DNA from: Candidatus Omnitrophota bacterium
Lineage (GTDB): Bacteria > Omnitrophota > Gorgyraeia > Gygaellales > Profunditerraquicolaceae
Assembly: GCA_050012075.1 (NCBI GenBank)
Contig: JBEKHW010000001.1
Location: forward strand, 68,766-132,765
Reading direction: 5' to 3'
Length of the DNA: 64,000 bases
In this document: piece after piece, positions 1 through 64,000 of the stretch
Numbering within the stretch: position 1 is the stretch's first letter
How the letters are laid out: every line of letters starts with the position of its first letter
Notes under the pieces: generated by a model
The model's input: the letters and a program-made list of their open reading frames with translations, nothing else
What the model was told of the DNA's origin: nothing
Databases searched by the model: none
Translations under genes and position numbers: made by a program

Positions 1-207
1 TTTCCCAAAAACGGCCATCTATATATAAGGATTTCTGTGTAATGCCTATTTTAATGGGGCTTAAGAAAGATAGTAGAGTATCAATACTTTTTTTGAAATT
101 CTGGGCTGACTTTACGAAGAAAGGGTGTTCCTTTTTATATGCCGAGGCATTACTGAATGCTATCCGCAGGCCTTTAAGGAATTCAAGGATTGCTTCATCT
201 TTTGTCA
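1..207 (-). CDS. Possible 5' fragment of a gene running off the window start (ATG at 205-207, open frame to position 1); function unknown
   Basis: My own minus-strand translation begins MTKDEAILEFLKGLRIAF... and has no stop before the window edge. It is not in the ORF track. It competes with plus-strand ORF 42..242. Confidence 0.25.
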
Positions 208-308
208 TAACGTTATTTTACCCTAAAAATATCTTTCTATAAAGCAAAAATAAAAGGGGCGTCCATGATTAAATGGCCGCCCCTGTTATCGGCGAAATTA
301 CAGCTTAA

Positions 309-1949
309 TTAAGATTTAAGTATCTTCTGCGCTATACTATCGCCCCTATCGGTGACAAACGGTATACCCGTTTCTTTTTCAGTTTCACGGTTGCCTGAGA
401 ATATATCTTCGCGGGAAATCTCTTTAACGGAGAATCTCCTTGCGCCGGCCATTAACTGCTGCACTCCGGCTGCCAGCTTATCGCATAAGGTCCAGAACGC
501 AATGGCTCCGAAAGGAATGTTTTTCATCTCTTCTTTACCGACTTTTTTCTGGACATCATAGTAGCCGGCAAATATCTCATCGGGAGTGGTCCCGAATTCA
601 GCTACCGGAGAAGGTAACTTCTCCCAGTTGCCGTGCACTTTTTCCTTTACCTCCGGATTAAGCACACCCTCGATATTTGAGCCGAGGAAACCGGGTATCA
701 TGGTAGCGCGGCCCATACACACCAGTTTCACAAACGGCGCTCCCAGCGCGATAGCCTTAAAGATATGATCCTCCCGTGCCAGGCCGCCGGCAAAAGCCAT
801 ATCCACAACCTTCTTGCCTTTCTTGCTCAATACTGCGGCATACTCCCTGGCTTTTGAATGCAAAAGAAGCGAAGGGACTCCCCATGACTCCATCATATTC
901 CAGGGACTCATACCTGTCCCACCGCCTGAGCCGTCAACGGTCAAAAGGTCCAGTTTTGCTTCGGTGGCGTATTTAATCGACATGGCGAGCGCTTCCATCC
1001 CATAGGAACCGGTTTTTAAGGAAATGCGCTCGTAGCCAATCTTACGAAGGTGCTTAACCGCCTTCATAAAATCCTCTCTCACTGCTTCTGCGCTTGATAA
1101 GCTCGTATAACCGAGCCTGCTGTGCCGGGCAAATGACCTTATGGCCTTGTGTTTAAAAGCTTCCTGCACCTCAGGAAGCGTGGGATCCGGGTCAACTACA
1201 TAGCCTCTCTTTTTAAGGAAAGTGGCATATTCAAGGCTTGTAACCTGTATCTCGCCTCCGATATCCTTTGCACCCTGCCCCCATTTAAGTTCAATAATCG
1301 CCTTGTCGCCGTATTTCTCAATGACATATTCGGCTACACCATTACGCGTATCTTCCACGTTCATCTGCACGATAATCGCGCCATAGCCGTCATAGTAACG
1401 CAGGAATGTCTCTATCCTCCTGTCTAATTCAGGGGCTTTGATGATTTTTCCGTTCTTAATCTCCGCCTTCTGGTCAATACCTACTACGTTTTCTCCGACT
1501 ACGATAGGTAATCCTACGAGGGCAGCACCCACGGCAAAGGATTCCCAGTATTTTGCCGCAATAAAGGTCGAACCCAATGCCCCGGTCATAATGGGGATAC
1601 GCGCCTTTGTCTTTATGCTCTGGCCGAATTCGGTCTCAAGATTCACATTAGGGAAAATACAGTCATCCTCGGAATTAGAGAGCCCTTTAGGCAAGCCATG
1701 TGCTCCGTAGTTATAACCGTTTATACGTATAGAATTGTAGCAAACCCCGGTATGCGATGTATTAAGGCTTCCCGCGGTTATGAACCCGTAATCCCTGGGA
1801 TACAACAGTTTCCTGCCCCTTAAAGAGGAAAGCCAGGTTTCACATTTACCCATGCAATCAGCTTGACAAAGTGTGCATAAGCCGGACTCGGCAGCATTAC
1901 CCCTGTTAACCGTACCCAATGCATCATTAGATTTCGGCCACTGAATCAT
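309..1949 (-). CDS. FMN-dependent glutamate-synthase-domain-2-like protein (stand-alone GltB central-domain homolog with N-terminal Cys cluster)
   Basis: 546 aa. N-terminal CTLCQADCMGKCE motif (C-x2-C-x3-C-x3-C). Gly-rich FMN/TIM-barrel motifs (TVDGSGGGTG, MAFAGGLARE) resemble the GOGAT large-subunit FMN domain. Confidence 0.65.
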   Translation of the reverse strand: MIQWPKSNDALGTVNRGNAAESGLCTLCQADCMGKCETWLSSLRGRKLLYPRDYGFITAGSLNTSHTGVCYNSIRINGYNYGAHGLPKGLSNSEDDCIFPNVNLETEFGQSIKTKARIPIMTGALGSTFIAAKYWESFAVGAALVGLPIVVGENVVGIDQKAEIKNGKIIKAPELDRRIETFLRYYDGYGAIIVQMNVEDTRNGVAEYVIEKYGDKAIIELKWGQGAKDIGGEIQVTSLEYATFLKKRGYVVDPDPTLPEVQEAFKHKAIRSFARHSRLGYTSLSSAEAVREDFMKAVKHLRKIGYERISLKTGSYGMEALAMSIKYATEAKLDLLTVDGSGGGTGMSPWNMMESWGVPSLLLHSKAREYAAVLSKKGKKVVDMAFAGGLAREDHIFKAIALGAPFVKLVCMGRATMIPGFLGSNIEGVLNPEVKEKVHGNWEKLPSPVAEFGTTPDEIFAGYYDVQKKVGKEEMKNIPFGAIAFWTLCDKLAAGVQQLMAGARRFSVKEISREDIFSGNRETEKETGIPFVTDRGDSIAQKILKS

Positions 1950-2178
1950 TTCTCTTTCCCTCCTTAAAATAAGCGATGCCTATGGCGTTGATTTCGGCAT
2001 ACCTATGGTGCTTATGCCGAAATCACACCGAGCTATGCTCGGTGATTATCGCTTATTTTACTCCGCACTATGTGCGGAGCTCTGATTTGCCCGCTATAAC
2101 GGGCTAGTAGATTAATCCGCCTAAGGCGGACATCCAATTATTGTGCAACTTATGCCTAACTATTAGGCACGAACAGAC

Positions 2179-2217
2179 AAAAAAATAAAAGACGCCTCCA
2201 TAGTACCTAGACGTCTT
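2179..2217 (-). terminator. Weak terminator candidate after atpC
   Basis: Minus strand: short GC stem (aagacg...cgtctt) followed by ttatttttttg. Confidence 0.3.
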
Positions 2218-2354
2218 TGTCCGTTACTCTACTGTATTTTGCCCTGCCTTGCTTCTTCGCAAGACCTTAAAGACAAATGATAATATAAAAATTTTTCTTG
2301 TCAAGGGAAATCTACCCTAAAGTTCCGACAGGAACAGAATTTTCTGATAAGTCT

Positions 2355-4866
<2,512 letters not shown>

Positions 4867-4868
4867 CT

Positions 4869-6389
4869 TTAATCTTCTTTAAATTTTCCTTTAAAATCGG
4901 CTATGATTGTATCCAGCCGCGCCGTTAATTCAGGGGTTAATTCTTTGGCCTCTAATATCTGGGTTATAACATCTTTATGGTTAGCTTCCATATACTTGAA
5001 TAACTCCTGCTCGAATTTCTTTATCCCTGAAACCGGAATATCGTCTACAAAACCTTTTGTGCCGCAATAAATAATCAGGGTTTCTTCTGCCACGCTAAAT
5101 GGCGTATACTGATCCTGCTTAAGGAGTTCAATCATACGTTGGCCCCTGGAAAGCTGCGCCTGGGTGGTTTTATCCAGATCCGTGCCAAATTGCGTGAAAG
5201 CCGCCAGTTCCCGGTATTGCGCCAGGTCCAGCCGCAGTTTTGCTGAAACCTGCCGCATCGCTTTATTTTGCGCCTTCCCACCCACTCTTGATACCGATAG
5301 GCCCACATTTACCGCTGGCCGCACCCCTGCCCAGAAGAGGTCGCTCTCCAGATAAATCTGTCCGTCAGTTATGGAAATGACGTTAGTGGGGATATAACTG
5401 GTAATATCTCCTGCCTGGGTCTCGACTATAGGCAGGGCAGTCATTGAGCCTGCGCCCAAACTATCATGCAATTTTGCGGCGCGCTCAAGTAATCGCGAAT
5501 GGAGATAAAATATATCCCCCGGATACGCCTCTCTGCCCGGAGGCCGCCTTAAAAGAAGGGACAACTGGCGATATGCCTGCGCATGTTTTGTCAGGTCATC
5601 ATAAATAACAAGGGTGTCTTTGCCGTTATACATAAATTCCTCGGCCATGGCGCAGCCTGCGTAAGGTGCCAGATACTGCAAGGAAGCTGATGCGCGCGAA
5701 GAAGCGCTCACGATAGTAGTATAATTCATTGCCCCGTATTTAGCTAAGGTCTCGGAAATAGCAACTATAGTAGAAAGTTTCTGGCCTATCCCCACATATA
5801 TACAATACACATCTTTACCCTTCTGATTTATGATTGTGTCAATGGCTATGGCGGTCTTTCCCGTCTGCCTGTCTCCGATGATAAGCTCGCGCTGTCCCCT
5901 GCCGATAGGAGTCATTGCATCAATTGCCTTTATGCCTGTTTCTAATGGCACACTCACGGGCTGGCGCTGCACCACATTCACTGCCCTTGCCTCTAAGGGC
6001 CTGTATTTCTCGGTTTGAACCGGGCCTTTTCCGTCAATGGGCCTGCCTAATGCATTAACCACCCTACCCACCAGCGCTTCTCCTACGGGTACCTGGGCAA
6101 TTTTGCCCGTGCGCTTGACTGTGTCGCCTTCTTTTATATCCTTATCGGGGTTATCCGTGCCGAAGACGACGACTCCTACGCTGTCCTCCTCCAGGTTAAG
6201 GACCATCCCCTTAACCTTTTCCGAAAACTGCACTATTTCCCCCATCATCGCGTCGTCAAGGCCGTAGATACGCGCAATGGTATCGCCTACCTGGATTACC
6301 GTCCCGATAGACTCTACCTTAAGGCGCGTCGTGTATTTCTCTATCTCTTTTTTTATGATAGAGGAGACTTCCTCCGGCTTTAGGCTCAT
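4869..6389 (-). CDS. atpA: F-type ATP synthase alpha subunit
   Basis: 506 aa. Walker A motif GDRQTGKT. Alpha-subunit-like throughout. Confidence 0.95.
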
Positions 6390-6937
6390 GCTTCGACCCT
6401 CGCGCTCATTAACCTTTCCCGCAGTTCATCCAACCGCCTTCTTATTGAACCATCGATTATGGTATTGCCTATAACCACCTGTACTCCCCCGAGGAGACCG
6501 GCGTCCAATTCTGTGCGAAATTTGAATTTTTTACCGAACTTGCTTTCTAACCTATCCTCTATGTCTTTTATTATTCCTGACTCAAGCGGAGAACTTACCC
6601 TAAGCAGCGCCTCGGTCCTCCTGCCATGCGAATAATTAAGCCGTATATATTCCGCTATATCCGTAAGAATAGCGATGCGTTCTTTTTCAACGAGCAATTT
6701 AAGGAAATCCCGGATCGCAAAGGAAAAATCTTCCCCCAACACCTTATCAATAAACGCGCATTTTTCACTAAAGGATATTCCCGGGCTTCGTAGAAATTTA
6801 AGGAAATCTGGGTTATCGTGGAGGATGGCGCCCTTTAGCTTTTTAAAATCTTCCGCTGCCTTATCGATGCCAATATTATCTTTGGCAAAATCGATGAATG
6901 CTTCAGAGTAACGTCTAACCGCAATACGCTCTAACAT
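6386..6937 (-). CDS. atpH: F-type ATP synthase delta (OSCP) subunit
   Basis: 183 aa. Position between atpF and atpA matches the delta subunit. Confidence 0.7.
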
Positions 6938-7431
6938 TATAAATCTTCCACCTTTTCCAGGAAATTCCTGATTATTTTCTTGTCGAGCTCTTCATTCAAT
7001 TTCTCCTGGATGACCTGTTCAGTCGCTGATATGGTCAACTCCACAATCTTCTCTTTTAATTCCTCTTTTGCAGCGGAGAGCTCATGCCTGATATTGTCTT
7101 TGGCATTATTGATAATCTCCTGCGCCTGCAGGTGCGCGTTCTTGCGGACCTCGTCGCTGATTTTCCTGCTTTCCGACACGGCTTCTTTAATAATCCTGTC
7201 CGCTTCTTCCTTGATCGTAGCGACCTTATCTTCGTATTCGCCCTTGCTCCTTAAGGTTTCTGCCCTAGCCTCCTCTATCTTTTTGAATTCCAGGGCTATA
7301 CGATCTCTCCTGTCGTCCAGGATCTTCAGGATCTTATTCCAAGCAAATATCCTAAGCAGCACCAAGAGGAGAATAAAACTCAAGGCCTCTGCAACAACTT
7401 CATTTGCACTCAGCAGTTTCAACAATTCCAT
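6937..7431 (-). CDS. atpF: F-type ATP synthase subunit b
   Basis: Single N-terminal TM helix followed by a long charged coiled coil. The ORF-track start at 7503 overlaps atpE; the internal Met (MELLKLL...) at 7431 is the likelier start. Confidence 0.65.
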   Translation of the reverse strand: MELLKLLSANEVVAEALSFILLLVLLRIFAWNKILKILDDRRDRIALEFKKIEEARAETLRSKGEYEDKVATIKEEADRIIKEAVSESRKISDEVRKNAHLQAQEIINNAKDNIRHELSAAKEELKEKIVELTISATEQVIQEKLNEELDKKIIRNFLEKVEDL

Positions 7432-7444
7432 ATCAATAAAAAAG

Positions 7445-7681
7445 TTAAATCCTTCCGGATAGCACGAATCCGAACACGAGCACGTAAATGGTAATCGCTT
7501 CAATAAACGCGCAGCCGATAGTAAGGTTTATCAGTATCTTTGTTGCGGCTTCCGGCTGCCTTGCTGTAGCATCCATTGCCTGGCTGACTGCCTTACCTAA
7601 TGCAAAGGCCGAACCAACCGCCGCCAACGCAAGCCCTATGGGTAGTGTAATTGCAAGTATGCTTTTTACATCCATATTCAC
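7445..7681 (-). CDS. atpE: F-type ATP synthase subunit c
   Basis: 78 aa. Two-TM hairpin proteolipid with the conserved acidic residue in TM2 (AFIEAITIY). Confidence 0.85.
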   Translation of the reverse strand: MNMDVKSILAITLPIGLALAAVGSAFALGKAVSQAMDATARQPEAATKILINLTIGCAFIEAITIYVLVFGFVLSGRI

Positions 7682-7689
7682 TCCTTTCG

Positions 7690-8424
7690 TTATTTTGCTT
7701 CTTCAAGCGGTAACAACACCGCAAAATATATCGTGGTCAGGACACAAAACACCATTGCCTGGACTATGCCTGCCAATACAGTGGCAAGCATATTAATAAA
7801 AAGCAATATAAAACCTTTTATGCCAAAACCGGCTAAAACCGACAACAACATGTCGTCTCCCCAGATATTGCTTCTAAGACGCAGGGAAAGGCTGATTGGT
7901 TTAATCAACTCTGAAAGCATATGCAGCAAAAACATCATGATGGGAAGTATAACCGAAAAGGCGATTATACCGCGCGGTTTTCCGGCAGCATGGTCGATAT
8001 AGCCGATAAACCCCATCTCCCTGATTGCGCTGTATTGGACGTAACCAAATACGCAAAGAGCTAGCGCCAGGGTAGTTGACCAACTAGTGGTAGCTGATTT
8101 AAAAAAGGGAACTAATCCCATAAGGTTCATGCATAGTATGTAGAAAAATAACGTGCCGATAAAAGGGGTATATTTCCTGCCGCGGCTGCCTAATATACCG
8201 CAGATAAAGTCATCGGCCCCGCCAATTAAAACCTCGGCCATATTCTGCAATCGCCCGGGTATTAACGCCTTCTTGCGTCCGGCTACAAAAGCCAGGATAG
8301 AAAGTATGAGAGCGACAATAAGGGCATAGGCGACCGTGCGCCATATATATAGGTAATGGAAAAAAACGGTATCCGGAAACCTTTTTGCAAGAAGCGTTAT
8401 AAAATCAGGGAGCTCCTCAATCAT
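7690..8424 (-). CDS. atpB: F-type ATP synthase subunit a
   Basis: 244 aa polytopic membrane protein. Conserved Arg region (LSLSLRL) typical of subunit a. Confidence 0.8.
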   Translation of the reverse strand: MIEELPDFITLLAKRFPDTVFFHYLYIWRTVAYALIVALILSILAFVAGRKKALIPGRLQNMAEVLIGGADDFICGILGSRGRKYTPFIGTLFFYILCMNLMGLVPFFKSATTSWSTTLALALCVFGYVQYSAIREMGFIGYIDHAAGKPRGIIAFSVILPIMMFLLHMLSELIKPISLSLRLRSNIWGDDMLLSVLAGFGIKGFILLFINMLATVLAGIVQAMVFCVLTTIYFAVLLPLEEAK

Positions 8425-8429
8425 AACCG

Positions 8430-8666
8430 TTATTTGCCTTTCTTATCAATCCTTGTGACTAATTTAATGATCCTGATAGTCTCAAAAACCCCTGCCACAA
8501 AACCCAGGGTTATACATACCAGAACCGCGTACCTGGGAAAACCAAACTTCTTTTCTAAATACTCTCCTATGAAGAAGCCGCCGATAGGCCCTACCGCTAA
8601 CATGAGAGGAATAAAGAAAACCATCCCTGATATCTTAATCTGACGATATAACTCTTCTTTTCGCAT
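8430..8666 (-). CDS. AtpZ/AtpI-like small membrane protein heading the atp operon
   Basis: 78 aa, two TM helices. It is the first gene of the atp operon. Confidence 0.45.
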   Translation of the reverse strand: MRKEELYRQIKISGMVFFIPLMLAVGPIGGFFIGEYLEKKFGFPRYAVLVCITLGFVAGVFETIRIIKLVTRIDKKGK

Positions 8667-8692
8667 TCTTTGCCCAAGGCAAAATCGCGCTA

Positions 8693-9103
8693 TTACTGTT
8701 TTGGAACCGTGCCCAGAAGAACAGGATTGGCTCCCAGCTGGGAAACCATATCAATAACCTTTACCACGAATTCGTATCTTACGTTCTTATCGCCGTTAAT
8801 AATAACCGCGGGATTTGCCGTATCCTTAATCAAAGACCTCAATTTTGATTTCAATACGCCGAAGTCATAACGCAGGTTGTACTGCGCGTTATCAAGAGAC
8901 GCCTCTCCTTCTTCATTAATCGTAACGATAACTGCGTGGGGTGAGCTTTCCGCGGATTCCGCGTCCGGAAGATGCACCCGCATATTGGACTGGTAAATCA
9001 GGGGAGTGGCGATCATAAAAACAACCAGCAACACCAGGATCACGTCTGTAAAAGGCGTGATATTAATCTCCGCCATTAACTTTTCTTTTCTGTTCCTGAG
9101 CAT
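8693..9103 (-). CDS. ExbD/TolR family biopolymer transport protein
   Basis: 136 aa. N-terminal TM helix and a periplasmic domain, ExbD/TolR-like. Confidence 0.7.
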   Translation of the reverse strand: MLRNRKEKLMAEINITPFTDVILVLLVVFMIATPLIYQSNMRVHLPDAESAESSPHAVIVTINEEGEASLDNAQYNLRYDFGVLKSKLRSLIKDTANPAVIINGDKNVRYEFVVKVIDMVSQLGANPVLLGTVPKQ

Positions 9104-9732
9104 TATTTCTTCCTGACGCTAGCCATATCCATAAACTCTGAAGCGCACAGCTCCATATCCTCTATAAACGTATCTATGCGCCTCATAAAAAAATTGTAGG
9201 CAATGACCGCGGGAACCGCAACCATGAGGCCGGCTGCGGTACAAACCAGAGCCTCTGCGATGCCTCCGATAACGACGTTCATTCCGCCTGCGCCGCTTGC
9301 CGAGATATCCTGAAAAGCCCTGATAATCCCAAGGACCGTCCCGAAAAGGCCGATGTAAACCGCGGTGCTTCCGATAGTGCCGACGATACCGGTGTAGCGC
9401 TCAAGTTTTGTCGTCTCTATGGTTATTTCCCTCTCCATGGAGTTGGATATCACCGTCTCATCATGGCCATACAAGGTAATACCGATGGAGACAACCATGG
9501 AAAAAGGCGTGTTGGTGTTTCTACAAATCTGCAGCGCCTCCTGAAGGTCACCTTTTGCGATAGCCCTGCGGATATCCCCCATAAAATCAGTGCGCTTTAT
9601 CTTTGAGTGCCTTCTATAATACAGTATCCTCTCTACGATTATGGCTATGGATACGACGGAACAAAACAAAAGTACGTACATCGTTATTCCGCCGATCTTA
9701 AGTATCTGCCAAAGCGTCTTTCCTTTAAACAT
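9103..9732 (-). CDS. MotA/TolQ/ExbB family proton-channel protein
   Basis: 209 aa, three-TM topology. Stop/start overlap with the ExbD-like gene. Confidence 0.7.
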   Translation of the reverse strand: MFKGKTLWQILKIGGITMYVLLFCSVVSIAIIVERILYYRRHSKIKRTDFMGDIRRAIAKGDLQEALQICRNTNTPFSMVVSIGITLYGHDETVISNSMEREITIETTKLERYTGIVGTIGSTAVYIGLFGTVLGIIRAFQDISASGAGGMNVVIGGIAEALVCTAAGLMVAVPAVIAYNFFMRRIDTFIEDMELCASEFMDMASVRKK

Positions 9733-9743
9733 TCCTCTACCCC

Positions 9744-10349
9744 CTATGAAGTTATGTTGGTATCGGGTTTTATATTCTTTTGAACGGCTCTAATACAACC
9801 AGAGCGGCGTATGCATTTTACAAACAAGAAAATAAGTAAAAGAACGGATATTATAATAAGGGCTGGCGTCTTATAACGGAGTATTGCCAAGCCGCAAAGC
9901 GAAAGAATATAAATCCGTGGCACGACACCGATTAAAGTGAATAATACGAAGGAAGGGAAATTTATTTTAGTGATTCCGGCGGTAATGGAAAATACCTTAA
10001 AAGGTATTACCGGCAATACCCTGCCAATCAGGACACTCCATGCGCCGTATTTTTTTGCGAATGCCTCTGCTTTGGCAATATGGTGCGGCTTGATTAATAT
10101 GAACCTTCCAAATTTAAGGACTACCGGTAAGGCAGCGTATCTACCCAGCGCATAGCCAAGCATAGCGCCTAAGGTTGAGCCGAGAGATCCAAAGATAACA
10201 ATGGATAAGATGGGTATTCCTACTGCGGCGGCACCCGCGATTACGACTTCGGAGGGAATAGGGATAATACTTGATTCAAAAAACATGCCTAAAAATATCC
10301 CTATATCGCCAAACCTTGCAATCAGCCCTGTTATATTGTGTTCCAGCAT
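9744..10349 (-). CDS. DedA family membrane protein
   Basis: 201 aa polytopic protein with the DedA-type G(x)nR motifs. Confidence 0.65.
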   Translation of the reverse strand: MLEHNITGLIARFGDIGIFLGMFFESSIIPIPSEVVIAGAAAVGIPILSIVIFGSLGSTLGAMLGYALGRYAALPVVLKFGRFILIKPHHIAKAEAFAKKYGAWSVLIGRVLPVIPFKVFSITAGITKINFPSFVLFTLIGVVPRIYILSLCGLAILRYKTPALIIISVLLLIFLFVKCIRRSGCIRAVQKNIKPDTNITS

Positions 10350-10461
10350 ATAAATTTCGGCCTATTTACGGAAAAAATCCACTTTTCCTGTGCCAAAGAC
10401 GGTTGATTTCGAAGGTAAATTAATTATACTATAACAGAGGGTGGTTTACTGTCAAGGTAAT

Positions 10462-11907
10462 TTAAAAGGCGGGGAGGGCGGTATCTTTCATAAGGTATTT
10501 ATCAATGAAATGCGCGGCTTTTCTTCCCTCTGAGATAGCCCACACAATCAGGGATTGCCCGCGGTGCATGTCTCCGGCAGTAAATATTCCCGGGACAGAA
10601 GTCATGAAATCAACGCCTGTTGCGACATTTCCCCTGGAATCCAATTTAAGCTTAAGCTCGTCAATTATACCTTTTCTTTCAGGATGCAGGAACCCTAATG
10701 CCAGTACCACTAAATCCGCTTCAATTTCAAATCCTGAACCGGGTATTTCCTGCATTGCAGGGCAACCCTTTTGGTCTCTAGCGGAAAAATCTACACGCAC
10801 ACAGGAAAGCCCGGAAACAGAGCCGTTCTTACCGATAAACTTCTTGGTCAATACAGACCATTCTCTCGCTCCACCTTCCTCGTGGCTGGTTGTGGTCTTA
10901 AGAAGCAGCGGATACTTTGGCCAGGGATAATCCTGCGTGCGGCATTCAGGGGGCCTGCTAAGCAACTCTATCTGGACTACGCAGGAAGCGCCCTGCCTGT
11001 GCGCAGTACCCACACAGTCTGCACCCGTATCGCCGCCTCCGATGACGACTACTTTCTTACCCTTGGCATCTATAATTTTATCTGTCTGGACGCGCTCTCC
11101 TGCTACGCGCCTGTTGGACTGGATCAGATACTCCATCGCAAAATGTATCCCTTTAAATTCTCTCCCCTCTATATTTAAATCACGGGCTTGACGAGAACCG
11201 CAGGCAATACAAATAGCATCAAAATCTTCCTTTAGTTTGGCAACAGGTATATCTATCCCGGCGTTGGCTCCGGTACGGAATGTAATACCCTCTTTCTTTA
11301 AAATTGCTATGCGCCTGTCTAATATATTTTTATCCAGTTTAAAATCAGGTATACCATAGCGCATGATGCCGCCGATTTTATCGTCGCGCTCAAATACAAC
11401 TACAGAGTGGCCTGCCTGATTCAGCTGGTCTGCGCAGCTCCACCCTGCAGGACCTGAACCTATTACTGCAACATTTTTACCGGTGCGTTTCCTGGGACGA
11501 TTAATTTTTACAAGGCCATTTTTAAAGGCGTATTCTATAAGTGCGAGTTCATTTTCCTTGATAGTCACGGGGTCATCATTAATGCCCAGCACACAGGCAT
11601 ATTCACAGGGTGCCGGACAGATCCTGCCGGTTATCTCCGGAAGATTATTAGTTGCATCAAGTAATTCAAATGCTTTTTGCCAATGACCCCGGAAAAGATG
11701 GTCATTCCATTCGGGGATGTAATTTCCGATGGGGCAACCCCAGTGGCAGAAAGGAGTGCCGCAATCCATGCAGCGCGAGGCCTGATCCTTAGAATGCTCC
11801 TCTTTAGAGGGGGCATTTACTTCAGAATAATCCTTGATCCGCTCGCATACCGGCCTATATTCCTGCGGCTTTCTTTTGACTTTTAAGAAACCTTTTATGT
11901 CTCCCAT
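10462..11907 (-). CDS. gltD: Glutamate synthase small (NADPH) subunit
   Basis: 481 aa. N-terminal Cys clusters and two dinucleotide-binding motifs (VAVIGSGPAGWS and VVVIGGGDTGADC). Confidence 0.9.
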   Translation of the reverse strand: MGDIKGFLKVKRKPQEYRPVCERIKDYSEVNAPSKEEHSKDQASRCMDCGTPFCHWGCPIGNYIPEWNDHLFRGHWQKAFELLDATNNLPEITGRICPAPCEYACVLGINDDPVTIKENELALIEYAFKNGLVKINRPRKRTGKNVAVIGSGPAGWSCADQLNQAGHSVVVFERDDKIGGIMRYGIPDFKLDKNILDRRIAILKKEGITFRTGANAGIDIPVAKLKEDFDAICIACGSRQARDLNIEGREFKGIHFAMEYLIQSNRRVAGERVQTDKIIDAKGKKVVVIGGGDTGADCVGTAHRQGASCVVQIELLSRPPECRTQDYPWPKYPLLLKTTTSHEEGGAREWSVLTKKFIGKNGSVSGLSCVRVDFSARDQKGCPAMQEIPGSGFEIEADLVVLALGFLHPERKGIIDELKLKLDSRGNVATGVDFMTSVPGIFTAGDMHRGQSLIVWAISEGRKAAHFIDKYLMKDTALPAF

Positions 11908-11916
11908 ATTCCTCCG

Positions 11917-11991
11917 TAGGGACGGTTCTCAAGCCAAAGCTAAAAGTGTCCCTCAGGGGGACAGTTCTCCGAACAAATTGAGAACCGTCCC
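11917..11991. repeat. REP doublet (family agggacggttctcaa...aagtgtccc / ...gagaaccgtccct) between gltB and gltD
   Basis: Direct match to the REPs flanking the RAYT gene. Internal inverted arms are agggacggttctc and gagaaccgtccct. Confidence 0.7.
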
Positions 11992-11997
11992 TGATTT

Positions 11998-14900
11998 TTA
12001 GCCGTCAGATACCTCAATTAACTCGGCACCCTTAACAGGTTTTTTCTCCTGTAAAATCCTTTTGTATTCTAACGGCATGATTTTAATGAATTTCTTAAGC
12101 TTAGCCGTAAAATCATCAAGGATATCTTTGGCAATCCTGCTTTGCGTATATCGGTAATGGTTTTCCAGAAGCAGCCGTATCGTCTGGATATCTTCATCGT
12201 CGGCCTTCTCGAACGTAACCATCTCCATATTGCATTTCTTTTTGAAATTTCCGTTGATATCATAGACATAAGCAATGCCGCCGGACATACCCGCGGCGAA
12301 ATTCCTACCGGTCTCGCCCAATATTACCACTCTTCCGCCGGTCATATATTCACAGCCATGGTCGCCTACACCTTCTACCACCGCATATAAACCGGAATTC
12401 CGGATACAGAATCTTTCTCCGGCAACACCGCGTATATACGCCTCACCATTTATTGCTCCGTAGAAAGTGGTGTTCCCGATAATAATATTGCCTTCCAGAT
12501 TAGAATCCCTGGCAGGGTCGGGATAGATTATGATCTTGCCGCCGCTAGTCCCCTTACCTACATAATCATTAGCCATCCCGCTTAATTCAAAAGTTATGCC
12601 GCGGGCAAGCCACGCTCCAAAACTCTGGCCTGCCACACCCTTAAACTTAAAATGGATAGTATCTTCCCCTAATCCTTCTTCACCGAATTTACGGCAGAGC
12701 TCTCCGCTAAGCATCGCTCCGGTTGTACGGTTAGTATTATTGATTGCGACTTCCGCCTTTACCGGTGTAGCGTTATCAAGCGCGGGACGGGCGAGCGTCA
12801 TAAGTTTTAAATCCAATACCTTATCTATCCTGTGATTTTGCTTTATCGTACAATGGCTCATAATATCCTTGGATACCTCTGGTTTATAGAGCACCTTAGA
12901 AAAATCAATACCTTTTGCTTTCCAGCCAAGTATATCCTGGTTTAGCTCCAAGAGGTCGGTCCTGCCTACCATTTCATCCATTTTACGTATGCCAAGGCCG
13001 CTCATAATCTGGCGTAATTCCCGGGCTACAAAATTAAAATAATTAATAACATATTCTGGTTTACCGCTGAATCTTCTCTCCAGGATCTCATCCTGCGTAG
13101 CAATGCCCACAGAACAATTATTCAACTGGCAGTGCCGAAGCATCACGCATCCTAAAACAATTAAAACAGCAGTGCAAAAACCAAACTCCTCTGCACCCAG
13201 GATGCAGGCAATGGCTACATCGCGTCCCGTGCGCATCTGGCCGTCGGTTTGCAGGCGCACGCGGCTGCGCAAGTCATTTAAAACCAGCGTCTGATGAGTT
13301 TCGGATAGGCCTAACTCCCAAGGCAGGCCTGCATGTTTTATTGAACTTAGAGGAGAAGCTCCTGTGCCTCCATCACCGCCTGAAATAAGTATCATATCGG
13401 CATGGCCTTTAGCTACGCCGGCAGCGATTGTCCCTACGCCGATTTCCGAAACAAGTTTTACGCTGATACGCGCGGCAGGATTAGTATTTTTAAGGTCAAA
13501 TATCAATTGGGCAAGGTCTTCAATGGAATAAATATCGTGGTGTGGCGGAGGAGAAATGAGTGTCACCCCCGGAGTTGTGTAGCGTGTGCGGGCAATTATC
13601 GCGCTTACCTTATGCCCGGGAAGCTGCCCCCCTTCCCCTGGTTTTGCGCCCTGGGCTATTTTAATCTGTAATTCATCGGCGTTAATCAGATAATTAGTAG
13701 TTACGCCGAACCTGCCTGAGGCAACCTGTTTAATCGCGCTCCTTGCCGAATCCCCGTTTGGCAAGGGGCTAAAACGGCCGGGATCCTCACCGCCCTCTCC
13801 GGTATTGGATTTGGCTTTCAACCTATTCATGGCAATAGCGATGGTTTCATGTGTCGCTCTTGAGATAGAACCAAAACTCATAGCACCCGTGGCAAAACGC
13901 CTGACAATCTCCTCTGCGGATTCCACTTCCTCAAGGGGAATAGGATTTGCTTTCTTGAATTTTAACACTCCTCTTAATGTTGTAGGGTGGCTCGACTGGT
14001 CATTAATCAGGCGGATAAATTCCTCGTACCTCTTCTCATCATTATTACGCACGGCATCCTGTAGCGCTGCAATACTATCCGGATTCCAGAGGTGAAATTC
14101 TCCGTCTCTTTTCCATTGGTATAATCCGCCGGTAGTAAGGATCGGCTCATCTACTCTTTCAAATGCTTCCTTGTGCCTTATAATGGTCTCCCTGGCAATG
14201 GTTTCCAGGTTCACTCCGCCGATACGCGAAGGAGTCCCCGGAAAACATCTCTCAATTACTTCTTCTGCTATTCCTACTGCTTCAAATATCTGCGCGCCGC
14301 GATAACTCTGCAAAGTAGATATTCCCATCTTGGAGATTATCTTAAGTATCCCTTTTTCCACTGCTTTTATATAATTATGCAGGCCCTTCTCAAAATTAAA
14401 GCTGATCTCTCTATCTTCTGCCAAATATTTTACCGCCTCATAAGCAAGATAGGGATTAATGCAGTCCGCTCCATAACCAAAGAGAAGCGCAAAATGATGC
14501 ACCTCTCTGGGCTCTCCGGTCTCTAAAATCAGACTGATCTGCGTACGTAAAGCCTTACCTACCAGGTGATGGTGGACACTTGAGACAGCCAAGAGGCTCG
14601 GTAATGCTGCATGCGCCTTATCCACTCCCCGGTCACTTAAAATAATAAAGGTGTACCCCTCTTTGATTGCGGATTGCGCTTCTTTACAAATCCTGTCAAT
14701 TGCCTTCCTGAATCCATCTTTAATCGAGATATCAAACAGCGTAGAAATGGTTTTGGTCTTAAAGCCGTTTATTTTAATATCACGGATCTCTTCCAGCTTC
14801 TCATTGGTTAAAACCGGATGCTTAACCAGCAGTTTATGGCAATGTTCTGGTGTTTCATCCAGGATATTCTTCTCAGGGCCAAGGTAGGTTTCCAGGTTCA

Positions 14901-16572
14901 TCACCAGCTCTTCGCGGATATAGTCAATCGCCGGATTCGTAACCTGGGCGAACAACTGCTTAAAATAGGTAAATAACAACTGAGGCTTATCCGAAAGCAC
15001 GGCATGCGGCGTATCGTTACCCATCGAACCTACCGGCTCCTGGGCTGCCTCTACCATGGGCTTAATAATTACTTTCGGGTCCTCGCGGCTGTAACCGAAT
15101 GCCTTTAGCTGAGAAAGAATATCTGTTGACGTTATGCGTTCTGCGTTATGCGTTGTGCGCTTACTTACAGACAGGGCATCTAATTCAACTATATTACTTT
15201 TAAGCCATTTGCCGTAAGGCATACTTGTGGCCATCCTGCCCTTTATTTCTTCATCGGTAACAATGCGTTTTAATCCTGTATCAATAAAGAAAATTTTGCC
15301 GGGTTCAAGCCTTCCCGATAAAAGAATCTCTTCACCAGGCAAATCTAATACCCCCACTTCAGAGGCCATAACCACAAAACCTTTCTTAGTGACAATGTAA
15401 CGGGCAGGCCGAAGGCCATTCCTGTCAAGGAGTGCTCCGATACGCTCTCCGTCTGTAAAAGCAATGGCAGCAGGACCGTCCCAGGGTTCCATAAAACAGG
15501 CATGGTACCTGTAGAAACTGCGCACCTTGTCATCGAGAAAACTATTCTGCTCCCATGCCGGAGGTATAAGCATCATCATGGCATGCTCAAGAGGCCTACC
15601 GGAAAGGACAAGCAGCTCAAGGACATTATCAATGGTCGCGGAATCGCTTCCTCCCGGAACAATAACCGGATAAAGCTTCTTAAGAGCGGAGCCGAAGAGT
15701 TTACTTTTTAACAGGCCTTCGCGGGCGCGCATCCAATTGATATTCCCCCTCAACGTATTGATCTCTCCATTATGCGCAAGGAACCTGAATGGCTGCGAAA
15801 GGTCCCAGGTAGGAAAAGTATTGGTAGAGTAACGCGAATGCACAAGACAAAGAGAGCTTTTTATATTTTTGTCTTTTAGGTCAGGGAAAAACTTATCTAC
15901 CTGGTCAGGCATAAGCAGGCCTTTATATGAGAATGTACGGCTGGAAAGATTAGTGATATAAAAGAATGATTTCTGCTTTAATCCAGATGCGCGGATAGTG
16001 TTCTCTACCCTCTTCCTGATAATATAGAGCTTTCTCTCAAAATCAAGATTACCTTCACTTGTGACTTTGTGACTTTGTGACTTTGTGACTTTTTTAGCGA
16101 TAAATATCTGCTCTATGGCGGGCTGGGTGTCTCTGGCGGTCTTACCTATATCAGTATCATCCACAGGCACGGCTCGCCACCCCAATAATAGCTGGCCTTC
16201 TTTTTTTACAATACCTTTAAAGATATCCTTGCAGGATTGGCGCTCCTTGGTATCAGTAGGCAGGAATATAAGCCCTGCGCCATACTCCCCCAGAGAAGGC
16301 AAAATAATTTTTTCTTCTTTACATACCTTTTCGAAAAATTCATGGGGGATCTGCAATAACACCCCTGCCCCATCTCCTGTTTTAGGATCTGAACCCGTAG
16401 CGCCCCGGTGGGAAAGCCGCTTTAAAACCTCTAACCCCTGTAAGATAATCTGATTTGTCTTTTTACCGTCTATATTGCAGACAAAGCCAACCCCGCAGGA
16501 ATCATGTTCAAAACCGGGGTCATATAATCCTTGTTTTTCAGGAAAACCGTGTCTTTTCATCTTATCTTCCAT
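11998..16572 (-). CDS. gltB: Glutamate synthase large subunit
   Basis: 1524 aa. N-terminal amidotransferase Cys (CGVGF), FMN/Fe-S central domain, and C-terminal GXGXG beta-helix. Contains an in-frame AAAGTCAC octamer tandem repeat at 16061-16092. Confidence 0.95.
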   Translation of the reverse strand: MEDKMKRHGFPEKQGLYDPGFEHDSCGVGFVCNIDGKKTNQIILQGLEVLKRLSHRGATGSDPKTGDGAGVLLQIPHEFFEKVCKEEKIILPSLGEYGAGLIFLPTDTKERQSCKDIFKGIVKKEGQLLLGWRAVPVDDTDIGKTARDTQPAIEQIFIAKKVTKSQSHKVTSEGNLDFERKLYIIRKRVENTIRASGLKQKSFFYITNLSSRTFSYKGLLMPDQVDKFFPDLKDKNIKSSLCLVHSRYSTNTFPTWDLSQPFRFLAHNGEINTLRGNINWMRAREGLLKSKLFGSALKKLYPVIVPGGSDSATIDNVLELLVLSGRPLEHAMMMLIPPAWEQNSFLDDKVRSFYRYHACFMEPWDGPAAIAFTDGERIGALLDRNGLRPARYIVTKKGFVVMASEVGVLDLPGEEILLSGRLEPGKIFFIDTGLKRIVTDEEIKGRMATSMPYGKWLKSNIVELDALSVSKRTTHNAERITSTDILSQLKAFGYSREDPKVIIKPMVEAAQEPVGSMGNDTPHAVLSDKPQLLFTYFKQLFAQVTNPAIDYIREELVMNLETYLGPEKNILDETPEHCHKLLVKHPVLTNEKLEEIRDIKINGFKTKTISTLFDISIKDGFRKAIDRICKEAQSAIKEGYTFIILSDRGVDKAHAALPSLLAVSSVHHHLVGKALRTQISLILETGEPREVHHFALLFGYGADCINPYLAYEAVKYLAEDREISFNFEKGLHNYIKAVEKGILKIISKMGISTLQSYRGAQIFEAVGIAEEVIERCFPGTPSRIGGVNLETIARETIIRHKEAFERVDEPILTTGGLYQWKRDGEFHLWNPDSIAALQDAVRNNDEKRYEEFIRLINDQSSHPTTLRGVLKFKKANPIPLEEVESAEEIVRRFATGAMSFGSISRATHETIAIAMNRLKAKSNTGEGGEDPGRFSPLPNGDSARSAIKQVASGRFGVTTNYLINADELQIKIAQGAKPGEGGQLPGHKVSAIIARTRYTTPGVTLISPPPHHDIYSIEDLAQLIFDLKNTNPAARISVKLVSEIGVGTIAAGVAKGHADMILISGGDGGTGASPLSSIKHAGLPWELGLSETHQTLVLNDLRSRVRLQTDGQMRTGRDVAIACILGAEEFGFCTAVLIVLGCVMLRHCQLNNCSVGIATQDEILERRFSGKPEYVINYFNFVARELRQIMSGLGIRKMDEMVGRTDLLELNQDILGWKAKGIDFSKVLYKPEVSKDIMSHCTIKQNHRIDKVLDLKLMTLARPALDNATPVKAEVAINNTNRTTGAMLSGELCRKFGEEGLGEDTIHFKFKGVAGQSFGAWLARGITFELSGMANDYVGKGTSGGKIIIYPDPARDSNLEGNIIIGNTTFYGAINGEAYIRGVAGERFCIRNSGLYAVVEGVGDHGCEYMTGGRVVILGETGRNFAAGMSGGIAYVYDINGNFKKKCNMEMVTFEKADDEDIQTIRLLLENHYRYTQSRIAKDILDDFTAKLKKFIKIMPLEYKRILQEKKPVKGAELIEVSDG
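16061..16092. repeat. Tandem octamer (GTGACTTT)x4 inside the gltB coding sequence
   Basis: Encodes KVTKSQSHKVT in GltB. The same octamer is dispersed at three other loci. Confidence 0.8.
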
Positions 16573-16937
16573 CTGTTCACGTCAATACCCAGTTTTTTTA
16601 CTTTGGCGCGCATGGTGTTACGGTTAATACCGAGAATCCTTGCCGCCTTAAGCTGGTTACCTTCTGTCCGCTCCAGCACTTGTTCAATAAGCGGCTTCTC
16701 TATTACCTCCAGGACCGACTTATATAATACGCCTTTTTTCTCTTCAAATAAGGCCTCTTCTATCTCAATAACCCTGTCCTTTATAAAGGCGAGGTCTCTT
16801 ATGCAGTTTTTCTTAACTATACGGATAACGCCATCCTGTTCCAGGCTGTCAGATAAAGTGTACCCCTGCTCTTTAAGCATATTAATGAGGGCTTCTTTTG
16901 CTTTGGCTTCATCCTCTGATATTACAAGTGTAATCAT
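16557..16937 (-). CDS. Small Fis-family (NtrC-type HTH_8) DNA-binding protein
   Basis: 126 aa. The C-terminus NQLKAARILGINRNTMRAKVKKLGI is the Fis/NtrC-type helix-turn-helix. Its stop overlaps the gltB start, suggesting translational coupling. Confidence 0.55.
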   Translation of the reverse strand: MITLVISEDEAKAKEALINMLKEQGYTLSDSLEQDGVIRIVKKNCIRDLAFIKDRVIEIEEALFEEKKGVLYKSVLEVIEKPLIEQVLERTEGNQLKAARILGINRNTMRAKVKKLGIDVNRWKIR

Positions 16938-17164
16938 ATTTTATGCGGTTAGTGCCTATTGCTTAAGCACGGCCAGACAAAAAAAATTAAGTGAGGACAT
17001 AAGTTATGGAACAAGCTATTGCTTATCTAAACGACATAACTTATATGTCCGAATTAACCCCACACCCAGCCAACAAGCTACATAGCTATGGTTTTCTGGG
17101 TGTGGGGTTAATTCGCGCAAATAACTTACTCTCCGCCTACGGCGGATCGTAAGTTATGCGCTCA

Positions 17165-18670
17165 TTAAATGTCAAAATAAAGATAAAACTCATAGGGATG
17201 CGGACGCATTCTTACCGCATCTATTTCCTTTTTGCGTTTGTATTCAATCCAGATGTCAATCACATCTTTGGTGAATACTCCGCCCTGAAGGAGATAATCA
17301 TGGTCTGCTTCCAGCGCATCAATTGCCCGGCGTAGCGAAGAGGGAACCGTAGCAATCTTGTTCATCTCTTCTTCGCTTAATTCAAACAAATCAACATCAA
17401 CGGGCTCTCCCGGGTCAATCTTATGTTTTATACCGTCTAAACCGGCAAGAAGCATCGCGCTAAACGCAAGGTAAGGATTACAAGCCGGGTCAGGCGGACG
17501 GAACTCAATCCTCTTTGCCTTAGGGTTATCTGTATACATGGGAATCCTTACTGCTGCCGAACGGTTGCGCGCGGAATAAACCAGGTTCACCGGCGCCTCG
17601 TAACCCGGAACCAATCTTTTATAAGAGTTGGTCGTGGGAGCGCAGAAAGCCATTAAGCTATTCGCGTGCTTAAGGAGCCCGCCAATATAATACTTTGCGG
17701 TCTGGGATAGAAGCGCATAACCATTCTTATCATAAAAAAGGTTTACGCCGTTCTTCCATAAACTCTGATGGCAATGCATACCGGAGCCATTATCAGCAAA
17801 CAATGGCTTTGGCATAAAGGTTGCCACCATCCCTGCTTTCCTGGACATATTCTTGATGATATACTTATACATAAGCAGGTTATCCGCCATCTTGGTGAGC
17901 TTATCAAACTTCATATCGATTTCGCACTGTCCTGCGGTAGCTACCTCATGATGGTGCACTTCTACATTGATACCGGCTTCCTTCATCTTCAAAATAATCC
18001 TGCTCCTTAAATCCTGGATAGAATCATGCGGGGGAACCGGGAAATAACCTTCCTTGAAACGGATTTTATAACCAAGGTTTGGATTTTCCATGCGGCCAGT
18101 ATTCCAATCCGCTTCCTGAGAATCAATAAAATAATAACCTGAATTCTCCGTCTGGTCAAAGCGGATATCATTAAAGATGAAAAACTCTGCCTCTGGCCCG
18201 AAATAAATGCTGTCGGCAATACCGGAATCCTTGACATATTTCTCCGCCTTTTTAGCAATATAACGTGGGTCACGGCTGTAGGGTTTACGCGTAATCGGGT
18301 CGTAAATATCGCAGAGCAGGCTTAGAGTAGGGACTTCGCAGCACGGGTCAATAACAGCAGTTAAAGGATCGGGTATGAGAATCATATCCGATTCCTGTAT
18401 TTTCTGGAACCCCCTTATGGAAGAGCCGTCAAAACCGATACCATCCACCCAGATCGAACGCACAATATCATCCATCTCCAGTAATTCTGTCGCGGGGATG
18501 GAAAAATGCTGCCATAGGCCAGGCAGGTCATTGAATTTCAGGTCTATTATCTGGATATTGTTATCCTTGACCATCTTCAGAACATCACGCGCGGCTTTCT
18601 CGTCAAAAGAGCCGTTTACCAATGGATTCATGGTCTTTACCCCCTTGGATTCTTTTGTCTTCTTAGGCAT
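17165..18670 (-). CDS. glnA: Glutamine synthetase type I
   Basis: 501 aa, GS-I fold throughout. Confidence 0.9.
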
Positions 18671-18704
18671 ATCTTTCTCCTCTCTATTTTTTGTCCGAAA
18701 AGAT

Positions 18705-18763
18705 TAAAAAAGCGTTCACCAAAAAAGCCACAACTTTCAGCTCTTTAATGAACGCCTGCGTTC
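18705..18763 (-). terminator. Terminator-like attenuator in the glnA leader with a competing upstream hairpin
   Basis: Minus strand: gaacgc-ag-gcgttca ... tgaacgc + tttttt, 35 nt before the glnA ATG. Confidence 0.5.
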
Positions 18764-18865
18764 TATTTTTATTAGCTGCTTAATTAAGCACCGCTATGTG
18801 CCTAAACTTTGCCTTATTTATACAAGTAAAAAAGCGCCTATCCTGGTAACAGTTTTTTTACCCCG

Positions 18866-21049
18866 TTACTTTATAAATAGCATCTCCCTATACTTTGGTA
18901 AATCCCAATGCTCATCCGAAACAACGCACTCCAGGGCATCACAATGCCTCCTGATATGCTCCATCAGCGGCTTTAGTTCTTTAAAGTATATGGTTGCTTT
19001 TTTGTCTTGATCCATACCCCTGGTTCTCTCCAGCAGACTGATTAACTCTTTAGTGTTCCTGCGCACGTAATAAATCTTGCTGGAAATATCCTTTAAGTGC
19101 TCCCTCTGGTCATTAATCACCGCGGGCGCAATTTTAGCTTTCTTTGAAAGCAGTATCAACCTCTCCAGGTTAGACGCGACCATCTGCTGATACTCAAACC
19201 CCGCCGGGACGATACTGGCGTTAACCATTTCATTAAGGGTATTTGCCTCTATCTCAATAGTCAGGTTATACATATGCATCCAGATATGGTAGCGGGCGAC
19301 GATTTCCTCTTTTGAGAAAACTTTATATTTTTCAAAAAGGGAGATATTTTTCTCCCTGGTCAAGGCCAAAAGGGATTCGGCGGTAGAGGCGATATTAGGA
19401 AGTTTTCTTTTCTTTGCCTCGGAAAGCCAGGCCGAAGCATAATTGTTGCCTTCGAAACGTATATCTTTTGTCTCCTTAAAAATCTTTGCGATCACGCGCA
19501 TGACCTTAGTGTTAAAATCTTTTCCTTTCTCCTTGCGGATTTCTGTAGCCACATAATCAAGGCTTTCCGCGATAATAGTGTTAAGAATGGCTATAGGTGT
19601 TGAGATATTCTGCGAAGAACCCACGGCGCGGAACTCAAATTTTGCGCCTGTAAAGGCAAACGGCGAAGTGCGATTCCTGTCAGTCGTATCTTTATTGAAC
19701 CGCGGCAATCTTGCCAGGCCCAAGTCTATTACATCCTTCTTGGAAACGTTTGATTTTATGCCTTTACCTATCATCTCCACGATTTTAGTCAACTGCTCTC
19801 CAAGAAAAATACTGATAATGGCCGGCGGCGCCTCATTTGCGCCTAAGCGGTGTTCATTTCCTGCCATAGCTACCGATGCGCGCAGGAGGTCCGCATGCAG
19901 GTAAACTGCCCTTAACACTGCTGCCAGGAATGCCAGAAACTGCAGATTATCCTCAGGGGTATCCCCGGGGTTAAGCAGATTGTTACCTAAATTATCTGCC
20001 AAAGACCAGTTCAGGTGCTTACCGCTGCCATTAATGCCGGCAAAGGGTTTTTCGTGTAAAAGGCAGACCAGGTTATGGCGAAGGGCGACTTTTTTCATCG
20101 TCTCCATCAAAAGCTGGTTATGGTCTGCGGCGATATTGGACTCTTCAAAAATAGGCGCGAACTCATACTGGTGCGGAGCAACTTCATTGTGCCTGGTCAT
20201 AACCGGTATTCCCAGTTTATACGCCTCCTCTGCCACCTCAAACATAAAATTAATCATCCGTTCTGTGATAGTGCCTAAATACTGGTCTTCGAGCTGCTGG
20301 CCCTTGGGAGAAGAAGCGCCCACCAGGGTGCGGCCCGTCATTACCAGATCCTGCCGCAGATTATAGTAGTTCTTATCAATCAGAAAATATTCCTGCTCCG
20401 GACCGCAGGTTGAATAAACCTTTAATACATCCTTGTGGCCAAAAAGTTTCAATAAACCTACCGCTGCCTTATTCAATGCTTCGTCGGAACGAAGAAGCGG
20501 TAATTTCTTATCCAGCGCTTCCCCGTGATAAGATATGAATATGGTCGGGATACAAAGAGTTTTACCCAGCGCGCTCTCGCTGATAAAGGCGGGGCTGGAA
20601 GGATCCCACGCAGTGTATCCGCGCGCTTCAAATGTTGCGCGTATTCCTCCGGAAGGAAAGCTGGAAGCATCGGGCTCTCCCTGAATAAGTTTTGAACCGG
20701 AAAATTTTTCAATGACTTTCCCCGGTCCGACAATAGAGATAAAACTATCGTGTTTCTCTGCGGTAAGGCCGGTCATCGGCTGAAACCAGTGGGTATAGTA
20801 GGTTGCGCCCTTTGAGGTAGCCCAATCCTTCATCGCATCGGCAATCTCATTTGCCTGCGTAAGAGTTATGGTTTTTCCTTCATTCAGCCAATCCTTAAAT
20901 GCCTTAAAAGTAGGCCTGGAAATGTGTTTCTGCATAGTTTCTATGCTAAAAGTATTCTCACCGAAATAGGTAGATACCTTTTTAGGTATTTTCACCTTTT
21001 CTAAACTTACTCCCTTAATCCTGAATAATGTATCTTGCCTGATTCCCAT
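18866..21049 (-). CDS. glnN: Glutamine synthetase type III
   Basis: 727 aa, the size of GS-III. GS catalytic motifs are present. Confidence 0.8.
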   Translation of the reverse strand: MGIRQDTLFRIKGVSLEKVKIPKKVSTYFGENTFSIETMQKHISRPTFKAFKDWLNEGKTITLTQANEIADAMKDWATSKGATYYTHWFQPMTGLTAEKHDSFISIVGPGKVIEKFSGSKLIQGEPDASSFPSGGIRATFEARGYTAWDPSSPAFISESALGKTLCIPTIFISYHGEALDKKLPLLRSDEALNKAAVGLLKLFGHKDVLKVYSTCGPEQEYFLIDKNYYNLRQDLVMTGRTLVGASSPKGQQLEDQYLGTITERMINFMFEVAEEAYKLGIPVMTRHNEVAPHQYEFAPIFEESNIAADHNQLLMETMKKVALRHNLVCLLHEKPFAGINGSGKHLNWSLADNLGNNLLNPGDTPEDNLQFLAFLAAVLRAVYLHADLLRASVAMAGNEHRLGANEAPPAIISIFLGEQLTKIVEMIGKGIKSNVSKKDVIDLGLARLPRFNKDTTDRNRTSPFAFTGAKFEFRAVGSSQNISTPIAILNTIIAESLDYVATEIRKEKGKDFNTKVMRVIAKIFKETKDIRFEGNNYASAWLSEAKKRKLPNIASTAESLLALTREKNISLFEKYKVFSKEEIVARYHIWMHMYNLTIEIEANTLNEMVNASIVPAGFEYQQMVASNLERLILLSKKAKIAPAVINDQREHLKDISSKIYYVRRNTKELISLLERTRGMDQDKKATIYFKELKPLMEHIRRHCDALECVVSDEHWDLPKYREMLFIK

Positions 21050-21099
21050 CTTGCCCTCCTAATTAATAATCTATTTTTTAATACCTTATTCTATCATAC

Positions 21100-21142
21100 A
21101 AAATCAAAAAATAAAGGCGTTCTTTTACAAAAAAACGCCTTT
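21100..21142 (-). terminator. Rho-independent terminator after glnK copy 1
   Basis: Minus strand: aaaggcgtttttttgtaaaagaacgccttt followed by a T-run. Confidence 0.6.
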
Positions 21143-21187
21143 ATTTCGGGAACCTTCCCGGGCTGAAACAGAAGTATCCCTGATTAA

Positions 21188-21529
21188 TTAGCCTATTGCA
21201 ACAGACCCCTTCTCTTCAGTCCTGATCCTGATACATTCTTTTAAATCAAGAACGAATATTTTTCCGTCTCCGGTCTCTCCTGTCTTTGCGCCCTTGATGA
21301 TTGCTGCTATGGTCGGCTCGACAAAATTCTCGTTTACCGCAATCTCAAGGCGGATTTTCCTTAAGAGATTACCTGTCTCCTTGTGGCCGCGGTAAACTTC
21401 GGTAACCCCTTTCTGCCGGCCATGGCCGAGAACTTCGCTTACGGTAATAAGATTTACCTCTGCCTTGTAAAGTTCTTCTTTTACATCTTCGAGTTTATGC
21501 GGCTGGATTATCGCAATGATTAATTTCAT
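21188..21529 (-). CDS. glnK: P-II nitrogen regulatory protein (copy 1)
   Basis: 113 aa. Begins [21 protein letters not shown]-loop region is RGHKETG. Adjacent to amt. Confidence 0.9.
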
Positions 21530-21549
21530 ATTAGCCCCCTTTTATCATG

Positions 21550-21577
21550 GTGACTTTGTGACCTGTGACTTTGTGAC
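21550..21577. repeat. GTGACTTTGTGAC-ct-GTGACTTTGTGAC element between amt and glnK (copy 1)
   Basis: Lies in the 52-nt amt-glnK spacer, directly upstream of the glnK ribosome-binding site. Confidence 0.8.
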
Positions 21578-21581
21578 ATCT

Positions 21582-22868
21582 TTATTCAAGTACCGTATAC
21601 GCCCTCTCCCTGTGCTGCGTAAGATCAAGCCCCATGGCTTCTTCTTTTTCGCTGACGCGTATCCTGAAAAATATATCCACAAATTTATATATAATATAGG
21701 TAACAACAAAGGTGTAAGCTACCGCTGCTACAACCCCGATTAACTGTATCAAAAACTGCCGGGGATTACCGGCAAATAAACCATTTGCCCCTGCGGCATT
21801 TATTGCTTTGGAGGCAAATAACCCTGTAGCCAGAGTTCCCAGGATTCCTCCTAAACCATGCACCCCAAAAGCGTCCAGGGAATCATCATAACCGAACTTG
21901 GGCTTGATAACGGCGACCCCGATAAAACACAAGATGCTTGCAAAGACCCCTATTATTAACGCTGAGGAAGGACTAATAAAACCCGAGGCAGGAGTAACCG
22001 TAGCCAGGCCTGCGATAGAACCGGTGACAGCGCCAAACATTGTGGGTTTTCCGTTACGGACCCATTCCAGAAGCGCCCAGGTCAACCCTGCTGCCGCTGC
22101 CGCTGCGTTAGTCGCCACAAATGCACTGACTGCTAGGCCATTTGCCGCTAAAGCGCTACCGGCATTAAAACCAAACCAACCAAACCATAGTAAAGCTGTT
22201 CCCAAGGCTACGAAAGGAAGGTTGTGCGGGACAGGAGTATTGTGCTCCAGGTTCTTTCTTTTGCCGATAGCCAGGGCTACAACTAAAGCAGCAATACCTG
22301 CGCTCGTATGCACTACAATTCCTCCTGCAAAATCAAGGACACCTAAATTCCTTAACCAGCCACCCATTCCCCAAACCCAGTGGCAAAGCGGGTCATAGAC
22401 AAAAGTAGCCCATAGAATGCTAAAAACCAGAAACGCCGAAAATTTCATCCTTTCCGCAAAAGCACCAATAATTAATGCCGGTGTGATTATCGCAAACATC
22501 GCCTGAAAAATCATGAATGCCTGATGAGGGATAGTAGCGCTGTAGCCGCTAAAAGGCTCAATGCCGACCCCATTTAAACCAAACCAACTCAGGCCTCCCC
22601 AGAAACCTTTGCTCGGAGCAAAAGAAAGGCTGTAACCAAAAAGCATCCAATGTACTGTCAATAAACATAATATCACAAAACACTGCATTAGGATACTTAG
22701 GATATTCTTCCTTCTGACCATGCCTCCATAGAAAAATGCCAACCCCGGAGTCATCAACATCACAAAGGCCGTAGAGATTAAAACAAACGCCGTGTCTGCC
22801 CCATTAATCATATTGCCTCCTTCACAGCAGTGAACACTTGCCTCGATAAAACAAGGTGTTCCTTGCAC
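21582..22868 (-). CDS. amt: Ammonium transporter (copy 1)
   Basis: 428 aa, 11-TM Amt/MEP family. C-terminus is EAMGLDLTQHRERAY. Confidence 0.9.
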   Translation of the reverse strand: MQGTPCFIEASVHCCEGGNMINGADTAFVLISTAFVMLMTPGLAFFYGGMVRRKNILSILMQCFVILCLLTVHWMLFGYSLSFAPSKGFWGGLSWFGLNGVGIEPFSGYSATIPHQAFMIFQAMFAIITPALIIGAFAERMKFSAFLVFSILWATFVYDPLCHWVWGMGGWLRNLGVLDFAGGIVVHTSAGIAALVVALAIGKRKNLEHNTPVPHNLPFVALGTALLWFGWFGFNAGSALAANGLAVSAFVATNAAAAAAGLTWALLEWVRNGKPTMFGAVTGSIAGLATVTPASGFISPSSALIIGVFASILCFIGVAVIKPKFGYDDSLDAFGVHGLGGILGTLATGLFASKAINAAGANGLFAGNPRQFLIQLIGVVAAVAYTFVVTYIIYKFVDIFFRIRVSEKEEAMGLDLTQHRERAYTVLE

Positions 22869-22895
22869 AATTGGTTAAACAACTGTGTAAAAACA

Positions 22896-22949
22896 GTTTA
22901 AAAAATAAAGGCGTTCATAACAGTTTGGTCGTAACTATCATGAACGCCT
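22896..22949 (-). terminator. Terminator/attenuator between glnK copy 2 and amt copy 1
   Basis: Minus strand: aggcgttcat-N21-atgaacgcct, then ttatttttt. Confidence 0.6.
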
Positions 22950-23055
22950 AATTGCGCTATCTCATTATAAACACTGCAACGTGCTTATAGCTAGTTACCT
23001 ATACAAGTAATAAACTCGATATTTTGGTAATCCGAATATTTGACTGCTTAAAGAT

Positions 23056-23397
23056 TTACCCAATCGCCAGCGAACCGCGCTCCTCGGTCCTGATTCTTAT
23101 GCACTCCTTTAAATCCAGGACAAAGATCTTGCCATCCCCGGTCTCTCCTGTCTTTGCGCCTTTTATTATGGCTTTTATGGTCGGCTCGACAAAATTATCG
23201 TTTACAGCGATTTCAAGGCGAACCTTTCTAAGCAGATTTCCCGTCTCTTTCGCCCCGCGGTAAACCTCAGTAACACCCTTTTGCCGGCCATGGCCTAGGA
23301 CCTCACTTACGGTAATAAGATTTACCTCTGCCTTATAAAGCTCTTCTTTTACATCTTCGAGTTTATGCGGCTGGATTATCGCAATGATTAATTTCAT
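23056..23397 (-). CDS. glnK: P-II nitrogen regulatory protein (copy 2)
   Basis: 113 aa. Differs from copy 1 at only a few residues; the 5' DNA is identical. Confidence 0.9.
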
Positions 23398-23417
23398 ATT
23401 AGCCCCCTTTTATCATG

Positions 23418-23430
23418 GTGACTTTGTGAC
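23418..23430. repeat. Single GTGACTTTGTGAC unit between amt and glnK (copy 2)
   Basis: Same position as in copy 1, but a single unit. Confidence 0.75.
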
Positions 23431-23434
23431 ATCT

Positions 23435-24718
23435 TTATTCAAGTACAGTATACGCCCTCTCTCTATGCTGCGTAAGGTCAAGTCCCATGGCTTCTTCTTT
23501 TTCGTTGACGCGTATGCCGATAAATACATCCACCAGTTTATAGATTATAGCTGTTACTGCCAGAGAGTAAATTAGCGTGACCGCCACGGCAGTTAACTGC
23601 ACCAGGAATTGCTTTGGGTTGCCAAAGAAAAGCCCGTCTCCACCCGCAGCATTTACGCTCTTCGAAGCAAAAAGCCCGGTAGCTAATGCGCCCCATATAC
23701 CGCCTACACAGTGCACGCCAAATGCGTCCAGGGAATCGTCATAACCGAACTTGGGCTTGATAATACTGACGGCAGTAAAACAGAAGACACTTACCAGCAA
23801 TCCTATAATAATCGCCGGAATTACGCTCACAAACCCGGCTGCGGGAGTGATGGCTACGAGGCCCGCTACTGCTCCTGAAGCTGCGCCGAAAATGGTAGGT
23901 TTGCCGTTACGAATCCATTCAATTATTGCCCAGCTTAACCCGGCGCTAGCTGCTGCGGTATTGGTAACCACAAAAGCATTCACTGCCAGGCCATTTGCCG
24001 CTAAAGCACTGCCGGCATTAAAACCAAACCAGCCAAACCAGAGAAGACCTGTGCCCAAGATTACAAAAGGCATATTGTGCGGTGCAGGAACATCTTTTTC
24101 TATATTCCTCCTCTTGCCGATAAATAATGCTGTTACCAACGCAGCAATACCCGCATTTATGTGTACTACGGTGCCGCCGGCAAAATCAAGAGCGCCCATC
24201 TGTCTTAAGAACCCGCCGACCCCCCAGACCCAGTGACAAACAGGGTCATATACAAATGTCGCCCACAGGAGCACAAAAGCAACAAATGCGGAAAACTTCA
24301 TTCTCTCTGCAAATGCACCCAGTATTAATGCCGGTGTGATTATCGCAAACATCGCCTGAAAAATCATAAATGCCTGATGCGGGATTGTACCTGCGTAATC
24401 CGCATACGGCCCAAAACCTACTCCCTTTAACCCAAGCCAGCCAAAGCCGCCCCAAAATCCAGTCGAAGGCGCAAAAGAAAGGCTATAGCCATATAAAACC
24501 CACTGCACACTTATGACACACATTATTATGAAACACTGCATAAGTATGCTTAGGATGTTCTTCTTCCTGACCATGCCGCCATAGAAGAATGCCAGCCCCG
24601 GGGTCATCAGCATAACCAGGGCCGAAGAAATCAAAACCCATGCCGTATCACCTGCATTAATCATTTCTACCCTCCCTTGCCCACAAAGGGCACACTTGCG
24701 CAATACCGATAAGCGCAA
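23435..24718 (-). CDS. amt: Ammonium transporter (copy 2)
   Basis: 427 aa. Paralog of 21582..22868. Confidence 0.9.
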   Translation of the reverse strand: MRLSVLRKCALCGQGRVEMINAGDTAWVLISSALVMLMTPGLAFFYGGMVRKKNILSILMQCFIIMCVISVQWVLYGYSLSFAPSTGFWGGFGWLGLKGVGFGPYADYAGTIPHQAFMIFQAMFAIITPALILGAFAERMKFSAFVAFVLLWATFVYDPVCHWVWGVGGFLRQMGALDFAGGTVVHINAGIAALVTALFIGKRRNIEKDVPAPHNMPFVILGTGLLWFGWFGFNAGSALAANGLAVNAFVVTNTAAASAGLSWAIIEWIRNGKPTIFGAASGAVAGLVAITPAAGFVSVIPAIIIGLLVSVFCFTAVSIIKPKFGYDDSLDAFGVHCVGGIWGALATGLFASKSVNAAGGDGLFFGNPKQFLVQLTAVAVTLIYSLAVTAIIYKLVDVFIGIRVNEKEEAMGLDLTQHRERAYTVLE

Positions 24719-24720
24719 GG
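24681..24720. repeat. Inverted copy of the ATCGG-loop hairpin plus a ccc/ggg mini-hairpin immediately upstream of amt copy 2
   Basis: cccacaaagggcacacttgcgcaataccgataagcgcaaggtgt is the reverse complement of 25741-25785 with a few changes. Confidence 0.6.
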
Positions 24721-24724
24721 TGTA

Positions 24725-24904
24725 TTAATTAATCCCTAGTTTCTCCCTGACTAACTTCGCGTAAACTTTGTTTATACGTTTGGTCTTCAACCATCTCTCT
24801 ATGGTAGTAACCTGAATATCAAGCTTCTTGGATAAATCGTAAAGGGTATAGCTTCTTTCTTCTTTTAAGATTAAAAGTCTTCTAATCAATTCTAGGTCTA
24901 CCAT
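24725..24904 (-). CDS. Unannotated 59-aa helix-turn-helix protein (excisionase/AlpA-like or sigma-region-4-like small DNA binder)
   Basis: My own translation is MVDLELIRRLLILKEERSYTLYDLSKKLDIQVTTIERWLKTKRINKVYAKLVREKLGIN. Its start overlaps the stop of the upstream OMP gene as TAATG. It is absent from the ORF track because it is shorter than 60 aa. Confidence 0.45.
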   Translation of the reverse strand: MVDLELIRRLLILKEERSYTLYDLSKKLDIQVTTIERWLKTKRINKVYAKLVREKLGIN

Positions 24905-25722
24905 TAGAAATCCAGATCCAATTGAAAGGTTATCGTATCTTTCGCATTAGGATTATTATAGATGTCGTAAGCAATGATAGCGGAAACATTGCTGGTGAAT
25001 TTCCAGGAGAAACCGAAGTTAAGCGCTCCGTATGAAGACTGGGTTCCCTGATAATCAGCGCATATCCACAACCTGTCTGATATCTCGGTCATCACCCTTT
25101 CCCAGGCAATCATAGGGCCGGCATTATCACGCTCGCCGTTTTTATCACGCAATAACCTGGCGCTGCCGTTGAAATAGCCGGCTGAGAAACGGCCCAGGCT
25201 AAGCTTACCTATATATAAGCTCTTTGCAACCCTGAGATACCAGATATTATTACCGGTAACGTCGTGTTTTGTGCCGATATCATAACCGCCTATGGCAAAA
25301 GCAGGCATAAACTTAAAATAAGCATCCTCGGGAACTCCGAATTTAAAATGAAAATACCATGGATAGGTGTCGGCTGCGGGGCCAAACCCTTTTTTATAGT
25401 CAAAACCGGTTTCCGCCATGATTTTTCCTAAAGGAGACCATAACTTGCCTAAAAGGTTATTTTCGGGCTTATCAGAAAGAAGGCTGAAGGTCGGTCCGTA
25501 AACCTGCTGGACATAAAGTTGGTTATCATTATGGTCCCTGCTTTTAACAGGAGTATAATTATCCACATTTAAATGTATCTTTCCGTAAGGTTGAATATCG
25601 GTTGAGGGAGTCCAGATAAGAGTAGTAGGCGTAGCAAAAGCAATATTTGCGCATATGCTAAAAATACAAAAAATTCCCGTCAAAATCAGGCAGTTCTTAA
25701 ACAGGCGTGTTTCTAGTTGCAT
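24904..25722 (-). CDS. Outer-membrane beta-barrel (porin-like) protein
   Basis: 272 aa. Signal peptide, alternating beta-strand pattern, and a C-terminal ...LDLDF ending in Phe. Confidence 0.5.
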   Translation of the reverse strand: MQLETRLFKNCLILTGIFCIFSICANIAFATPTTLIWTPSTDIQPYGKIHLNVDNYTPVKSRDHNDNQLYVQQVYGPTFSLLSDKPENNLLGKLWSPLGKIMAETGFDYKKGFGPAADTYPWYFHFKFGVPEDAYFKFMPAFAIGGYDIGTKHDVTGNNIWYLRVAKSLYIGKLSLGRFSAGYFNGSARLLRDKNGERDNAGPMIAWERVMTEISDRLWICADYQGTQSSYGALNFGFSWKFTSNVSAIIAYDIYNNPNAKDTITFQLDLDF

Positions 25723-25740
25723 TATCTCCTCTTCGTCTTA

Positions 25741-25924
25741 CACCTTGCGCTTATCGGTATTGCGCAAGTGTTCCCTCGTGGGAAAAATAAGGCGCCTTAC
25801 TAAATCCATCCCTTGGATTAATAAGACGCCTGCGTCTTAATAACTGTTTAAACACCCCAACATATCGGAATGTTGGGTGTGCCCTTACTGGGCTAACACC
25901 CGGCCATAGCGGATTGGCCGGTGT
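25741..25924. repeat. Array of three related hairpins (acacc-stem-loop containing ATCGG/AGCGG-stem-ggtgt) in the leader region of the OMP gene
   Basis: Hairpins at 25741-25772, 25855-25885 and 25896-25924. Stems differ with compensatory changes; loops are conserved. Confidence 0.6.
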
Positions 25925-25936
25925 GCCCTTTGTGGG

Positions 25937-25967
25937 CAAAAAAAGACGTTCTTCTTTAAGAACGTCT
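25937..25967 (-). terminator. Rho-independent terminator after the sigma-factor gene
   Basis: Minus strand: agacgttcttaaagaagaacgtct + ttttttt. Confidence 0.65.
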
Positions 25968-26031
25968 ATGTACCACTTCGCGACAATGCGCTTTCACTAC
26001 TACAAGTAAAGAACTTACTGCTTTGGTAACC

Positions 26032-26553
26032 TCAATCCAAATATTTTCTGCACTTTTCTCGTATCTCTTTCGTCAATTTCACTACCCGCACATGAGATAT
26101 AGATAAGCGGCTGCCGATTTCCCTGGTAGTAAGGCCTTCGGCGTAGAAACGTAAAATCTGTTTTTCCCTGGTAGTAAGGCCGTTATTCAGGATGGTTTCG
26201 GCGACCAGCCTATCATCAAGCTTGCGCAGGTAGCTAGCGTGACCGCCTTCTTCCGACTCCAATATATCGCTCAATTTTAAATCAATTTCCGGGTTAACAA
26301 ACTCATCCAAACTTACAGTGTTCCTGCGAATTTTCTGCAGCCGGATATAATTCTTCATATGGAAATAGCACCCCTGCAAAATATAGCTGTCTGTTTTATC
26401 GGATAATTTACCGCTATTATGATCCTGCCAAAGGCGGACCAGGGCTTCCTGATAAAGGTCGTCAGCGTTAAAAAAGGTAAAATTACCCTTAATCCGGTAA
26501 GTTATCCTTTTTAAGGTAGGGGATATTTTCTTTACTAACTCTTCAAATTGCAT
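26032..26553 (-). CDS. Sigma-70 family (ECF-like) RNA polymerase sigma factor
   Basis: Region-2-like DDLYQEALVRLW and a region-4 HTH (LTTREKQILRFYAEGLTTREIG). The ORF-track start at 26640 is probably an upstream extension; the internal Met (MQFEEL...) is the likelier start. Confidence 0.6.
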   Translation of the reverse strand: MQFEELVKKISPTLKRITYRIKGNFTFFNADDLYQEALVRLWQDHNSGKLSDKTDSYILQGCYFHMKNYIRLQKIRRNTVSLDEFVNPEIDLKLSDILESEEGGHASYLRKLDDRLVAETILNNGLTTREKQILRFYAEGLTTREIGSRLSISHVRVVKLTKEIREKCRKYLD

Positions 26554-26703
26554 TTTGACTCCTATAAAATACGAAAGCGTCCGCACCCCTGTCTTCGGGG
26601 ATTTCGGACGCCTTAGTCCCTGTCCGCCTACGGCGGACAAAAAAAATGCCTTCCCTAGCCAACATCGCTAAAGAAGACATCCTTGTCTTTCACTTACACT
26701 TTA

Positions 26704-26731
26704 AGTATACCCCAAAAATCTGGCTTGTCAA
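26704..26731 (-). promoter_or_regulatory. Near-consensus sigma-70 promoter (TTGACA-N16-TATACT) for the sigma-factor gene
   Basis: The minus strand reads ttgacaagccagatttttggggtatact, 150-180 nt upstream of the proposed start. Confidence 0.5.
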
Positions 26732-26739
26732 GCTCAATC

Positions 26740-28419
26740 TTAAACTTTATATCTATTGGTTATGGGCATCCTGCGGTCACGGCCGAATGCCTTGGGCGTT
26801 ATTTTTATGCCCGGAGGGGATTGTCTGCGTTTATATTCGCTTCCGTCAACCATGCGCAGGACCTTTGCTACTGTTTCTTTATCAAATCCGGAAGCGACGA
26901 TCTTCTCTAATTCTTCATCTTCTTCTACATAGGCCTTTAAAATGGGGTCTAGCGTCTCATATATAGGTAAGGTATCCGCATCTTTCTGATTCGGCCGTAG
27001 TTCTGCGGTAGGCGGGCGGATTAAGACATTCTCAGGGATAACGGTACCCAAAGAATTCCTGTAACGGGCTAATTCATATACGAGCATTTTGGGAACGTCT
27101 TTTATTACCGCAAGGCCTCCTGCCATATCTCCGTAAAGCGTGGCATAACCTGTGCTCATCTCTGATTTATTGCCGGTGGTTAGAACCAGCCACCCGAATT
27201 TATTGGAGAATGCCATCAGCATATTGCCCCTTATGCGCGCCTGGATATTCTCTTCTGTAATATTCCTCTCTAAGGCAGCAAAATGCGGCTCAAGGACAAC
27301 CAGGTACATATTGTAAATCTGCTCAATTGAGATAACAATGAATTTTATTCCCAGGTTCTCTGCGAGTCCCCTGGCGCCTGTCAGGGATTCTTGTGAAGAA
27401 TGGCGCGTAGGCATGAATAAGCCGGTGACATTTTCTTTTCCCAGGGCATCGACTGCCAATGTAGCTACCAGGGAAGAATCTATGCCTCCGCTTAAGCCTA
27501 TAACAACTTTCTGAAAACCGTTTTTCCTGACGTAGTCGCTCAAGCCCAAAACCAGGGCTTGATAAATTTCAACAACCGTTTCTAAAACCCTCACCTCTTT
27601 TTTCTGAATCTTCGTTTTTTCTACCGGATAGAATTTATCCGTAATTATAACAGCGCCATTGGGCTTACGATTAATCTCTGGCATCTCTATATCCGTAACT
27701 AACAGCTCCTCTTTAAACGCCTCTGCCCTGTTGATTATCGAACCGCGGCTATTTACCACCATGCTCTGTCCGTCAAAAACCAGTTCATCCTGGCCGCCGA
27801 TTAAATTAGCGTAAGCGATTGCCACTTTATTTGCCTTTGCCTGCTTGCGAATGATACCCTCCCTCTCTTTTATCCTGCCGGCATAATATGGAGAGGCGTT
27901 TATATTTAGGACAAGTTTTGCCCCGGACTTTGCCTGTGTTCTTGTCGGTCCGCATTCATGCCAGATATCCTCGCAGATATTTACGGCAAAACAAAATCCA
28001 CCCAGTTTAAATAAAAGAGGTTTATCCCCCTCCTCAAAATAGCGTTTTTCATCAAAAACCCCATAATTCGGTAAAAACATCTTGTGATATATGCCGCAGA
28101 TCCTAGTATTATAAATTACGGCAGCCGCATTATACAGGTATATACCCTTCTTATTAACGAAACCTGCCACCGCCACAATATTGTTAACGCAAAGAGATAA
28201 CTCCTTTAAAGCCCTTAGATTATCTTCAATAAATTTTGGCTTATGCAATAAATCTTCGGGAGGGTATCCGGGAATTGCAAGTTCCGGGAAACAGATTATA
28301 TCTACGCCTAGTTCCTTTGCCCTGTTAATATGCTGGATAATCTTACGGCTATTGCCTTCCAGATCACCGACAGTAGAGTTTATCTGCGCAAGGGCTATTC
28401 GTAAATTAGATTTTTTCAC
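26740..28419 (-). CDS. nadE: Glutamine-dependent NAD+ synthetase
   Basis: 559 aa. N-terminal nitrilase/CN-hydrolase domain plus a C-terminal PP-loop (GLSGGIDSS). Confidence 0.9.
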   Translation of the reverse strand: MKKSNLRIALAQINSTVGDLEGNSRKIIQHINRAKELGVDIICFPELAIPGYPPEDLLHKPKFIEDNLRALKELSLCVNNIVAVAGFVNKKGIYLYNAAAVIYNTRICGIYHKMFLPNYGVFDEKRYFEEGDKPLLFKLGGFCFAVNICEDIWHECGPTRTQAKSGAKLVLNINASPYYAGRIKEREGIIRKQAKANKVAIAYANLIGGQDELVFDGQSMVVNSRGSIINRAEAFKEELLVTDIEMPEINRKPNGAVIITDKFYPVEKTKIQKKEVRVLETVVEIYQALVLGLSDYVRKNGFQKVVIGLSGGIDSSLVATLAVDALGKENVTGLFMPTRHSSQESLTGARGLAENLGIKFIVISIEQIYNMYLVVLEPHFAALERNITEENIQARIRGNMLMAFSNKFGWLVLTTGNKSEMSTGYATLYGDMAGGLAVIKDVPKMLVYELARYRNSLGTVIPENVLIRPPTAELRPNQKDADTLPIYETLDPILKAYVEEDEELEKIVASGFDKETVAKVLRMVDGSEYKRRQSPPGIKITPKAFGRDRRMPITNRYKV

Positions 28420-28425
28420 GGGTTT

Positions 28426-29175
28426 TTAAGATTTTTTGGCTTTTATATCTTTGGCCAGGATTATCGCTTCGGCAATCTCGCGCATGGATTTACGCGTATC
28501 CATACTTTGTTTCTGGATAAGCCGATATGCCTCGGAAGGAAGAATATTTGCTTCCTGGGATAATATATCCTTTGCCCGTTCTACAAGCTTACGGGTAGTC
28601 AATGCCTCTTCGGCGCTGCGCGCCCTCAAATCAAGCTCCGCGTTCTCAATGGCAATTGCCGCCTGGTTAGCCAGGGCAGTAAGGACATCTATTTCATGCT
28701 TGGAGAATTTATGTTTTTTGGAAGTATAGCAGTTAAGGACCCCGATTACCCTTCCTTTTACTGACATAGGGACACTGGCCAGCGAGCATAGCCCTTCTTT
28801 TTTGGCGATATCCTGGTTAAGGTAACGGCTATCACCCTTAACATCCTCTACTACAATCGGCCTATTCTCTTTTGCTACGATCCCCGCGATCCCGACCCCC
28901 ATCTTTATATTCGGCTTCTTATTGTATGCCTCTGAGATTGACTGCGTGGCCTTTACCACTAATTCCTGTTTATCCGGGTCAAGCAGTAGGAGGGAGGATA
29001 TTTTGGAATTCATCACTTCCGCGGTAACCTGCACAACCAGGCGCAGGAGTTCCTCCAGGTACAGGCCGCTGGTGATAAGGTTGGCTATCTTGGAAAGCGC
29101 TTCTATCTGTTTTACATAAAGGTCGTAATGTTCTTTCTTCTTCTGAACCATGTTATCTGCCCCTGCTGTTGACAA
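28426..29175 (-). CDS. GAF-ANTAR domain regulator (putative RNA-binding antiterminator)
   Basis: 249 aa. Central GAF-like region. The C-terminal ANTAR-like helix is TTRKLVERAKDILSQEANILPSEAYRLIQKQSMDTRKSMREIAEAIILAK. Confidence 0.65.
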   Translation of the reverse strand: MSTAGADNMVQKKKEHYDLYVKQIEALSKIANLITSGLYLEELLRLVVQVTAEVMNSKISSLLLLDPDKQELVVKATQSISEAYNKKPNIKMGVGIAGIVAKENRPIVVEDVKGDSRYLNQDIAKKEGLCSLASVPMSVKGRVIGVLNCYTSKKHKFSKHEIDVLTALANQAAIAIENAELDLRARSAEEALTTRKLVERAKDILSQEANILPSEAYRLIQKQSMDTRKSMREIAEAIILAKDIKAKKS

Positions 29176-30313
29176 AGTTTTTAATCCTGTTCAACGCCTC
29201 TTTCAAATTCTCATAACTCGTAGCGTAAGACATGCGCACATAATCATCCAGCCCTTTACCAAAAGCAGTCCCCGGCACAACTGCTACCTTTTCCTTCTTG
29301 AGCAGTTTTTCGGCAAACTCCATATCTTTCATGCCGCACTTCTTTATATTGGGGAAGACATAGAACGCACCTTGCGGCTTATTGCAGCGAAAGCCTATGC
29401 TGTTTAAGCCATCCACCACAAATTCCCTTCTTCTTTTATATTCGCGCTTCATTTCATCAACCGACTTTCTGCCGGAGTGTATTGCCTCACAAGCAGCCAT
29501 TTGGCTGGTGATGGGAACGCACATAATGGTATATTGGTGAATCTTGGTCATAGCGGCAATTATTTCTTTCGGGCCGCAGGCAAAACCAACGCGCCACCCC
29601 GTCATGGCGTAACTCTTGGAAAACCCGTCAAGATAAATGGTGTTTGCCTTTGCGCCGGCTAAAGTGGCAAAAGGCGTGTGCTGAAAATCATAAGTCAGGT
29701 CGCCGTATATTTCATCAGAGATACAAAGCACTTTATGCCTTAAAAGAACCTTGTTAATTAAGCTTAACTCTGTCTTGCCGTAAGAAACCCCCGTAGGGTT
29801 GGACGGATAATTAAAGACGATGGCCTTGGTCTTTTTATCAATATGCTTTTCTAAATTTTTCGGCGTAAGTTTACAGCCGTCTTTGGTGGTATCGATATAA
29901 ACCGGTATGCCCCCGCATAAATCCACGATGGGCCCATAAGAGACGTAACTAGGCTGGGGAACAATGATTTTATCCCCTGGATTAATAATAGTGCGTAAGG
30001 CTAAATCCATTGCCTCGCTTACCCCTACGGTAATCAGGATTTCTTCATCAGGAGAGTAATCAAGGCCATGCCTATTTTTCAGGTAACGGCTTATAGATAG
30101 GCGAAGTTTATACAGCCCCTTATTTGAAGTATAGGATGTAAAACCCTCTTCAAGAGAATAAATTCCCGCTTCGCGTATCTGCCAGGGAGTGACAAAATCC
30201 GGCTCTCCTACGCCAAGGGAGATGACATCCTTCATACCGAGCACTAAATCAAAGAATGCCCGTATGCCTGATGGCTGCATATCCTGTACTTTTTTGGAAA
30301 TAATCTCTTTCAT
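29153..30313 (-). CDS. Class I/II PLP-dependent aminotransferase
   Basis: 386 aa. PLP lysine motif SFSKSYAMTGWRVG. Confidence 0.85.
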   Translation of the reverse strand: MKEIISKKVQDMQPSGIRAFFDLVLGMKDVISLGVGEPDFVTPWQIREAGIYSLEEGFTSYTSNKGLYKLRLSISRYLKNRHGLDYSPDEEILITVGVSEAMDLALRTIINPGDKIIVPQPSYVSYGPIVDLCGGIPVYIDTTKDGCKLTPKNLEKHIDKKTKAIVFNYPSNPTGVSYGKTELSLINKVLLRHKVLCISDEIYGDLTYDFQHTPFATLAGAKANTIYLDGFSKSYAMTGWRVGFACGPKEIIAAMTKIHQYTIMCVPITSQMAACEAIHSGRKSVDEMKREYKRRREFVVDGLNSIGFRCNKPQGAFYVFPNIKKCGMKDMEFAEKLLKKEKVAVVPGTAFGKGLDDYVRMSYATSYENLKEALNRIKNFVNSRGR

Positions 30314-30394
30314 GGTTCTAAAGTTCTATAGTTCTAATGTTCGTTAGTTTTACATTTAACTTTCGAACTTACGAACAAAAGAACTTGCGAACTC

Positions 30395-30880
30395 CTAATA
30401 CGATATCGCTATTCTTTTGTTCTCCTCTTTATGTTTAAGTATAACTCCGTCTTCCTTGTATTTCTTAAGCAGAAAATGGGTAGCAGTGCCTTTTACATTC
30501 TCAAGCGGCGCAAGCTTTTCAGCTACAAAGCGGGCGACGGTATGAAGGTCTTTACCTTCTACAATCAAAAGCAGGTCATAGGTACCGGAAATAAGGTAAC
30601 AACTGGAAACCTCTGAAAACGAATAAATGCGCTCCGCGATTTTATCAAACCCTACATCCTTCTGGGGCGCTATGTTTACCTCTATAAGCGCGCGGCAGCT
30701 GGAGGACTCCTCCTTCACCAGGTCCTTGTTAAGCACTGTCTTATATTTTAAGATTACTCCCTCTTTCTCGTATTTCTTAATCGCGTCTTTGACGGCCTTT
30801 GCATTCTTCTTCAGCATCCTGGCAATATCTTCAGCCGGCATCCTTGCATCCTTCTCCAGAATCTCCAGTATTTCATCCAT
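30395..30880 (-). CDS. Lrp/AsnC family transcriptional regulator
   Basis: 161 aa. N-terminal HTH and a RAM-like C-terminus. Confidence 0.7.
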   Translation of the reverse strand: MDEILEILEKDARMPAEDIARMLKKNAKAVKDAIKKYEKEGVILKYKTVLNKDLVKEESSSCRALIEVNIAPQKDVGFDKIAERIYSFSEVSSCYLISGTYDLLLIVEGKDLHTVARFVAEKLAPLENVKGTATHFLLKKYKEDGVILKHKEENKRIAISY

Positions 30881-30901
30881 TATTTCCTCCCTCTTGCTTT
30901 C

Positions 30902-31291
30902 TTATTTTCTATCGCTTACAAACAGGGACAATTTTTTAAGCAGGGTATCTTCTAAAAACTTTAGCGTGAAAGGTTTGGTAAGGAATTCTTCCGCACCCAG
31001 GCTCTTTGCCCTTTCTATGCTGTGGCTGTCATCCAGGGCAGTAACCATAATTACCTTGATATTGCGGTCTACTTCCTTTATCTGGCGCAGAACCTCAAGC
31101 CCTGAATCAGAACCCAAGCGTACATCTAACAGCACGATATGGGGAGATTCTTTCTTGACGGCCTCCATCGCCTCTTGCGCGCTATAGGCGCCAAAGGTGC
31201 AGTAATTCCTTTTTCTCAGGAAATCGCGCGTGAGCTCGCAAACTTCCACTTCGTCATCCACTACCAGGACTTTAGTTATACCGGTAACCAT
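30902..31291 (-). CDS. Single-domain response regulator receiver (CheY-like)
   Basis: 129 aa. Shows VLVVDDE, LLDVRL, and a conserved Lys in LTKPF. Confidence 0.75.
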   Translation of the reverse strand: MVTGITKVLVVDDEVEVCELTRDFLRKRNYCTFGAYSAQEAMEAVKKESPHIVLLDVRLGSDSGLEVLRQIKEVDRNIKVIMVTALDDSHSIERAKSLGAEEFLTKPFTLKFLEDTLLKKLSLFVSDRK

Positions 31292-31444
31292 ATATGCGCC
31301 TAATTTTATCTCGGAATTCTTGCTGCAGAAGTGTAAAATAACCCAATTATTCTATATGATAGCATAATTGGGTTAAGGGTCAAGCGCTTACTTAAGTGAG
31401 GACATAAATTATGGAGTTTTATATTAATATAATGTAACCGATGG

Positions 31445-32107
31445 TTAAAATCTTATACTAAGGTTACTTACCAATACGTTAGCATACGTCCATTTTGGCG
31501 AGCCCTTTTTGGAATTAAGCATATAACCGATACTAAAAGAGATGTTCTTGGTAAAACTGTAAGTTATGCCGGAGCTTGTGCGATGTTCCGTAATCCTGTT
31601 AAGCTTGCAATCGTAAAACGGCTCTTCGTTAAAATACGGCGCTATCTCGTGTTTACCTATTTTAAACCCTCTTGATAACTTTAAAGAATTCCTTAATACC
31701 GTTTTTGCCTTATCGAAATTGTATTCATAGCGGAACCTGTTTGAGATTTTAATATCAAAAAAATTCTCAAGAGTGATTTTTCCGGTAGTATCAAAATACG
31801 CCAAGTCAGACCTGTCCCACATATTCTGAGACTGCTTCTCTTGATACGCATAATAAGGAGCTATATCAAGATATTTGTTTATCTTAAAATACGGCCCGGT
31901 CTCTACCTTAAACAAGTAGTTGTAATCCATATCGTTCTTAAAGCGCCATTCAGTAACCACAACATAATCTACTGTTTTGGTGATGGGTACGGTATACGTT
32001 TCGTACGACCAGTATTCCCAGTCCCTGGAAGCAAATGCGCTTTGCAAGAATCCAAGAAATATCAGTAACGCTAGCACCGCAACCCGTATTCTCACCTTAT
32101 TCTTCAT
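31445..32107 (-). CDS. Putative outer-membrane beta-barrel protein
   Basis: 220 aa. Signal peptide, Tyr/Phe-rich amphipathic strands, C-terminal ...SIRF. Confidence 0.4.
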   Translation of the reverse strand: MKNKVRIRVAVLALLIFLGFLQSAFASRDWEYWSYETYTVPITKTVDYVVVTEWRFKNDMDYNYLFKVETGPYFKINKYLDIAPYYAYQEKQSQNMWDRSDLAYFDTTGKITLENFFDIKISNRFRYEYNFDKAKTVLRNSLKLSRGFKIGKHEIAPYFNEEPFYDCKLNRITEHRTSSGITYSFTKNISFSIGYMLNSKKGSPKWTYANVLVSNLSIRF

Positions 32108-32159
32108 GTTACTACATTGATATTTGGTAAATCTTTTTAAATTGAAATAGGGAAAAAAT

Positions 32160-33155
32160 TTAATGCGGGAGGAAACTCCGGATTAGAACATAGGCAACTG
32201 CGGATATCGCAGCCGAACAGGGAATAGTCAGTATCCAGGCCCAAACAATCCTGCCTGCCACTCCCCAGCGCACAGCACTAATCCTTTTTAACGAACCTAT
32301 ACCCATAATAGAACCGGTGATGGTATGAGTCGTACTTACCGGAATGCCAAAGGCAGTTGAAACAAAAAGCATAATCGCAGCACCCGATTCAGCGCAAAAC
32401 CCGTCAACGGGCTTAAGCTTTGCTACCTTCTGGCCCATGGTCTTAACAATGCGCCAACCACCGAACATTGTCCCCAATGCGATAGCGCTATGACAGGCGA
32501 TCACCACCCAAAAAGGAATATAAAATTTACTACCTAATAAGCCGGCGGTAAAAAGGAGGCTGGCAATAATCCCCATGGTCTTTTGCGCGTCATTCCCGCC
32601 ATGGCCTAAGCTGTACAATGCCGCGGACAATAACTGCCCTTTTCTAAAAATATGGTCTACTTTTGATGGGGCATTTTTTTTAAATAGCCGATAAACAATA
32701 ATGCCAAGCAGTAACCCTAAAATAAGCCCGGCTACCGGAGACACAAAGATAAATGTAACTGTCTTTATGATGCCCTTCCAGACAAGCGAGCCAGGCCCGG
32801 CCTTAACCAGCGCAGAGCCAATCATCCCGCCAATCAGCGCGTGAGAGGAACTCGTAGGCAAGCCAAAATACCAGGTGATAATATTCCATCCGCAGGCACC
32901 TACAAGCGTGCCGAAGATAATGCTTTTATCTATTACGGCTATATCTATAATCCCCTTGCCGATAGTGTTTGCGACATGTAACCCGAAGACAAGAAAGGCC
33001 ACGAAATTAAAAAAAGCCGCCCAGATAACGGCGTAGCGCGGGGATAAGACGCGGGTAGAAACAACAGTTGCGATGGAATTGGCTGAATCATGGAAACCGT
33101 TTAAGAAGTCAAAAAATAAAGCCAGAATAATCAGAAGTATGATCCCTAACAACAT
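32160..33155 (-). CDS. Inorganic phosphate transporter, PiT family
   Basis: Duplicated GFHDSANSIAT and GGNDAQKTMGI motifs. The start is probably the internal Met at 33155, adjacent to the upstream stop. Confidence 0.8.
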   Translation of the reverse strand: MLLGIILLIILALFFDFLNGFHDSANSIATVVSTRVLSPRYAVIWAAFFNFVAFLVFGLHVANTIGKGIIDIAVIDKSIIFGTLVGACGWNIITWYFGLPTSSSHALIGGMIGSALVKAGPGSLVWKGIIKTVTFIFVSPVAGLILGLLLGIIVYRLFKKNAPSKVDHIFRKGQLLSAALYSLGHGGNDAQKTMGIIASLLFTAGLLGSKFYIPFWVVIACHSAIALGTMFGGWRIVKTMGQKVAKLKPVDGFCAESGAAIMLFVSTAFGIPVSTTHTITGSIMGIGSLKRISAVRWGVAGRIVWAWILTIPCSAAISAVAYVLIRSFLPH

Positions 33156-33156
33156 A

Positions 33157-33783
33157 TTATGCCTGTTTTGCCATAATTGAGCTGACCACATGCGCGACAT
33201 CTTCGCAAATATCAAGTACAGTTTCGGCGTCCTGATATATCTCTTTCATTTTTATTACCATAATCGGATCTTTTTGTTTTTCAAAGAGTTCAGCCAGGAC
33301 TTTATCCCTCATGGAATCTCCGACATTCTCCAGGCGGTTAACCTCAACGCAGGCATCCCATAATGACTTACTGTGTTTCATACTGCGCATGCCCTTGACT
33401 GCGCAGGCAACCGCTTTTACTGAATCCTCAATCACGTTAGAAAATTCAACCAGGTTTTTGTCAGTGCCCAATATCTTATAAACATTCATGCGGCTTATTA
33501 TGGTATTAATCATATCAATAACATCATCCAATTCCTTTACCAGGGTATGGATATCTTCGCGGTCAAAAGGCGTAATAAAGGTCTTATCCAGCCGGTTGAT
33601 GATTTCATGCGCCGCTTCATCCCCCTGATGCTCGATGTCGCGCATTTGCTCGAGCGCTTCATCACTTACGCGGTCACAAGACACCACCTCTTTCAGGTAC
33701 TTAGCGGCATCAATAGCAAAATCAACTTGTTTATCAAAAAGGTCGAAAAAATTACTGTCTTTAGGTAAAAATCTGAAAAACAT
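33157..33783 (-). CDS. DUF47/PhoU-like accessory protein paired with PiT
   Basis: 208 aa helical protein. The DUF47 gene preceding a PiT gene is a common pairing. Confidence 0.65.
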   Translation of the reverse strand: MFFRFLPKDSNFFDLFDKQVDFAIDAAKYLKEVVSCDRVSDEALEQMRDIEHQGDEAAHEIINRLDKTFITPFDREDIHTLVKELDDVIDMINTIISRMNVYKILGTDKNLVEFSNVIEDSVKAVACAVKGMRSMKHSKSLWDACVEVNRLENVGDSMRDKVLAELFEKQKDPIMVIKMKEIYQDAETVLDICEDVAHVVSSIMAKQA

Positions 33784-34532
33784 ATTAGTCCTCCCCTATA
33801 TTGATACTGCGTGTTTTTTTTTGAGTTTTTCTTCCCGCCGCAGGCATTGACGCAGACCCCGCAGATATACTGGTCAACCAGCCGCTGCTTCTGGAATTCC
33901 TTTAATTTTTCAAGACATTTAATGCGATCGAAATCCGGAGGGTTTTCTTTAATTGCTCCTGCAGGACACATTATAACACAACTCCTGCAATTTCCACAAT
34001 TTTCTTTTGTGGGACTATCCAATCTTAACGGCATATCGGTAAGAATAGTGCTTAGGCGAAATTGGCTGCCGAGATTCTTATTAACCAGCAGGTTATTCCT
34101 GCCAATCCAACCAAGGCCCGCAAGCTCTCCGATTTTCTTATGCGAAAGGTGGCCTGTCTGCTTCTGCCAATCCACGATCTGGCTTGCCGGAATGGGCAAT
34201 GCCAGAAATCCTTTCTGCTGGATAAAATTCGCGACTTTAAGGGTCAGCTGGTCCAAAAGCGCGTTTGCAGTCTTATAGTGGTAGAAGTACAGCTTGGTGG
34301 GGGCATTTTCAATTTCTTCGAGGACGCTGGAGGACAACCTGACACCTAAACTTATTGCTTTATCAAATTTATCCAGGACTTTTTTGGCTAACGCAAAGTC
34401 ATTCTTTATCTCTTTTATACCGGCGACGCCGAACAATTCTACCCCTGAATTTACCGCTAATTTCCTTAAGGCAAGGTAATTTTTATTTAGCCCTGTGACT
34501 TTGTGACGTGGTGACTTTGTGGCCCTACTCAT
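33693..34532 (-). CDS. 4Fe-4S di-cluster protein, QueG-like (epoxyqueuosine-reductase family?)
   Basis: Two ferredoxin-like Cys motifs (CGNCRSCVIMCP and CGVCVNACG). The N-terminus is encoded by the GTGACTTT repeat block, so the true start is uncertain. Confidence 0.45.
   Translation of the reverse strand: MSRATKSPRHKVTGLNKNYLALRKLAVNSGVELFGVAGIKEIKNDFALAKKVLDKFDKAISLGVRLSSSVLEEIENAPTKLYFYHYKTANALLDQLTLKVANFIQQKGFLALPIPASQIVDWQKQTGHLSHKKIGELAGLGWIGRNNLLVNKNLGSQFRLSTILTDMPLRLDSPTKENCGNCRSCVIMCPAGAIKENPPDFDRIKCLEKLKEFQKQRLVDQYICGVCVNACGGKKNSKKNTQYQYRGGLICFSDFYLKTVIFSTFLINKLILLLMPLST
34495..34522. repeat. GTGACTTTGTGAC-gtg-GTGACTTTGTGg element at the mnmG / QueG-like junction
   Basis: Same family as the other three loci. 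Confidence 0.75.
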
Positions 34533-36411
34533 TATTTGCCTTCCTAAGATATATCATCAATATGGAAACCGCGGCAGGAGTTACTCCGGAAATGCGCGAT
34601 GCCTGGCCAAGGTTTATCGGCTTAAATTTATCCAGCTTTTCTTTTATCTCGCGGGAAAGTCCGTTTATGGAAACGTAATTTAGGTCTCCTGGTATCCGTA
34701 TCTTCTCCAGGTTCCTGAACCGCTCTACATCCTTATATTGCCTCTGTATAAACCCGGAATATTTTACTTCAATTTCTACCTGTGGCAAAGCTAATTCTGG
34801 TATATTTATCCCTACCTGTCGCAACCCTTTTAATGTCTGGATATTAACCTGCGGCCGCTTAAGAAGCTCTTCCAGAGTTGCACTTTTATTTAGAAGAGAA
34901 GAATTTACCCCGGCAAGCATCGAATTCAATTCCTGGTCCGGCTTTATCCTTGTTTTCTTCAAGAATGCTATCCCTGTTTCTATGGCGCGGATTTTTTCTT
35001 CTGTCTTGCGGTATTCATCGTGGCTGACTAAACCTATATCCACGCCTATCCTGCGTAACCTCGTATCCGCGTTATCCTGGCGCAAAATCAGGCGGTATTC
35101 TACTCGCGAGGTAAACATCCGGTACGGCTCATTCGTGCCTTTAGTGGTCAGGTCATCTATAAGCACTCCGATATAGCTGTTAGAACGTTCCAGTATCAAC
35201 GACCCTTTACCTTTTATCCGTAATGCCGCATTAATTCCTGCAACCAAACCCTGGGCCGCTGCTTCTTCGTAACCGGTGGTTCCGTTAATCTGGCCGGCAA
35301 AATACAGGTTCCTGATTAATTTTGTTTCTAATGTAGGATACAACTGGGTCGGCTCAGCTACGGTATGCTCTATGCCGTATCCAAAAGTAATTGCCCTTGC
35401 CTTCTCCAGCCCCTCAATAGAATGTATCATCTCTAATTGCACTTCTTCGGGAAGGCTTGTCGATAAACCGTTGGGATAAACGCGTTCCGTATCAAGCCCC
35501 TGTGGCTCAAGGAATATCTGATGCCTTTCTCTGTCGGAGAATTTTACTACTTTATCTTCTATAGAAGGGCAGTACCTGACCCCCGTGGCTTTAATTATGC
35601 CGGTATATAGCGGAGACTTATCCAGATTATCAAGGATAATTTTATGGGTATTTTTATTGGTATAAGTAATGTGGCAGGGGACCTGCTTGCGCGTTATCTT
35701 CTCAGTTGAAAAAGAGAACGGCGTGGGGCAAGGATCTCCTTCCTGGATTTTAAGCCGGCTGTAATCAATGGAATCCTTATCTAGCCTGGCACAGGTACCG
35801 GTCTTAAAACGCATTAATCTAAACCTAAGCTCCTTTAGATTATTTGCCAGGCAGATACTTGCCGGTTCATTGATGCGCCCTGCGCTTTTATGTTTTAGGC
35901 CCACGTGTATCAGGCCGTCAAGGAATGTCCCCGGACACAGGACTATAGAATCGGTAAGAATTTCTTCCCCCTTTTCGGTAATTAGCCCCTTTATGGTATT
36001 GTTTTCGACAATCAGTTTCTGTACCTCGGCCTCTTTTATAAACAGACCTTCCTGGCCGGCGACCAGCTCTTTCATATAATTATTATACCTGTACATGTCT
36101 ATTTGAGCCCGCAGGGATTGCACTGCCGGCCCCTTGGAGGCATTAAGCATGCGGAATTGGATAGCGCAGGAATCAGCGGCGACTCCCATTACCCCGCCAA
36201 GGGCATCGACCTCTTTTACCAACTGGGCCTTGCCTACCCCGCCAATAGCGGGATTACAACTCATTAATCCTATATTTTCGCGCTTAAGCGTGATTAACAG
36301 GGTCCTGCAATGCATGCGGCTTGTGGCAATTGCCGCTTCAATACCGGCATGCCCTGCCCCGATGACCACCACATCATACTTTTCCATAAGCAACTTAGGG
36401 ACGGTTCTCAA
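34525..36411 (-). CDS. mnmG: tRNA uridine 5-carboxymethylaminomethyl modification enzyme
   Basis: 628 aa. FAD motif VVVIGAGHAGIEAA. The first 9 codons come from a REP element; the likely true start is MEKYDVVV near 36384. Confidence 0.9.
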   Translation of the reverse strand: MRTVPKLLMEKYDVVVIGAGHAGIEAAIATSRMHCRTLLITLKRENIGLMSCNPAIGGVGKAQLVKEVDALGGVMGVAADSCAIQFRMLNASKGPAVQSLRAQIDMYRYNNYMKELVAGQEGLFIKEAEVQKLIVENNTIKGLITEKGEEILTDSIVLCPGTFLDGLIHVGLKHKSAGRINEPASICLANNLKELRFRLMRFKTGTCARLDKDSIDYSRLKIQEGDPCPTPFSFSTEKITRKQVPCHITYTNKNTHKIILDNLDKSPLYTGIIKATGVRYCPSIEDKVVKFSDRERHQIFLEPQGLDTERVYPNGLSTSLPEEVQLEMIHSIEGLEKARAITFGYGIEHTVAEPTQLYPTLETKLIRNLYFAGQINGTTGYEEAAAQGLVAGINAALRIKGKGSLILERSNSYIGVLIDDLTTKGTNEPYRMFTSRVEYRLILRQDNADTRLRRIGVDIGLVSHDEYRKTEEKIRAIETGIAFLKKTRIKPDQELNSMLAGVNSSLLNKSATLEELLKRPQVNIQTLKGLRQVGINIPELALPQVEIEVKYSGFIQRQYKDVERFRNLEKIRIPGDLNYVSINGLSREIKEKLDKFKPINLGQASRISGVTPAAVSILMIYLRKANNE

Positions 36412-37006
36412 TCCAAAGCGAAAAGTGTCCCTTTTTAGTGTTAGAAAATTGTGTTTTAAACGTCTAGTATAGTTGGAGGTGACAGATATGCCAAGAACAG
36501 CAAGGCTTACTATTAAAAACGGATGTTACCATGTTATCACAAGAGGGAATCAAAAACAATCGGTTTTTGGAGATACGCGGGACTACGAAAAATATCTACA
36601 ATTTTTAGTTAGATACAGAAAACGTTATAAGTTCAGACTGTATTGTTTTTGCTTCATGCCAAACCACGTGCACCTTGTTATCGAAGTGAATGATCCCCAG
36701 AATTTGGAAAAGATTATGCGGGGAATAAACCTAAGTTACACACTCTATTTTAATTTTAAATACAAAAAGGTAGGGCATCTCTGGCAGGATAGATTTATGA
36801 GTAAAATTCTATATAAAGATAAATACCTGTTAGATTGTATAAACTACATTGAAACAAATCCTGTTAGGGCTAACTTAGTGAATAATATCACTGAATATCT
36901 ATGGAGTAGCTATAAGCTACGCTTAACTCAAAAACAAAACATTCTAGATATACCTGAAATCTGAATTTCTGGGGACACTTCTCCGATTGAATTAAGAACC
37001 GTCCCT
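36397..37006 (+). mobile_element. REPtron: RAYT gene flanked by inverted REP copies
   Basis: Left REP at 36397-36432 (agggacggttctcaatccaaagcgaaaagtgtccct). Right REP at 36971-37006 is its reverse complement (ggggacacttctccgattgaattaagaaccgtccct). Confidence 0.7.
36473..36964 (+). CDS. REP-associated tyrosine transposase (RAYT; IS200/IS605-like Y1 transposase)
   Basis: 163 aa. HuH motif NHVHLVI and a downstream Tyr region. It is flanked by inverted REP copies. It is the only convincing plus-strand gene. Confidence 0.75.
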   Translation: MEVTDMPRTARLTIKNGCYHVITRGNQKQSVFGDTRDYEKYLQFLVRYRKRYKFRLYCFCFMPNHVHLVIEVNDPQNLEKIMRGINLSYTLYFNFKYKKVGHLWQDRFMSKILYKDKYLLDCINYIETNPVRANLVNNITEYLWSSYKLRLTQKQNILDIPEI

Positions 37007-37009
37007 AGG

Positions 37010-37336
37010 TTATGAAAAGGAAAGGCCTGTATTATCAGGAGGGATATAGATTTTACTATCTTCGCCGAAGTCCAACCCGTGCTGCCAGAGGCCGTTATTA
37101 ATTTCTTTGGACCAAACCACAGTTGCTTGCTTAGAGAGGTTTTCCCGGGATATAAAAGGCGCGCTAATAACCAGGTTAATCTTCTGGTTAATGGCCAGGG
37201 CCATATGCGAAAGAATCCCTGCGCCCCGCGCGCTTAAGTCCTTCAAAATAGAGGATTGTTCCGTGCCTTCGGGTGCGGATAGGAAACAGGAACGGTTTAC
37301 CTTAAAACGGTTATATGACCTTCTATAAGCTGGCAT
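37010..37336 (-). CDS. PilZ domain protein
   Basis: 108 aa. RRSYNR (RxxxR) and DLSARGAG (DxSxxG) motifs. Confidence 0.55.
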   Translation of the reverse strand: MPAYRRSYNRFKVNRSCFLSAPEGTEQSSILKDLSARGAGILSHMALAINQKINLVISAPFISRENLSKQATVVWSKEINNGLWQHGLDFGEDSKIYIPPDNTGLSFS

Positions 37337-37416
37337 GGCTTATGAAAGAAACTCCTCCATAAGAAATATAACATATTACTCGCCTGAAAACAAGGTGTCA
37401 CGGCAATTTATAATTA

Positions 37417-38700
37417 CTATTGCCCTGCTGATTTTACCAGAAGAGGCATGATTTCCCGGCCCAGAATTGGGCCTATTGAGCCGAGTTTTGCTGCTTTCTC
37501 GGAGAAACTGAGAGAGCCATCCGCAGGCACATTGCCTCCGGAAACAAGGAGCGGGACTGGATCTGCGGAATGCGCCTTAATCGCGCAGACAGTGGAGTGG
37601 TCTGCCGTTACCGCCACGATAGTATCGTTAATATCCAGTTTAGGCAGGAGGCTTGAGAAGAAATATTTATCTATGGCTTCGATGATTTCTTTCTTGAGCA
37701 AGAAATCTCCGTCGTGCGCCGGCTCATCCGGGCCTTTGATGTGGACGTAAATCCCATCATACTTACTTAAGGATTCCAGCGCCACCTTTGCCCACACCGG
37801 ATAATCTACGTCCAGGTGGCCGCTTGAATCAGGGATTTCGATTATATCCATGCCCGTTAAAAGCGCTATGCCTTTCTCAACAGGCATCTGCACGAAAGAA
37901 CCAAATTTCAGGTTAAAAATACTGCTTATAGGAGGGAATTTAGGCAGGTGGTCGCCTGCGTCACGCGATAAGATTATATTGCCGGGGAGTTTTCCTTCAG
38001 AAACCCTTTTTTTGTTCACCGGGGAGTCATTGAGTACTTTATGGGATTTCTGGGTAAATTCATTAAGGAGTGCCGCTGCTTCTTTCGCCTCTTTCAGCTC
38101 TTCATATCCGGGCATAGCCTCGGACGTGGCCACAAAGTTTTCAAACTTCTCCTTAGCGACGCCAAAAACCCCTTCCCTGTCATAAGCGGGGTCAGTATTG
38201 GTAATCCAGCCGGATAGTTTTGAATGCATTCCGCGTATCACCAACACGCCGCGGTGGCCTATCGTATTCTTGAATTCAAAAGTGGCATTCGACAAAGTAA
38301 CCTTGGAATTAATCTCCTTGCTTAAAGCCGTGGCCTCATCAGTGCTCAGGTTTCTTCCTACGCGCCTGTCTTTAATGGTTGAGCCATCCTCGGCAACTGT
38401 AGCAAAATTAACCCGGAAAGCAACATCTCCGTCATTTACGGCAAGGCCTTCAGCAAAAGATTCCAAAGGCCCTCTTCCCGTATAGTATTTATGCGCGTCA
38501 TAGCCCAATAAGCTGATTACCGCGATATCGGATTCCGGGGCAATACCTTTTGCTACCGGGTAAACCAGGCCTGTCTTTCCCTTCTGCGCAAGGCGGTCCA
38601 TATTCGGCGTTAATGCGGCTTCAAGGGGAGTCTTATTACCCAACTCTTTTAAAGGCAGGTCGCCTAATCCGTCTAAAACTATATAAAGTATTTTTTTCAT
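37417..38700 (-). CDS. apgM: Cofactor-independent phosphoglycerate mutase, archaeal-type
   Basis: About 427 aa. Begins MKKILYIVLDGLGD and carries metalloenzyme-superfamily motifs. The ORF-track start at 38730 overlaps nrdJ; Met11 is the likelier start. Confidence 0.75.
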   Translation of the reverse strand: MKKILYIVLDGLGDLPLKELGNKTPLEAALTPNMDRLAQKGKTGLVYPVAKGIAPESDIAVISLLGYDAHKYYTGRGPLESFAEGLAVNDGDVAFRVNFATVAEDGSTIKDRRVGRNLSTDEATALSKEINSKVTLSNATFEFKNTIGHRGVLVIRGMHSKLSGWITNTDPAYDREGVFGVAKEKFENFVATSEAMPGYEELKEAKEAAALLNEFTQKSHKVLNDSPVNKKRVSEGKLPGNIILSRDAGDHLPKFPPISSIFNLKFGSFVQMPVEKGIALLTGMDIIEIPDSSGHLDVDYPVWAKVALESLSKYDGIYVHIKGPDEPAHDGDFLLKKEIIEAIDKYFFSSLLPKLDINDTIVAVTADHSTVCAIKAHSADPVPLLVSGGNVPADGSLSFSEKAAKLGSIGPILGREIMPLLVKSAGQ

Positions 38701-38704
38701 TGGT

Positions 38705-40999
38705 TTAACACTTGGAAAAACCGCAGGCATGGCATTTCACGCAACCTTCCTCATGGCGTAAAGCGCCGCCGCAATCAGGACAGACACCGACGATATTTAC
38801 CTGGTCATCAAGGTCAAGGCTAGGATGCTCATCTTCATGCGAGTGCTTCATTGCCACAGACTCAGCCTCAACCGCTACCTGCATTGCCCTGGAATTTACC
38901 AGCCTTCTTTCTACGACCCTGGCAATAGCGTCAGCGCAGGAGAAGATACGCTGCCCCTTTTCCCAGGAGGGAGAAGGACAGCGGATATTGCGTAATTGCT
39001 CGATAATCGATTTTACTTCTATTCCGGAACGAAAACCTAAAGAGACGAGGCGCCCGAGTGCCTCCAGCTGCGACGCAGCGCATCCGCCTGCCTTACCCAT
39101 CTGGGTAAAAAGCTCAAAAGGCTTACCATCCTCGTCAACATTTATAGTAACATAAAGATTGCCGCAACCGGTAGCTACCTTGGTAGTCGTGCCGATAATT
39201 ACTTCAGGCCTTGGCCGGGGGGCAATCTCCTTTTTAAACTCCGGCGCTTTCTGCCCCTGCTTATCCTGCTCAGGACTACCCACATTCAAAACCTGCTCCT
39301 CGCGGCTCTTGTCCCGGTAAATGGTAATTCCTTTACAGCCGAGGTTATATGCCAATAAATAGGAGCTTCTTACGTCTTCGATTGTAGCTTCATGCGGAAA
39401 ATTTATTGTCTTGGAAGTCGCGTTATGCACATATTTTTGGAAGGCCGCCTGCATGCGTACGTGCCATTCGGGGCTGATATCATGGGCGGTTACAAATGCC
39501 CTTTTTACCTCATCGGGTATGCCGTCCACATCCTGTATTGAACAGTTCTCTGCAACTTTCTGCATAAGCTCCCTGCTGTAAAAACCCTTTTCGCGCGCGA
39601 CTTCTTCAAAGAGGGGATCTACCTCCACAAGCTTATCATTATCCATTACTTTACGGTAATAACAGAGGGCAAACAGGGGTTCAATTCCCGAAGAGCAGGG
39701 CCCGGCAATAATACTGATAGTGCCGGTAGGCGCAATTGTAGTCAGAGTTGCATTACGCATTCTCATAGCGCCTTCTTTTTTATCATAGGCGCTCCCCTTA
39801 AAAGCGGGGAATACACCTTTACTGCTGCCTAACTCTAGCGACTTCCTGGTTGATTCATTAAGTATGAATGACATTATCTTCTCGGCCAAAGCTACAGCCT
39901 CTTCACTATTGTAGGGAATATTAAGGCGGATAAGGAGGCTGGCCCAACCCATAACGCCAAGGCCGACCTTTCGCGTCAGCTTTGTCGCCTTCTCTATCTG
40001 CGGCAGTGGAAATTTGTTTACATCGATGAGGTTATCCAAGAAATGCACGGCCAAGTGCGTTACCTCTTTTAATTTATCCCAGTCTATCTCGATACGGCCG
40101 CCTACCTTTTTGTACATGCGGTCAAGATTTATAGAACCCAGGTCGCAACTCTCATAAGGCAACAGAGGCTGTTCTCCGCAAGGGTTAGTCGACTCAATAC
40201 TGCCTAATTTAGGGGTAGGGTTATACTGGTTAATGCGGTCGATAAAAATAATACCCGGCTCTCCGTTCTTGTGCGCCTGTTTTACAATCAGCTCAAAGAC
40301 CTCTTTGGTATTAATACGTTTTACCGGCTTATGGGTATGAGGGTCAATAAGATCGTAATCCTGGCCCTTCTCCAACTTCTTCATGAAATCATCGGTAACA
40401 GCCACGGAAATATTAAAATTAGTAATCTGTTTGTTTTGGTCTTTACAAGTAGTAAACTCCAGAATATCCGGATGGTCTACGCGTAAAATACCCATGTTGG
40501 CGCCGCGGCGCGTACCGCCTTGTTTTACCGCCTCGGTCGCAGCGTCATATACGCGCATGAAAGATATCGGGCCTGAAGCAATACCTCCGGTTGAACGCAC
40601 CACCGCGTTCTTGGGCCGCAGGCGCGAGAAAGAAAAACCTGTACCGCCGCCGGATTTATGAATGAGGCTTGTAACTTTTAGCGTTTCAAAAATCGACTCC
40701 ATTGAATCGTCGATAGGCAACGTAAAACAGGCGGAAAGCTGCCCCAGGTCTTTTCCGGCGTTCATCAGGCAGGGAGAATTTGGAAGGAATTCCAGATTTG
40801 TCATGATGCGATAAAATGATTGCGTAAGTTCGGCTGTTTCCTTTTCGCTTTTTCCGTATAATTTCTCTGCGGCTGCAATGGCGCTAGCAACGCGCATAAA
40901 CATCTGCTCTGGAGTCTCTGTGGTCTTACCCTGTTCATCCCTGGTAAGATACCTCCTCTCCAATACCTTGAGCGCATTACTAGAAAGGTTCAATTTCAT
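38705..40999 (-). CDS. nrdJ: Adenosylcobalamin-dependent (class II) ribonucleotide reductase
   Basis: 764 aa. RNR 10-stranded barrel motifs and a C-terminal Zn ribbon (CPDCGG...CVKCHACGFSKC). Confidence 0.85.
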   Translation of the reverse strand: MKLNLSSNALKVLERRYLTRDEQGKTTETPEQMFMRVASAIAAAEKLYGKSEKETAELTQSFYRIMTNLEFLPNSPCLMNAGKDLGQLSACFTLPIDDSMESIFETLKVTSLIHKSGGGTGFSFSRLRPKNAVVRSTGGIASGPISFMRVYDAATEAVKQGGTRRGANMGILRVDHPDILEFTTCKDQNKQITNFNISVAVTDDFMKKLEKGQDYDLIDPHTHKPVKRINTKEVFELIVKQAHKNGEPGIIFIDRINQYNPTPKLGSIESTNPCGEQPLLPYESCDLGSINLDRMYKKVGGRIEIDWDKLKEVTHLAVHFLDNLIDVNKFPLPQIEKATKLTRKVGLGVMGWASLLIRLNIPYNSEEAVALAEKIMSFILNESTRKSLELGSSKGVFPAFKGSAYDKKEGAMRMRNATLTTIAPTGTISIIAGPCSSGIEPLFALCYYRKVMDNDKLVEVDPLFEEVAREKGFYSRELMQKVAENCSIQDVDGIPDEVKRAFVTAHDISPEWHVRMQAAFQKYVHNATSKTINFPHEATIEDVRSSYLLAYNLGCKGITIYRDKSREEQVLNVGSPEQDKQGQKAPEFKKEIAPRPRPEVIIGTTTKVATGCGNLYVTINVDEDGKPFELFTQMGKAGGCAASQLEALGRLVSLGFRSGIEVKSIIEQLRNIRCPSPSWEKGQRIFSCADAIARVVERRLVNSRAMQVAVEAESVAMKHSHEDEHPSLDLDDQVNIVGVCPDCGGALRHEEGCVKCHACGFSKC

Positions 41000-41048
41000 C
41001 TTACACCCCTGTTTTTAGATAATTTATGATTTCGGCTGGCAGTTATCA

Positions 41049-41076
41049 AGTATAACACGCTTACATTCCTTGTCAA
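41049..41076 (-). promoter_or_regulatory. Near-consensus sigma-70 promoter (TTGACA-N16-TATACT) upstream of nrdJ
   Basis: The minus strand reads ttgacaaggaatgtaagcgtgttatact, about 45 nt upstream of the nrdJ ATG. Confidence 0.5.
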
Positions 41077-41083
41077 CAAAAAA

Positions 41084-41128
41084 TACAACGTGTAGTATCT
41101 TTGTGCGGTTGATATACAATAAATTGTG
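41084..41128 (-). promoter_or_regulatory. Two NrdR-box-like imperfect palindromes about 32 bp apart, just upstream of the nrdJ promoter
   Basis: tacaacgtgtag (41084-41095) and tacaataaattgtg (41115-41128). Confidence 0.3.
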
Positions 41129-41139
41129 CAAGAGCTATT

Positions 41140-42171
41140 TTAGCGTCCTGGCCCGAATGGGCGGCAGGATTCACGGATTACCAGCTCCGTAGGCAGGAGT
41201 ATTTTCTTAACCTGCGTTTCTTTTTTCTCATTCATCAGCCGGTACAATTCCTTCACGCCATCCTCTGCCATTTTTATCAAGGGCTGCCTTACGGTAGATA
41301 GAGCTACCGGGCCGTAAAGGCCGGATGGATTATCGTCAAACCCCACGATAGACAGGTCCCTGGGGATATCTTTACCCATCTCTCTTGCCACGGCCATTAC
41401 CTCAAGGGCCATTGAATCCGAAGCCACAAATACCGCGCTGGGGGGTGTAGGCATCTTAAGCATCCGGTCTGCGGCAAGGCGTGCCTGCCCCCGCGAGTAA
41501 TCAGTATTAAAAATATATTTGGGGTCAAATTTTATATTATTCTTTTTTAAAGCGCGCTTGTAACCTTCCAGGCGAAGGCTGGCCGCCTGCGTGACCACAT
41601 CGCCGGTGATATGAGCGATTTTTTTATGTCCAAGCGTTATAAGATAGTTCACCGCGTCTTGGGCGCCTCCCGCATTATCAATGGCAATACAACTTACGTT
41701 AAGGTCTTCGGCATAATGATTGATTACCACGCAGGCGATCTTTTTCGAAAGCGCGTCTTCTAACTGCGCCCTGTTAGCGATGATATCGGCGAAAATCATA
41801 CCCCCGACTCCCCTTACATTAAGGGGGGAGCGGGCATCTGTCAGGCGCAGGAGTAAATCCAGTTTAAGTGCGGCGCAAAGTGTCCCTATACCGCGGATTA
41901 ATTCCAGCGCATAAAAAGAATAGAAGACGCCTTCGTAACGCGGTATGACCAGGGCCACTACATTGCTTTTTCCAGTTGCCAGGCGCTGGGCAAAAATAGA
42001 AGGTTCAAATTTCAACTGTTTTACGGCGTCAAGGACCTTAATCTTGTTTTTTTCTTTTACGGTACCGATTTTATTGATGACGCGGGAAACTGTAGTGATG
42101 GATACGCCGGCGAGCTTAGCAACATCTTCTATGGAGATAGGCCTTGAGGCAGTTCTTCTGATACGGGTCAT
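41140..42171 (-). CDS. LacI family transcriptional regulator
   Basis: 343 aa. N-terminal HTH (ISIEDVAKLAGVSITTVSRVIN) and a periplasmic-binding-protein-like core. Confidence 0.85.
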   Translation of the reverse strand: MTRIRRTASRPISIEDVAKLAGVSITTVSRVINKIGTVKEKNKIKVLDAVKQLKFEPSIFAQRLATGKSNVVALVIPRYEGVFYSFYALELIRGIGTLCAALKLDLLLRLTDARSPLNVRGVGGMIFADIIANRAQLEDALSKKIACVVINHYAEDLNVSCIAIDNAGGAQDAVNYLITLGHKKIAHITGDVVTQAASLRLEGYKRALKKNNIKFDPKYIFNTDYSRGQARLAADRMLKMPTPPSAVFVASDSMALEVMAVAREMGKDIPRDLSIVGFDDNPSGLYGPVALSTVRQPLIKMAEDGVKELYRLMNEKKETQVKKILLPTELVIRESCRPFGPGR

Positions 42172-42201
42172 ATACGAAAAAAAATGAGGACTCTTTAGAA
42201 T

Positions 42202-43374
42202 CTATTTTATAATATCGCCTATTTGTAGTGGAATCGCTTCCTGTTTTATATCGCAGGCAGAAATATCGTTACGCGTCTGTGTCACTTCAAGGAGCGCTAT
42301 GATTTTACCCTGCCGGTATGCCTGTAAGGTATCGCCGGCCTTGAGGCCTGCCCTGTCGCCTAAATCCACGATTACAAAATTATTTTCCCTGTTTACCGCC
42401 ACTATCTTACCTTCGAATGCGCTTGAAGAAGTAACTGCTGCCGGTTCCGGCACGGTAGAGGCGGGCCGCACGACGATAGGCGGAAGCTCAACCGATTCTT
42501 TACCTTTGTCTTCTTGCGTGGCGGCCTTACTTTGACGTATAGCATCAATCTGCCCCTTTAGGACAGAAGAACTACCCGTGTTCTCAATAAGCATAGTTTC
42601 CATTTCATTTATCCTTCGTTCGAGGCCGTCATTATGCGACTGAAGATTTTCTATCTTTCTGTCCAGGGTGACTTTTCGTCCATTCAGGCTGTTCAATTGA
42701 CGCATCAAAGTTATGTTCTCCTGTTTCAGCGTCTTGTAATTATCCTGAATCTTTGTCCGGTCGTTCCTCTCGCGCACGAGCTCCGTGGCGACGCTATCCA
42801 TCATCTTACGGTTATACTCCAGCTGCCTCGTCAGGTCACTACGTTCCCGCTTGTAATTCTTTACTTCTAATTCAAGGTTGGCCTTTTCTTTCTGCAGCTG
42901 TTCATTAGCCAGTTGCAATGTATTAAAGTTCTTACGCATATCTTCCAGTTGTAACCCCAGCGCCGTTTTATCTTTTATAATACCTGCCCAGTATTCATCG
43001 GCGGTAGGCGGGGGCGCTACTTCTTGCGGCTGTGGTTGTATTGCGACCGGCGCAGGATTAGACACCGTCCGCTTTAATCTATTGGTCAGTTCATTACGTT
43101 CACTTATGGCCTGAGTTAAATTTTTCTCGAGTTCGCTTTTCTGCTGAGCAGCTGTTTCCAGGTCTCTCTTTGCAGTGGCAAGCTTATTGTCGTAATCGCG
43201 GATACTGGACTCAAGCTTATCGAGTTTACCGGTTAAGGTAACATTTTCCTTCTTCAGGTCATTCCTCTCTCTCGTGATCGCCTGCTTTGAGAGAAAAATC
43301 TGCACAAAAAGAAACAGGAAAACCAGGGCTATGCCGCAAACTCCGATTACCAGGAATTTAATCTTCTGGTCCAT
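42202..43374 (-). CDS. Membrane-anchored long coiled-coil protein with a C-terminal beta-rich domain; function unknown
   Basis: 390 aa. N-terminal TM helix, then about 250 aa of heptad-rich E/K/L/Q sequence. Confidence 0.4.
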   Translation of the reverse strand: MDQKIKFLVIGVCGIALVFLFLFVQIFLSKQAITRERNDLKKENVTLTGKLDKLESSIRDYDNKLATAKRDLETAAQQKSELEKNLTQAISERNELTNRLKRTVSNPAPVAIQPQPQEVAPPPTADEYWAGIIKDKTALGLQLEDMRKNFNTLQLANEQLQKEKANLELEVKNYKRERSDLTRQLEYNRKMMDSVATELVRERNDRTKIQDNYKTLKQENITLMRQLNSLNGRKVTLDRKIENLQSHNDGLERRINEMETMLIENTGSSSVLKGQIDAIRQSKAATQEDKGKESVELPPIVVRPASTVPEPAAVTSSSAFEGKIVAVNRENNFVIVDLGDRAGLKAGDTLQAYRQGKIIALLEVTQTRNDISACDIKQEAIPLQIGDIIK

Positions 43375-43385
43375 TCAGCCCTCCT

Positions 43386-44621
43386 CTACCATAATTGGGC
43401 GAACATCCGCTGCTCTACGAGGCTTGCCGCGCCTAATGCCACGGCATTCTCCCGTAATTGCGAATAAACAATTTTAAGGCTATCTGTGGTCTCCCGGAAA
43501 GCCCAATCCCGGATAGTAAGACCTACCTTGCTTAAGAAATCTTCTCCCGCCTCTTCGAAACCGCCTCCGATAACCACTACTTCCGGATTCAGGAGATTTA
43601 CGAGGAACGCGATTTTTATCCCCAGTCTTTTAGCGGCGTTATCCAGGGCTGCCTGGGCAATGGGGTCTTTTGCGCGTGCGCCGATAAAAATACTTTTTAA
43701 ATCTATGTTATCGATATTGCTGGAGGTAAGCTTAAACAGGGCTTCGGCTTTCTGCCTATCCTTAAGGCACATTGCCTTGGTATCTTCTACTATGCCTAGA
43801 TCCATCTCCCAGCGTTTGATAAAACAGGGATTTCCCGGAGGACAATTGAATAAATCCTGTTCCTTAAAATTGTAAATAGATACCTCTCCCGCATAACCCT
43901 GCGCCCCGCGGTAGACCTCACCGTTAATAATAATACCGCAGCCGACTCCCGAGAACATATAGAGCGCATCCTTTACGCCGCAACTTAAACCCAGCCAATG
44001 CTCGCCGAAAGAAGCGGCGGTAGCGTCGTTTTCAATCAGCGCCGGCAGGTTAAATTCTTTTTCTATCAGGTCCTTAAGGGGCAGGTCTACAGAGGCGTAA
44101 GTATAATAATGGTCCATCTTCTGGGGCCAATGGATTGAGCCGTTCTCTTTATTTACGAGCCCGGCGATACCGACTCCCACGCCTTTTATATTTGCGGAAT
44201 ATTCTTTGGAACGGCGCAATATTTCGCGCACAATTTCAAGAAGGCACTCCGAGATTTCTTTCACGGAAGCCTTGGGCCTGACCACCTGGGTCTTGGTGAC
44301 GATATTGCCTTTTAAATCCACGAGGAGCCCGACCATATTCATAAGGTTAAGACCCACGCCTATGGCATAACCGGCCTGGGCATTCAAATCCAGCAGCACC
44401 GGCCTCCTGCCGCCCTCGGAAACATCGAGTTCTTTTTCCAAGACAATGTTCCTCCTGATGAACTCGTCAATATAATTAGAGATGGTCACCACGTTTATGC
44501 CCATCTCCTTGGAAATATCGGGCCGGCTTACCGGGCCATGCCTGCGTAATATCTCCAATATATCTATATTACGCTTCTCTTTCTCCGTAAGCTCCTCTTT
44601 TTGAAAGTCTAATTGATGCAT
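43386..44621 (-). CDS. ROK family transcriptional regulator
   Basis: 411 aa. N-terminal winged HTH plus a ROK sugar-kinase-like domain (GVGVGIAGLVN; Cys/His Zn motif). Confidence 0.8.
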   Translation of the reverse strand: MHQLDFQKEELTEKEKRNIDILEILRRHGPVSRPDISKEMGINVVTISNYIDEFIRRNIVLEKELDVSEGGRRPVLLDLNAQAGYAIGVGLNLMNMVGLLVDLKGNIVTKTQVVRPKASVKEISECLLEIVREILRRSKEYSANIKGVGVGIAGLVNKENGSIHWPQKMDHYYTYASVDLPLKDLIEKEFNLPALIENDATAASFGEHWLGLSCGVKDALYMFSGVGCGIIINGEVYRGAQGYAGEVSIYNFKEQDLFNCPPGNPCFIKRWEMDLGIVEDTKAMCLKDRQKAEALFKLTSSNIDNIDLKSIFIGARAKDPIAQAALDNAAKRLGIKIAFLVNLLNPEVVVIGGGFEEAGEDFLSKVGLTIRDWAFRETTDSLKIVYSQLRENAVALGAASLVEQRMFAQLW

Positions 44622-44740
44622 TTAGATTTTGCCCTGCGCTTTTTTATGCCTTATTATAAATAATGGGTATAAAAATTTATTTATTTATACTTATACTACT
44701 AAAGAAAATAGTATAAGTCAAGTATTTTTAACGGGTAATG

Positions 44741-46342
44741 TTATTTTACTTCTACGAAGTCAATGTTGCGGTCAAAGAAACCAGAAGGCAGGACTATGAT
44801 AAGATTCAAGACTTTTGTGCCTGCTGATGGGTAGGTTGTGGCAAAACCCGATTGCGAATCCTGGGGCAAAACAGCGCCAGTATTCCCTGACCAGAGATAT
44901 TGCACCTCTGGCTGCATGCATCCGGAGGCCGGCATGTTCACAGAGCAGGTAATCTGAATTTCATTATTTTTATTTATGAAGTAGCGCGAGGCAGTAAGGG
45001 TTGATTTTGCCATATCCAGAAAAGAATTTCCTTCTTTAAGGGAAAGATCCAGGAAGTTTTTGAGGTTATATTCAATAGGCTTCTTGTTCTCTATTTCAGC
45101 AAGGCGCGCCTTGGCCATTGCGGTAATATCCTGGTAATCCGTCCCTGCCAGGGCAATAAGTTTATTGTAATAATTCTTGGCGGACTCTGTATCATCCTGC
45201 CATTGCGCTAAAAGCCCCAGTTGATATAAGCTTGATATTACATAGGGGCCAATTTCTTTCTTATCCGCTAATTTATTAAAATATGACCTGCCCGAAGATA
45301 CGTCCCTTAGGACATAGACGGAAATAACGCCGGCTTTAAAATTTGCTTCATTTATAAAAGCGCTCTCGGGATAGTGTTTCAATAATTCCACATACGCGTC
45401 TTTTGCCTTTATGAGTTCTTTTGCCTTTTCCAGGTTAATGGCGCGCGCATATTGAATATCTTCCTTAGATACTCCCGCGCTACACAAATCCTGTGCCTTC
45501 TCAAACACCTTCTCCGCATAAAGAGGGTCTTTTAACCCGCTATCCTTATATGTAAAAAGAGCGGCTATCTCCGTTATCTCCGCAGCAAAAAAACAGGCCT
45601 TTTCTTTCGGCAGGGTTTTGGAGACCTTCTCTATATATAAATCATAAAAATTCTCGGCTAATTCCGGATTTCCTTCATCATAAAAATTCTTTGCGGTGCC
45701 TTTAAGTTGTCCATCGCTAGAAACAGAAGTAATTACCTTATCCGCATAAAGCCGGTACAATTGTTTTGCATCTACCTTCTCACCTGAGGCAAGCAATTTA
45801 TCCGCTACTTCCTTAATTACTTCGGCGTCCTTACCTGTATATCCGGAAACCGCGCTCATAAGCCCGCTAAGCGCCTCTTGCGCAAAAGGATCCTGCTGGT
45901 CGCGATGGAACTGCCACAGTATAAGGCGGCAACGCAATAAAATAGGGCTACCCGGTTCTGCCTTATCAATTACCTTTTGCGCACTGGCAGTGATATCATC
46001 CCGGTAATTATTGCCTTCAGAGAAATATTCATCCCACAATTGCTTCTCTTCCAGGTATTTTAACTGGGTATAACGCGACAACAATATATAATAATTGGCT
46101 GGGACGAAAATACAGCTCTCCTTGGCAGGAAGGGACTTTAAGAAATTCACAAAGTCAGTATACCTATTATCCTTGAAATAAATGCCTTTTAATTCCTCAA
46201 GCGGCCCTGCGATATCGCTTTTACAATCCGCCTTGAGGATCTGTTTTTGCAGGGAAACTAATTCAGGGCTATCGGCGGCTAACCCTTTGGCCGGCAGGAG
46301 ATATGCCAGCATAAAGCTGACTAAAATAATCAAAAACCTCAT
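44741..46342 (-). CDS. Secreted helical-repeat (TPR-like) protein; function unknown
   Basis: 533 aa. Signal peptide followed by an alpha-helical repeat region. Confidence 0.4.
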   Translation of the reverse strand: MRFLIILVSFMLAYLLPAKGLAADSPELVSLQKQILKADCKSDIAGPLEELKGIYFKDNRYTDFVNFLKSLPAKESCIFVPANYYILLSRYTQLKYLEEKQLWDEYFSEGNNYRDDITASAQKVIDKAEPGSPILLRCRLILWQFHRDQQDPFAQEALSGLMSAVSGYTGKDAEVIKEVADKLLASGEKVDAKQLYRLYADKVITSVSSDGQLKGTAKNFYDEGNPELAENFYDLYIEKVSKTLPKEKACFFAAEITEIAALFTYKDSGLKDPLYAEKVFEKAQDLCSAGVSKEDIQYARAINLEKAKELIKAKDAYVELLKHYPESAFINEANFKAGVISVYVLRDVSSGRSYFNKLADKKEIGPYVISSLYQLGLLAQWQDDTESAKNYYNKLIALAGTDYQDITAMAKARLAEIENKKPIEYNLKNFLDLSLKEGNSFLDMAKSTLTASRYFINKNNEIQITCSVNMPASGCMQPEVQYLWSGNTGAVLPQDSQSGFATTYPSAGTKVLNLIIVLPSGFFDRNIDFVEVK

Positions 46343-47622
46343 TTTGCTTTCTTTCCTTTCAGTTTTTCATTCGGGTGCTGCCAGAATTCCCTGATGACGT
46401 AATAGGCCTTACGCGGAATACGCTTATTTATGCCGTTATCCATATCTTCGGAAAGCGCTACTATCCCGAACCACTCTTCATTCATATTTTTATTGCCCGG
46501 GGCCTGGATATCAAAATAGTAACTGCCGTTTGACCAGTTTGATTCCGTATCGTGCACCTTCCAGCTCTCCGGATTATTCTGGTCATGTTTCCACCATTCA
46601 TCCGTCCATTCAAACATTGTCCCGCCGATACAGTTGCCTGCGCCTTTGGGGTTACCCGCTAAATTCTCGTAAATCTGGCGCCACTGCGACTGTAGGAAAA
46701 ATGCCTGTATATTCTGGTCTTCTTTTTTGAGGTAGGCGTCGTAGTCATCAGCGCCGAATTCCGAGATTAAAATCGGTTTATCAAAGGTAGCGCGTAACGA
46801 CCTGAAAAGATTGCCGAAGGTCTTACCTCTATAGATGATGCAGGCGACTAAATCCACATCCTGGCAAAACTGGTTTGCGTATTCCAGGCTTATCAGTTCG
46901 CCATTTCCCATCGCCACCGGATGCAGGGAATCCAGCTTATGGATCTCTTGAGTTAACTCATTGATGTAGGAATAATAAATTTTTGAGCGCATTGCCTTTT
47001 GTTTCTGGGGGTCTGTTTCCTTATCTATCTCATCGTTTGACCAGGTATTTACCATACCGGTACAGGAATAATTATTCTCGTTGCCCAGTATCCACATAAG
47101 TATGCCGGGTTCATCTTTATAAATTCTAACCATCTCCAAAACCTGTTTTTTTATTTTTTCCTGAAAAGCGCTATCGCCGTAAAAAGGGCAGGGATATTCC
47201 CAGAAACCAAGCCAATCCCCAAGAATCGTGCGGATGCCATAAAGATTATAGAGATCCCTGATGACCTGCCTTACGCTATCAGGATTGTCTCCTACCTGAT
47301 AAATACGGATGGTATTTATTCCCATATCCTTCATAAGCTTGCCGTCAATTAACCAGGGCTTTGCCGGATCAGACCACCAGTCATAATCATGGTTTTTGCC
47401 TATGGGGATGGGATTATAACAGGCGCCTTTTACTATGTAGGCTTTATTATTGACAATTAACTGGTAATTATCAATGCCGGTTTTCTTGATATAAACTTTG
47501 CTGGGCCTGGGTGCGGGAACTGGTTTTAGCGCGGCACCCGGTTTAGGTGCTGCGCAAGAAACACAGGAGAGAAGAAGAAATAAGCCACAGGCTGCAAGCA
47601 AAAATCTCTTGCGACCTGTCAA
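46339..47622 (-). CDS. Lipoprotein glycoside hydrolase, clan GH-A TIM barrel (family uncertain, GH2/GH5-like)
   Basis: Catalytic WILGNENNY motif. Paralog of 49010..51355. The ORF-track N-terminus (to 47730) runs through a REP element; a TTG start at 47622 gives the lipoprotein signal ...LLLSCVSC. Confidence 0.55.
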   Translation of the reverse strand: MTGRKRFLLAACGLFLLLSCVSCAAPKPGAALKPVPAPRPSKVYIKKTGIDNYQLIVNNKAYIVKGACYNPIPIGKNHDYDWWSDPAKPWLIDGKLMKDMGINTIRIYQVGDNPDSVRQVIRDLYNLYGIRTILGDWLGFWEYPCPFYGDSAFQEKIKKQVLEMVRIYKDEPGILMWILGNENNYSCTGMVNTWSNDEIDKETDPQKQKAMRSKIYYSYINELTQEIHKLDSLHPVAMGNGELISLEYANQFCQDVDLVACIIYRGKTFGNLFRSLRATFDKPILISEFGADDYDAYLKKEDQNIQAFFLQSQWRQIYENLAGNPKGAGNCIGGTMFEWTDEWWKHDQNNPESWKVHDTESNWSNGSYYFDIQAPGNKNMNEEWFGIVALSEDMDNGINKRIPRKAYYVIREFWQHPNEKLKGKKAK

Positions 47623-47625
47623 TTT

Positions 47626-47701
47626 AGGGACGGTTCTCAATTCAATCGAAGAAGTGTCCCGGAACAGGGACGGTTCTCGCTTTGGTTTGAGAACCGTCCC
47701 T
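47626..47701. repeat. REP doublet at the 5' end of the glycosidase gene
   Basis: agggacggttctcaattcaatcgaagaagtgtcccggaacagggacggttctcgctttggtttgagaaccgtccct. Near-identical to 52211-52286. Confidence 0.7.
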
Positions 47702-47710
47702 GTTTTTGAA

Positions 47711-48925
47711 TTATTCGTATTTAATCTCATCCAGATAGAAGGTCGCGCCTTCCGGGTTGTTATCGATATTTGCCGACCAGCAGAATCCTCCGATTACGTA
47801 TGACATATCCTTGCCTTTTAAATCTATTGTATACTGCTGCCAATCTTTGGTAAGGATAACCGGCCCTATCACTGCGCTGTCAGAATCAGAGAACTCTCCC
47901 ATAATGCCGCCAACCTTGAATTCTTCTATGCGTTCGCCGCCCTTTGCGCCCTTAGCCCAAAAGGTTAGCTTTACGGCCTTAGAGAGATCGTATCCGCCAT
48001 CGATGGTGCCCCAGTTGTTCGCGGGATGCTGCCAGAAAATACCTGCCCATCGCGCGCCCTGCGCTGCTTTGCCGTTGTAGATAATCTTGATGCAGCTGTC
48101 GCCTAAATAGGCGTCTTCGCGGGAGGCATTATCATATTTTATATCTCCGTAATCACCCATCCAGCCTGAAGGAATAAAATGATTTTTAGGTGATGAGCTG
48201 TCGGAATAGATATAAAATGGCATTGCCTCGGATTTTTTTGCCTCAGGCTTCATGGCAGTATCTGCTTCATATTTGACGTCATCAATATAGAATGTGCAGC
48301 CTTGCGGAGCGAGGTCCGAGGTAATCACCCAGCCAAACCCTCCGTTTATATAGGAAAGGTCTTTGCCTGCCAGGTTAACCGTATATTGTTTCCAGGTATC
48401 TGTCAATTCAATCGGCCCCATTTCTACTGATGTTGAATCAGGATACACGCCTTTTATGCCGCCGACTATCACCTTTTGCAGGACCTCGCCGCCCTTTGCG
48501 CCCTTTGCCCAAAAGGTAAGTTTGGTCATGCCGGTAAGGTCAAAGCCGCCTTTTTTATTTCCCCAGTTGTTGGCGGGATTCTGCCAATAAACACCTGCCC
48601 AGCCCAATCCTTGCGATTTCTTGGCGCTGTAGGTAAATTGAATACAGGTGGTGCCGGAATGAGGGGTCTCCGTCGCCTGGTCGTTCATCTTGATATCGCC
48701 GTAATCACCCATCCAGCCTGAAGGAATAAAATGATTTTCGCGGTTAGCCTTATCGCTATAGACCGCAAATTCCTTTTTTTCCGGGGCTTTTGGTGCTACC
48801 GTTACCGTCGTAGCTGCCGTTGACACAGTCGTTGTCGTAGTTGTGGTAGTATTGGCAACTTCTTCGGCAAATACGCATGGCGTAATTACCGCAAGAACAG
48901 CCAAAATTACTAATAACTTTTTCAT
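47711..48925 (-). CDS. Secreted protein with a poly-Thr linker and two tandem roughly 170-aa repeat domains (carbohydrate-binding-like)
   Basis: A strong SD (gaggaggtg) precedes Met11 (MKKLLVILAVLA...). Internal duplication: HFIPSGWMGDYGDIK...LTFWAKGAKGGE appears twice. Confidence 0.5.
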   Translation of the reverse strand: MKKLLVILAVLAVITPCVFAEEVANTTTTTTTTVSTAATTVTVAPKAPEKKEFAVYSDKANRENHFIPSGWMGDYGDIKMNDQATETPHSGTTCIQFTYSAKKSQGLGWAGVYWQNPANNWGNKKGGFDLTGMTKLTFWAKGAKGGEVLQKVIVGGIKGVYPDSTSVEMGPIELTDTWKQYTVNLAGKDLSYINGGFGWVITSDLAPQGCTFYIDDVKYEADTAMKPEAKKSEAMPFYIYSDSSSPKNHFIPSGWMGDYGDIKYDNASREDAYLGDSCIKIIYNGKAAQGARWAGIFWQHPANNWGTIDGGYDLSKAVKLTFWAKGAKGGERIEEFKVGGIMGEFSDSDSAVIGPVILTKDWQQYTIDLKGKDMSYVIGGFCWSANIDNNPEGATFYLDEIKYE

Positions 48926-49009
48926 ACACACCTCCTCATTTGGTTCATGGTTCATGGCAAAATATTCTACTATGAACTATGAACTATCAACTATCAACTA
49001 TGAACTATA

Positions 49010-51355
49010 TCATTTCTTCCAAAGTTTTTTATATACAAAGTAGCTTTTGCGTAATTGCCTTAAAAAGGGGCTAAGCTTTCCTTCGCCCTGGCCGCATAAA
49101 CCAAGCCATTCTTCATGCATATAGCCATCCGGAAATGGCCCGGCGAACAAGCCTCTCGTATCATGCACGGACGGCTCATATGCTTTCCACCATTCATCCA
49201 GGTATTCAAAAACAACCCCGCCTATGGAATTCCCCGCGCCTGTCTCGAAAGCCATGTTATTCTCGATATCTTCCCACGAGCCCTTATGATATTCGGCCTG
49301 GAGCTCTTCTGCTTCATCAATGCTCTTACCGTCCGCGTAAGCCGGGCAGCCGAATTCAGTGATGAATACAGGTTTATCCGCTTCCTCTTTTACGCCCTCC
49401 CAAAGACGGCCGAATCCGGAGTTGCCCCTGTAAACATTGGTCCCAAAAATATCTATGTCTGGCGCGTCCTTGCCAAACTTATCCAGATATAGTGTATCGC
49501 CGCTACATATGGCTACGGGATGCTCGGGGTCGATTTCTTTTATTCTCCTGGCCACCTCATTTGCAAATTTAAAAAAGGTGTCCGGTTCTTTATCGGCATT
49601 ACAGGCCAGGCCATACACGTTTTCATTCCCTAAAAGCCAGAAAAGAATAAACGGCTCGTCTTTAAATTCCGTTACCATCCTGACTACTGAATCCATCATA
49701 TTCTTTTTCTGTTCCTCATTATTGTAATCTGTTCCCGGATTCCATGGCGCGCCAGAGCCCAGGGCGTATTTTCCCAGGAAATCACCCATGATTACCCTTA
49801 TCCCGTAAGTTTTATACAGGTCGCGCAGAAGCTCTTTATTTACCGGATACGGCTGATGGTACAACCGGACCGTATTTGTCCCTAAGCTCTGTATAAGGAA
49901 GAAATCGCCTATAGAGGGCTCGTCTTTATCCTGGATATTATTGCGGTTCCTATCCACAAAAGCATCATAGGGCCCATCGATTTTTCCGTTTTTATTAAAG
50001 TCGTCATACATCCAGTTGGTCATAGTCTTATCATCCGGGGATTGCCCTACCTTTGTCGGCGCGTAAGTTATACCTTTAATTATATAGGGCTTGCCTTCAA
50101 CAGTAAGTTGCCAGTCACCTGTTTCGTATTGCAGGAGGTGCACTTTTCCTTTACCGAGGCGGCGCTTTATGCTTAAGAGGTTTATGTCCGGCTTTGATTT
50201 AATTTTATCAAGAATATTTACTTTTACGAATTTCCCGGGGCTGGCGACGACTATATCGTTAGCCACATCATTGTCATAACCATTTATTATCTTTATGTCG
50301 GCGTCCTCAAGTTTATAACCTAACTGCGGATTGCGGCGCAGTAAATAATCTATCCTGTCTATCGCTGCCTGACCGACGTACCAGGGGGTGTGCCAATAAG
50401 TCCAGCCGTAAGCGCCGGGAAAATGCACGACAATAGCGTAATAACATTTTATGGCATGTTTAATAAGTCCTGCCTTCTCCAGGATAAAAGCGGTATAAAA
50501 TAATTTAACCCCCTGCGGCTCTGGGGCAATGGCCCACCTCAAAAACGCCGACTCTAAATCAGGGGTATGCAGATAATCCCAGTGCGGGCACTCCAGGCGC
50601 TTCTCTTTCATAGCCGTCTTAAATTCCGGGTCCCATCTTACTGAAGTGCTATTAGGATAAATCGCCTCGCCCACCGCAGCCATTAATCCTTCCTGGTCTT
50701 TAACCTCGTATTTATAATCCTTTGTGCCCACATTCTTAAACTCGCCGTATTTGGCGTAGTTGACGAAATCTTCCTTTCCCGGGTCATAAAGGGTTATTTT
50801 GGTGGGGGTTTTGCTTATCTGGCACTCTTTCTTTTTTTCATCTATTACGCCCGGGCATTTGCAGGGGACGGTATCCGCGGGAGTTATCTTGATAATGCTT
50901 TCGCGGCTTGCTTTCGCCACTTTCCAGAACCAGCCACGGGGGTCCCATGCCTGGGCAAAACAATAGTTGTCCACAACGATCCGAAAGGCTTTTAGCGCCT
51001 CATCATTATTTTTCTTTATATCGCGCCAGGCCTCTGCCTGGATAAAATAGGCGGTGCCTACGTCATTTAACGATTGCAGCGCTTCAATATCCGGCCGGTT
51101 AACCGGAAATCCACGCAGGGAGTTTTGCTGTTTGTCTGCCTGGTCTTTATAAAGCTGGATGATTTGAGCGGTGTATTGCATGGTTTCATCAAACTTGCCT
51201 TCACCTTTAGCTGCCCAGGCCTTTACGATTAACTCTCCGGAGGTGGGTTTGGCCGCAGGTGCCGCAGTATTTTCTGCGAAAGCAAAAGTTATTGCTAGGC
51301 ATACTATGAACCATGAACTATGAACTATGAACAACTTTCTAAATTGAGGCATCAT
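49010..51355 (-). CDS. Large secreted glycoside hydrolase, clan GH-A TIM barrel (paralog of 46339..47622) with an N-terminal extension domain
   Basis: 781 aa. Signal peptide and WLLGNENVYG motif. Start overlaps the upstream permease stop as ATGA. Confidence 0.55.
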   Translation of the reverse strand: MMPQFRKLFIVHSSWFIVCLAITFAFAENTAAPAAKPTSGELIVKAWAAKGEGKFDETMQYTAQIIQLYKDQADKQQNSLRGFPVNRPDIEALQSLNDVGTAYFIQAEAWRDIKKNNDEALKAFRIVVDNYCFAQAWDPRGWFWKVAKASRESIIKITPADTVPCKCPGVIDEKKKECQISKTPTKITLYDPGKEDFVNYAKYGEFKNVGTKDYKYEVKDQEGLMAAVGEAIYPNSTSVRWDPEFKTAMKEKRLECPHWDYLHTPDLESAFLRWAIAPEPQGVKLFYTAFILEKAGLIKHAIKCYYAIVVHFPGAYGWTYWHTPWYVGQAAIDRIDYLLRRNPQLGYKLEDADIKIINGYDNDVANDIVVASPGKFVKVNILDKIKSKPDINLLSIKRRLGKGKVHLLQYETGDWQLTVEGKPYIIKGITYAPTKVGQSPDDKTMTNWMYDDFNKNGKIDGPYDAFVDRNRNNIQDKDEPSIGDFFLIQSLGTNTVRLYHQPYPVNKELLRDLYKTYGIRVIMGDFLGKYALGSGAPWNPGTDYNNEEQKKNMMDSVVRMVTEFKDEPFILFWLLGNENVYGLACNADKEPDTFFKFANEVARRIKEIDPEHPVAICSGDTLYLDKFGKDAPDIDIFGTNVYRGNSGFGRLWEGVKEEADKPVFITEFGCPAYADGKSIDEAEELQAEYHKGSWEDIENNMAFETGAGNSIGGVVFEYLDEWWKAYEPSVHDTRGLFAGPFPDGYMHEEWLGLCGQGEGKLSPFLRQLRKSYFVYKKLWKK

Positions 51356-52200
51356 CCTACAACCGCTCCTTGTGTTACGCCCTTAACAATATACTTCTGC
51401 ATCAACAGATATACTATTATTATAGGTAGGGCGGTAATGGTAAGCCCTGCCATTAAAAGCGGGTAATTGGTAACAAACTCCCCCTGGAATGTCTGTAGCG
51501 CTACCTGTAAAGGCATAAATTTACGGTCGTCGAATATAATGAGCGCTAGTATATATTCATTCCAGACGCTAAGCGCGTTAAAGACTACAACCACTGCCAG
51601 TACCGGTTTTGCCAAAGGAAGCGCTACGTGCCACCAGATGCCCAGCTTCGAACAGCCGTCAATACGCGCGGCATCCTCCAGTTCCTTGGGCATTTTATCG
51701 AAAAATGTTTTCAAAAGGAAGATGCTCGTGGATAACCCTACGTTTATCATACACAGGATATAACCTACAGGCGTGTTTCTCAGGTGCAGTTTATTAAGAA
51801 GCACGTAAAGGGCAACGAAACTTCCCGGTATGGGAATCATCATCGCGGCCATAAACATTATAAACAGGATATTTCTTCCCGGAAATTTAAAGCGCGAGAA
51901 GGCATAAGCAGCAAGCGAGGCGATAATAATAATGCCGAATACCACGGCAGTGGTATAGAGAATACTGTTAAGAAAATTCCCTCCGAACCCCCCTTCTTTC
52001 CAGGCAAGTATATAATTCTGCCAGTGAGGATGATGGGGCAGCAAAGATAAATCTTTAAATATGGTATCCTGGGTCTTGAGGCTCGAAGATACCATCCATA
52101 ACAAAGGGAATAAACAGGTAACAGTAACAGAAAGCAGCAATAGATGCACCAATACGTTAATTGTAATTTTCTTGGCCTTATAATAAACAGGCGTTCTCAT
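51352..52200 (-). CDS. Carbohydrate ABC transporter permease (MalG-like)
   Basis: 282 aa, 6 TM helices. EAA loop is DAARIDGCSKLGIWWHVALPLAKP. Confidence 0.85.
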   Translation of the reverse strand: MRTPVYYKAKKITINVLVHLLLLSVTVTCLFPLLWMVSSSLKTQDTIFKDLSLLPHHPHWQNYILAWKEGGFGGNFLNSILYTTAVVFGIIIIASLAAYAFSRFKFPGRNILFIMFMAAMMIPIPGSFVALYVLLNKLHLRNTPVGYILCMINVGLSTSIFLLKTFFDKMPKELEDAARIDGCSKLGIWWHVALPLAKPVLAVVVVFNALSVWNEYILALIIFDDRKFMPLQVALQTFQGEFVTNYPLLMAGLTITALPIIIVYLLMQKYIVKGVTQGAVVG

Positions 52201-52210
52201 ATACCCTTCC

Positions 52211-52286
52211 AGGGACGGTTCTCAATTCAATCGGAGAAGTGTCCCGGAACAGGGACGGTTCTCGCTTTGGTTTGAGAACCGTCCCT
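52211..52286. repeat. REP doublet between the two ABC permease genes
   Basis: Differs from 47626-47701 at a single base. Confidence 0.7.
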
Positions 52287-52292
52287 GCATAT

Positions 52293-53186
52293 TTAACTCC
52301 TGGATTTTCTGGAAATCCGGTATTGCACAAAAGAAATCGCCATAAGAATCGCGCCGAAATTAATACCCAGCGCGCAGGCATATCCAAAGCGGGAAGAACC
52401 GCGCATTGCCGCTAAAATCCTTAATACAGGCATAGAGGTGTGCCCCGCGAATTCTCCACCGACAAGCCCGATAATCAGGACAAATACCTGCATGGTCCCC
52501 AGGATCGTTAGTATGGCCACCAGCACCATCACCGGTATCATGAGGGGCACGGTAATCTCCTTGAATTGCCGCCAGGCATTTGCTCCATCTACCCTTGCTG
52601 CCTCGTAAAGTTCCCGCGGTATGGTCTGTAACCCTGCCAGGAATATCAGGAATCCCCAGCCAAAACCCTTCCAGCAGTGAACAATCGCTACCGTAGTAAG
52701 GGCCGTTTTAGGGTCAGAAAGCCAGTTGTGCGCCAATTGCGGCAGCCCCATGCCAATAAGAGAACGGTTGATAATATTTGCCCCGTCTACATCGTTAATA
52801 ATAAAGCGCCAGGCCATGCCGACTACGATCTCTGAAAGGACCGGAGGGATAAAAAATACCACGCGGTAAAAATTTTTCAGGCGTATCTCCCTGTCACAGG
52901 CCCAGGCCAATAGAAATGCCAATATATTCTGGAAAGTGAGCGCTATCAACGTGACGTATCCGGCATTCCCGATGGACTGCCACCAGCTCTGGTCGGTAAA
53001 AATGGCCTCCTTAAAATTTGCCAGGCCGATAAAGGGCTTGAGCCGGCTTATGCCGTCCCAGTCGGTAAAACTTAAATAAAAAACGTTGATAAAAGGAATG
53101 ATGTAGAATATGGAAAATATAAGCACGGCGGGCAAAACAAACATGTAGTTTTCTGTTGTTGATTTTAATTTCATACGATTTGCCAC
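52293..53186 (-). CDS. Carbohydrate ABC transporter permease (MalF-like)
   Basis: 297 aa. EAA loop is EAARVDGANAWRQFKEITVPLMIP. Confidence 0.85.
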   Translation of the reverse strand: MANRMKLKSTTENYMFVLPAVLIFSIFYIIPFINVFYLSFTDWDGISRLKPFIGLANFKEAIFTDQSWWQSIGNAGYVTLIALTFQNILAFLLAWACDREIRLKNFYRVVFFIPPVLSEIVVGMAWRFIINDVDGANIINRSLIGMGLPQLAHNWLSDPKTALTTVAIVHCWKGFGWGFLIFLAGLQTIPRELYEAARVDGANAWRQFKEITVPLMIPVMVLVAILTILGTMQVFVLIIGLVGGEFAGHTSMPVLRILAAMRGSSRFGYACALGINFGAILMAISFVQYRISRKSRS

Positions 53187-53200
53187 CTGTTACCTAAAAC

Positions 53201-54514
53201 CTATGGCCTTTTTTTAGCTAACTCCCGCTCTTTTACCTTCTGCACTTCCCGGGCCACCTGTTCAGGCGTCTTTTCTCCGATAATAATCGACTGAATTCCC
53301 CTGTCCCAGGCCTCGATAACCGCAGAAAATTCTGAAACGCCCCAGACATTAGGGTGGGTAGCTACGTCCATACCCTTGGCAAAATCCGCCAGTATATCCG
53401 GTATCTTTCCCAGGCAGTTTTTATTCGCAGGCAGGTTATTGGTTTCCTGCGCCAGGTATGCCTGCTGATCTCTATCGGTAAGCCACTGTAAGAATTTTAC
53501 CGCTTCTTCTTTATTTTTGGAATGCGCGCTTATCATGAAAGATGAACCAGCGCCTCCCCAGATACTCATCGGAAAATTGATCGAGGCCTGAGGCGGAAGC
53601 ATAACGCCGTAGTCAAGCTTGGAGTTCATTCCTTTATATACATTGACACACCAGGAACCGTTAAAGGCAAAGACTGCTTTTTCGTTGGCAAAAAGCTGCT
53701 CTGCGGTCTTATTGACCATGGTCACAAGGCCCTGGGCTAAAATACCGGATTCCCGCATCTGCCTGAAAATATCCAGCACCTCTATCCATGCCGGGTCAGT
53801 ATAAGGCACATCTCCCCGCAGCGTTGCCAATACCTTCTCTTTTCCCATGATGTTAAAGGCGTAGTCACTGGCGAAACAATCAATCATCCATAATTCTCCC
53901 CATCCTGAAACAAATCCCTGTACGCCGGCTGCCTGGATTTTCTTTCCTAACTCCAAAAACTCCTGGAAGGTCGCGGGAGGATTTCGGGGATTTAATCCCA
54001 GCTGTTTAATAAGATTCTTATTATAGACCATCTGTATGGTCATTATGTCTATGGGCGCGCCGTAAATACCCGGCGTTACACCGTAACTATTTGCCTCGGC
54101 AAATTCATTCACTGCCAGCGCCTTAGGAAAAAAATTATTTTTCCATTCGGCGTTATTTGCCTCCATATAAGTAGTGAGGTCAAGTATATGGCCTGCTTTT
54201 ATAAAAGAGGCAAAATCCCTTTTTTCTCCCAGTATCCCGAAAATATCAGGTAAATTCTCTCCCTGGGCTGCCGCGCGCACCTTCTGTGAATATGCATCCG
54301 ATGGCGCATAAAGCTGGAAATCAATTTTCACTCCTGTTTTTGCTTCGTAACGGCTGGCGAGTTCCTGAAAAACGGGTTCTCTATCCGTCATCCAGTGCCA
54401 TACGGTAAGAGTAACAGGGCGCTTGCCCTTTTTAGCATTGCACCCTGTCAGTAAAGGTAAGATTAAAATACCTGAAAATAATAAACTTAATAATATTATT
54501 GTTTTACGCCGCAT
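53201..54514 (-). CDS. Extracellular solute-binding lipoprotein of a sugar ABC transporter
   Basis: Family-1 SBP fold. The likely start is an internal Met giving the lipobox LLTGC; the ORF-track start at 54688 is a 5' extension. Confidence 0.8.
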   Translation of the reverse strand: MRRKTIILLSLLFSGILILPLLTGCNAKKGKRPVTLTVWHWMTDREPVFQELASRYEAKTGVKIDFQLYAPSDAYSQKVRAAAQGENLPDIFGILGEKRDFASFIKAGHILDLTTYMEANNAEWKNNFFPKALAVNEFAEANSYGVTPGIYGAPIDIMTIQMVYNKNLIKQLGLNPRNPPATFQEFLELGKKIQAAGVQGFVSGWGELWMIDCFASDYAFNIMGKEKVLATLRGDVPYTDPAWIEVLDIFRQMRESGILAQGLVTMVNKTAEQLFANEKAVFAFNGSWCVNVYKGMNSKLDYGVMLPPQASINFPMSIWGGAGSSFMISAHSKNKEEAVKFLQWLTDRDQQAYLAQETNNLPANKNCLGKIPDILADFAKGMDVATHPNVWGVSEFSAVIEAWDRGIQSIIIGEKTPEQVAREVQKVKERELAKKRP

Positions 54515-54741
54515 CTTTCCTATCCTTTCTTTTAATGGGGAATGGGATATATGAGGACGAATTACCTTAAAAACGAATACTAAAATGTAACATATATTTA
54601 CTTTTAGGTCAAGATTTTTTTGCCTACATTGGCATCTACCTGGCGCTAATCGGAATTGCGCCAGTATTGCCCTCGTGGGCAAACCCACGCAAGGCGTAAC
54701 TTCTTCACTCTCTTACCTATATGTGTATAGATAATCCTGCA

Positions 54742-55461
54742 TTACCTGGCTGCCAATAAGCCGGACATTCCCATTAAATTGGCCCTTTCAAGGTTCACGC
54801 CTACCCGGAAATTCTCCCTGCCGCCTTTTTCGCACCAGGCCACTTCCCCGCGTAAATAATGCGGCTCTTGCCTCCCCGGGACTTCTACCCACATCTCTAT
54901 GGGCGCGCTATTGGATAATTGCCCATTCAGGGTAATACCTAGCCCCTTGGCGCTGATATCGTTTGTCCAGCCCCTGCCTTCCTGGTTGGAAAATAAATCA
55001 ATGTAACGCAGGTTAAAGCGCGCCGGAAACCGTTCAAAAACCCGCTTGTCGGAAAACTTCTCTCCTTCCATATTCTCACCACCTTTCTTATTTTCTTCTT
55101 TGATACCCCTGCGCCATTCTTTCTTGATTTGTCCTGCGCAGTAGCGCCGGGCAAATTGGCTGATTTTTTCTTTATCGTCGTCGCTTATCTTACTAAAATA
55201 CAACCCGTATACATTATGGCCGTCTATTATCTTCTGCCAGGCCACCCAGCATGTTGCTTCTACAGAGCAATCCTTGCTTAGTGTAATGCGCAAGTTCTTA
55301 TAGGTATCTTTCTCTATCCTGCGGCTGATAATAATCTGCGCGCCCTTAAAACAAATATCCCTGAGCTGGCAATCGACAGATTCTTTACCGTCGCCCACTG
55401 CCACCTTTACCTGTTTATACAACAGGTAACGCTGGAATTCTCTACGCTCTTTAATCTCCAT
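54742..55461 (-). CDS. Tandem PilZ-domain protein
   Basis: 239 aa. Two RxxxR ... D/NxSxxG units: RREFQRY...LRDICFKGAQI and DKRVFERF...TNDISAKGLGI. Confidence 0.6.
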   Translation of the reverse strand: MEIKERREFQRYLLYKQVKVAVGDGKESVDCQLRDICFKGAQIIISRRIEKDTYKNLRITLSKDCSVEATCWVAWQKIIDGHNVYGLYFSKISDDDKEKISQFARRYCAGQIKKEWRRGIKEENKKGGENMEGEKFSDKRVFERFPARFNLRYIDLFSNQEGRGWTNDISAKGLGITLNGQLSNSAPIEMWVEVPGRQEPHYLRGEVAWCEKGGRENFRVGVNLERANLMGMSGLLAAR

Positions 55462-55467
55462 CGCCGT

Positions 55468-56262
55468 TTAACTAATGCCTGTCCACCACTGTTTTCTTAG
55501 CTCCTTCGGGAAATTGCTCTCAACATAATCATAGATCCTGGTTTTATATGCGTCATTGAGGTCGTGAAAGCGCAGCCCATAACAGCAATCCTGTTCGCCA
55601 TCCTGGCTCCAGGCAACAGACGCCTCTGTCCGAAAACCCAAACCGTCTGCCAGATCCACCCTTATCCTTGATAATGCTTCGGGAAATACCTTCCGGGGCA
55701 AAAACACACGCATCCCCTCGGTGCTTATATCCCTGACCGTACACGGCATCCCCCTGCCGCACTCTTGATCAAGCATGATCTGTGCCGGTTGATTCACTTC
55801 CCATCTCACCATCTTCCTGCGCTCATCCATCTTATTCTCACCTCCCTTCCCCGCTAGGGGACACCCGCGCAATTTCCCCACAGAGGGGACACCGGCGCAA
55901 TTCAAATAAGCGCCGGGTGCATGCATCGCACGAGGTGCTATTGTTTTCCCGTGGCTTTTCTGTACTAACTGGCGATTAATTAATTTAGACGCAGCTGTAA
56001 ATAAAATGGGCAACTCTCGTGCGGAAAGATACGGGGCAAGATGACGCGTTAAGGCATCACTTTTAGATGGGGTGTTGTCTGGAAGTTTTTCAAAATCCGC
56101 TCTTACCTGCAACATCTTTCCTCGTGTTGGCTTCCGGTGTTCTTGCGTAACAGAAACTTCTTGCTTCCCCAAAGGAGAAAATAAGTCTCTGCGCCTTCCG
56201 TGGCTAGATCGCAGGCTGCTATTGTTACCCATTATTATATCCCAAGTTACGTAAAATATCAT
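55468..56262 (-). CDS. PilZ-domain protein (PilZ at the C-terminus; N-terminal start uncertain)
   Basis: ERRKMVRWEV ... VRDISTEGMRVFLP. Confidence 0.5.
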   Translation of the reverse strand: MIFYVTWDIIMGNNSSLRSSHGRRRDLFSPLGKQEVSVTQEHRKPTRGKMLQVRADFEKLPDNTPSKSDALTRHLAPYLSARELPILFTAASKLINRQLVQKSHGKTIAPRAMHAPGAYLNCAGVPSVGKLRGCPLAGKGGENKMDERRKMVRWEVNQPAQIMLDQECGRGMPCTVRDISTEGMRVFLPRKVFPEALSRIRVDLADGLGFRTEASVAWSQDGEQDCCYGLRFHDLNDAYKTRIYDYVESNFPKELRKQWWTGIS

Positions 56263-56315
56263 ATTTTATTTTTACTCATTGTGTTGCTTTTAAAATATCC
56301 ACCTCTGCCCAAAAA

Positions 56316-59300
56316 TTATGGCAGAGGAGGAGACTTCTGCAGTATCCGTAACCATTCAATCAGCTGAATTAAGGAACTTATTTTTTCACCCACAAAAACA
56401 TACCTGGAGTCATCTACATATATCGGCCCTACCTTATCGTATCTGACGGGGCCGTATTCCTCTTCTTCCGTAAAGGCGATTTCAGGGAGCCTGGCCGGCG
56501 TCGATGAGCTTTTCCCGGCAACATCGCAACCCGTATCTGGTTTGTTTCCGGATGCCGGCGAGCTGCCGATATTATCCTTACTTTTTTTTGTTTTACTCAC
56601 TACTGCCTTACCCATCTTTCTCCGGCAAGCGTTGATTAGGTCGGTCTGGGGATAGGTCAATCCTTCATCATTTTCTAAGGCACCAATTTGATCCAATATG
56701 GCTTTTGCCTTGTGCTTGCGGCCTTTACCCAGGGCATTAGTTAGCTGCCAATATAAATTGCTGAATTTTCTTTCTTGTTCCAGTGCCTCTTGTTCGCCAT
56801 CCGTGTCAAGAGAAGATAACTGGGATGTTTTCTCTGGGAGTGCCTGTGTTAAAAACAATGGCACAGGTTCTCTTTTAAATTTAATCGTCATTATGGCAAC
56901 ATAACGCAGCTGTGTGCCCTTTTCTGCTGCCGCTTCAATTAATTTCTTTTCTGCGTAATCCAGAGCCTTTATAATCTCATTATCCTCTCCGCAATTATTA
57001 GGTAATGTCTCAATATGCTCACGGAAGAACGCCAACAAGAAGGGCCATTCATTCAACTTCACGATATGCTCGATCTGTTCCGCGAGCGTCTTCCCCTTTA
57101 ACTCACGACGGCTCCGGAGCTTGTCTTTTAAATAATCGCTTTTGTCCAGCCACCCCATGGCCGCCTCGCATCTTTCTATAGTAAAATCTGGGGCCTTTAG
57201 CTCCTCTACTGCCAGCTGCGCTTCATCCTGCGCCGGAGAGCTGCCGGTTACTCCAGAATTATCCTTTCCGCCGCCTGCGCCGCCGCCTTGAGGTCCATTG
57301 CGTAAAGACACTTTATTACCGTGACTCTCATTCTCTTCTGGATCCATGCTACGCAAGACAAATTCATCATCTTTAAGAAGAGCAACTTTAAATTGACTCC
57401 TTAAACCTTTTATAAAATCAGACAATTCTACCTTGCCGTCCTCCGTTGCTAAATTCCAAGTATTGGGAAAAATTAAAACATGGGTAGATGGGCTAATATT
57501 ACCCAACAGATTAAATAGCCTTTTGAGTGCATGCGGCATGAGATGATGTATTACTGCATTAATCATTATAAAATCCGCTGAAAGGGCGCGATTTATAATA
57601 TTCTCATCAATAATATTCCCAAAAATTAGTTCAATTGAATCTTTTACAAAAGGTAAGTTTCGATTCACGAAATTAACCTTTGCCTGATAACGTTCAAATT
57701 CCCGCTGAGACGGTAAGTCAGGATTTTTTAACTCAAAACCAGAATCTAAATGGATTCTTGCTAGAGATAAGAAATCTTGTTCTATATCAACCCCCGTAAC
57801 TTTTAGCTGAAGGTTCTTCCCAAATTTTATACCCCATTCAGGATGTCTACTGACTTCATCAAACACAACAGCAGCTAGCGAGGCAGGCTCCTCTCCGGTA
57901 CCACAACCTAAACTCCACATATTTATCTTAACAGGTAATTCGTTATTATGTTTTTCCCTATCTATAATTATCGCTAAAGATTGCCTTATGTACTCGTATT
58001 CTTTATCACATCTTAAACAATCAGATTGGCTAACTACAATAAGATACTGATCTATAAGATACTGATGAGCCGAAGAATTCACATTATTCAAGTCAGCAAT
58101 AACCCGATGAATATCATAGTTATACTGCCTGAAACAATCATACAAATAAGAAGCCCCAGACTGCTGCGCTGACATCTCTTCTATCAATTGCCTGAGAAAA
58201 TTCAAAGAGGTTGGCGCTCTTCGAGAATCGCCGAACACCTTCTCATAAATACCTGTGCTGTAAAAAACATTCTCGATTGTTTTTATTTCTGCCTGACTGA
58301 TATTATAGCGGGACATAATATCGTGTAGTTCCGATAACATTCCCTCTTTCTCCGCCGGCGAGCTGCCGCGCTTAATAACTTCAGTAAACTTAATCGCTGT
58401 CTCTAGGGGGTTTGCTACCTGGGTAATCGCTGAATTTACCAGGAAACCATTAAATCCTATCATTAATGCTTGCCTGGCCTGTTCGGGGACACCTATACCG
58501 CACTCAGCAATTAACGAAATATCCGGCCGTATTTCCCTAACCCACCTTATGATATCTTTCATTTTCGTAATATCGCCCAAACCTTGGTTAGAACCCGGCT
58601 TTGTCCCTTCAATACGTAAAGCAATGACCTGAGGCGTTTTTAACAATTTTTTTAGCTTTGCTCTGCCAATATCTTTTCCTATTAAAGGGATAATCTTAAT
58701 GTTTTTGTTTAATCCAGCTAACTTACGGGTTGCTTCCAGAATATTGTCATTTTTAGTCATGAAATTATCATCTCTGATTTCAAGCTTAACATAAGGAGAT
58801 TTCATAATCATAATCCCTAACCCTGCCATTTTTACAGCCGCATCCACTGTTTGACACCTACTGGTATTGATGAGAATAATAAAATCTCTGGTTTTATTTT
58901 GTTTGGTTAATTTCTCATGAACTAATTTTATATAATCTAACTGCGCAAATTCCGACACTGAATTTAAATCACCTTCTTTACCCAACCTGCACCAGCCAGC
59001 ATTATCTTCAATCTCGGCTTTCTGCAGATAGCTCTCCATAGGTTTTATATGATATCCGGCCCTCATGTTTAATTCTTCGATACGCACAGGTGTAAAAATA
59101 AAGAATTGTGCGTTTGACTCTACGACAATGTCAGCTGCTATTTCCGTGGTAAGGATTTTAATGCAACTTCCTTTACCACGCGCATCATTAGATATATGTG
59201 TAATGGCTAGCGGAGCGATAAAAGGATATAATTGTCTATTATCAATTACTATACCGCCGTGCCTGCCCGCGCTGGCGGCAGGGCTGCTGCCGCACACACT

Positions 59301-62300
59301 AACGAAACCATCGGATTGTACTTGGTAAGCATCATCGGTGGCAGATTCAGCGGCAAGTTTTCGTGCCTCTTCGGGAATATAACAGTCTTCCAGCCATTTC
59401 AGGTTATTTTCAATCACCGCCCGTTCCTGAATCTCGCCTGCAAATGCCCTGGGAAAGATAATCTTTCCCCCCTCCTCTAATAATTTCTTCTTTGCCTGCA
59501 ACCAATAAGATACATTACAAGATATTGGTTGGTACTTCCATCCCTTCGGAAGACGGTCATTAACTTCGTGTATGGCTATTTGATAAGGAATCAAGATTTC
59601 AATCGCCCTTAATCTTTGGTTAATTTCCTGGATGTTCATCTCAATTGCTGCGTCTGCGTTTTTCCTTAACAACTCTTTCTTGGCCACCAACCATTCCCTT
59701 ACCGGTGAAAATAAATCTAATCCTTCATCGATCAGCCGGTCAATCACTTCATAGTAGGCGTCTCTATATGCCGCCGCTAATTTACCCGCTATCTCGGGTT
59801 TGATGAGCAACCCTAGATTGGCTTTTTGCGCCCTATGGTGCTCAATTTGGTCAATAAGTTTTGCGATATAATTATAGAATTCCTCCGCTATTTCAGGCAT
59901 CTTTGGCAACATTTGCTCTAAATTGCGTTTGGTCTGTCTTAAGGCCGTCAGGTTGGCTAAAGTACTGATTTCTTCTAATTCTAATGGGCGTAAGATTAGC
60001 GCTTCCAGCAAATCCTGGTTAAGCTTGAGGACGATGCTGAAAAATTCCTCTTTTAAAGCGGCTTTTCTCTGAACCCATTTTTTTCTCTCCCTGTTAAATA
60101 AGCTTCGGGAAAAATCCTGGATTTGTTTAATGTCCCATGGCGATAAACCGTCAGGCCATTCCTGACAAAATACTATTTCTCGCATAATCTCCAACATTTG
60201 CCTAATTTCTTCAAGGTCGGTAAGCTGGAGTATTTCGCCAGCTACTAAGCTGCGGATCTCGAGATGCGGAGAACGCAGCCTTGCTTTCAACCTCTCTAGT
60301 TTATGCTCCCAAAGTTCCGTAGTTGTTTCGTACACAGTTATTGTTTCCTCGGGCAGCTCTGAGTCGCCCTCACTGCCGGCAGGGCTGCTGCCGCGGATGT
60401 ATTTTTTCCTGTCTGCTAATTTTGCCAAAACTTCTTCTGCTTCAAGCAATCGCAAGACATTACGGTCATGCGCGCGGATATCGGTAAATAACTTCTGCCT
60501 ATCTATTTGTTTATCTGTAATTGCAGTATACCAGTTAGCCAGATGAGAAACCGAGTTCCACTGCGCCATGGTAATACCATTGAATACGCGGGCTCCCTTG
60601 TTATGCGCCTGATATAAGAACGGGGTGACCAATGGGTCTGTGATAATATCAATCACGGTTTGCCTTCGCGAAATTATTTTTGCGGCACCGGCAAAAGGAA
60701 CCGGGCCGTGCAAATCAGAATGCATGCCAACACCGGTGGCATTAACTATTACCAAGGAATTACGTAAAAGTTTTTTAGATTCAATGAAATTGAACCTACC
60801 AAAACCCATAGACTCCATAATCTGGAGCTTTTCAATGCCTGCACCCGCTAAGGCAAAATTAATTTCCATTCCTGCCCCGCCCAAGCCTAGAATCGTGAGA
60901 GTTCTTTTTTTCCAATTTGGCGGAAACTGGCTTTTGTACGCCTTAAGAAACGCAGCGCCATCTGTAGCGTCAAGCATTAACCGACCGTCTTTCTTAGTTA
61001 TATGGTTAATCGCCCCGGCTTCCTCAACGGCATCCGAAGCAATAACTAAATGCTTGTATTCTCTGGACATATAAATCTCCTTGGCTCTCATTTTCCAAGG
61101 CGCGGTCACTACGGCTCCGATTACACGCGGAGAGTCTTTCATCAAAGCCAATGCCTCGGCAAGTTGCGTTTCGTCTTGCACGGGATACGACACGCGAAGC
61201 GCATCAAGGCCTAAAATATTTCTAAAGGCGTTTTCATATTTCTTATCGGAATTTAGCGAGCCGGATTTTCCTATAAATAATGCAAATTTTGTGCTCTTGT
61301 TGACGGCAAATCCTTCCTGCTCTGCCAGAACCTCAAGCTCATCTTCAAAATTGGAGACGGTTCTATTTTTCGCCGGCGAGCTGCCAGCAGTAAGGCTTGC
61401 TGTTTGAGGCCCCTCTTTGGATTTATTTTGCGCAGCATATTCAAGGGCATTCAAGTACCACCACTGGGCTTCGCGGGAGACCTTCCATGCTCTTATGTCT
61501 ATCCTATTTTTAAAAATGGGGCCGTCTAATACTATCGTGTGATAATCATTATAATCTCCTATTAAGTCAATATTACTATCATGCAAGAACTTCATAAAGT
61601 CAGAGTCTATTTTATGGCCAAGCCATGACCTGCCGATAGCTTCCGATGGGGTGCTTACGACAATTGCCTCAAACCCGTCATGCAAGAAATTCCTAAGAGC
61701 GTCTTCCGGTCCCTGTTCATATAAAAGTTGGGGCGCATCCAATCCAAGCTCTGCGCATGTCTGCTTAAGCCATAATGCATTTATGCAGGGCCCGAATTCA
61801 TGCCCTCCGAAGATACAACCCCTGATCTTCCGGTCATTGCTCCTAAGTTCTGCTATGGCATCCATGAATTCAACTGAATCGTAATATTCTCCCCGTACCT
61901 CTTTTTTATAAAGAGAAACCCCCAATGCATTTGCCTGCAATTGCAATAATCCTGTTTCTGTCCCATGAAAACATACTCTTGTCTGCTTTTCTGAAACAAA
62001 ACTAACGAGGGAAGAAACGTTATATCCTTTCTGCAGCGCCCGATACAAAGCATGGCAGCAATCTTTCCCGCCACTCCAGAATAACAAATAATGCCCATTC
62101 GCCGGCGAGCTGCCGACTTCCTTTGGCCTCTCTGCTGGCCGACCATTCGCCGGCGCGGATGTGCCTGCCTGGGAAAGTCCGCCGGATTCAAGGCCCGGCA
62201 TTCTTTGATTATCAAGCAGATTATTTTCACTGCCGCGGTGGAAAACATTATCCGGCTCCAATCCCTTGATCCTACACAGATGCTCATGGAAAAAGTTATT

Positions 62301-64000
62301 ATATTGAGCTGTTGTCATTTCCGGCTTTAAGAGATCGCTATATCCTCTTAAGACCTTCAAAAATTCGCTGTATTGTGTATTATAAACTGTCTCATATCTT
62401 GTCTCTGCGGACGGCGTTCTTTGCGCAAGGGCTTTTCCAGATTCTTGATGGAGGCTGGCGATAATCCTGTCTAATGCGAGGCGAGCTTGTTCTATTCTCC
62501 CCTTCCTTGCCTCTATTGTTTGAGCCACAATTGGGCCAATGGCAGACCTGATCCTCTGGACAAACTCTTTGAATTTCACAGAATATGCATCTGCGGGCTG
62601 TCTTGTCGAAGGAACTTCTTGCAATTTTCTAATTTTACCGAGGATGTCTGAACGGTTAAGCTCAAAAGCACATAAAAATATTCTTAGCGCCATATAATAG
62701 CCGAATTTTTTGCCGTTTTCTCTGATATTACCGCGGGCAATGCTGATATTCTGCATTCCTTTAATGATCTGATGCAGCCAGTCATCTATTTCTGCCTGTT
62801 CTGAAGCCAGTCCGCCTTGCTGGATATATAAATCTCCTGCATCTTCCGCCGGAGAGCTGCCGCGGCCGCCCGCGTTGCCGCCAAACTCCCCATCTAATAC
62901 TAAATGCCCTGAAGCGTAATAATCTATATCTATATAATCTCGCACACTCCCCTCTAATTCTAATATAGTTTTGCCTGTAACAAGAACTAACCTTTTAAGT
63001 TGTGTGCAGCCCCAGAGAAAATCTTTTATTCTACAAATTTGTGCCACTATCTTCATAACATTATCTCGCAACTCCCAATCATTCTCTCTTAATATACAGC
63101 TTAAAACTGCCCTATCGCCGAAATTATCCATTCCTAGCTTATGTACGATAAGCCGTGCTTCTTGCTTATTGAGCCCAAGCATGAGAAATTTATCGGCAAT
63201 GTTCCAATAATTTCTATACGAGGCGCGTAGTTTATCACAGTTTCGTTTTAATGTGGCCTTGTCCCTAATAACAGCTCCTATAAAAGAATCGAATTCTTTA
63301 ATTACTTTATTTATCTCATCAAACGCCTGCCTTGCCCAGTCCCTGAATTTCTCCATTTTATCCAGCTCCATGACCGCTGCTGCCATATTATTTATTTCAA
63401 CCCAGTTACCGGGAATACCTGATTTTATAATACCTTGGGGCATTTCACGGCTATAAAAAGGCGAAAATCTATTTATCTTTTGCACCAATATCTCGCCATT
63501 ATTCTTATATCCTTCTTGGGCTCCTAAAACGCCGCCATTACCGCGGCCCGAAAGAATTGCATAAACAGCTCTTTCCTTTAAATGCCTTGCCGCTGTAATA
63601 AATAGCGTATCTATAGAACCTGTTGCCTCTTGAATATTTATATTATTGGTTACAAAAAGACGCTCTTCATCGTCTTTTCCAATACTAATATTATGACCGA
63701 TTATAATCGTGTCTTTTTCTAAATAAACTTTCTCATCAATATTTCCAAAGAGAATAATTTTATGCGTGAATTTCTTGACGATTTTTAGAAAACGGCGATT
63801 TTTATTTACCGGAAGGGGTGTGTTTACGACTATCGGAGGATGCTTAAGGGGTAATTTTGTTATAATTTTTTCTAGTGCCCTATAGCCGCCTTGAGATGCC
63901 CCGACTACAATAATTTTCCCTTTAAAATCCGGGACAGTTAGATTTTTCTTCTCTATTGCTCCGCTACCTACGCCTGCCTTGCGCTCTAGGCTTTCTCTTA
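56316..64000 (-). CDS. Giant multidomain protein, 5'-partial (>2560 aa). Domain order is CheB-like methylesterase, unknown helical, PP-loop ATPase-like, shikimate-dehydrogenase-like, long helical, ThiG-like TIM barrel, CheR-like methyltransferase, unknown. Domains are joined by recurring GSSPA junctions.
   Basis: The frame is open from 63488 to the window edge. My translation of 63489-64000 gives ...IIVVGASQGGYRALEKI...SIDTLFITAARHLKERAVYAILSGRGNGGVLGAQE..., a CheB catalytic-domain signature. The listed 'M' at 63488 is a TTG codon. Other motifs: LLFWSGGKDCCHAL (PP-loop); GAVVTAPWK...NATGVGM (AroE-like); KSPYVKLEIRDDN...ECGIGVPEQARQALMIGFNGFLVNSAIT (ThiG-like); WSLGCGTGEEPASLA (CheR-like). Confidence 0.8.
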   Translation of the reverse strand, partial: RESLERKAGVGSGAIEKKNLTVPDFKGKIIVVGASQGGYRALEKIITKLPLKHPPIVVNTPLPVNKNRRFLKIVKKFTHKIILFGNIDEKVYLEKDTIIIGHNISIGKDDEERLFVTNNINIQEATGSIDTLFITAARHLKERAVYAILSGRGNGGVLGAQEGYKNNGEILVQKINRFSPFYSREMPQGIIKSGIPGNWVEINNMAAAVMELDKMEKFRDWARQAFDEINKVIKEFDSFIGAVIRDKATLKRNCDKLRASYRNYWNIADKFLMLGLNKQEARLIVHKLGMDNFGDRAVLSCILRENDWELRDNVMKIVAQICRIKDFLWGCTQLKRLVLVTGKTILELEGSVRDYIDIDYYASGHLVLDGEFGGNAGGRGSSPAEDAGDLYIQQGGLASEQAEIDDWLHQIIKGMQNISIARGNIRENGKKFGYYMALRIFLCAFELNRSDILGKIRKLQEVPSTRQPADAYSVKFKEFVQRIRSAIGPIVAQTIEARKGRIEQARLALDRIIASLHQESGKALAQRTPSAETRYETVYNTQYSEFLKVLRGYSDLLKPEMTTAQYNNFFHEHLCRIKGLEPDNVFHRGSENNLLDNQRMPGLESGGLSQAGTSAPANGRPAERPKEVGSSPANGHYLLFWSGGKDCCHALYRALQKGYNVSSLVSFVSEKQTRVCFHGTETGLLQLQANALGVSLYKKEVRGEYYDSVEFMDAIAELRSNDRKIRGCIFGGHEFGPCINALWLKQTCAELGLDAPQLLYEQGPEDALRNFLHDGFEAIVVSTPSEAIGRSWLGHKIDSDFMKFLHDSNIDLIGDYNDYHTIVLDGPIFKNRIDIRAWKVSREAQWWYLNALEYAAQNKSKEGPQTASLTAGSSPAKNRTVSNFEDELEVLAEQEGFAVNKSTKFALFIGKSGSLNSDKKYENAFRNILGLDALRVSYPVQDETQLAEALALMKDSPRVIGAVVTAPWKMRAKEIYMSREYKHLVIASDAVEEAGAINHITKKDGRLMLDATDGAAFLKAYKSQFPPNWKKRTLTILGLGGAGMEINFALAGAGIEKLQIMESMGFGRFNFIESKKLLRNSLVIVNATGVGMHSDLHGPVPFAGAAKIISRRQTVIDIITDPLVTPFLYQAHNKGARVFNGITMAQWNSVSHLANWYTAITDKQIDRQKLFTDIRAHDRNVLRLLEAEEVLAKLADRKKYIRGSSPAGSEGDSELPEETITVYETTTELWEHKLERLKARLRSPHLEIRSLVAGEILQLTDLEEIRQMLEIMREIVFCQEWPDGLSPWDIKQIQDFSRSLFNRERKKWVQRKAALKEEFFSIVLKLNQDLLEALILRPLELEEISTLANLTALRQTKRNLEQMLPKMPEIAEEFYNYIAKLIDQIEHHRAQKANLGLLIKPEIAGKLAAAYRDAYYEVIDRLIDEGLDLFSPVREWLVAKKELLRKNADAAIEMNIQEINQRLRAIEILIPYQIAIHEVNDRLPKGWKYQPISCNVSYWLQAKKKLLEEGGKIIFPRAFAGEIQERAVIENNLKWLEDCYIPEEARKLAAESATDDAYQVQSDGFVSVCGSSPAASAGRHGGIVIDNRQLYPFIAPLAITHISNDARGKGSCIKILTTEIAADIVVESNAQFFIFTPVRIEELNMRAGYHIKPMESYLQKAEIEDNAGWCRLGKEGDLNSVSEFAQLDYIKLVHEKLTKQNKTRDFIILINTSRCQTVDAAVKMAGLGIMIMKSPYVKLEIRDDNFMTKNDNILEATRKLAGLNKNIKIIPLIGKDIGRAKLKKLLKTPQVIALRIEGTKPGSNQGLGDITKMKDIIRWVREIRPDISLIAECGIGVPEQARQALMIGFNGFLVNSAITQVANPLETAIKFTEVIKRGSSPAEKEGMLSELHDIMSRYNISQAEIKTIENVFYSTGIYEKVFGDSRRAPTSLNFLRQLIEEMSAQQSGASYLYDCFRQYNYDIHRVIADLNNVNSSAHQYLIDQYLIVVSQSDCLRCDKEYEYIRQSLAIIIDREKHNNELPVKINMWSLGCGTGEEPASLAAVVFDEVSRHPEWGIKFGKNLQLKVTGVDIEQDFLSLARIHLDSGFELKNPDLPSQREFERYQAKVNFVNRNLPFVKDSIELIFGNIIDENIINRALSADFIMINAVIHHLMPHALKRLFNLLGNISPSTHVLIFPNTWNLATEDGKVELSDFIKGLRSQFKVALLKDDEFVLRSMDPEENESHGNKVSLRNGPQGGGAGGGKDNSGVTGSSPAQDEAQLAVEELKAPDFTIERCEAAMGWLDKSDYLKDKLRSRRELKGKTLAEQIEHIVKLNEWPFLLAFFREHIETLPNNCGEDNEIIKALDYAEKKLIEAAAEKGTQLRYVAIMTIKFKREPVPLFLTQALPEKTSQLSSLDTDGEQEALEQERKFSNLYWQLTNALGKGRKHKAKAILDQIGALENDEGLTYPQTDLINACRRKMGKAVVSKTKKSKDNIGSSPASGNKPDTGCDVAGKSSSTPARLPEIAFTEEEEYGPVRYDKVGPIYVDDSRYVFVGEKISSLIQLIEWLRILQKSPPLP

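Follow-up and report, generated by a model that had tools for sequence, protein, structure and literature searches.

ANTAR-domain proteins that act by antitermination bind a defined type of leader RNA. The published target consists of two hairpins, P1 and P2, whose hexanucleotide loops have A as the first and G as the fourth base (A1/G4), and P2 has a distal stem that overlaps the proximal stem of a terminator (PMC3369936, PMC8934654, PMC3369931). The nasF leader requires both A1 and G4 in its P1 loop (PMC3369936). EutV tolerates neither shortening of the 5-12 nt linker between the hairpins to 3 nt nor its extension, whether to 14 nt or by 20 nt, and loses activity in each case (PMC8934654, PMC3369931). 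An ANTAR nitrogen regulon of 13 attenuators in six transcription units has been predicted in Desulfotomaculum acetoxidans (Ramesh et al. 2012). No characterised member of the GAF-ANTAR architecture is described in PMC3369931, PMC7496416, or PMC12591593.

Here, we analysed the leader of a glutamine synthetase gene (glnA) in a 64-kb stretch of an Omnitrophota genome (hereafter, the window). To our knowledge, nothing is known about the control of nitrogen assimilation in the uncultured, often ultra-small Omnitrophota. The glnA leader matches the layout of Ramesh et al. 2012, with dual hexaloops, G4 in both loops, a P2 3' half that overlaps the terminator, and an ANTAR protein encoded in the same genome. 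At loop position 1, P1 has A and P2 has G. The two hairpins are 24 nt apart, outside the 5-12 nt spacing of eut leaders, a constraint that was measured for EutV only. ANTAR antitermination before glnA is thus a new and well-supported case of an established mechanism, and we put at about 0.75 the probability that this leader is a protein-dependent ANTAR-type transcription attenuator, with the product of a neighbouring GAF-ANTAR gene as its most likely regulator.

Direct reading of the minus strand gives the order GAACGC-ag-GCGTTCA-(30 nt)-TGAACGC-U6, 35 nt ahead of the glnA ATG (Table 1), as reported in a first-pass annotation of this DNA. The 6-bp anti-terminator around a 2-nt loop 'ag' proposed there cannot form (infinite energy in ViennaRNA), and the hairpin at this place is P2, with a 4-bp stem and a hexaloop. 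The idea of mutually exclusive hairpins sharing the GCGTTC arm was borne out: the terminator opens within the loop of P2, and its 5' arm uses P2 loop positions 4-6 and the entire P2 3' arm. The P2 hexaloop, GCAGGC, has G at position 4 and G instead of A at position 1. If this G1 pairs with C6, the loop shrinks to a tetraloop; the two alternative structures have energies of -1.6 kcal/mol (4 bp plus hexaloop) and -3.4 kcal/mol (5 bp plus tetraloop; ViennaRNA). The 5-bp core of P1 (GGCAC/GUGCU) has -5.3 kcal/mol, and its stem is extendable to 8 bp (18805-18784). For the 130-nt leader, RNAfold gives -34.2 kcal/mol (z = -3.4, equalled by 0 of 200 shuffles), with the terminator in the minimum-free-energy (MFE) structure, and the leader MFE is -28.6 kcal/mol with the terminator versus -20.9 kcal/mol when P1 and P2 are enforced. 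Since P2 is ~17-18 kcal/mol weaker than the terminator, the two hairpins do not compete unaided; termination is the default, and a protein must hold P2 for read-through to occur. The suggestion that glnA expression depends on read-through of a leader terminator thus agrees with the structural tests, and also with the comparative tests described below.

In the proposed mechanism, the nascent glnA leader RNA would fold P1 first, as a stable hexaloop hairpin, followed by P2, a weak 4-bp hexaloop hairpin, and the sequence GGCGUUC (P2 loop positions 4-6 and 3' arm) would double as the start of the terminator 5' arm. Without protein, the terminator (-20 kcal/mol) is predicted to displace P2 (-1.6 to -3.4 kcal/mol), and polymerase would halt at U6, 35 nt 5' of the glnA start. 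When the regulator is active, ANTAR domains would grip the hexaloops so that P2 stays closed and GGCGUUC is kept from the terminator, with read-through into glnA. The G4 contact is modelled on EutV and would have a flipped-out G4 stacked on a conserved tyrosine. The most likely regulator is the presumably dimeric GAF-ANTAR protein (29151-28426), with the GAF domain as the probable route of activation, via a metabolite that reflects nitrogen status, and expression would presumably be on under nitrogen limitation.

Mutually exclusive hairpins are also typical of riboswitches and of ribosome-mediated attenuators, and cyanobacterial glnA leaders bear glutamine riboswitches. A switch that responds to a metabolite such as glutamine, or to the ribosome, without a dedicated RNA-binding protein is nevertheless extremely unlikely here, given the weakness of the anti-terminator relative to the terminator (~17-18 kcal/mol). 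Moreover, what is conserved amounts to a pair of 4-bp hairpins that build no multi-helix pocket, and Rfam, including its glutamine riboswitch, has no match at gathering score in the 64 kb and nothing relevant at E <= 5 in 18600-26800. A leader peptide is contradicted by the absence of AUG between 18820 and 18706, where the GUG and UUG frames have at most 5 codons and no ribosome-binding site.

Table 1 Features of the glnA leader and of related elements in the 64-kb window. P1, P2, and anti-terminator denote predicted RNA elements.
Feature	Coordinates	Strand	Details
glnA, type I glutamine synthetase, regulated gene	17165..18670	-	Pfam Gln-synt_C 461 bits, Gln-synt_N 97 bits
Upstream box GTTACC, -35-like, of bipartite promoter-like motif	18845..18850	-	Read directly
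Downstream box TACTTGTA, -10-like, 19 nt 5' of P1	18821..18828	-	Kept in ~35 glnA leaders
P1 hairpin GCAC-AUAGCG-GUGC, hexaloop A1/G4	18788..18801	-	In RNAfold minimum-free-energy structure
P1-P2 linker, 24 nt	18764..18787	-	UUAAGCA at 18783-18777 is the local form of the glnA-leader motif AAUUAGGCA (alignment A1)
P2 hairpin GAAC-GCAGGC-GUUC, 4-bp stem and hexaloop, anti-terminator	18750..18763	-	Same element in ~35 loci
GAACGC arm	18763-18758	-	Read directly
'ag' between arms	18757-18756	-	Read directly
GCGTTCA arm	18755-18749	-	Read directly
30-nt spacer	18748-18719	-	Read directly
TGAACGC arm	18718-18712	-	Read directly
Intrinsic terminator stem-loop	18711..18757	-	5' arm opens at P2 loop position 3-4; -20.1 kcal/mol alone
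U6 tract (TTTTTT) of terminator, 35 nt 5' of ATG	18706..18711	-	Read directly
Last 35 nt before ATG	18705-18671	-	GGAG ribosome-binding site at 18680-18677; ATG at 18670
Attenuator before ORF 1949-309 (Glu_synthase domain)	2189..2304	-	Promoter TTGACA-16-TATCAT 2304-2277
ORF 1949-309 attenuator parts		-	P1 UUGC-GAAGAA-GCAA 2262-2249; P2 GGAC-AAAGAC-GUCU 2222-2209; terminator 2217-2189
glnK1-glnN intergenic attenuator	21108..21160	-	P1 CGGG-AAGGUU-CCCG 21160-21147; P2 AAAU-AAAGGC-GUUU 21146-21133
glnK1-glnN terminator	21147-21108	-	18 pairs, GGCGTT/AACGCC arms and U-run
amt1 leader	22909..23031	-	ATTACC-N16-TACTTGTA 23031-23002; P1 GCAC-GUUGCA-GUGU 22984-22971
amt1 leader P2 AGCGC-AAUUAG-GCGUU, atypical, without G4	22958-22943	-	Model R1 and fold
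amt1 leader terminator	22949-22909	-	17 pairs, GGCGTT/AACGCC arms and U-run
ORF272/amt2 leader, two tandem attenuators	25790..26030	-	GTTACC-N16-TACTTGTA at 26030-26001
ORF272/amt2 attenuator 1		-	P1 CGC-AUUGUC-GCG 25990-25979; P2 GUAC-AUAGAC-GUUC 25973-25960; terminator 1 25967-25944
ORF272/amt2 attenuator 2		-	Second P2 AGAC-GCAGGC-GUCU 25837-25824; terminator 2 25831-25790
ECF-type sigma factor gene, 173 aa, start revised to ATG 26553	26032..26553	-	NCBIfam TIGR02937 61.5 bits vs cut-off 42.9
ECF-type sigma gene leader	26574..26731	-	Sigma-70-type promoter TTGACA-16-TATACT 26731-26704
Sigma leader attenuator 1		-	P2 AGAC-AAGGAU-GUCU 26688-26675; terminator 26680-26646
Sigma leader attenuator 2		-	P2 GGAC-UAAGGC-GUCC 26619-26606; terminator 26614-26574
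GAF-ANTAR one-component regulator, 241 aa, candidate antiterminator	28426..29151	-	Pfam GAF_2 86.5 bits, ANTAR 61.9 bits

The same switch recurs in dozens of related uncultured Omnitrophota genomes, and about 35 Omnitrophota glnA leaders have in common the promoter motif, P1, P2, the terminator, and the ribosome-binding site. To search related loci, we used a covariance model (R1) that comprises only P1, the linker, and P2, and holds no terminator information. At E <= 1 there are 69 matches in 1.1 Mb, all but one on the gene strand, located ahead of glnA, amt, glnK-like genes, gltB, ORF272, sigma, and the GAF-ANTAR gene itself. A terminator begins inside P2 in 65 of the 68 gene-strand matches, starting 4-10 nt, in most cases 6-7 nt, upstream of the 3' end of P2. 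In the window, the glnA leader is matched by the covariance model with E = 1e-13, far from anything expected at random, and the amt1 leader by R1 with 15.1 bits (E = 0.014). Hexaloops are present in 58 (P1) and 65 (P2) of the 69 matches; position 4 is G in every one of them (58/58 and 65/65), while position 1 is A in 45 of the P1 and 57 of the P2 hexaloops and G in seven of the latter. The linker measures 15-31 nt in related glnA leaders and 0-6 nt in most amt/ORF272 leaders.

Base pairing is preserved in 99.4% of the stem cells of related leaders, and 18 cells have double-sided stem changes compared to 5.9 +/- 1.8 in shuffled alignments (0/500 shuffles as high). The outer pair of P1 covaries (GC 36, GU 18, AU 12), with stem variants that include ACAC/GUGU, AUAC/GUAU, GUAC/GUAU, and GGACAC/GUGUCC, all of which keep the pairing. 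Covariation of the terminator is also found where it overlaps P2, at loop positions 5 (G-C 50, A-U 7) and 6 (C-G 55, U-A 5). A structure-only scan, which is anchored on P2 and uses no sequence model, gave 138 hits on the gene strand versus 59 on the opposite strand for P2(G4) plus terminator, 70 versus 11 when P1 was added, and 35 versus 0 when A1/G4 was present in both loops. The G4 hexaloops, conservation, covariation, and terminator overlap together support ANTAR control, as the first-pass annotation had proposed.

The P1 sequence (AGGCAC-N-GTGC) could instead act at the DNA level, as a sigma-54 -24/-12 promoter or as an operator made of repeated TTAGGCA, with no RNA hairpin involved. GGCAC...TGC resembles TGGCAC-N5-TTGC, and TTAGGCA occurs twice in glnA leaders, ~22 bp apart. 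We regard this as the least probable of the explanations considered, since GG and GC are 11 rather than 10 nt apart, and related P1 stems keep their pairing yet lose the GG and GC dinucleotides. With the wrong spacing and covarying pairs, a sigma-54 promoter at AGGCAC...GTGC was rejected. As for the operator, the second TTAGGCA is wholly absent from four glnA leaders (alignment A1), and the element is always 3' of the bipartite promoter motif.

This motif, GTTACC-N16-TACTTGTA, spans 18850-18821 in the glnA leader. About 65 mismatch-free copies of GTTACC-N16-TACTT[G/A]TA are present in related loci, where 72 of 77 copies of the bipartite motif have the orientation of the gene, and 71 of 82 have a 16-nt spacer. 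The exact 9-mer TTACTTGTA has three copies in the window, each 5' of a leader terminator, and its distance to P1 falls into two classes of ~19 and ~27 nt. Its reading as the -35 or extended -10 box of a sigma-70 promoter was rejected for the inconsistent spacing to any -10-like sequence; given the fixed 16-nt gap to the upstream GTTACC, a two-box promoter fits better. Transcription of glnA most likely starts a few nucleotides 3' of GTTACC-N16-TACTTGTA. The earlier picture of the leader was right about an antitermination switch and missed both P1 (18801-18788) and this upstream motif, two features with which the element qualifies as a canonical dual-hexaloop ANTAR target within a true 5' leader.

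The position of the motif also bears on whether the terminators are simply constitutive, serving as operon boundaries or insulators (the glnA-proximal one would end glnN), with incidental hairpins and nitrogen control exerted only at the specialised promoter. Every hairpin is a bona fide intrinsic terminator, two of them come after genes (glnN and glnK1), and the dedicated upstream motif could carry the regulation. However, this motif sits between the upstream gene and the terminator, and a constitutive terminator would therefore stop that promoter's own transcripts. In many relatives the gap of ~10-35 nt between terminator and start codon is taken up by the U-tract and the ribosome-binding site, leaving no room for a further promoter. 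Constitutive termination also gives no reason why P1 and P2 have an invariant G4, covary, and are biased in strand, and is very unlikely.

ANTAR-type attenuators precede at least eight leaders in the window, those of glnA and at least seven other nitrogen-gene leaders; Pfam matches there include glnA, two amt and two glnK genes, and the GAF+ANTAR protein. Two further terminators noted in the first pass, one in the leader of amt copy 1 and one with GGCGTT/AACGCC arms after glnK copy 1, are real, and the device proved to be repeated in the leaders of amt1, ORF272/amt2, glnN, sigma, and a glutamate-synthase-like gene (Table 1). The glnK1-glnN attenuator has A1/G4 in both loops (structure-only scan). 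The tandem ORF272/amt2 attenuators, with R1 scores of 7.9 and 11.8 bits, have counterparts of the same layout in L002, L008, L012, L015, L020, L032, and L059, and the layout of the sigma leader is also present ahead of sigma homologues in 10 loci.

ORF272 has no family in Pfam or NCBIfam, and its region (25776-24687) is flanked by 38-nt inverted repeats. Insertion of this region as a mobile element was rejected, as at least nine loci have a homologue at the equivalent position, preceded by the same attenuators.

The GAF-ANTAR protein of the window is identical to P0001 (241 aa). Its ANTAR domain (residues 188-239; 61.9 bits versus a cut-off of 27.3, Pfam PF03861) aligns to Rv1626, EutV, and NasR. 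In a phmmer alignment to 6wsh, the EutV RNA-contact residues R142, K143, K149, Y164, M172, and R175 are identical in GAF-ANTAR and E146 is also kept, with substitutions at K147 (to R), E160 (P), R168 (Q), N173 (D), and R177 (S). This is the sole ANTAR gene in the 64-kb window and across all 80 related loci, the protein is highly conserved, with over 120 clusters at >=82% identity, its gene is in kept synteny with regulated genes in at least 10 attenuator-bearing loci, and in L020 and L022 it lies behind the same attenuator itself. It is therefore a plausible partner of the glnA leader, as first suggested, although one GAF-ANTAR-bearing clade (L030, L031, L033, L035, L036, and L051) has no detectable attenuator.

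Local co-occurrence within +/-10 kb is weak. Among loci of at least 12 kb, 10 have both GAF-ANTAR and attenuators, 18 attenuators only, 6 GAF-ANTAR only, and 17 neither. The 18 and 6 loci are consistent with an attenuator of ANTAR or similar protein-dependent type that is served in trans by a factor other than the GAF-ANTAR protein nearby. The rest of the genome, outside the 64-kb window, could encode a second ANTAR protein for this role, for example a receiver-ANTAR protein like Geobacter GnfR, which controls the same kinds of genes, or the factor could be an unrelated RNA-binding protein that reads the repeated UAGGC; the linker motif AAUUAGGCA is not explained by the known ANTAR contacts, which are confined to the loop and closing base pairs. 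The exclusive presence of GAF-ANTAR as an ANTAR gene in these loci, its synteny, its own attenuators in L020 and L022, and its conservation with G4-binding residues kept all argue against a different factor, which we consider unlikely.

The ECF-type sigma factor gene is present in 15 of 29 motif-bearing loci and in none of 22 motif-less loci (loci of at least 12 kb), and its product is a candidate factor for the GTTACC-N16-TACTTGTA promoters. We tentatively suggest, as a possibility with less than even odds, a previously undescribed two-layer nitrogen circuit in which sigma and GAF-ANTAR form a coherent feed-forward (AND) loop. In such a circuit, the sigma gene would be read from its ordinary sigma-70 promoter and gated by two tandem ANTAR attenuators, sigma would recognise GTTACC-N16-TACTTGTA ahead of glnA, amt, ORF272, glnK, and gltB, and each sigma-driven transcript would also need release by the same GAF-ANTAR protein. 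Its single GAF domain, related to the GAFs of NifA and PtsP (EI-Ntr), may sense 2-oxoglutarate or glutamine, for example. If true, this circuit would replace NtrBC/sigma-54, GlnR, or NtcA as the master control of nitrogen, both in Omnitrophota and in some neighbouring lineages.

The comparative evidence points to ANTAR antitermination as the probable main nitrogen-control device of Omnitrophota. The clear and numerous RNA targets provide a defined candidate protein-RNA pair for finding the ligand of the GAF-ANTAR sensor, and the long conserved linker of glnA leaders calls into question the strict rule on spacing that was drawn from EutV. The possible sigma-plus-ANTAR cascade adds some interest.

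Among known systems, NasR/nasF of Klebsiella oxytoca and AmiR/amiE of Pseudomonas aeruginosa likewise rely on phosphorylation-independent ANTAR antiterminators that act at leader terminators of nitrogen-related operons, and NasR is also a one-component protein. They differ in that NasR senses nitrate by a NIT domain and AmiR is under the amide-binding protein AmiC, and in that each controls a single operon, while the attenuators described here form a regulon. In Geobacter sulfurreducens, the ANTAR protein of the GnfK/GnfR system relieves leader terminators of nitrogen genes including glnK and amtB, and there are also two layers of control, specialised initiation and antitermination, according to the available text of Ueki and Lovley 2010 (PMC2995071). 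The conserved Geobacter RNA site given in that text, CAGGCAANGGCGCC, resembles the AGGCA and AGGCG elements found here (PMC2995071). As described there, however, GnfR belongs to the receiver-ANTAR response regulators and comes with a kinase, initiation depends on RpoN and GnfL/GnfM rather than on a candidate sigma-70-family ECF-type factor, and glnA is not among the leader-terminator targets listed in the available text (nifH, nifEN, nifX, glnK, as well as amtB; PMC2995071).

The EutV/EutW eut leaders of Enterococcus faecalis (PMC3369931; PMC8934654) are alike in their dual P1/P2 hexaloops with G4 and mostly A1, in the overlap of the P2 3' half with the terminator 5' arm, and in having several attenuators per gene cluster, and the ANTAR domain of EutV has the same G4-stacking tyrosine and plug methionine. 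Where EutV has a phosphorylated receiver domain, the one-component protein here has a GAF domain as its sensor; the targets are nitrogen-assimilation rather than ethanolamine genes; and the linker is 0-6 or 15-31 nt rather than 5-12 nt, with a conserved linker motif added in glnA-type leaders. The predicted ANTAR nitrogen regulons, such as that of D. acetoxidans, similarly have many dual-hairpin plus terminator elements before PII, ammonium transporter, and glutamine/glutamate synthase genes, and are known from computation alone, as is the case here. The Omnitrophota system differs from these in its phylum (PVC group) and in its type of cognate protein, and its attenuators are often in tandem and tied to a dedicated promoter motif.

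All the elements that the first-pass annotation had described in the glnA leader are present in the sequence (see table), and RNA folding places a long hairpin in the minimum-free-energy structure (RNAfold, -34.2 kcal/mol, z = -3.4). The two further terminators with GGCGTT/AACGCC arms that it reported are also real. Folding showed that its upstream stem, 6 bp around a 2-nt loop, is physically unable to form; the 5' half of that hairpin is the 5' arm of P2, a hexaloop hairpin proposed as the anti-terminator, whose 3' part is common to the terminator. A second hexaloop hairpin, P1, has a stem that can be extended to 8 bp, and RNAfold predicts it unaided. By the published definition, an RNA target of ANTAR antiterminators has two such hairpins, G being the fourth loop base (G4) and A usually the first (A1), and an intrinsic terminator whose 5' arm overlaps the 3' half of the second hairpin (PMC3369936, PMC8934654, PMC3369931). 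P1, P2, and the terminator of the glnA leader fit this definition; the P2 loop of the window's glnA leader carries G at position 1. Because P2 alone contributes -1.6 kcal/mol as a hexaloop or -3.4 kcal/mol as a tetraloop, against -20.1 kcal/mol for the terminator folded alone, and a fold forced to contain P1 and P2 lies 7.7 kcal/mol above the minimum-free-energy structure, this RNA would be expected to terminate by default, with some factor needed to hold P2.

Features of the nitrogen-assimilation cluster and its leaders in the window
Feature	Position	Strand	Remarks
Lrp/AsnC regulator, aminotransferase		minus	first in cluster order
TAGAAC x3 direct repeats	30345-30315	minus	with several GTTCG/GAAC words
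GAF-ANTAR gene	29151-28426	minus	after the aminotransferase
Glutamine-dependent NAD synthetase		minus	between GAF-ANTAR and sigma genes
Two tandem attenuators			before sigma gene; structure-only scan
ECF-type sigma factor gene	26553-26032	minus	TIGR02937, 61.5 bits
Second ORF272 attenuator			before ORF272; structure-only scan
ORF272, then 59-aa HTH ORF	25722-24904 (ORF272)	minus	after sigma gene
38-nt inverted repeat	24687-24724 / 25739-25776		97% complementary
19-nt inverted repeat	24677-24695 / 25921-25939		100% complementary
amt2-glnK2, then amt1-glnK1		minus	after 59-aa HTH ORF
GGCGTT/AACGCC-armed terminators	22949-22909; 21147-21108
glnK1-glnN attenuator			P1 CGGG-AAGGUU-CCCG, P2 AAAU-AAAGGC-GUUU; structure-only scan
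glnN		minus	type III glutamine synthetase; between amt1-glnK1 and glnA
GTTACC-N16-TACTT[G/A]TA	18850-18821; 23031-23002; 26030-26001	minus	glnA, amt1, ORF272/amt2 leaders, upstream of P1
P1	18801-18788	minus	GCAC-AUAGCG-GUGC; 24 nt upstream of P2
Linker motif AAUUAGGCA(A/G)	18783-18777		alignment A1, columns 24-32
P2	18763-18750	minus	GAAC-GCAGGC-GUUC; 4-bp stem
GAACGC-ag-GCGTTCA	18763-18749	minus	read from sequence; then 30-nt spacer
TGAACGC	18718-18712	minus	read from sequence
U6	18711-18706	minus	read from sequence
GGAG ribosome-binding site		minus	within the 35 nt between U6 and glnA ATG (18670)
glnA	18670-17165	minus	after glnN
Small Fis-type HTH ORF, then gltB, gltD		minus	after glnA
Dual-hexaloop attenuator	2304-2189	minus	before ORF 1949-309, behind TTGACA-16-TATCAT promoter; structure-only scan
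REP-like elements	25940-25850; 26637-26623; 17147-17133; 2140-1975

The window matches metagenome-assembled genomes of Candidatus Omnitrophota; its GlnA is 84-94% identical to those of about 50 loci from these genomes, and its GAF-ANTAR protein has the same sequence as P0001, encoded on an Omnitrophota contig at NCBI. Profile matches define a nitrogen-assimilation cluster on the minus strand. For comparison, the sequence upstream of glnA was taken from related loci (L001-L080). About 35 of these leaders share one order of parts: GTTACC-N16-TACTTGTA, a spacer of 9-27 nt, UAGGCAC-AUxGUA-GUGC, a linker, GAAC-AxAGGC-GUUC, a terminator with U-run, and a ribosome-binding site. We built a covariance model from 30 glnA leaders, covering P1, linker, and P2 with no terminator information. 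In the window this search, a check the first-pass annotation had proposed, scored 55.8 bits for the glnA leader and 15.1 bits (E = 0.014) for the amt1 leader, and it matched the ORF272/amt2 leader at two sites. In the 1.1 Mb of related loci it gave 69 matches at E ≤ 1, 68 of them on the glnA strand. Besides glnA, the genes that follow are amt, glnK-like genes, a Fis-like ORF with gltB, homologues of ORF272 and of the sigma gene, and, in L020 and L022, the GAF-ANTAR gene itself; no attenuator is present directly upstream of the window's aminotransferase-GAF-ANTAR operon, where TAGAAC repeats adjoin the Lrp/AsnC regulator gene.

A terminator (hairpin of ≤ -8 kcal/mol plus U-run) follows 65 of the 68 gene-strand matches, its 5' arm beginning 4-10 nt (in most cases 6-7 nt) upstream of the 3' end of P2; in two of the other three it is visible by eye. 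Loop position 4 is G in every related hexaloop (58/58 P1, 65/65 P2); A occupies position 1 in 45 of the P1 and 57 of the P2 loops. Stem cells are paired in 99.4% of cases, with 18 both-side changes versus 5.9 ± 1.8 in shuffles (0/500 as high), in an alignment that was fitted to the covariance model and is thus biased toward structure. The outer P1 pair varies (GC 36, GU 18, AU 12), and individual leaders have P1 arms such as AUAC/GUAU, GUAC/GUAU, and GGACAC/GUGUCC. The terminator covaries at the positions common with P2 (loop position 5, G-C 50 and A-U 7; position 6, C-G 55 and U-A 5). A structure-only scan of the loci for P2 (G4) plus terminator found 138 sites on the gene strand versus 59 on the other, 70 versus 11 when P1 was also required, and 35 versus 0 when both loops were A1/G4. 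Contigs labelled Elusimicrobia, Syntrophorhabdaceae, or Deltaproteobacteria (L062, L075, L076, L079) also have the promoter motif (with TACTTTTA) and attenuators before amt; this may mean either that the system is not confined to Omnitrophota or that the contigs were mis-binned.

The GTTACC-N16-TACTT[G/A]TA motif occurs about 65 times without mismatch in L001-L080, with a 16-nt spacer in 71 of 82 matches and 72 of 77 copies on the gene strand. The first recognisable gene downstream is glnA (36), ORF272 (9), amt (9), glnK-like (4), or gltB (1). Two boxes at a fixed distance suggest a promoter, so that the glnA leader would be a true 5' leader. Since the U-tract nearly touches the ribosome-binding site in many relatives, there is no space for a promoter past the terminator, in support of what the first-pass annotation had argued. 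The motif was found only before attenuated nitrogen genes and is unlike the sigma-70-type promoters preceding the sigma gene and ORF 1949-309.

The ECF-type sigma gene has conserved synteny and, in loci of at least 12 kb, is present in 15/29 with the promoter motif versus 0/22 without. In ten loci it is preceded by a canonical promoter of the TTGACA-N16/17-TATACT type and then by one or two attenuators; the window copy lies within the nitrogen cluster, has no anti-sigma gene next to it, and is preceded by a sigma-70 promoter and, in tandem, two attenuators of the ANTAR type. Its listed TTG start (26640) is probably wrong; the ATG at 26553 comes after both the second terminator and a ribosome-binding site. 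Because the gene tracks the motif and carries an attenuated sigma-70-type promoter, a feed-forward cascade is conceivable, at somewhat worse than even odds, in which ANTAR would free the sigma transcript, sigma would drive the regulon promoters, and ANTAR would free each regulon transcript.

Neither the window nor any of the loci has an ANTAR gene other than GAF-ANTAR, whose co-occurrence with attenuators within ±10 kb is loose. Its GAF domain is nearest to those of the NifA-like Aquifex Nlh1/2, NifA, and PtsP, which are nitrogen-signal sensors, making 2-oxoglutarate or glutamine reasonable guesses for the ligand. The ANTAR domain (61.9 bits) aligns with Rv1626, EutV, and NasR and keeps EutV residues R142, K143, E146, K149, Y164, M172, and R175; in EutV, Y164 stacks on G4 and M172 plugs the hexaloop (PMC8934654). 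With the upstream stem corrected, the ANTAR-antitermination interpretation as a whole is supported.

At least eight attenuators are present in the window, including the glnA, amt1, and first ORF272 terminator sites; P2 of amt1 lacks G4. The 546-aa product of ORF 1949-309 has a Glu_synthase domain, and the attenuator site of this ORF directly follows the ATP synthase operon. Between terminator and ribosome-binding site, many leaders, including those of L003, L008, L014, L022, L028, and L039, carry REP-like palindromes, for example TCCGCCGTAGGCGGA or units of the form GCCC..GGGCACACC-hairpin-GGUG. ORF272 has no family match in Pfam or NCBIfam; its homologues have signal-peptide-like N-termini, and it is a conserved regulon member, located between attenuators and amt in at least nine loci. 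The inverted repeats bracketing it and the 59-aa HTH ORF look like mobile-element ends, which the conservation of ORF272 at the same position argues against; they could form a long-range stem in the mRNA.

A sister clade (L024, L030, L031, L033, L035, L036, L041, L045, L051) has a distinct glnA leader. About 100 nt upstream of glnA it carries ATTTAACA(T) twice as a direct repeat, the copies separated by 21 nt, then GTATACTTTTGGCA, and the clade has no terminator, promoter motif, or sigma gene. In the six loci whose sequence extends far enough (L030, L031, L033, L035, L036, L051), GAF-ANTAR is present downstream of glnA-nadE, and the ATTTAACA repeats stand in place of the attenuator and motif, neither of which was found.

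EutV works only with linkers of 5-12 nt (PMC8934654, PMC3369931), whereas glnA-type linkers here span 15-31 nt. They alone contain the conserved motif AAUUAGGCA(A/G), which repeats the flank and arm on the 5' side of P1 and is similar to CAGGCAANGGCGCC, the site of Geobacter GnfR. This kind of attenuator is already known, since ANTAR attenuators were predicted in 2012 across phyla before genes for PII, ammonium transporters, and glutamine/glutamate synthases, with 13 in Desulfotomaculum acetoxidans (PMC3369931), and GnfR was shown in Geobacter to relieve termination in the leaders of nif, glnK, and amtB (PMC2995071). No characterised member with GAF-ANTAR architecture is described in PMC3369931, PMC7496416, or PMC12591593. 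The new aspects are the lineage, a one-component sensor of the GAF type, and coupling with a dedicated promoter.

Follow-up and report, generated by a model that had tools for sequence, protein, structure and literature searches.

A family of short intergenic hairpin repeats in Candidatus Omnitrophota that may represent a new type of REP-like element

Introduction

The nitrogen-assimilation gene cluster of a Candidatus Omnitrophota MAG contains, in several of its leaders, hairpins that closely resemble each other. The question that this locus raises is whether such hairpins act in the mRNA, mark the ends of a cassette or are copies of a dispersed repeat. We analyzed a 64-kb stretch of DNA from this genome, which is referred to below as the window. 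In its initial annotation five hairpins were described, one inverted pair was seen as bracketing a module of two genes and a likeness to the targets of ANTAR regulators was suggested.

Most of what is known about small dispersed palindromic repeats comes from Proteobacteria, and Omnitrophota is, to our knowledge, a phylum without well-studied cultured members. In our literature search no paper was found that connects REP, RAYT or similar repeats with Omnitrophota.

Results

The window was searched with covariance models on both strands with the filters off. The five hairpins that were noted earlier are all present as described, each with the order acacc-stem-loop-stem-ggtgt-gCCC..GGGc on one strand (units A to E; Table 1), but the span 54662-54682 that was given for unit E covers only its 3' part. 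The models added two units (F and G) and a half-unit. The six full copies gave E-values of 1e-9 to 5e-14 and unit G gave 0.008-0.014, while folding z-scores ranged from -3.0 to -4.5 among the full units but reached only -1.4 in unit G. Beyond these seven units and the half-unit no credible match was found on either strand of the 64 kb, a broader, rebuilt model (R2) gave no additional copies, and extending the contig by 5.3 kb leftward added none. All copies in the window are intergenic. Rfam gave no match at the gathering threshold over the whole window, and at E up to 10 the region 24600-26050 gave no more than noise, for instance fragments of Pistol and RydC. No unit is followed by a T-run in either orientation, and the terminator scan lists only the neighboring true terminators.

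Table 1. Hairpin units in the window and the features that surround them.
Feature	Position	Strand	Remarks
Unit G	22820..22859	-	degenerate; sense; immediately 5' of amt1 Shine-Dalgarno (gtgaAG-GAGG-N4-ATG)
Unit A	24677..24723	-	sense to genes; loop ttATCGGtatt; fills gap between HTH stop codon (24725) and amt2 Shine-Dalgarno; 3' junction gggcAA-GGGAGGG-N5-ATG (amt2 start 24664)
Unit B	25740..25785	+	antisense to genes; on gene strand directly 3' of second leader terminator T-run (aaggcgcctt-attttt); 10 nt upstream of porin-like gene's Shine-Dalgarno
Unit C	25852..25895	+	antisense; tandem with D; hexaloop ATCGGA
Unit D	25896..25939	+	antisense; on gene strand begins right after first leader terminator T-run
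Porin-HTH-amt2 operon leader	25937..26030	-	context, outside the repeat family
Leader terminator stem with T-run	25967-25944	-	overlaps P2
Leader hairpin P2	25973-25960	-	GTAC-ATAGAC-GTTC
Leader hairpin P1	25990-25979	-	CGC-ATTGTC-GCG
Leader box	26030-26001	-	GTTACCA-N17-ACTTGTA
GAF-ANTAR gene	28426-29175		nitrogen-assimilation cluster
RAYT gene	36473-36964		Y1_Tnp, E 7e-17
Unit E	54636..54682	+	antisense; PilZ gene end (54742) on one side, promoter-like TTGACC-17-TACATT of solute-binding-protein gene on the other
Compound nested element	55847..55938	-	sense to genes; MFE -48.6 kcal/mol, z -4.5; outer unit: 5' arm 55938-55928, 3' arm and mini-hairpin 55870-55847; followed by aaGGGAGG-N9-ATG (55830) of 120-aa PilZ gene
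Unit F (inner, complete)	55874-55920	-	within loop of outer unit; own loop ttatttgaatt

The repeat unit is ~45 nt long and has two parts. The first is a 10-11 bp hairpin that reads ACAC, a bulged C, a variable inner stem of 5-7 bp, a loop with the core A-N-N-G-G-N and a 3' arm ending with GGTGT; the second is a 4-bp mini-hairpin, typically GCCC-TTTGT-GGGC, which is followed by AA. Compensating stem changes had been proposed from the window copies and they hold in an alignment of 17 units from the window and other genomes, in which 9 of the 14 pairs are changed on both sides, 93.7% of the cells are paired and the stem pairing is not matched by any of 500 shuffles. About 24 of 29 units have the loop core, whose positions 2, 3 and 6 vary. 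Only unit C has a clean hexaloop; the loop of D is 8 nt and those of A, B, E and F are 11 nt. Among the units tabulated, GGA is the usual loop reading, with GGT in about a third of the loops. The conserved loop and bulge, together with the covarying stems, indicate selection on structure. The A1/G4G5 loop pattern is retained in 10 of 11 antisense units and likewise in the sense units, which speaks for the element, and not the mRNA, as the target of selection.

Exact 18-mer scans, with a probe that carries no flank information and is biased toward one mini-hairpin variant, found the unit in at least 7 species-level Omnitrophota genomes and in several metagenome contigs. True units make up about 7 of the 28 matches in genomes and 9 of the 57 in metagenomes. 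Most matches are coding sequences for a G-V-P-F-V-G peptide, and the four matches in viral contigs are all unrelated. The true matches are all sense, with AGGAG and a start codon within 1-2 nt.

From the window and all fetched loci (the latter numbered L below) we compiled the flanks of 37 units in 26 arrays, and two settings are seen. Eighteen arrays are sense and lie between a stop codon and a Shine-Dalgarno (SD), where they end with GGGC-AA directly before GGAG-ATG. The other eight are antisense and abut the T-runs of terminators. In the window four of the seven units (B, C, D, and E) are antisense to every gene, as had been remarked of the plus-strand copies, which oppose the minus-strand genes. 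Units are single, in tandem or nested in the loop of another unit, and about half of the arrays have at least two hairpins while the other half have a single large one. The window shares the loop position at which nesting takes place with L030, L028, L007, L052, and L015. The genes downstream are unrelated to each other, and among them are those for a solute-binding protein, a RodZ-like protein, rpsC, purB, an aminotransferase, cysE, and DoxX. The density is ~1 unit per 13 kb, calculated from about 18 units in roughly 240 kb scanned (64 kb and 5 kb of the window genome, with stretches of up to 21 kb from relatives).

Occupancy varies at orthologous sites. The site upstream of amt is occupied in the window and empty in L087, L089, L091, and L095, and the amt-glnK gap is occupied in L087 and L088 only. 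Behind the first leader terminator, antisense units number two in the window and one in L094; L096 carries a sense unit there and L089 a remnant, and L095 is empty. The scanned stretches of L089, L091, L093, and L100 contain no units.

Discussion

On balance we lean toward the explanation that the hairpins are a REP-like family of short, dispersed intergenic repeats of Omnitrophota that were probably copied from place to place. We count recent copying in its favor: the 32-nt hairpins of A and B are identical, although their mini-hairpins differ, and the tandem units of L081 are identical to each other. The enrichment of the window copies in leaders, where several of them cluster at nitrogen genes, counts against it. 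So do the modest density of the units, the hairpins of another family around the window's Y1 transposase and flanks that show no insertion scars. REPs typically have about 100 or more copies per genome.

The likeness is greatest to the REP, BIME, and REPIN elements of Enterobacteria and Pseudomonas, which are mobilized by RAYTs. As in these, the Omnitrophota units are short, G+C-rich, imperfect extragenic palindromes that are dispersed in both orientations and often clustered, with covarying stems, variable occupancy at orthologous sites among relatives and intercistronic copies a few nt from stop codons. E. coli REPs near stop codons stabilize the mRNA that precedes them and can influence how the upstream gene is translated. 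Unlike a REP, the Omnitrophota unit is bipartite, with a long bulged-C hairpin and a mini-hairpin, it abuts the SD or the terminator T-run with 0-2 nt precision, and its arrays are direct tandem or nested and not the alternating or inverted doublets of BIMEs and REPINs. It also has no end tag of the GTAG or CGTC class (PMC3733652), since its ends read ACACC... and ...GGGCAA.

The window genome itself runs a REP system. Its RAYT gene, which encodes the sole Y1 transposase of the window, has another hairpin family, GGGACGGTTCTC, on its flanks. The same family flanks the RAYT in L096 and L100, and because of this the two-hairpin repeat was rejected as the cognate REP of this RAYT. A search with tblastn found no second RAYT in any fetched locus. 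We read the two-hairpin family as a new type of REP-like element, distinct from the REP of the window's RAYT gene. Some copies of the GGGACGGTTCTC family carry (G)TAGGGAC.

Neisseria Correia elements, pneumococcal BOX/RUP, and Rickettsia palindromic elements are, similarly, small non-autonomous repeats that lie near genes and are transcribed, and within transcripts they can alter mRNA processing or expression. Their length is at least 100-150 bp, and they have terminal inverted repeats (TIR) and target duplications (TSD; TA for Correia). The Omnitrophota unit differs from them, and from a MITE, by its 45-nt size and by having no discernible TIR or TSD: its flanks show no target-site duplication, with a 3' side that is only A-rich, and there are no inverted termini other than the hairpin itself. 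An overview of such small dispersed hairpin repeats is given in PMC2229807.

What is unusual in this repeat is the very precise landing, either as stop codon-unit-SD or as terminator T-run-unit, the nesting in loops of other copies and the strand-specific loop and bulge that are kept while the stems covary. If the repeat is mobile, it points to a hairpin-recognizing copying system with an A-run target. By the mechanism that we infer, its enzyme would place new copies directly on the 5' side of a run that is rich in A or in purines, as read on the strand of the element itself. When this run is the AAGGAG of an SD, sense copies that fill the stop-to-SD gap would result; an A-run complementary to the T-tract of a terminator would give antisense copies right after terminators; and the AATT side of another copy's loop would give nested units. 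Propagation may be limited to copies that still form the recognized hairpin on one DNA strand, and the stems would then covary around a fixed loop and bulge because only hairpin-forming copies propagate. The sense copies would leave an autonomous, stable hairpin pair ending 1-2 nt before the SD. Like intercistronic REPs, such a pair plausibly stabilizes the neighboring cistrons or insulates them.

Another explanation, which we regard as rather unlikely, is that the unit is not a mobile element but a host RNA module, a leader or intercistronic hairpin with a mini-hairpin clamp directly 5' of the SD. Such a module would set mRNA stability, processing or translation initiation and would be spread by selection and gene conversion, with the antisense copies as by-products. 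It would fit the sense orientation of all real 18-mer matches, directly before AGGAG and a start codon, but that exact search favors one mini-hairpin variant. A 24-nt module, GGTGTGCCCTTTGTGGGCAAGGAG, is identical at about 10 loci of different genomes despite the varying stems, and distinct genomes also share GGTGT-GCCCTTTGTGGGC-AAGGAG without a change. In sense copies the G.U pairs suggest a preference for the transcribed strand (15 vs 7), and those of antisense copies (3 vs 2) are uninformative. The identity of the SD-joined sequence and this strand bias hint at an RNA-level host function and not a purely selfish spread, and if the repeat is active in RNA it is a reusable leader module. The mini-hairpin CCCUU may also pair, alternatively, with the AAGGG of the SD in some leaders. 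Yet the predicted accessibility of the SD is inconsistent: over 18 sense leaders P(unpaired) averages 0.58 and runs from 0.19 to 0.91. Further against a host module, 8 of the 26 arrays are antisense and still keep the strand-specific loop and bulge, the orthologous sites in close relatives are empty, filled or inverted, and nested insertions into loops are common.

It is more doubtful that the hairpins are sites for an RNA-binding regulator that ties many genes into one post-transcriptional regulon, whether a GAF-ANTAR protein that reads A1/G4 hexaloops or a CsrA-like protein that reads one GGA in the loop and one in the SD. The loops of ANTAR targets carry A as their first and G as their fourth nucleotide (Ramesh et al., 2012, PMC3369931), and the core A-N-N-G-G-N matches this rule, but the pattern is kept equally in antisense copies. 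As with the dual-hairpin RNAs of EutV, NasR, and AmiR, there are tandem hairpins in addition to the A1/G4 core, at least two in about half of the arrays; the GAF-ANTAR gene of the nitrogen-assimilation cluster is 2.5 kb away, and the P2 loops of the putative ANTAR leaders read ANNGGC, which resembles the loop core. The suggestion nevertheless fails on strand, stem, spacer, terminator and regulon. Wrong-strand copies are many, stems are 10-11 bp, loops are mostly 8-11 nt and half of the arrays, including units A and G, are single hairpins. C-D, the sole tandem pair of the window, lies on the plus strand without a plus-strand gene downstream, and its stems are separated by a 15-nt spacer that folds into the mini-hairpin, vs a linker of 5-12 nt between the hairpins of the E. 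faecalis eut leaders, where a 3- or 14-nt linker abolished induction of a eutP reporter (PMC3369931). No unit overlaps a terminator or a start codon, and a gap of 1-2 nt separates the unit from the SD. The cluster does encode a GAF-ANTAR protein, but the genes downstream of units elsewhere (rpsC, purB, cysE) are unrelated to nitrogen metabolism, and L093 has the ANTAR gene and P1/P2 leaders with no unit in 21 kb. For a CsrA-like protein, many loops have GGA and a second GGA is found in the SD 25-30 nt downstream; the third of loops with GGT argues against CsrA. We therefore rejected the hairpins as regulator-binding ANTAR sites. The ANTAR-type sites seem to adjoin the units on the other strand, where hexaloop hairpins that overlap terminators are found at 25990-25937 of the minus strand, just upstream of D and C on the gene strand.

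Improbable as well is a transposable riboregulator, a mobile hairpin with an ANTAR-type (A1/G4) or other protein-binding loop, in which CCCUU of the mini-hairpin and AAGGG of the SD would form a toggle and which, by landing 1-2 nt upstream of SDs, would wire arbitrary genes into an Omnitrophota post-transcriptional regulon.

We give very little weight to the option of a mobile or invertible cassette that has A and B as its terminal inverted repeats. The two units indeed flank exactly the 59-aa HTH and the 272-aa porin-like genes, as a 38-nt inverted repeat that is 97% complementary with 1014 nt between, but the idea that they bracket a module was not borne out. In the relatives compared so far both genes are in place: orthologues of the porin-like gene (61-65% identity) and of the HTH gene (68-81%) are at the same position of the nitrogen cluster in L087, L089, L091, L094, and L095, without the flanking units. 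The A/B pair defines no cassette because these genes are conserved members of the nitrogen cluster. A and B differ in their mini-hairpins, and each follows the context rule of the family, with B inserted behind a leader terminator and A in front of the amt SD. A Logan unitig that carries both genes ends inside repeats A and B, which is expected because any repeat longer than the assembler k-mer has this effect. In practice such repeats break assemblies and can be mistaken for regulatory RNAs.

Coincidental terminator-like palindromes can practically be dismissed, since the hairpins, which are G+C-rich, intergenic and in several cases next to true terminators, have no T-run of their own, recur in more copies with E-values down to 5e-14 and share the bulge, loop and mini-hairpin across many genomes. 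A sigma-54 promoter in the reverse-complemented units (GGCAC..GC) was also considered and dropped, as the spacing is wrong by eye.

The leader next to the repeats, and not the repeat itself, is reminiscent of the GnfR-type ANTAR antitermination of nitrogen genes in Geobacter (PMC2995071). As there, an ANTAR regulator is encoded in a nitrogen cluster and terminators are found in the leaders of amt, glnK, glnA, and GS genes, with small hairpins before them. In the window such leader terminators are at 25967-25938, 22949-22900 and about 18756-18706. Unlike in the GnfR system, the sensor here is a GAF domain instead of a receiver, and 15-30 nt separate P1 from P2 in the putative ANTAR leaders. Telling the repeats apart from these adjoining ANTAR-type attenuators clarifies the probable control of the nitrogen cluster.

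The repeat unit and its distribution

The five hairpins claimed in the initial annotation are a real family, and that observation is confirmed and extended: all five are present, and a sixth full copy (F), a 3' half-unit and a degenerate copy (G) were added. As unit strand we took the one reading acacc-stem-loop-stem-ggtgt-gCCC..GGGc. In covariance-model searches of the window, scores are 46-66 bits (E 1e-9 to 5e-14) for the six full copies and 17-18 bits for G; no other match in the 64 kb is credible, on both strands and with filters off. Each full unit folds as predicted (z -3.0 to -3.8), and for G the z value is -1.4, with 21 of 200 shuffles at least as stable. The stretch 55938-55847 is predicted to fold as one unit within the loop of another (-48.6 kcal/mol, z -4.5).

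Seventeen units, drawn from the window and from other genomes, were aligned. The consensus runs ACAC, one bulged C, a variable inner stem of 5-7 bp, a 6-11 nt loop whose core is A-N-N-G-G-N, a 3' arm that ends GGTGT, a 4-bp mini-hairpin (mostly GCCC-TTTGT-GGGC) and AA. In this structure 93.7% of cells are paired and 9 of the 14 pairs are altered on both sides; 0 of 500 shuffles matched these values, and slid controls fall to 30-46% paired. This bears out the compensating stem changes that had been claimed.

The amt2 protein is 100% identical to one attributed to a Candidatus Omnitrophota MAG, and more than 100 relatives at 84-91% identity likewise carry the label Omnitrophota or Omnitrophica. 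A scan of 185,579 species genomes with an 18-mer that was taken from the unit's 3' part and carries no information on the downstream flank gave 28 matches against ~17 expected by chance; seven are real units, hosted by Omnitrophota MAGs or by MAGs labelled uncultured Planctomycetales with near-identical genes. The metagenome scan added about nine real units (seven distinct once duplicates are removed), many other matches being coding sequence for G-V-P-F-V-G. The 18-mer found no units in viral contigs, and nothing comparable was found in Rfam.

Features of the window by position and strand
Feature	Position	Strand	Remark
Unit A	24677-24723	-	seen in sequence
Unit B	25740-25785	+	seen in sequence
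Unit C	25852-25895	+	seen in sequence
Unit D	25896-25939	+	seen in sequence
Unit E	54636-54682	+	seen in sequence
Unit F	55874-55920	-	motif scan and two covariance models
3' half-unit	55847-55870	-	motif scan and two covariance models
Degenerate unit G	22820-22859	-	motif scan and two covariance models
Leader	26030-25937	-	box, P1, P2, terminator
Leader	23030-22900	-	box, P1, P2, terminator
Leader	about 18850-18706	-	box, P1, P2, terminator
Second attenuator-like element	25846-25786	-	porin or PII leader
Operator-like palindrome	22893-22864	-	
GAF-ANTAR gene	28426-29175		
RAYT gene	36473-36964	+	Y1 (IS200-like), E 7e-17; sole plus-strand gene
Second-family hairpins	36392-36431, 36972-37011		inverted, flanking RAYT
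Second-family hairpins	11918-11992, 47626-47701, 52211-52286		other copies
PilZ-domain genes	54742-55461, 55468-55830, 37010-37336		
8-nt tandem repeats	16052-16095, 21541-21565, 23409-23433, 34486-34529		
Heptamer tandem repeats	48968-49012, 51302-51332		ACTATGA / ACTATCA
Long imperfect palindrome	17037-17128		38-nt arms

Placement and variation between genomes

The flanks of all 37 units were tabulated. Eighteen arrays have the unit in sense orientation to the gene beside it: the final unit closes with ...GGGC-AA, and GGAG(G), a gap of 5-9 nt and the start codon come immediately after. If a gene can be seen upstream, 0-8 nt separate its stop codon from the first unit, and therefore the unit is the entire intercistronic spacer. 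Such are unit A, which separates the HTH stop from the amt2 start, unit G, 5' of amt1, and the nested F element, 5' of a PilZ gene. Eight arrays are antisense to the genes, and here the T-run of an intrinsic terminator leads straight into the unit. Of the window examples, D and C come behind the terminator 25967-25944, which belongs to one of the leaders described below, B comes behind aaggcgcctt-attttt, and E, though antisense, has no clear terminator ahead of it. In nested arrays (the window F element and the sequences L030, L028, L007, L052 and L015) the host loop holds the inner unit between its GG and its AATT. Seen on the strand of the element, the 3' flank invariably reads AA and then purines or A's, a rule that nested units obey as well. 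Of the three PilZ-domain genes in the window, two adjoin units and one adjoins the REP flanking the RAYT gene.

Orthologous nitrogen clusters of relatives were scanned with the covariance model. The site 5' of amt is filled in the window and is empty or different in L087, L089, L091 and L095, and the amt-glnK gap is filled in L087 and L088 and is empty or different in all others. After the first leader terminator there are two antisense units in the window, one antisense in L094 and one sense in L096, with L095 empty and a remnant in L089. The 21-kb loci without any unit include L089 and L093, and L094 has six. Genes 3' of sense arrays, from unbiased scans, are mutually unrelated: ABC solute-binding protein, RodZ-like protein, ribosomal protein S3, adenylosuccinate lyase, aminotransferase, serine acetyltransferase, DoxX and small proteins. 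The unit-bearing genes are not one regulon and unit positions are not conserved in place. The hairpins of A and B are identical over 32 nt, with different mini-hairpins, and the tandem copies in the sequence L081 are identical, which indicates that units were probably copied recently.

We favour, with moderate confidence, the reading that the family is a dispersed two-hairpin element, probably of the copy-and-paste kind. Such an element may target the 5' side of runs rich in A or in purines, which would explain the Shine-Dalgarno (SD), terminator and loop contexts together with the orientation rule. Selection that keeps the hairpin recognisable on one DNA strand is proposed as the cause of covarying stems with a fixed bulge and loop. 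It is plausible that sense copies also act at the RNA level, where they may stabilise or insulate adjacent cistrons; G.U bias is 15 vs 7, and predicted SD accessibility is mixed.

One other option is that the unit is a leader module of the host; the sense arrays next to SD sequences would suit it, the eight antisense arrays would not, and we consider it unlikely. A protein-binding riboregulator is more doubtful still. One form of it is the earlier proposal of ANTAR-like loops. ANTAR targets are two short stem-loops in a leader, with hexaloops carrying A1 and G4, a linker of 5-12 nt (induction is abolished at 3 or 14 nt) and a second hairpin in competition with a terminator (PMC3369931; Ramesh et al., 2012). 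The core A-N-N-G-G-N does fit A1/G4, but as ANTAR targets the units fail on strand, linker, terminator overlap and regulon coherence, and in loop size only C, with a clean hexaloop, would suit. Of 11 antisense units, in which the mRNA would carry the complement, 10 retain the core, so the loop constraint would seem to act on the element's strand rather than on the transcript.

The A/B bracket

The inverted pair A/B exists as a 38-nt inverted repeat (97% complementary) around the 59-aa HTH and 272-aa porin-like genes; its reading as the bracket of a HTH + OMP module did not hold up. Orthologues of the porin-like protein (61-65% identity; L095, L087/L088, L091) and of the HTH protein (68-81%; L095, L089/L090, L094) keep their position in the cluster order sigma-like gene, porin, [amt-PII], HTH, amt, PII, and no units flank them in those relatives. 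B was inserted between a T-run and the porin SD, at a place left empty in L087 and L095, and A stands in place of a ~90-nt spacer that L095 retains. The bracket thus arises by coincidence, from two placements, and a cassette bounded by A and B, for which the inverted arrangement would speak, is very improbable. Weakest is the view that the hairpins are chance products, which can practically be dismissed.

In L094 (6946-9757) and L095 (6842-9909) an extra amt-PII pair separates the porin and HTH genes; the window lacks it, through either deletion there or gain in the relatives. In the window the porin stop and HTH start overlap by one base at 24904. The porin and HTH genes are both on L086, a 1074-nt Logan unitig of SRR7028477 that begins within repeat B and stops within repeat A, a case of these repeats fragmenting short-k assemblies.

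Putative ANTAR-type leaders of the nitrogen genes

A recurrent gene-strand leader lies upstream of amt, glnK, glnA, GSIII and the porin gene, in the window and in L087-L096. It consists of a box (GTTACCA-N17-ACTTGTA), hairpin P1, (G)CAC-ANNGNN-GTG(C), a 15-30 nt spacer, hairpin P2, GAAC-ANNGGC-GTTC, and an intrinsic terminator, GGCGTTCA...TGAACGCC + T-run, which uses the 3' half of P2 as its 5' arm. P1 is 98% paired, 2 of its 4 pairs being compensatory, and its loop has A1 in 12/15 and G4 in 15/15; P2 is 85% paired with little covariation and G4 in 15/15. The GAF-ANTAR gene is conserved in the same cluster. By their sequences, these putative leaders look like ANTAR-type antitermination of the five genes, and the ANTAR protein more likely binds them than the repeat units. 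They have the antiterminator/terminator design of known ANTAR regulators, including GnfR in the nitrogen control of Geobacter (PMC2995071), but with longer P1-P2 spacing.

The second attenuator-like element has two mutually exclusive hairpins, taagacgc-ag-gcgtctta and the longer ggcgtctta...taaggcgcc + T-run; the element is conserved in four relatives (L087 8739, L089 5887, L094 6609, L095 6747). An operator-like palindrome, TTTACACA(A/G)TTG(G/T)TTAACCA(A/G)TTGTG, lies between leader terminator and amt SD in the window, in L095 (~9940-9965 and ~11730-11760) and in L089 (~9945-9975); in the window the insertion of unit G separates the palindrome from the SD.

The RAYT gene and other short repeats

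Eight copies of the second hairpin family, GGGACGGTTCTC...GAGAACCGTCCC, occur in the window; they are mostly doublets and begin AGGGAC/GGGAC (GTAGGGAC in one copy), with the full GTAG tag only at 11914. The same RAYT gene (66-71% identity), with the same flanking hairpins, occurs in the genomes L096 and L100 at the shared site gidA / RAYT / phosphomutase-RNR. To judge from these features, gene and hairpins are a classical REP-RAYT pair in Omnitrophota; we found no paper connecting this phylum with REP- or RAYT-type repeats. The first family was rejected as the REP of this RAYT, which is flanked by the other family, and never by the first, in all three genomes. The first family resembles REPs in behaviour but fails two defining REP features: it does not flank the RAYT gene, and its units carry no GTAG or CGTC tag. 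Its arrays are direct or nested.

The tandem 8-nt repeats, TGTGACTT (GTCACAAA on the gene strand), lie in three of four cases at intercistronic junctions (amt-glnK twice, gidA-next gene), directly 5' of the start codon and with no evident Shine-Dalgarno; the copy at 16052-16095 has no placeable junction and lies inside the listed 11998-16572 ORF. The long imperfect palindrome, ccccacacccag...ctgggtgtgggg, has a similar counterpart upstream of amt in L091 (~440-510) and L092. Heptamer repeats, which in L089 read CTATAGA / CTATCGA (~11260-11320), are another short-period class in a similar position, at gene junctions just 5' of start codons.

Follow-up and report, generated by a model that had tools for sequence, protein, structure and literature searches.

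A probable REP/RAYT system in Candidatus Omnitrophota

Introduction

A small transposase-like gene lies between two inverted hairpin repeats in the genome of a Candidatus Omnitrophota bacterium, and repeats of the same family recur elsewhere in the 64-kb stretch of DNA analysed here (the window). Do the gene and the repeats form a REP/RAYT system (a REPtron), an insertion sequence with its derivatives, a set of host regulatory elements, or the relic of past activity? The usual textbook case of replicators that multiply inside a genome and are inherited vertically is the REP/REPIN-RAYT system. To our knowledge, nearly all characterised examples come from Gammaproteobacteria and involve Group 2 and Group 3 enzymes, and our literature search found no paper linking Omnitrophota with REPs or RAYTs. 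The data presented below make it highly likely that the locus is a REP/RAYT system of this organism.

The RAYT gene and its protein

The protein encoded by the gene (Table 1) matched the NCBIfam model NF047646 (REP_Tyr_transpos) with 84.7 bits, a narrow margin of less than 5 bits over the cutoff of 80, whereas the IS200 model NF033573 gave 22.5 bits, below its cutoff of 55. Pfam Y1_Tnp was matched at 6.5e-17. The HuH motif corresponds to H60-V-H62, followed by W99-Q100 and the tyrosine motif Y120-IETNP125, and by the definitions for Y1 HuH classes given in PMC6006769 the latter is the class-2 form Y-x-x-x-N-P, as opposed to the Y-x-x-x-Q of IS200. H60, H62, W99, Q100 and Y120 are unchanged across 29 orthologues. 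The orthologous proteins (120 among the matches listed) are about 156–162 aa long; only a few gene calls exceed this.

The sole match of a PDB sequence search was E. coli TnpA-REP (4ER8). The alignment to TnpA-REP, which the sequence-only reading had proposed as a check of the catalytic motifs, places HuH, WQ and Y opposite the HMH, WQ and YIYINP of 4ER8. The AlphaFold2 model (pLDDT 82.8) also has 4ER8 as its top fold match, with a TM score of 0.74 compared with about 0.55 for the TnpA proteins of IS608 and ISDra2. By family, motifs and fold, the product is thus a predicted HuH/Y1 single-strand DNA nuclease/transposase. In a comparison with ordinary IS200/IS605 TnpA that had been set in advance, it fell on the RAYT side: it passed NF047646, failed the IS200 model, carries Y-x-x-x-N-P, resembles 4ER8 and has no tnpB neighbour.

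The window holds one copy of the gene, and all its other long ORFs lie on the minus strand. Plus-strand ORFs longer than 120 aa are few, and each overlaps a larger minus-strand ORF, so the earlier description of the RAYT gene as the only plus-strand gene is consistent with the ORF map. The region upstream of the gene, with its -10-like and Shine-Dalgarno elements, is conserved in the nine-lineage alignment and probably acts as a promoter.

Table 1. Features of the RAYT locus and of the REP doublets in the window
Feature	Position	Strand	Remarks
REP doublet 1	11918–11992		A(+) then B-like(-); 3 nt between 36-nt units; dG -23.2, z -6.1
Left flanking REP	36397–36432	+	loop type A AATCCAAAGC; profile match E 1.8e-12; predicted DNA hairpin
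RAYT upstream region	36440–36483	+	kept in alignment of 9 lineages
GTTAGAAA	36440–36447	+	in RAYT upstream region; 9-lineage alignment
CGTCTAGTAT	36461–36470	+	with -10-like TAGTAT, upstream of RAYT; 9-lineage alignment
Shine-Dalgarno GGAGGTGA of RAYT	36476–36483	+	9-lineage alignment
RAYT gene	36488–36964	+	158 aa; ATG start 36488, stop ends 36964; HuH/Y1 motifs, family models, fold
Right flanking REP	36971–37006	-	loop type B AATTCAATCG; profile match E 1.9e-12
REP doublet 2	47626–47701		B(+) then A(-); folding z -8.3
REP doublet 3	52211–52286		two ABC permease genes on either side; folding z -8.0

The flanking REPs

The bracketing of the gene by inverted repeats of about 36 nt, first noticed in the sequence-only reading, was recovered with coordinates within one base. 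The left REP (AGGGACGGTTCTCAATCCAAAGCGAAAAGTGTCCCT) is a 36-nt imperfect palindrome with the outer arm AGGGACGGTTCTC; it precedes the start codon of mnmG (36387, minus strand) by 9 nt, a placement shared by all orthologous loci. The right REP (AGGGACGGTTCTTAATTCAATCGGAGAAGTGTCCCC) begins 6 nt past the RAYT stop codon and is inverted relative to the left one, so that the conserved AGGGACGGTTCT arms face outward; the two are identical at 29 of 36 positions.

Each REP unit of 36 nt consists of a 12-bp stem (GGGACGGTTCTC / GAGAAGTGTCCC), a 10-nt loop and a 5' 'YA' tag, and the stem carries conserved G.T and G.G mismatches. The 12-nt arm is constant across species, while the loops drift. The end tag GTAG (or CGTC) is absent from the 147 units compared; in 142 of them an A precedes the stem, and the next base outward is T or C. 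By eye and untallied, the 8-nt flanks before the tag show no visible G preference. The size, imperfect palindromy and extragenic placement of the unit fit the REP definition (20–40 nt). A scan for terminators across the RAYT region (36200–37200) gave none, and the flanking REPs are therefore not classic intrinsic terminators. No Rfam family reached its gathering score anywhere in the window.

Dispersed doublets in the window

Away from the gene, the REPs of the window form doublets, each with two full 36-nt units in the order REP(+), a 3–4-nt gap, REP(-). Their outer arms form the 13-bp inverted repeat (agggacggttctc / gagaaccgtccct) as described from the letters of the sequence, and the earlier coordinates are exact for doublets 2 and 3, but doublet 1, given as 11917–11991, is shifted by one base. 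The placement of doublet 1 between gltB and gltD was correct: it fills the 90-nt gap between the gltD-like gene (10462–11907) and gltB (11998–16572), which encode a small-subunit-like partner and the large subunit of glutamate synthase. Doublet 2 is located between the stop codon of ORF 47711–48955 and a lipoprotein-like gene that starts with TTG, and the genes on both sides of it are without Pfam matches. An ORF that apparently crosses this doublet begins at a TTG immediately beyond the REP. Doublet 3, 4.6 kb away, is identical to doublet 2 at 75 of 76 positions, spacer included.

Allowing up to two mismatches, the 13-mer occurs 13 times in the window compared with 0.81 expected, and none of 100 shuffles reached 13. 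An nhmmer profile built from 147 family members recovered exactly eight REP units (E 1e-11 to 1e-12), the same units that had been assigned to one family across the window, and no further diverged copies in the 64 kb. All eight are intergenic. A CRISPR array was rejected as the source of the repeats, which are inverted pairs and not spaced direct repeats; simple chance palindromes were rejected as well.

The repeat family in other genomes

A scan of genome contigs detected the REP pattern in 48 stretches, which belong to about 15 Omnitrophota MAGs, and a scan of metagenome contigs detected it in 67 stretches. Both scans used a 35-nt degenerate pattern and counted relatives' contigs, the window's own contig being in neither collection; the counts are lower bounds, because the pattern demands YAA after the arm. 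The repeats, which the earlier reading had expected to be enriched, are thus over-represented in the window and dispersed in many Omnitrophota genomes. The fragmentary MAG CAYVIU01 contains at least 25 exact-pattern matches, and at least 17 near-identical copies were found in one MAG. Density is known from the window, as 8 units per 64 kb. In the 12-kb stretches around the orthologues L051 and L054, the two flanking REPs are present with no others, so some lineages may carry few REPs. Outside crude ORF calls, which cover 87% of the sequence, lie 80% of 194 units.

Among the fetched loci, the orientation is tail-to-tail in all 44 distinct doublets; 28 of the 44 pair an A with a B loop, and none is A/A or B/B. 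The A...B order matches the arrangement around the RAYT gene. Since A and B loops are paired in gene-flanking order, the doublets resemble REPtrons without the RAYT. A filled and an empty site can also be compared: the queG-like/mnmG junction carries a doublet in L055 and lacks it in the window and in L051, where the two genes overlap. Half-unit tandem duplications of the REP ('1.5 units') were also seen.

Conservation of the locus

The order queG-like gene, mnmG, RAYT, apgM and RNR is kept in eight Omnitrophota lineages, with the adjacency of mnmG in the relatives based on Pfam GIDA calls. RAYT orthologues share 65–73% identity and the neighbouring genes 62–84%. Inverted REP flanks are present at L016, L049, L050, L051, L054, L055, L069, L084 and in the window, and every orthologous locus examined has them. 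Each RAYT orthologue cluster is restricted to one or a few contigs. The neighbours of RAYT at the locus are mnmG and PilZ/apgM; tnpB is not among them.

The lineage of the enzyme

In sequence, the closest relatives of the protein are the TIRYTs, the enzymes of TIRtrons (Di Nocera et al. 2013), with 33–39% identity over the whole protein and 85–123 bits. The Pseudomonas set gave 45–58 bits and E. coli b228 36 bits (19.6% identity). A tree lacking references for subclasses 2.4 and 2.7 separated the protein and the TIRYTs from the classical groups in 100 of 100 neighbour-joining bootstraps; by bit scores and bootstraps, it does not cluster with E. coli b228 or with the Pseudomonas/Stenotrophomonas RAYTs. 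The protein and the TIRYTs have in common the N-terminus MPRxxR..YH.xxRGN, NHVH, WQ, YIE.NP and WSS. These comparisons, made with the sequences of Additional file 5 of Di Nocera et al. and Quentin's group mapping, place the protein in TIRYT / subclass 2.1 / Group 1 and not in Groups 2 or 3, where the equation of TIRYT/subclass 2.1 with Group 1 of Bertels et al. (2017) follows the mapping in PMC6006769 and not Bertels' sequences.

The TIRYTs differ in a C-terminal HTH/Bac_DnaA_C tail of about 70–170 aa. Here this HTH-like extension is missing (158 aa vs a lineage median of 238) and the REP abuts the stop codon. The nearest long relatives bear Bac_DnaA_C tails, as in subgroup 2.1.2. TIRtrons differ further: here the flanks are true stem-loops and belong to a doublet family that is both conserved and dispersed. 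Self-complementarity and occurrence as dimers had already been noted for some TIR families (Di Nocera et al. 2013). On the complement, the inner REP arm reads GGGGACAC, which agrees with GGGGWSAS at 8 of 8 positions in the right REP and 7 of 8 in the left, in a comparison that covers the letters of the motif within the stem-loops found here. A plain-TIR paralogue is present in the same phylum.

Subclass 2.1 / Group 1 has been reported to lack any association with REPs or REPINs (PMC6006769; bioRxiv 10.1101/2021.07.10.451892): Quentin et al. (2018) saw nothing REP-like in the neighbourhood of subclass 2.1 genes (PMC6006769), and Bertels and Rainey restricted REPINs to Groups 2 and 3 (bioRxiv 10.1101/2021.07.10.451892). 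We lean slightly towards the view that a tail-less Group 1 / subclass 2.1 (TIRYT) offshoot independently developed into a genuine REPIN-RAYT system in an uncultured phylum outside the Proteobacteria, where it holds one slot across many Omnitrophota species and its hairpin consists of two inverted GGGGWSAS-type motifs.

Comparison with known REP systems

The E. coli REPtron (TnpA-REP/RayT/YafM, 4ER8; Bertels Group 2, Quentin subclass 2.2) is similar in its tail-less HuH/Y1 protein of about 160 aa (TM 0.74), in the gene, present once in the 64 kb here, between inverted imperfect-palindrome REPs, and in the dispersed extragenic inverted pairs of two REP types. It differs in its host phylum (Proteobacteria there, Omnitrophota here), in the tag (GTAG there, 'YA' here), in the HuH context (DHLH there, NHVH here) and in the tyrosine motif (YIHYNP there, YIETNP here). 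The E. coli BIMEs pair Y and Z REPs, a parallel to the A and B types. The residues that read GTAG in E. coli, E100, H101 and R104, are replaced by S105, K106 and Y109, and cleavage-site recognition is therefore not simply transferable to the Omnitrophota RAYT.

The REPIN-RAYT systems of Pseudomonas (Group 3, subclass 2.5) share with the locus a vertically inherited, REP-flanked RAYT, single-copy here within the 64-kb window. Their replicating element, an inverted pair of REPs folding into one long hairpin, has its counterpart in the doublets here, and in both cases near-identical copies occur inside one genome. The Pseudomonas enzymes are distant in sequence, and the doublet halves here are two distinct REP types.

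Alternative explanations

The best-surviving alternative, though an unlikely one, is a domesticated Group-1/TIRYT-type gene flanked by nothing more than its terminal repeats or regulatory sites, together with hairpins elsewhere that are host regulatory elements (mRNA stabilisers, attenuators, terminators), spread by recombination or slippage and kept by selection independently of the RAYT. Such an origin would agree with the reported lack of REPs in this enzyme lineage (PMC6006769), the strongly folding doublets that lie within operons directly upstream of start codons, the '1.5 units', which suggest slippage, and the plain-TIR paralogue. However, selection on hairpins alone would not fix a 12-nt arm while the loops drift, would not impose A/B heterodimers in gene-flanking order, and would not preserve the paired flanking REPs of the gene throughout the lineages; moreover, terminator-like T-tracts were not found between 36200 and 37200.

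A decaying relic, in which an inactive RAYT is surrounded by REPs as fossils of past activity, is very improbable. The differences between the flanking REPs at 7 of 36 positions and the few REP copies near some orthologues would fit decay. The ORF, however, is intact, the catalytic residues are invariant in 29 orthologues and the promoter/RBS region is conserved; the 75/76-identical doublets and the 17 or more near-identical copies in one MAG also speak against it.

IS200/IS605 elements frequently carry tnpB, and the end hairpins of IS608 are oriented on the same strand. That the locus is an ordinary autonomous IS200/IS605 insertion sequence, with the dispersed hairpins as MITE-like PATE derivatives, is hardly credible: the HuH/Y1 fold, the hairpin-recognising single-strand chemistry (predicted here) known from IS608 and ISDra2 TnpA, the Y1_Tnp match and the hairpins at both gene ends would suit it, but the IS200 score is far below the family cutoff (22.5 vs 55 bits), the tyrosine motif is Y---NP and not Y---Q, the end hairpins are inverted, the gene keeps one syntenic slot in eight lineages at 65–73% identity, and both a second copy in the 64-kb window and a neighbouring tnpB are absent.

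A model of the REP/RAYT system

In the REP/RAYT system favoured here, the 158-aa protein would act as a HuH/Y1 single-strand DNA endonuclease-ligase, and its gene would have been passed down vertically in a fixed slot, where it reads away from mnmG and precedes apgM/RNR. The imperfect 36-nt hairpin would be its cognate DNA, with one copy on each side of the gene. The tail-to-tail pairs of A-type and B-type units without a gene may be the units copied to new intergenic sites; they would behave like REPINs or BIMEs, effectively a REPtron minus the gene. If it works as TnpA-REP of E. coli and the TnpA of IS608 do, the enzyme would bind the hairpin that forms while the DNA is briefly single-stranded, cut beside it with the help of Y120 and the HuH-bound metal, and rejoin the strand. 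We infer that the RAYT protein is the agent cleaving and spreading the hairpins, and the system may bring some benefit to the host.

Conclusions

The system is of an ordinary kind, found in a phylum from which none had been reported and in a part of the enzyme family where it was not expected, and it reveals no new mechanism. It extends the REP/RAYT phenomenon to Omnitrophota and to a different enzyme lineage, offers a heterodimeric doublet that mirrors the two flanks of the RAYT gene itself, and may connect REP hairpins with the GGGGWSAS motif that TIRtrons carry in their repeats. If the independent origin from a TIRYT-type ancestor is true, this would be a third RAYT lineage with REPINs, against the statement that they occur in Groups 2 and 3 only, and a concrete example of a form midway from TIRtrons to REPtrons. 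For the annotation of Omnitrophota MAGs, in which the repeats may break assemblies, the system explains the recurrent "transposase" beside mnmG.

The REPtron and its repeats

The sequence-only reading had called a REPtron, a gene for a REP-associated tyrosine transposase (RAYT) bracketed by inverted REPs, and this call is borne out: a 158-aa HuH/Y1 ORF lies between two inverted 36-nt REPs. Each REP unit is an imperfect palindrome with a stem of GGGACGGTTCTC / GAGAAGTGTCCC, one G.T and one G.G mismatch and a 10-nt loop. The gene-less doublets that had been placed at three other sites are also present, all in short gaps separating co-directional genes. The 13-mer REP arm, with up to two mismatches, occurs 13 times in the window (G+C 45%) against 0.81 expected, and a profile built from 147 family members recovered exactly eight REP units (E ~1e-11 to 1e-12) and no further copies in the 64 kb; eight units are far above chance. 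Folded as single-stranded DNA, a unit on its own is weakly stable (-5 to -7 kcal/mol), and a doublet gives a long hairpin (-23 to -29 kcal/mol, with z from -6 to -8).

Features of the REPtron, the doublets and related loci (window coordinates unless a related Omnitrophota locus, L plus a number, is named)
Feature	Position	Strand	Remarks
RAYT ORF	36488-36964	+	158 aa; ATG at 36488, stop ends at 36964
Left REP	36397-36432	+	36 nt, AGGGACGGTTCTCAATCCAAAGCGAAAAGTGTCCCT; 9 bases upstream of divergent mnmG start codon (36387)
Right REP	36971-37006	-	Inverted partner of left REP; minus-strand reading AGGGACGGTTCTTAATTCAATCGGAGAAGTGTCCCC; begins six bases past RAYT stop
Gene-less doublet	11918-11992		(+) unit, 3-4 nt, (-) unit; between glutamate synthase large and small subunits
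Gene-less doublet	47626-47701		(+) unit, 3-4 nt, (-) unit; between stop codon and TTG start of lipoprotein-like gene
Gene-less doublet	52211-52286		(+) unit, 3-4 nt, (-) unit; between two ABC permease genes
Sigma-70-like site	36494-36466	-	TTGGCA, 17 nt, TATACT; overlaps RAYT start codon
PilZ-domain gene	37010-37336	-	108 aa; separates right REP from apgM; only in window lineage
ORF near window end	56316-63488	-	2390 aa
194-aa paralogue with repeats	L027 3303-4037		= L103 11892-12626
194-aa paralogue with repeats	L077 ~1480-2190
Ribonucleotide reductase gene	L050 4485-9134		Beside apgM; at least 1647 aa; two intein/LAGLIDADG insertions

As had been read from the sequence, the RAYT is the one exception among the long ORFs of the window, all others being on the minus strand. 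The plus-strand GC skew is negative across positions 1-64000 (-0.07 to -0.15), and the RAYT is therefore the sole gene on the presumed lagging strand of these 64 kb. The orthologous loci keep this orientation. Neither tnpB nor a second RAYT was found within the 64-kb window, where no Rfam family, tRNAs included, reached threshold; a scan of the RAYT region revealed no T-tract terminators. A gap of 3 nt separates the right REP from the stop codon of the PilZ-domain gene.

On the other side, a distance of 5-10 nt separates the left REP from the start codon of mnmG across all orthologous loci; in the window (36388-36494, minus strand) this interval contains no Shine-Dalgarno sequence. Since the sigma-70-like site overlaps the RAYT start codon, the leader of mnmG would include the REP hairpin. 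A block conserved among the orthologous loci between the left REP and the RAYT start codon, GTTAGAAA ... CGTCTATTAT ... GGAGGTGA, is the predicted RAYT promoter and ribosome-binding site.

Family and lineage of the transposase

The protein matches Pfam Y1_Tnp (6.5e-17). The NCBIfam RAYT model NF047646 scores 84.7 bits against a cutoff of 80, a small margin, while the IS200 model NF033573 reaches 22.5 bits against a cutoff of 55. E. coli TnpA-REP (4ER8) is the only real match among PDB sequences, and the motif check suggested earlier gives this alignment: H60-V-H62 with HMH, W99-Q100-x-R-F with WQPRF, and Y120-IETNP with YIYINP. The AlphaFold model (pLDDT 82.8) is likewise closest to 4ER8 (TM 0.74), followed by TnpA of IS608, ISDra2 and IS200 (TM ~0.5-0.56). 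Class 2 (TnpA-REP) proteins share the motif Y---NP, whereas IS200 has Y---Q (Quentin et al. 2018, PMC6006769); the window protein carries Y---NP and so falls on the RAYT side of this divide, as the sequence-only reading had proposed. The catalytic residues are invariant among 29 orthologues. The E. coli residues reading GTAG (E100, H101, R104) correspond to S105, K106 and Y109, replacements consistent with the 'YA' tag found here instead of GTAG; the base before the REP stem is A in 142 of 147 units.

Within the RAYTs, the motifs NHVH, WQ and YIETNP match subclass 2.1 (NHVH, W[EQ], YIELNP) and mismatch Pseudomonas subclass 2.5 and E. coli subclass 2.2 (DHLH, WE, YIHYNP; Quentin et al., PMC6006769). 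Against 36 reference proteins rebuilt from the sequences of Di Nocera et al. 2013 (PMC3733652, Additional file 5), the window protein is 33-39% identical to the long 'TIRYTs' over the full length (85-123 bits), in contrast to 45-58 bits for Pseudomonas/Stenotrophomonas RAYTs and 36 bits (19.6% identity) for E. coli b228. In a neighbour-joining tree, built without representatives of subclasses 2.4 and 2.7, the Omnitrophota proteins are nested within the long-TIRYT clade, separated from the classical RAYTs and the acidobacterial set in 100/100 bootstraps. When 1.8 billion representatives were searched exhaustively, 34,322 relatives emerged, of which the nearest (40-55% identity) are mostly 190-338 aa, with similarity confined to the first ~150 residues. 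Bac_DnaA_C was detected in the tail of four of five tested relatives of ~315-340 aa (two exceed the Pfam cutoff), and such tails are described for subgroup 2.1.2 (PMC6006769). Motifs, identity, tree and tails, taken together, indicate that the window protein is a tail-less member of the TIRYT / subclass 2.1 / Group 1 lineage, the equation of subclass 2.1 with Bertels' Group 1 following the mapping in PMC6006769 and not Bertels' own sequences.

This placement matters because no REP-like sequences were reported near subclass 2.1 genes (Quentin et al., PMC6006769); TIRYT genes are reported to be bracketed by terminal inverted repeats with a common GGGGWSAS, some of them self-complementary and found as dimers (Di Nocera et al., PMC3733652). 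The complement of the REP inner arm, GGGGACAC, fits GGGGWSAS. In other Omnitrophota, a TIRYT-like paralogue of 194 aa shares 33% identity with the window RAYT, and plain inverted repeats flank its gene; these are either 32 nt long (GGGACGGAGCCATCCTCCGGGGGGACACCCTC, containing GGGGGACAC) or AGGGGACACACCTG. GGGGWSAS, as published, is present in both types and resembles the REP arms.

Inheritance of the locus

The RAYT orthologues form more than 100 clusters at 61-74% identity, almost all of 156-162 aa, and any one cluster is represented on one or a few contigs. Eight lineages (window, L016, L050, L051, L054, L055, L069, L084) keep the RAYT in the same slot, where it diverges from mnmG and lies upstream of both apgM and a ribonucleotide reductase (RNR) gene, with an outward-facing REP on both sides in every one. 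The L055 slot lacks apgM, and the window RNR orthologue (764 aa) has no intein insertions. Identity across lineages is 65-73% for RAYT, 62-70% for the neighbouring queG-like gene, 82-84% for apgM and 77-83% for RNR. This conservation across eight lineages fits a domesticated, vertically inherited gene and not an insertion sequence.

The repeat family and signs of movement

A 35-nt degenerate REP pattern detected 48 stretches in ~15 species-representative MAGs, all Omnitrophota (some labelled 'uncultured Planctomycetia'), and 67 metagenome stretches. The arm GGGACGGTTCT and its partner A(G/A)AA(G/C)(T/C)GTCCC are near-fixed; loop sequences are variable and centre on two types, A (..CAAAGC) and B (..CAATCG). 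Outside crude ORF calls, which cover 87% of the sequence, lie 80% of 194 units, and several ORF-internal units are start-codon over-extensions, as resolved at one window doublet (47626-47701). Some related loci have no REPs in the surrounding 12-kb stretches besides the two flanking the RAYT.

In every one of the 44 distinct doublets the units are arranged tail-to-tail, their conserved arms facing outward; A/B pairs make up 28 of them, A/A and B/B pairs are absent, and each of the remaining 16 has at least one unit whose loop is of neither type. Around the RAYT itself, in the window as in L016 and L050, the left REP is of type A and the right one of type B. The A/B doublets mirror this arrangement, which makes a doublet the topological equivalent of a REPtron minus its gene. 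E. coli BIMEs contain Y/Z REP pairs, to which the A/B doublets are comparable, as they are to REPINs. By spacer length the doublets fall into two groups, one of 5-6 nt and one of 15-18 nt (L006, L033, L035, L044, L096, L101, L109); in the longer group the spacer sequence (CATTATCCTTATATAG and its variants) is conserved between different MAGs and metagenomes.

Several observations point to movement. One is the near-identity of the 47626 and 52211 doublets, which match at 75 of 76 positions, spacer included. In L055 a doublet occupies the junction of the queG-like gene and mnmG; in the window and L051 these two genes overlap and have no REP there. The MAG CAYVIU01, with a more divergent RAYT (54% identity) at a different location, holds at least 17 near-identical '1.5-unit' copies (arm-loop-arm-loop-arm). 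This form dominates in L003, L009, L012, L013, L025, L026, L030, L040, L041, L043, L049 and others (CAYVIU01). Its layout is 5' arm, loop, 3' arm, loop, 3' arm, a 23-nt half-unit tandem with at times a partial arm added, and the lone 5' arm has two 3' arms with which it could pair. L008, L016 and L017 contain the mirror image, arm-loop-arm-loop-3' arm.

Concluding remarks

The analysis establishes the parts list and the comparative evidence; catalysis by the window RAYT is a prediction. By analogy with TnpA-REP and IS608 TnpA, whose family has an established biochemistry, the enzyme would recognise the folded, mismatched REP hairpin on single-stranded DNA, Y120 with the HuH-bound metal would cleave beside it, and religation would follow, a step that would allow the excision of doublets or their copying to further extragenic positions. 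Hairpins inside operons may plausibly stabilise or attenuate mRNA, a putative effect on the host. Omnitrophota is a phylum new for REP/RAYT, and the enzyme, judged by its sequence relationships, is a tail-less form of the supposedly REP-less TIRYT / Group 1 lineage.

Follow-up and report, generated by a model that had tools for sequence, protein, structure and literature searches.

In a Candidatus Omnitrophota MAG, one giant open reading frame (ORF) strings together protein-sized modules with little in common, and at all eight joints the same five residues, G-S-S-P-A, recur. This peptide marks the ends of the modules, and there is in my estimate an even chance that the whole resembles a polyprotein, with joints recognised by a single trans-acting factor, for which an endopeptidase is the likeliest candidate. 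The window referred to throughout is the complete 64,000-nucleotide stretch of DNA that was analysed. Within it, the giant ORF holds exactly eight copies of G-S-S-P-A, where its amino-acid composition would predict 0.0018, and in the remaining 16,881 residues of long minus-strand ORFs the motif does not occur; the sole other occurrence in any of the six frames (14895, plus strand) lies opposite a minus-strand glutamate synthase gene, within its span. The encoding DNA is just as confined, since the junction 15-mer, with up to two mismatches allowed, occurs 6 times against 0.14 expected, the degenerate form GGCAGC[TA][CG]NCCNGC occurs 8 times and only inside the giant ORF, and all copies of the 15-mer share one frame and one strand with none elsewhere in the 64 kb. 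Conservation stops at these 15 nt, or five residues, apart from a few pairs of junctions in which it extends weakly. An initial annotation of this DNA had reported at least eight GSSPA junctions in a single ORF; there are exactly eight, each within about 20 nt of where it had been placed. It had also counted GGCAGCTCGCCGGCG four times, whereas there are three exact copies and one ending in A; its two copies each of GGCAGCTCTCCGGCG and GGCAGCAGCCCTGCC(G) are there, and so is the octamer GCGGCCGC at one junction, directly before junction 1 (Table 1). The duplicated gccggcgaatgg that it assigned to two junctions actually belongs to junction 2 and to a decayed copy 48 nt upstream (S-A-P-A-N-G vs S-S-P-A-N-G), and these two have an exact 13-mer in common.

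The giant ORF ends at a stop codon at 56316-56318 on the minus strand and its frame is open to 63998, the end of the window, so the protein has at least 2,560 residues and its N-terminus lies beyond the window. Neither a transmembrane segment nor a detectable protease domain is present in these visible residues. One might suspect a chimeric assembly, or chance repeats in a frame that is not coding, and the initial annotation had raised the question of an artefact itself; nothing was found in its favour, and it can be regarded as refuted, given that the Logan assembly of run SRR7028477, made independently, matches the window with 100% identity over 54575-59724 and spans four of the junctions, which excludes an assembly chimera, that the 7.7 kb open frame carries five Pfam domains in frame, and that the motif statistics exclude chance. 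The neighbours are those of a chromosome, with housekeeping genes for ATP synthase, GOGAT, glutamine synthetase, ribonucleotide reductase and MnmG. NCBI has exact matches, annotated as proteins of a Candidatus Omnitrophota MAG, to the ATP synthase beta, PilZ, permease, GH2 and TPR proteins encoded in the window (MGD0335535.1, MGD0335575-83), and the two genes immediately downstream of the giant ORF are both PilZ. A Pfam scan of 30 ORFs of the window gave no match to an integrase/recombinase family or to a protease family, a PADLOC search for defence families gave nothing above noise, and PHROGs returned a single match, a CheB-like family, and no other phage families. The sequence is also close to unique: word-index homology searches returned nothing for the whole giant ORF or for modules 0 and 1 together, and a single match for modules 5 and 6, a free-standing ThiG-like protein, while scans of genomes and metagenomes gave distant relatives with one module only in each. 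No long contig from a related strain turned up in the clusters of the neighbouring genes.

Table 1. Features of the giant ORF in order of translation, with positions in the window.
Feature	Position	Strand	Remarks
Giant ORF, at least 2,560 aa	56316..63998	-	visible part soluble
Module 0, N-terminally truncated	62862..63998	-	CheB-like domain, then ~170 aa without family match
Junction 1	62847-62861	-	GGCAGCTCTCCGGCG = GSSPA; GCGGCCGC directly before
Module 1, 244 aa	62115..62846	-	no family match
Decayed junction copy, S-A-P-A-N-G	62142..62159	-	15 codons upstream of junction 2
Junction 2	62100-62114	-	GGCAGCTCGCCGGCG = GSSPA
Module 2, Dph6/MJ0570-like PP-loop ATP pyrophosphatase	61386..62099	-	SGGKD motif present
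Junction 3	61371-61385	-	GGCAGCTCGCCGGCG = GSSPA; linker with pLDDT<50 between Dph6-like and SDH-like domains
Module 3, shikimate-dehydrogenase-like Rossmann	60393..61370	-	also in P0002-P0004, P0009, P0032, P0038
Junction 4	60378-60392	-	GGCAGCAGCCCTGCC = GSSPA, alternative codons
Module 4, all-helical, no assigned fold	59292..60377	-	conserved in Omnitrophota giant proteins P0001, P0096
Junction 5	59277-59291	-	GGCAGCAGCCCTGCC = GSSPA, alternative codons
Module 5, ThiG-like TIM barrel	58368..59276	-	free-standing homologue P0170, 47% identical
Junction 6	58353-58367	-	GGCAGCTCGCCGGCG = GSSPA
Module 6, CheR-like SAM methyltransferase	57246..58352	-	Pfam
Junction 7	57231-57245	-	GGCAGCTCTCCGGCG = GSSPA
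Module 7, 221 aa	56568..57230	-	no family match
Junction 8	56553-56567	-	GGCAGCTCGCCGGCA = GSSPA
C-terminal tail past last junction, 78 aa	56319..56552	-	no family match

The eight junctions divide the visible chain into nine segments, modules 0-7 (221-379 aa, module 0 being N-terminally incomplete) and the 78-aa tail. When each segment was searched with Pfam and NCBIfam HMMs, five of the nine proved enzyme-like, as the initial annotation had anticipated (CheB-, Dph6-, shikimate-dehydrogenase-, ThiG- and CheR-like), and the other four had no match, nor did weak-threshold Pfam scans of the unmatched modules add anything. CheB_methylest, Diphthami_syn_2, ThiG and CheR are each present in one copy and no Pfam family dominates. 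The CheB-like domain of module 0 retains the nucleophile Ser, with catalytic His190 replaced by Thr and Asp286 by Gly. Module 4, which is 46-49% identical to its counterpart in P0001, was considered as a protease or other known fold and rejected, AlphaFold predicting an all-helical structure for which Foldseek found nothing in the PDB at E<=0.001.

That the junctions lie at module boundaries, another claim of the initial annotation that stands, is apparent from where free-standing relatives begin and end, the termini of homologues of the Dph6-, SDH- and ThiG-like modules coinciding with junctions, so that single segments of the ORF correspond to complete proteins. Over its whole length module 2 is equivalent to free-standing proteins some 225 aa long, and 17 such Dph6-like proteins start at the GSSPA column and finish just before the next GSSPA. 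The C-termini of P0002 and P0003 fall 16 residues past a conserved helix motif, and in the ORF the next GSSPA starts 13 residues past this motif; the alignment of the free-standing ThiG-like P0170 begins 16 aa after one GSSPA and stops 2 aa before the next. Structure prediction gives the same picture: for the Dph6-like/SDH-like pair, AlphaFold yields two confident domains with pLDDT <50 at residues 254-269, GSSPA being residues 264-268, and in module 4 residues 1-25 and 353-367 are predicted to be disordered. The modules are thus joined by predicted disordered linkers of roughly 10-40 residues, rich in Gly, Ser, Pro, Ala and charge, in each of which G-S-S-P-A alone is invariant.

Related giant proteins have single modules in common with the ORF, at differing positions and in differing orders, and some carry a delimiter of their own. 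P0009 has 20 copies of R-[SA]-E-[AVTM]-R in 6,248 aa, and P0038 has 8 in 3,078 aa, the 3,775 aa of its neighbouring genes being free of it; these two proteins share only one module (41% identity), yet use the identical type of delimiter, and they encode it with varied codons (among them CGN/AGR for Arg and TCN/AGC for Ser). The placement is conserved even where the residues differ: in the SDH-like module the F/V-E-x-x-L helix follows the end of the delimiter by exactly 7 residues, be the delimiter GSSPA as in the ORF, RAEAR as in P0009 or ASLG as in P0004, and P0038, read by eye, has KSEVR at the equivalent spot, 7 residues before the helix. As a recurrent motif the A-S-L-G of P0004 is borderline (5 copies vs a null maximum of 5), although its placement fits. 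Since relatives use R-S/A-E-A/V-R, and perhaps A-S-L-G, at a homologous position, the motif appears to be lineage-dependent. Two modules of P0009 open right after the delimiter with signal peptides of the Tat/lipoprotein type, and one of them keeps its Met, which suggests that the modules were, or still are, independent proteins. No recurrent motif was found in P0001, P0032, P0096 or P0175, so a delimiter is no general requirement of such proteins, and P0012 and P0175 (G-K-SSPA-A after the Dph6-like module), which were tried as a second protein of the GSSPA type, likewise proved to have none.

How might such a chain work? The multi-enzyme protein would be translated once, as a single polypeptide of protein-sized modules, and because the same five residues stand between eight unrelated pairs of modules, one trans-acting protein would be their reader. 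The likeliest reader would be an endopeptidase specific for this site, which would divide the chain into its modules, and cleavage at GSSPA would then release equimolar products from each round of translation. The junctions may have been copied from one another as modules were added, which is suggested by a codon similarity that exceeds expectation. The motif with its statistics, the module boundaries, the disorder of the linkers, the constraint on the peptide and the taxon are shown by the data; that a single factor recognises the sites, that they are cleaved and that the junctions arose in this way is what I infer from the pattern. Conserved linkers or polyprotein processing sites, which the initial annotation had proposed, still lead among the readings given the whole-protein modules, the disordered linkers and a peptide kept across synonymous codon classes. 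Against the polyprotein-like chain count the lack of a detectable protease domain in the visible 2,560 aa and the related giant proteins that carry no recurrent motif; moreover, the joint between the CheB-like domain and the further ~170 residues of module 0 carries no GSSPA; lineage-specific motifs would demand a joint change of protease and sites; and selection on the peptide by itself leaves the excess of codon identity unaccounted for. More broadly, and here I would sooner doubt than believe, some Omnitrophota and related uncultured bacteria may make true cellular polyproteins, equivalents of operons cut by a dedicated protease at a lineage-specific delimiter of 4-5 residues, with the delimiters doubling as joints for the exchange of modules between giant genes.

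What is selected at the junctions can be read from their codons. The second Ser is encoded by TCG, TCT or AGC and the Pro and Ala codons change together, and because the switch from TCG/TCT to AGC accompanies that from CCG/GCG to CCT/GCC, it is the peptide that is held constant; GSSPA is selected at the peptide level. Codon identity nevertheless goes well above expectation, with 91 identical-codon pairs among the eight sites against 32 expected from codon usage (P<5e-5) and GGC and AGC each used at 8/8 junctions, and in this respect the initial annotation was right to call the nucleotide sequence conserved, whereas the codon-class switches and the varied codons of the relatives tell against it. 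It had also pointed to GC-rich junctions in a gene with A/T-rich third codon positions, and the 15-mers are islands of 80-87% GC in an ORF with a GC3 of 0.41. Such islands, together with the excess of identical codons, the decayed duplicate upstream of junction 2, the module orders that differ among giant proteins and the 29 nt at 90% identity that junctions 4 and 5 (both AGC-CCT-GCC) have in common on either side of module 4, could be taken to mean that the 15-mer is mainly a DNA element, a recombination site for the insertion, exchange or conversion of cassettes, with the peptide as a by-product. I find this improbable when the Ser switch leaves the peptide unchanged, as selection on the protein would have it, when relatives write their delimiter in many codons, and when every copy sits in one frame of one strand of a single gene. 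The similarity of the junction flanks is marginal (max P=0.16, mean P=0.06), the arrangement of the junction variants is ordinary (2 adjacent identical pairs vs 1.25 expected), and 15 nt is shorter than the length usually needed for homologous recombination. Cassette shuffling through a short DNA module, which the initial annotation had offered as its other possibility, is weakly supported: module orders do differ, but against it stand these flanks, this length and the lack of a recombinase family among the 30 scanned ORFs. An integron-like or site-specific cassette system was rejected for want of a structured site and of that same recombinase, no paired inverted repeat or conserved flank having been found at the 15-mer, and flanks resembling a target-site duplication were suggested by the repeat around module 4 and set aside on the overall flank test. 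A spread of the junctions as DNA could, however, go together with a function of the peptide. Less probable still is a signal in RNA or translation, that is, a GC-rich hairpin or codon string pausing ribosomes at the boundaries for co-translational folding, or a site of mRNA processing: the excess of identical codons would suit it, and both main variants can form a mini-hairpin of 4-5 bp (GGCAG...CUGCC, CGGC...GCCG), but the folding energies of 90-nt junction windows are inconsistent when set against shuffled sequence (z from -2.0 to +1.4), Rfam has no matches, and the peptide is kept across nucleotide changes of a non-synonymous-looking kind. Internal translation starts after the junctions were likewise dismissed, as neither start codon nor Shine-Dalgarno sequence is consistently present.

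The more serious competitor, though I hold it to be unlikely, is that GSSPA is a standard linker that is never cut, in one working chain, where it would serve as a hinge, as a docking point for a partner or chaperone, or as a site of modification (Ser-Pro phosphorylation, glycosylation). The composition of the disordered linkers suits this, as do the lack of a protease domain in the visible part and the related giant proteins that manage without any delimiter, and uncleaved fusions of several enzymes are a common arrangement (AROM, PKS/NRPS). Passive linkers, on the other hand, would not as a rule keep exactly five residues unchanged at eight unrelated joints amid variable surroundings, the delimiters occupy the exact columns where free-standing homologues start or stop, and those of P0009 sit immediately ahead of export signals that are intact and for which a free N-terminus would be expected. 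GSSPA may still serve for docking or modification, which in sequence data would look the same as cleavage.

Multi-enzyme giant proteins are already a described class in Omnitrophota, 'class 1, multi-enzyme metabolic clusters' (bioRxiv 10.64898/2026.06.07.730766), and West-Roberts et al., writing on giant genes, state that the cleavage points are unknown (bioRxiv 10.1101/2023.11.21.568195); published work explicitly leaves open whether the products of giant genes are one chain or are cut. The initial annotation's statement that it knew of no described system with such an architecture is not supported in view of these two reports. The giant ORF resembles class 1 in its phylum, in being a long ORF tiled by unrelated Pfam families of enzyme type, none of which dominates, in its methyltransferase and signalling-type content and in its near-unique sequence. 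In its visible part it is much shorter than the proteins studied there (at least 2,560 aa against >=10,000 aa), and it differs from them in having a recurrent junction peptide, of which I found no description in the literature, both Omnitrophota giant-protein papers included, a search for GSSPA and RSEAR also giving nothing informative. Omnitrophota are noted for their giant genes, and GSSPA supplies concrete candidate cut sites, so that the delimiters can be used for checks in metaproteomes, for splitting giant proteins ahead of structure prediction and for seeking the protease by phylogenetic profiling; should cleavage prove false, the motif would still delimit modules in an otherwise opaque class of proteins.

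Bacteria offer several systems for comparison. Recurring short motifs direct processing in the Mycoplasma hyopneumoniae adhesins, which are cleaved at S/T-X-F|X-D/E, and in the gingipain polyproteins of Porphyromonas, and candidate processing at GSSPA would be similar in that a large bacterial protein carries a short recurring motif; those proteins are surface adhesins or proteases with degenerate motifs, whereas the giant ORF encodes enzymes of cytoplasmic type. The polyvalent proteins of phages and conjugative elements are said, after Iyer, Burroughs and Aravind 2017, to be very long, to combine many unrelated enzymatic domains and to be thought protease-processed, and I know of no invariant junction peptide described for them; the giant ORF, unlike them, has no mobile-element context, its phage families being limited to the one CheB-like PHROG. 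Mechanistic precedents are found in MARTX toxins and viral polyproteins. The MARTX toxins of Vibrio carry unrelated effector or enzyme domains in tandem, are cut in their unstructured linkers and have their content reshuffled between strains, and the giant ORF is like them in its tandem unrelated domains with unstructured linkers. They are, however, secreted proteins with RTX-type repeats, a built-in cysteine protease domain (CPD) and loose cleavage sites (Leu at P1), while in the giant ORF the pentapeptide is invariant, the visible part is soluble with enzyme folds of housekeeping type, and no RTX or CPD family is among the Pfam/NCBIfam matches of the nine segments. In viral polyproteins (the sites of picornavirus 3C and potyvirus NIa), a short boundary peptide is cut by one protease and the motif varies with lineage, and the giant ORF parallels them as one frame whose segments correspond to complete proteins, with GSSPA at 8/8 boundaries and pLDDT below 50 around the motif. 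It differs in its cellular chromosome context, in junctions that are unusually alike in their codons and in that its protease and its cleavage are hypothetical; if cleavage is true, it would be the cellular counterpart of viral polyprotein expression, delivering enzymes in fixed stoichiometry from one translation.

The giant ORF occupies the minus strand. Its frame is open from the window end at 63998 to a stop codon at 56316-56318, so that the protein has 2,560 residues or more; its N-terminus lies beyond the window, and the visible part contains no transmembrane segment. The initial annotation had reported recurrent G-S-S-P-A junctions in this one ORF and, with small corrections, this is confirmed: there are exactly eight copies where the amino-acid composition of the giant ORF predicts 0.0018, and zero in the remaining 16,881 residues of the window's long ORFs. 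Similarly, the junction 15-mer with two or fewer mismatches occurs six times against 0.14 expected, all GSS and all SPA strings of the giant ORF fall within the motif, and the flanks of the sites show no similarity at either the DNA or the protein level, giving a sharp conservation edge at five codons. An assembly chimera had also been considered; this artefact is excluded, since the stretch 54575-59724, which spans four junctions, is reproduced without a mismatch by a Logan assembly built separately from run SRR7028477.

Junctions and modules of the giant ORF, numbered from the N-terminal side; module lengths include the leading GSSPA, except for module 0
Feature	Window position	Length	Strand	Family match
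GSSPA 15-mer, junction 1	62847-62861		-	
GSSPA 15-mer, junction 2	62100-62114		-	
GSSPA 15-mer, junction 3	61371-61385		-	
GSSPA 15-mer, junction 4	60378-60392		-	
GSSPA 15-mer, junction 5	59277-59291		-	
GSSPA 15-mer, junction 6	58353-58367		-	
GSSPA 15-mer, junction 7	57231-57245		-	
GSSPA 15-mer, junction 8	56553-56567		-	
Module 0		379 aa, N-terminally truncated	-	CheB-like domain + ~170 aa without family match
Module 1		249 aa	-	none
Module 2		243 aa	-	Dph6/MJ0570-like PP-loop ATP pyrophosphatase
Module 3		331 aa	-	shikimate-dehydrogenase-like (SDH-like)
Module 4		367 aa	-	none
Module 5		308 aa	-	ThiG-like TIM barrel
Module 6		374 aa	-	CheR-like methyltransferase
Module 7		226 aa	-	none
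C-terminal tail		83 aa	-	none

Family searches segment by segment, as the annotation had proposed, gave enzyme-like matches for modules 0, 2, 3, 5 and 6 and none for 1, 4, 7 and the tail; the NCBIfam scores all lie under curated cut-offs, and the matched modules are therefore divergent and enzyme-like. The CheB-like domain (63375-63911, minus strand), aligned to PDB 1CHD and 1A2O, keeps the nucleophile Ser (GASQGG), with the catalytic His190 replaced by Thr and Asp286 by Gly, and probably lacks methylesterase activity. That the segments are whole proteins is most strongly supported by their boundaries. Free-standing Dph6-like proteins (n=17) start at the GSSPA alignment column and stop just short of the next GSSPA, the alignment of a free-standing ThiG-like protein (P0170, 47% identity) opens 16 residues past GSSPA and closes 2 residues before the next, and the C-termini of the related proteins P0002 and P0003 lie 16 residues past a conserved helix motif close to the SDH-like module's end, the next GSSPA of the giant ORF starting 13 residues past that same motif, after '...KKYIR'. 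Modeled with AlphaFold, the stretch that spans the Dph6-like and SDH-like modules contains two confident domains and low-confidence segments at 1-21, 254-269 and 604-614, with GSSPA (residues 264-268) inside the second of these; module 4 comes out as a helical domain whose residues 1-25 and 353-367 are disordered. With module ends matching free-standing homologues and the motif in disordered linkers, the polyprotein or linker reading is the best supported of those originally offered.

Peptide and DNA signals are both present at the junctions and, judging from the codons, the peptide is the thing held constant. GGC and AGC codons are each found at 8/8 junctions; the second Ser is TCG four times, TCT twice and AGC twice, and in both junctions with AGC the Pro/Ala codons switch from CCG/GCG to CCT/GCC. 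The 15-mers are 80-87% GC, the GC3 of the giant ORF is 0.41, and the eight junctions give 91 identical-codon pairs where the codon usage of the gene itself predicts 32 (P<5e-5). The annotation had suggested a conserved DNA module, and that idea accounts in part, at most, for how the junctions originated; that the 15-mer is primarily a DNA-level recombination site is improbable, as the peptide is held constant across the Ser codon switch. An RNA or translation signal is less probable still: RNA folding near the junctions is not distinctive and no Rfam match was found there. The junctions are best read as related by descent: they would have been copied as modules came together, and maintained thereafter by selection on the peptide. 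The order of the variants along the giant ORF is unremarkable, and flank similarity over all junction pairs is marginal only. The AGC-type junctions on either side of module 4 (59265-59293 and 60366-60394; GSSPA-ASAG and GSSPA-GSEG) have 29 nt in common at 90% identity, a repeat that looks like a duplicated insertion site, and an exact 13-nt direct repeat (62095-62107 and 62143-62155, 48 nt apart) marks a degenerate extra junction (S-A-P-A-N-G) immediately upstream of junction 2. Paired delimiters with short spacers (13-78 aa) also occur in the related proteins P0009 and P0038.

No close relative of the whole giant protein was found in the collections searched. A word-index protein search, which appears to become less sensitive when queries are long and multi-domain, gave no match for the whole giant ORF or for modules 0+1 queried together; in contrast, an exhaustive HMMER search queried with modules 1-4 recovered a relative matching module 4 at 49% identity. 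Other giant proteins found by HMMER have just one module in common with the giant ORF, at differing positions: module 4 in P0001 and P0096, the Dph6-like module in P0012, and the SDH-like module in P0004, P0009, P0032 and P0038. P0001, P0002, P0012 and P0096 are encoded in Omnitrophota MAGs, P0032 in an Elusimicrobia/Obscuribacterium MAG. P0009 and P0038 each carry their own recurrent delimiter, and no recurrent motif was found in P0001, P0032, P0096 or P0175. R-[SA]-E-[AVTM]-R occurs 20 times in P0009 (6,248 aa) and 8 times in P0038 (3,078 aa) vs 0 in 3,775 residues of genes neighbouring the latter; its Arg/Ser codons are of many kinds, yet codon identity is above expectation, and the two proteins have only the SDH-like module in common (41% identity). 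P0009 is one of two giant ORFs lying back to back at its locus (L005 1586-30332; the other >6,307 aa), separated by a single base and both with R-S/A-E-A/V-R. The A-S-L-G-type sites of P0004 are statistically borderline. In four proteins the delimiter ends exactly seven residues ahead of the F/V-E-x-x-L helix of the SDH-like module: by pattern search in the giant ORF (GSSPA-KNRTVSN-FEDEL), P0009 (RAEAR-DTISIAE-FEKRL) and P0004 (ASLG-QKTPMER-FEAEL), and, where the pattern search gave no match, by eye in P0038 (KSEVR-AEVDPRK-VESVL). Two P0009 modules open with Tat/lipoprotein-type signal peptides directly after the delimiter, one with its own Met before the signal peptide, as would be expected of proteins that were once, or still are, independent. 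In another Omnitrophota MAG (L001 8282-11092), a 936-aa protein has a signal peptide at its N-terminus and the SDH-like module as its C-terminal part; P0003 is a 403-aa version, likewise with a signal peptide. In some lineages, therefore, the module may function beyond the cytoplasm. Just upstream of P0038 on the same strand (L004 6001-9621) are a 7TM-transglutaminase-fold protein (papain-like fold), possibly a processing peptidase, an ATP-grasp enzyme and three small ORFs.

By phylum and domain make-up, the giant ORF belongs to the Omnitrophota multi-enzyme long proteins, and its distinctive feature is an invariant pentapeptide delimiting protein-sized modules inside disordered linkers. Because eight unrelated joints preserve the same five residues and the motif at the homologous position differs from lineage to lineage, it would be simplest for a single trans-acting protein to read the motif. 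The most economical candidate is a site-specific endopeptidase, which would make the giant ORF a polyprotein and which fits both the ends of free-standing homologues and the export signals inside P0009. No protease is visible in the giant ORF, and this reading is about as likely as not; an uncleaved docking, hinge or modification motif is a possible, if distinctly less probable, alternative.

The window itself is ordinary chromosome, encoding F-type ATP synthase, NAD synthase, MnmG, ribonucleotide reductase, a sugar ABC transporter and GH2 enzymes, together with a nitrogen-assimilation cluster at 10462-24718 (glutamate synthase large and small subunits, glutamine synthetase types I and III and two ammonium transporters); an additional Glu_synthase-domain protein lies at 309-1949. 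Two tandem PilZ-domain genes (54742-56262) adjoin the giant ORF downstream on the same strand, the first being 120 aa in the NCBI annotation vs 264 aa in the window ORF call. Over 1-56262, ORFs of at least 150 aa are all on the minus strand except a few overlapping ones, GC skew is negative over the entire 64 kb, the window contains no tRNA genes, and none of the 30 window ORFs scanned matched a recombinase, phage or protease family.

The closest functional parallels of the giant ORF are viral polyproteins and MARTX toxins, but it belongs to neither class, sitting on a cellular chromosome and displaying, in its visible segments, neither the RTX repeats nor the cysteine protease domain of the toxins. 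A phage or conjugative 'polyvalent protein' was rejected, as scans of phage and defence libraries gave no support, and so was an integron-like system, with no such machinery among the 30 window ORFs scanned. The annotation's view that no similar system is known was too strong, since multi-enzyme long proteins have already been described for Omnitrophota (bioRxiv 10.64898/2026.06.07.730766). Papers on Omnitrophota giant genes make no mention of linker motifs or cleavage sites (bioRxiv 10.64898/2026.06.07.730766; 10.1101/2023.11.21.568195), and the cleavage points of giant proteins are stated as unknown (West-Roberts et al., bioRxiv 10.1101/2023.11.21.568195). For such proteins, the GSSPA sites provide specific candidate cut sites that can be put to the test.
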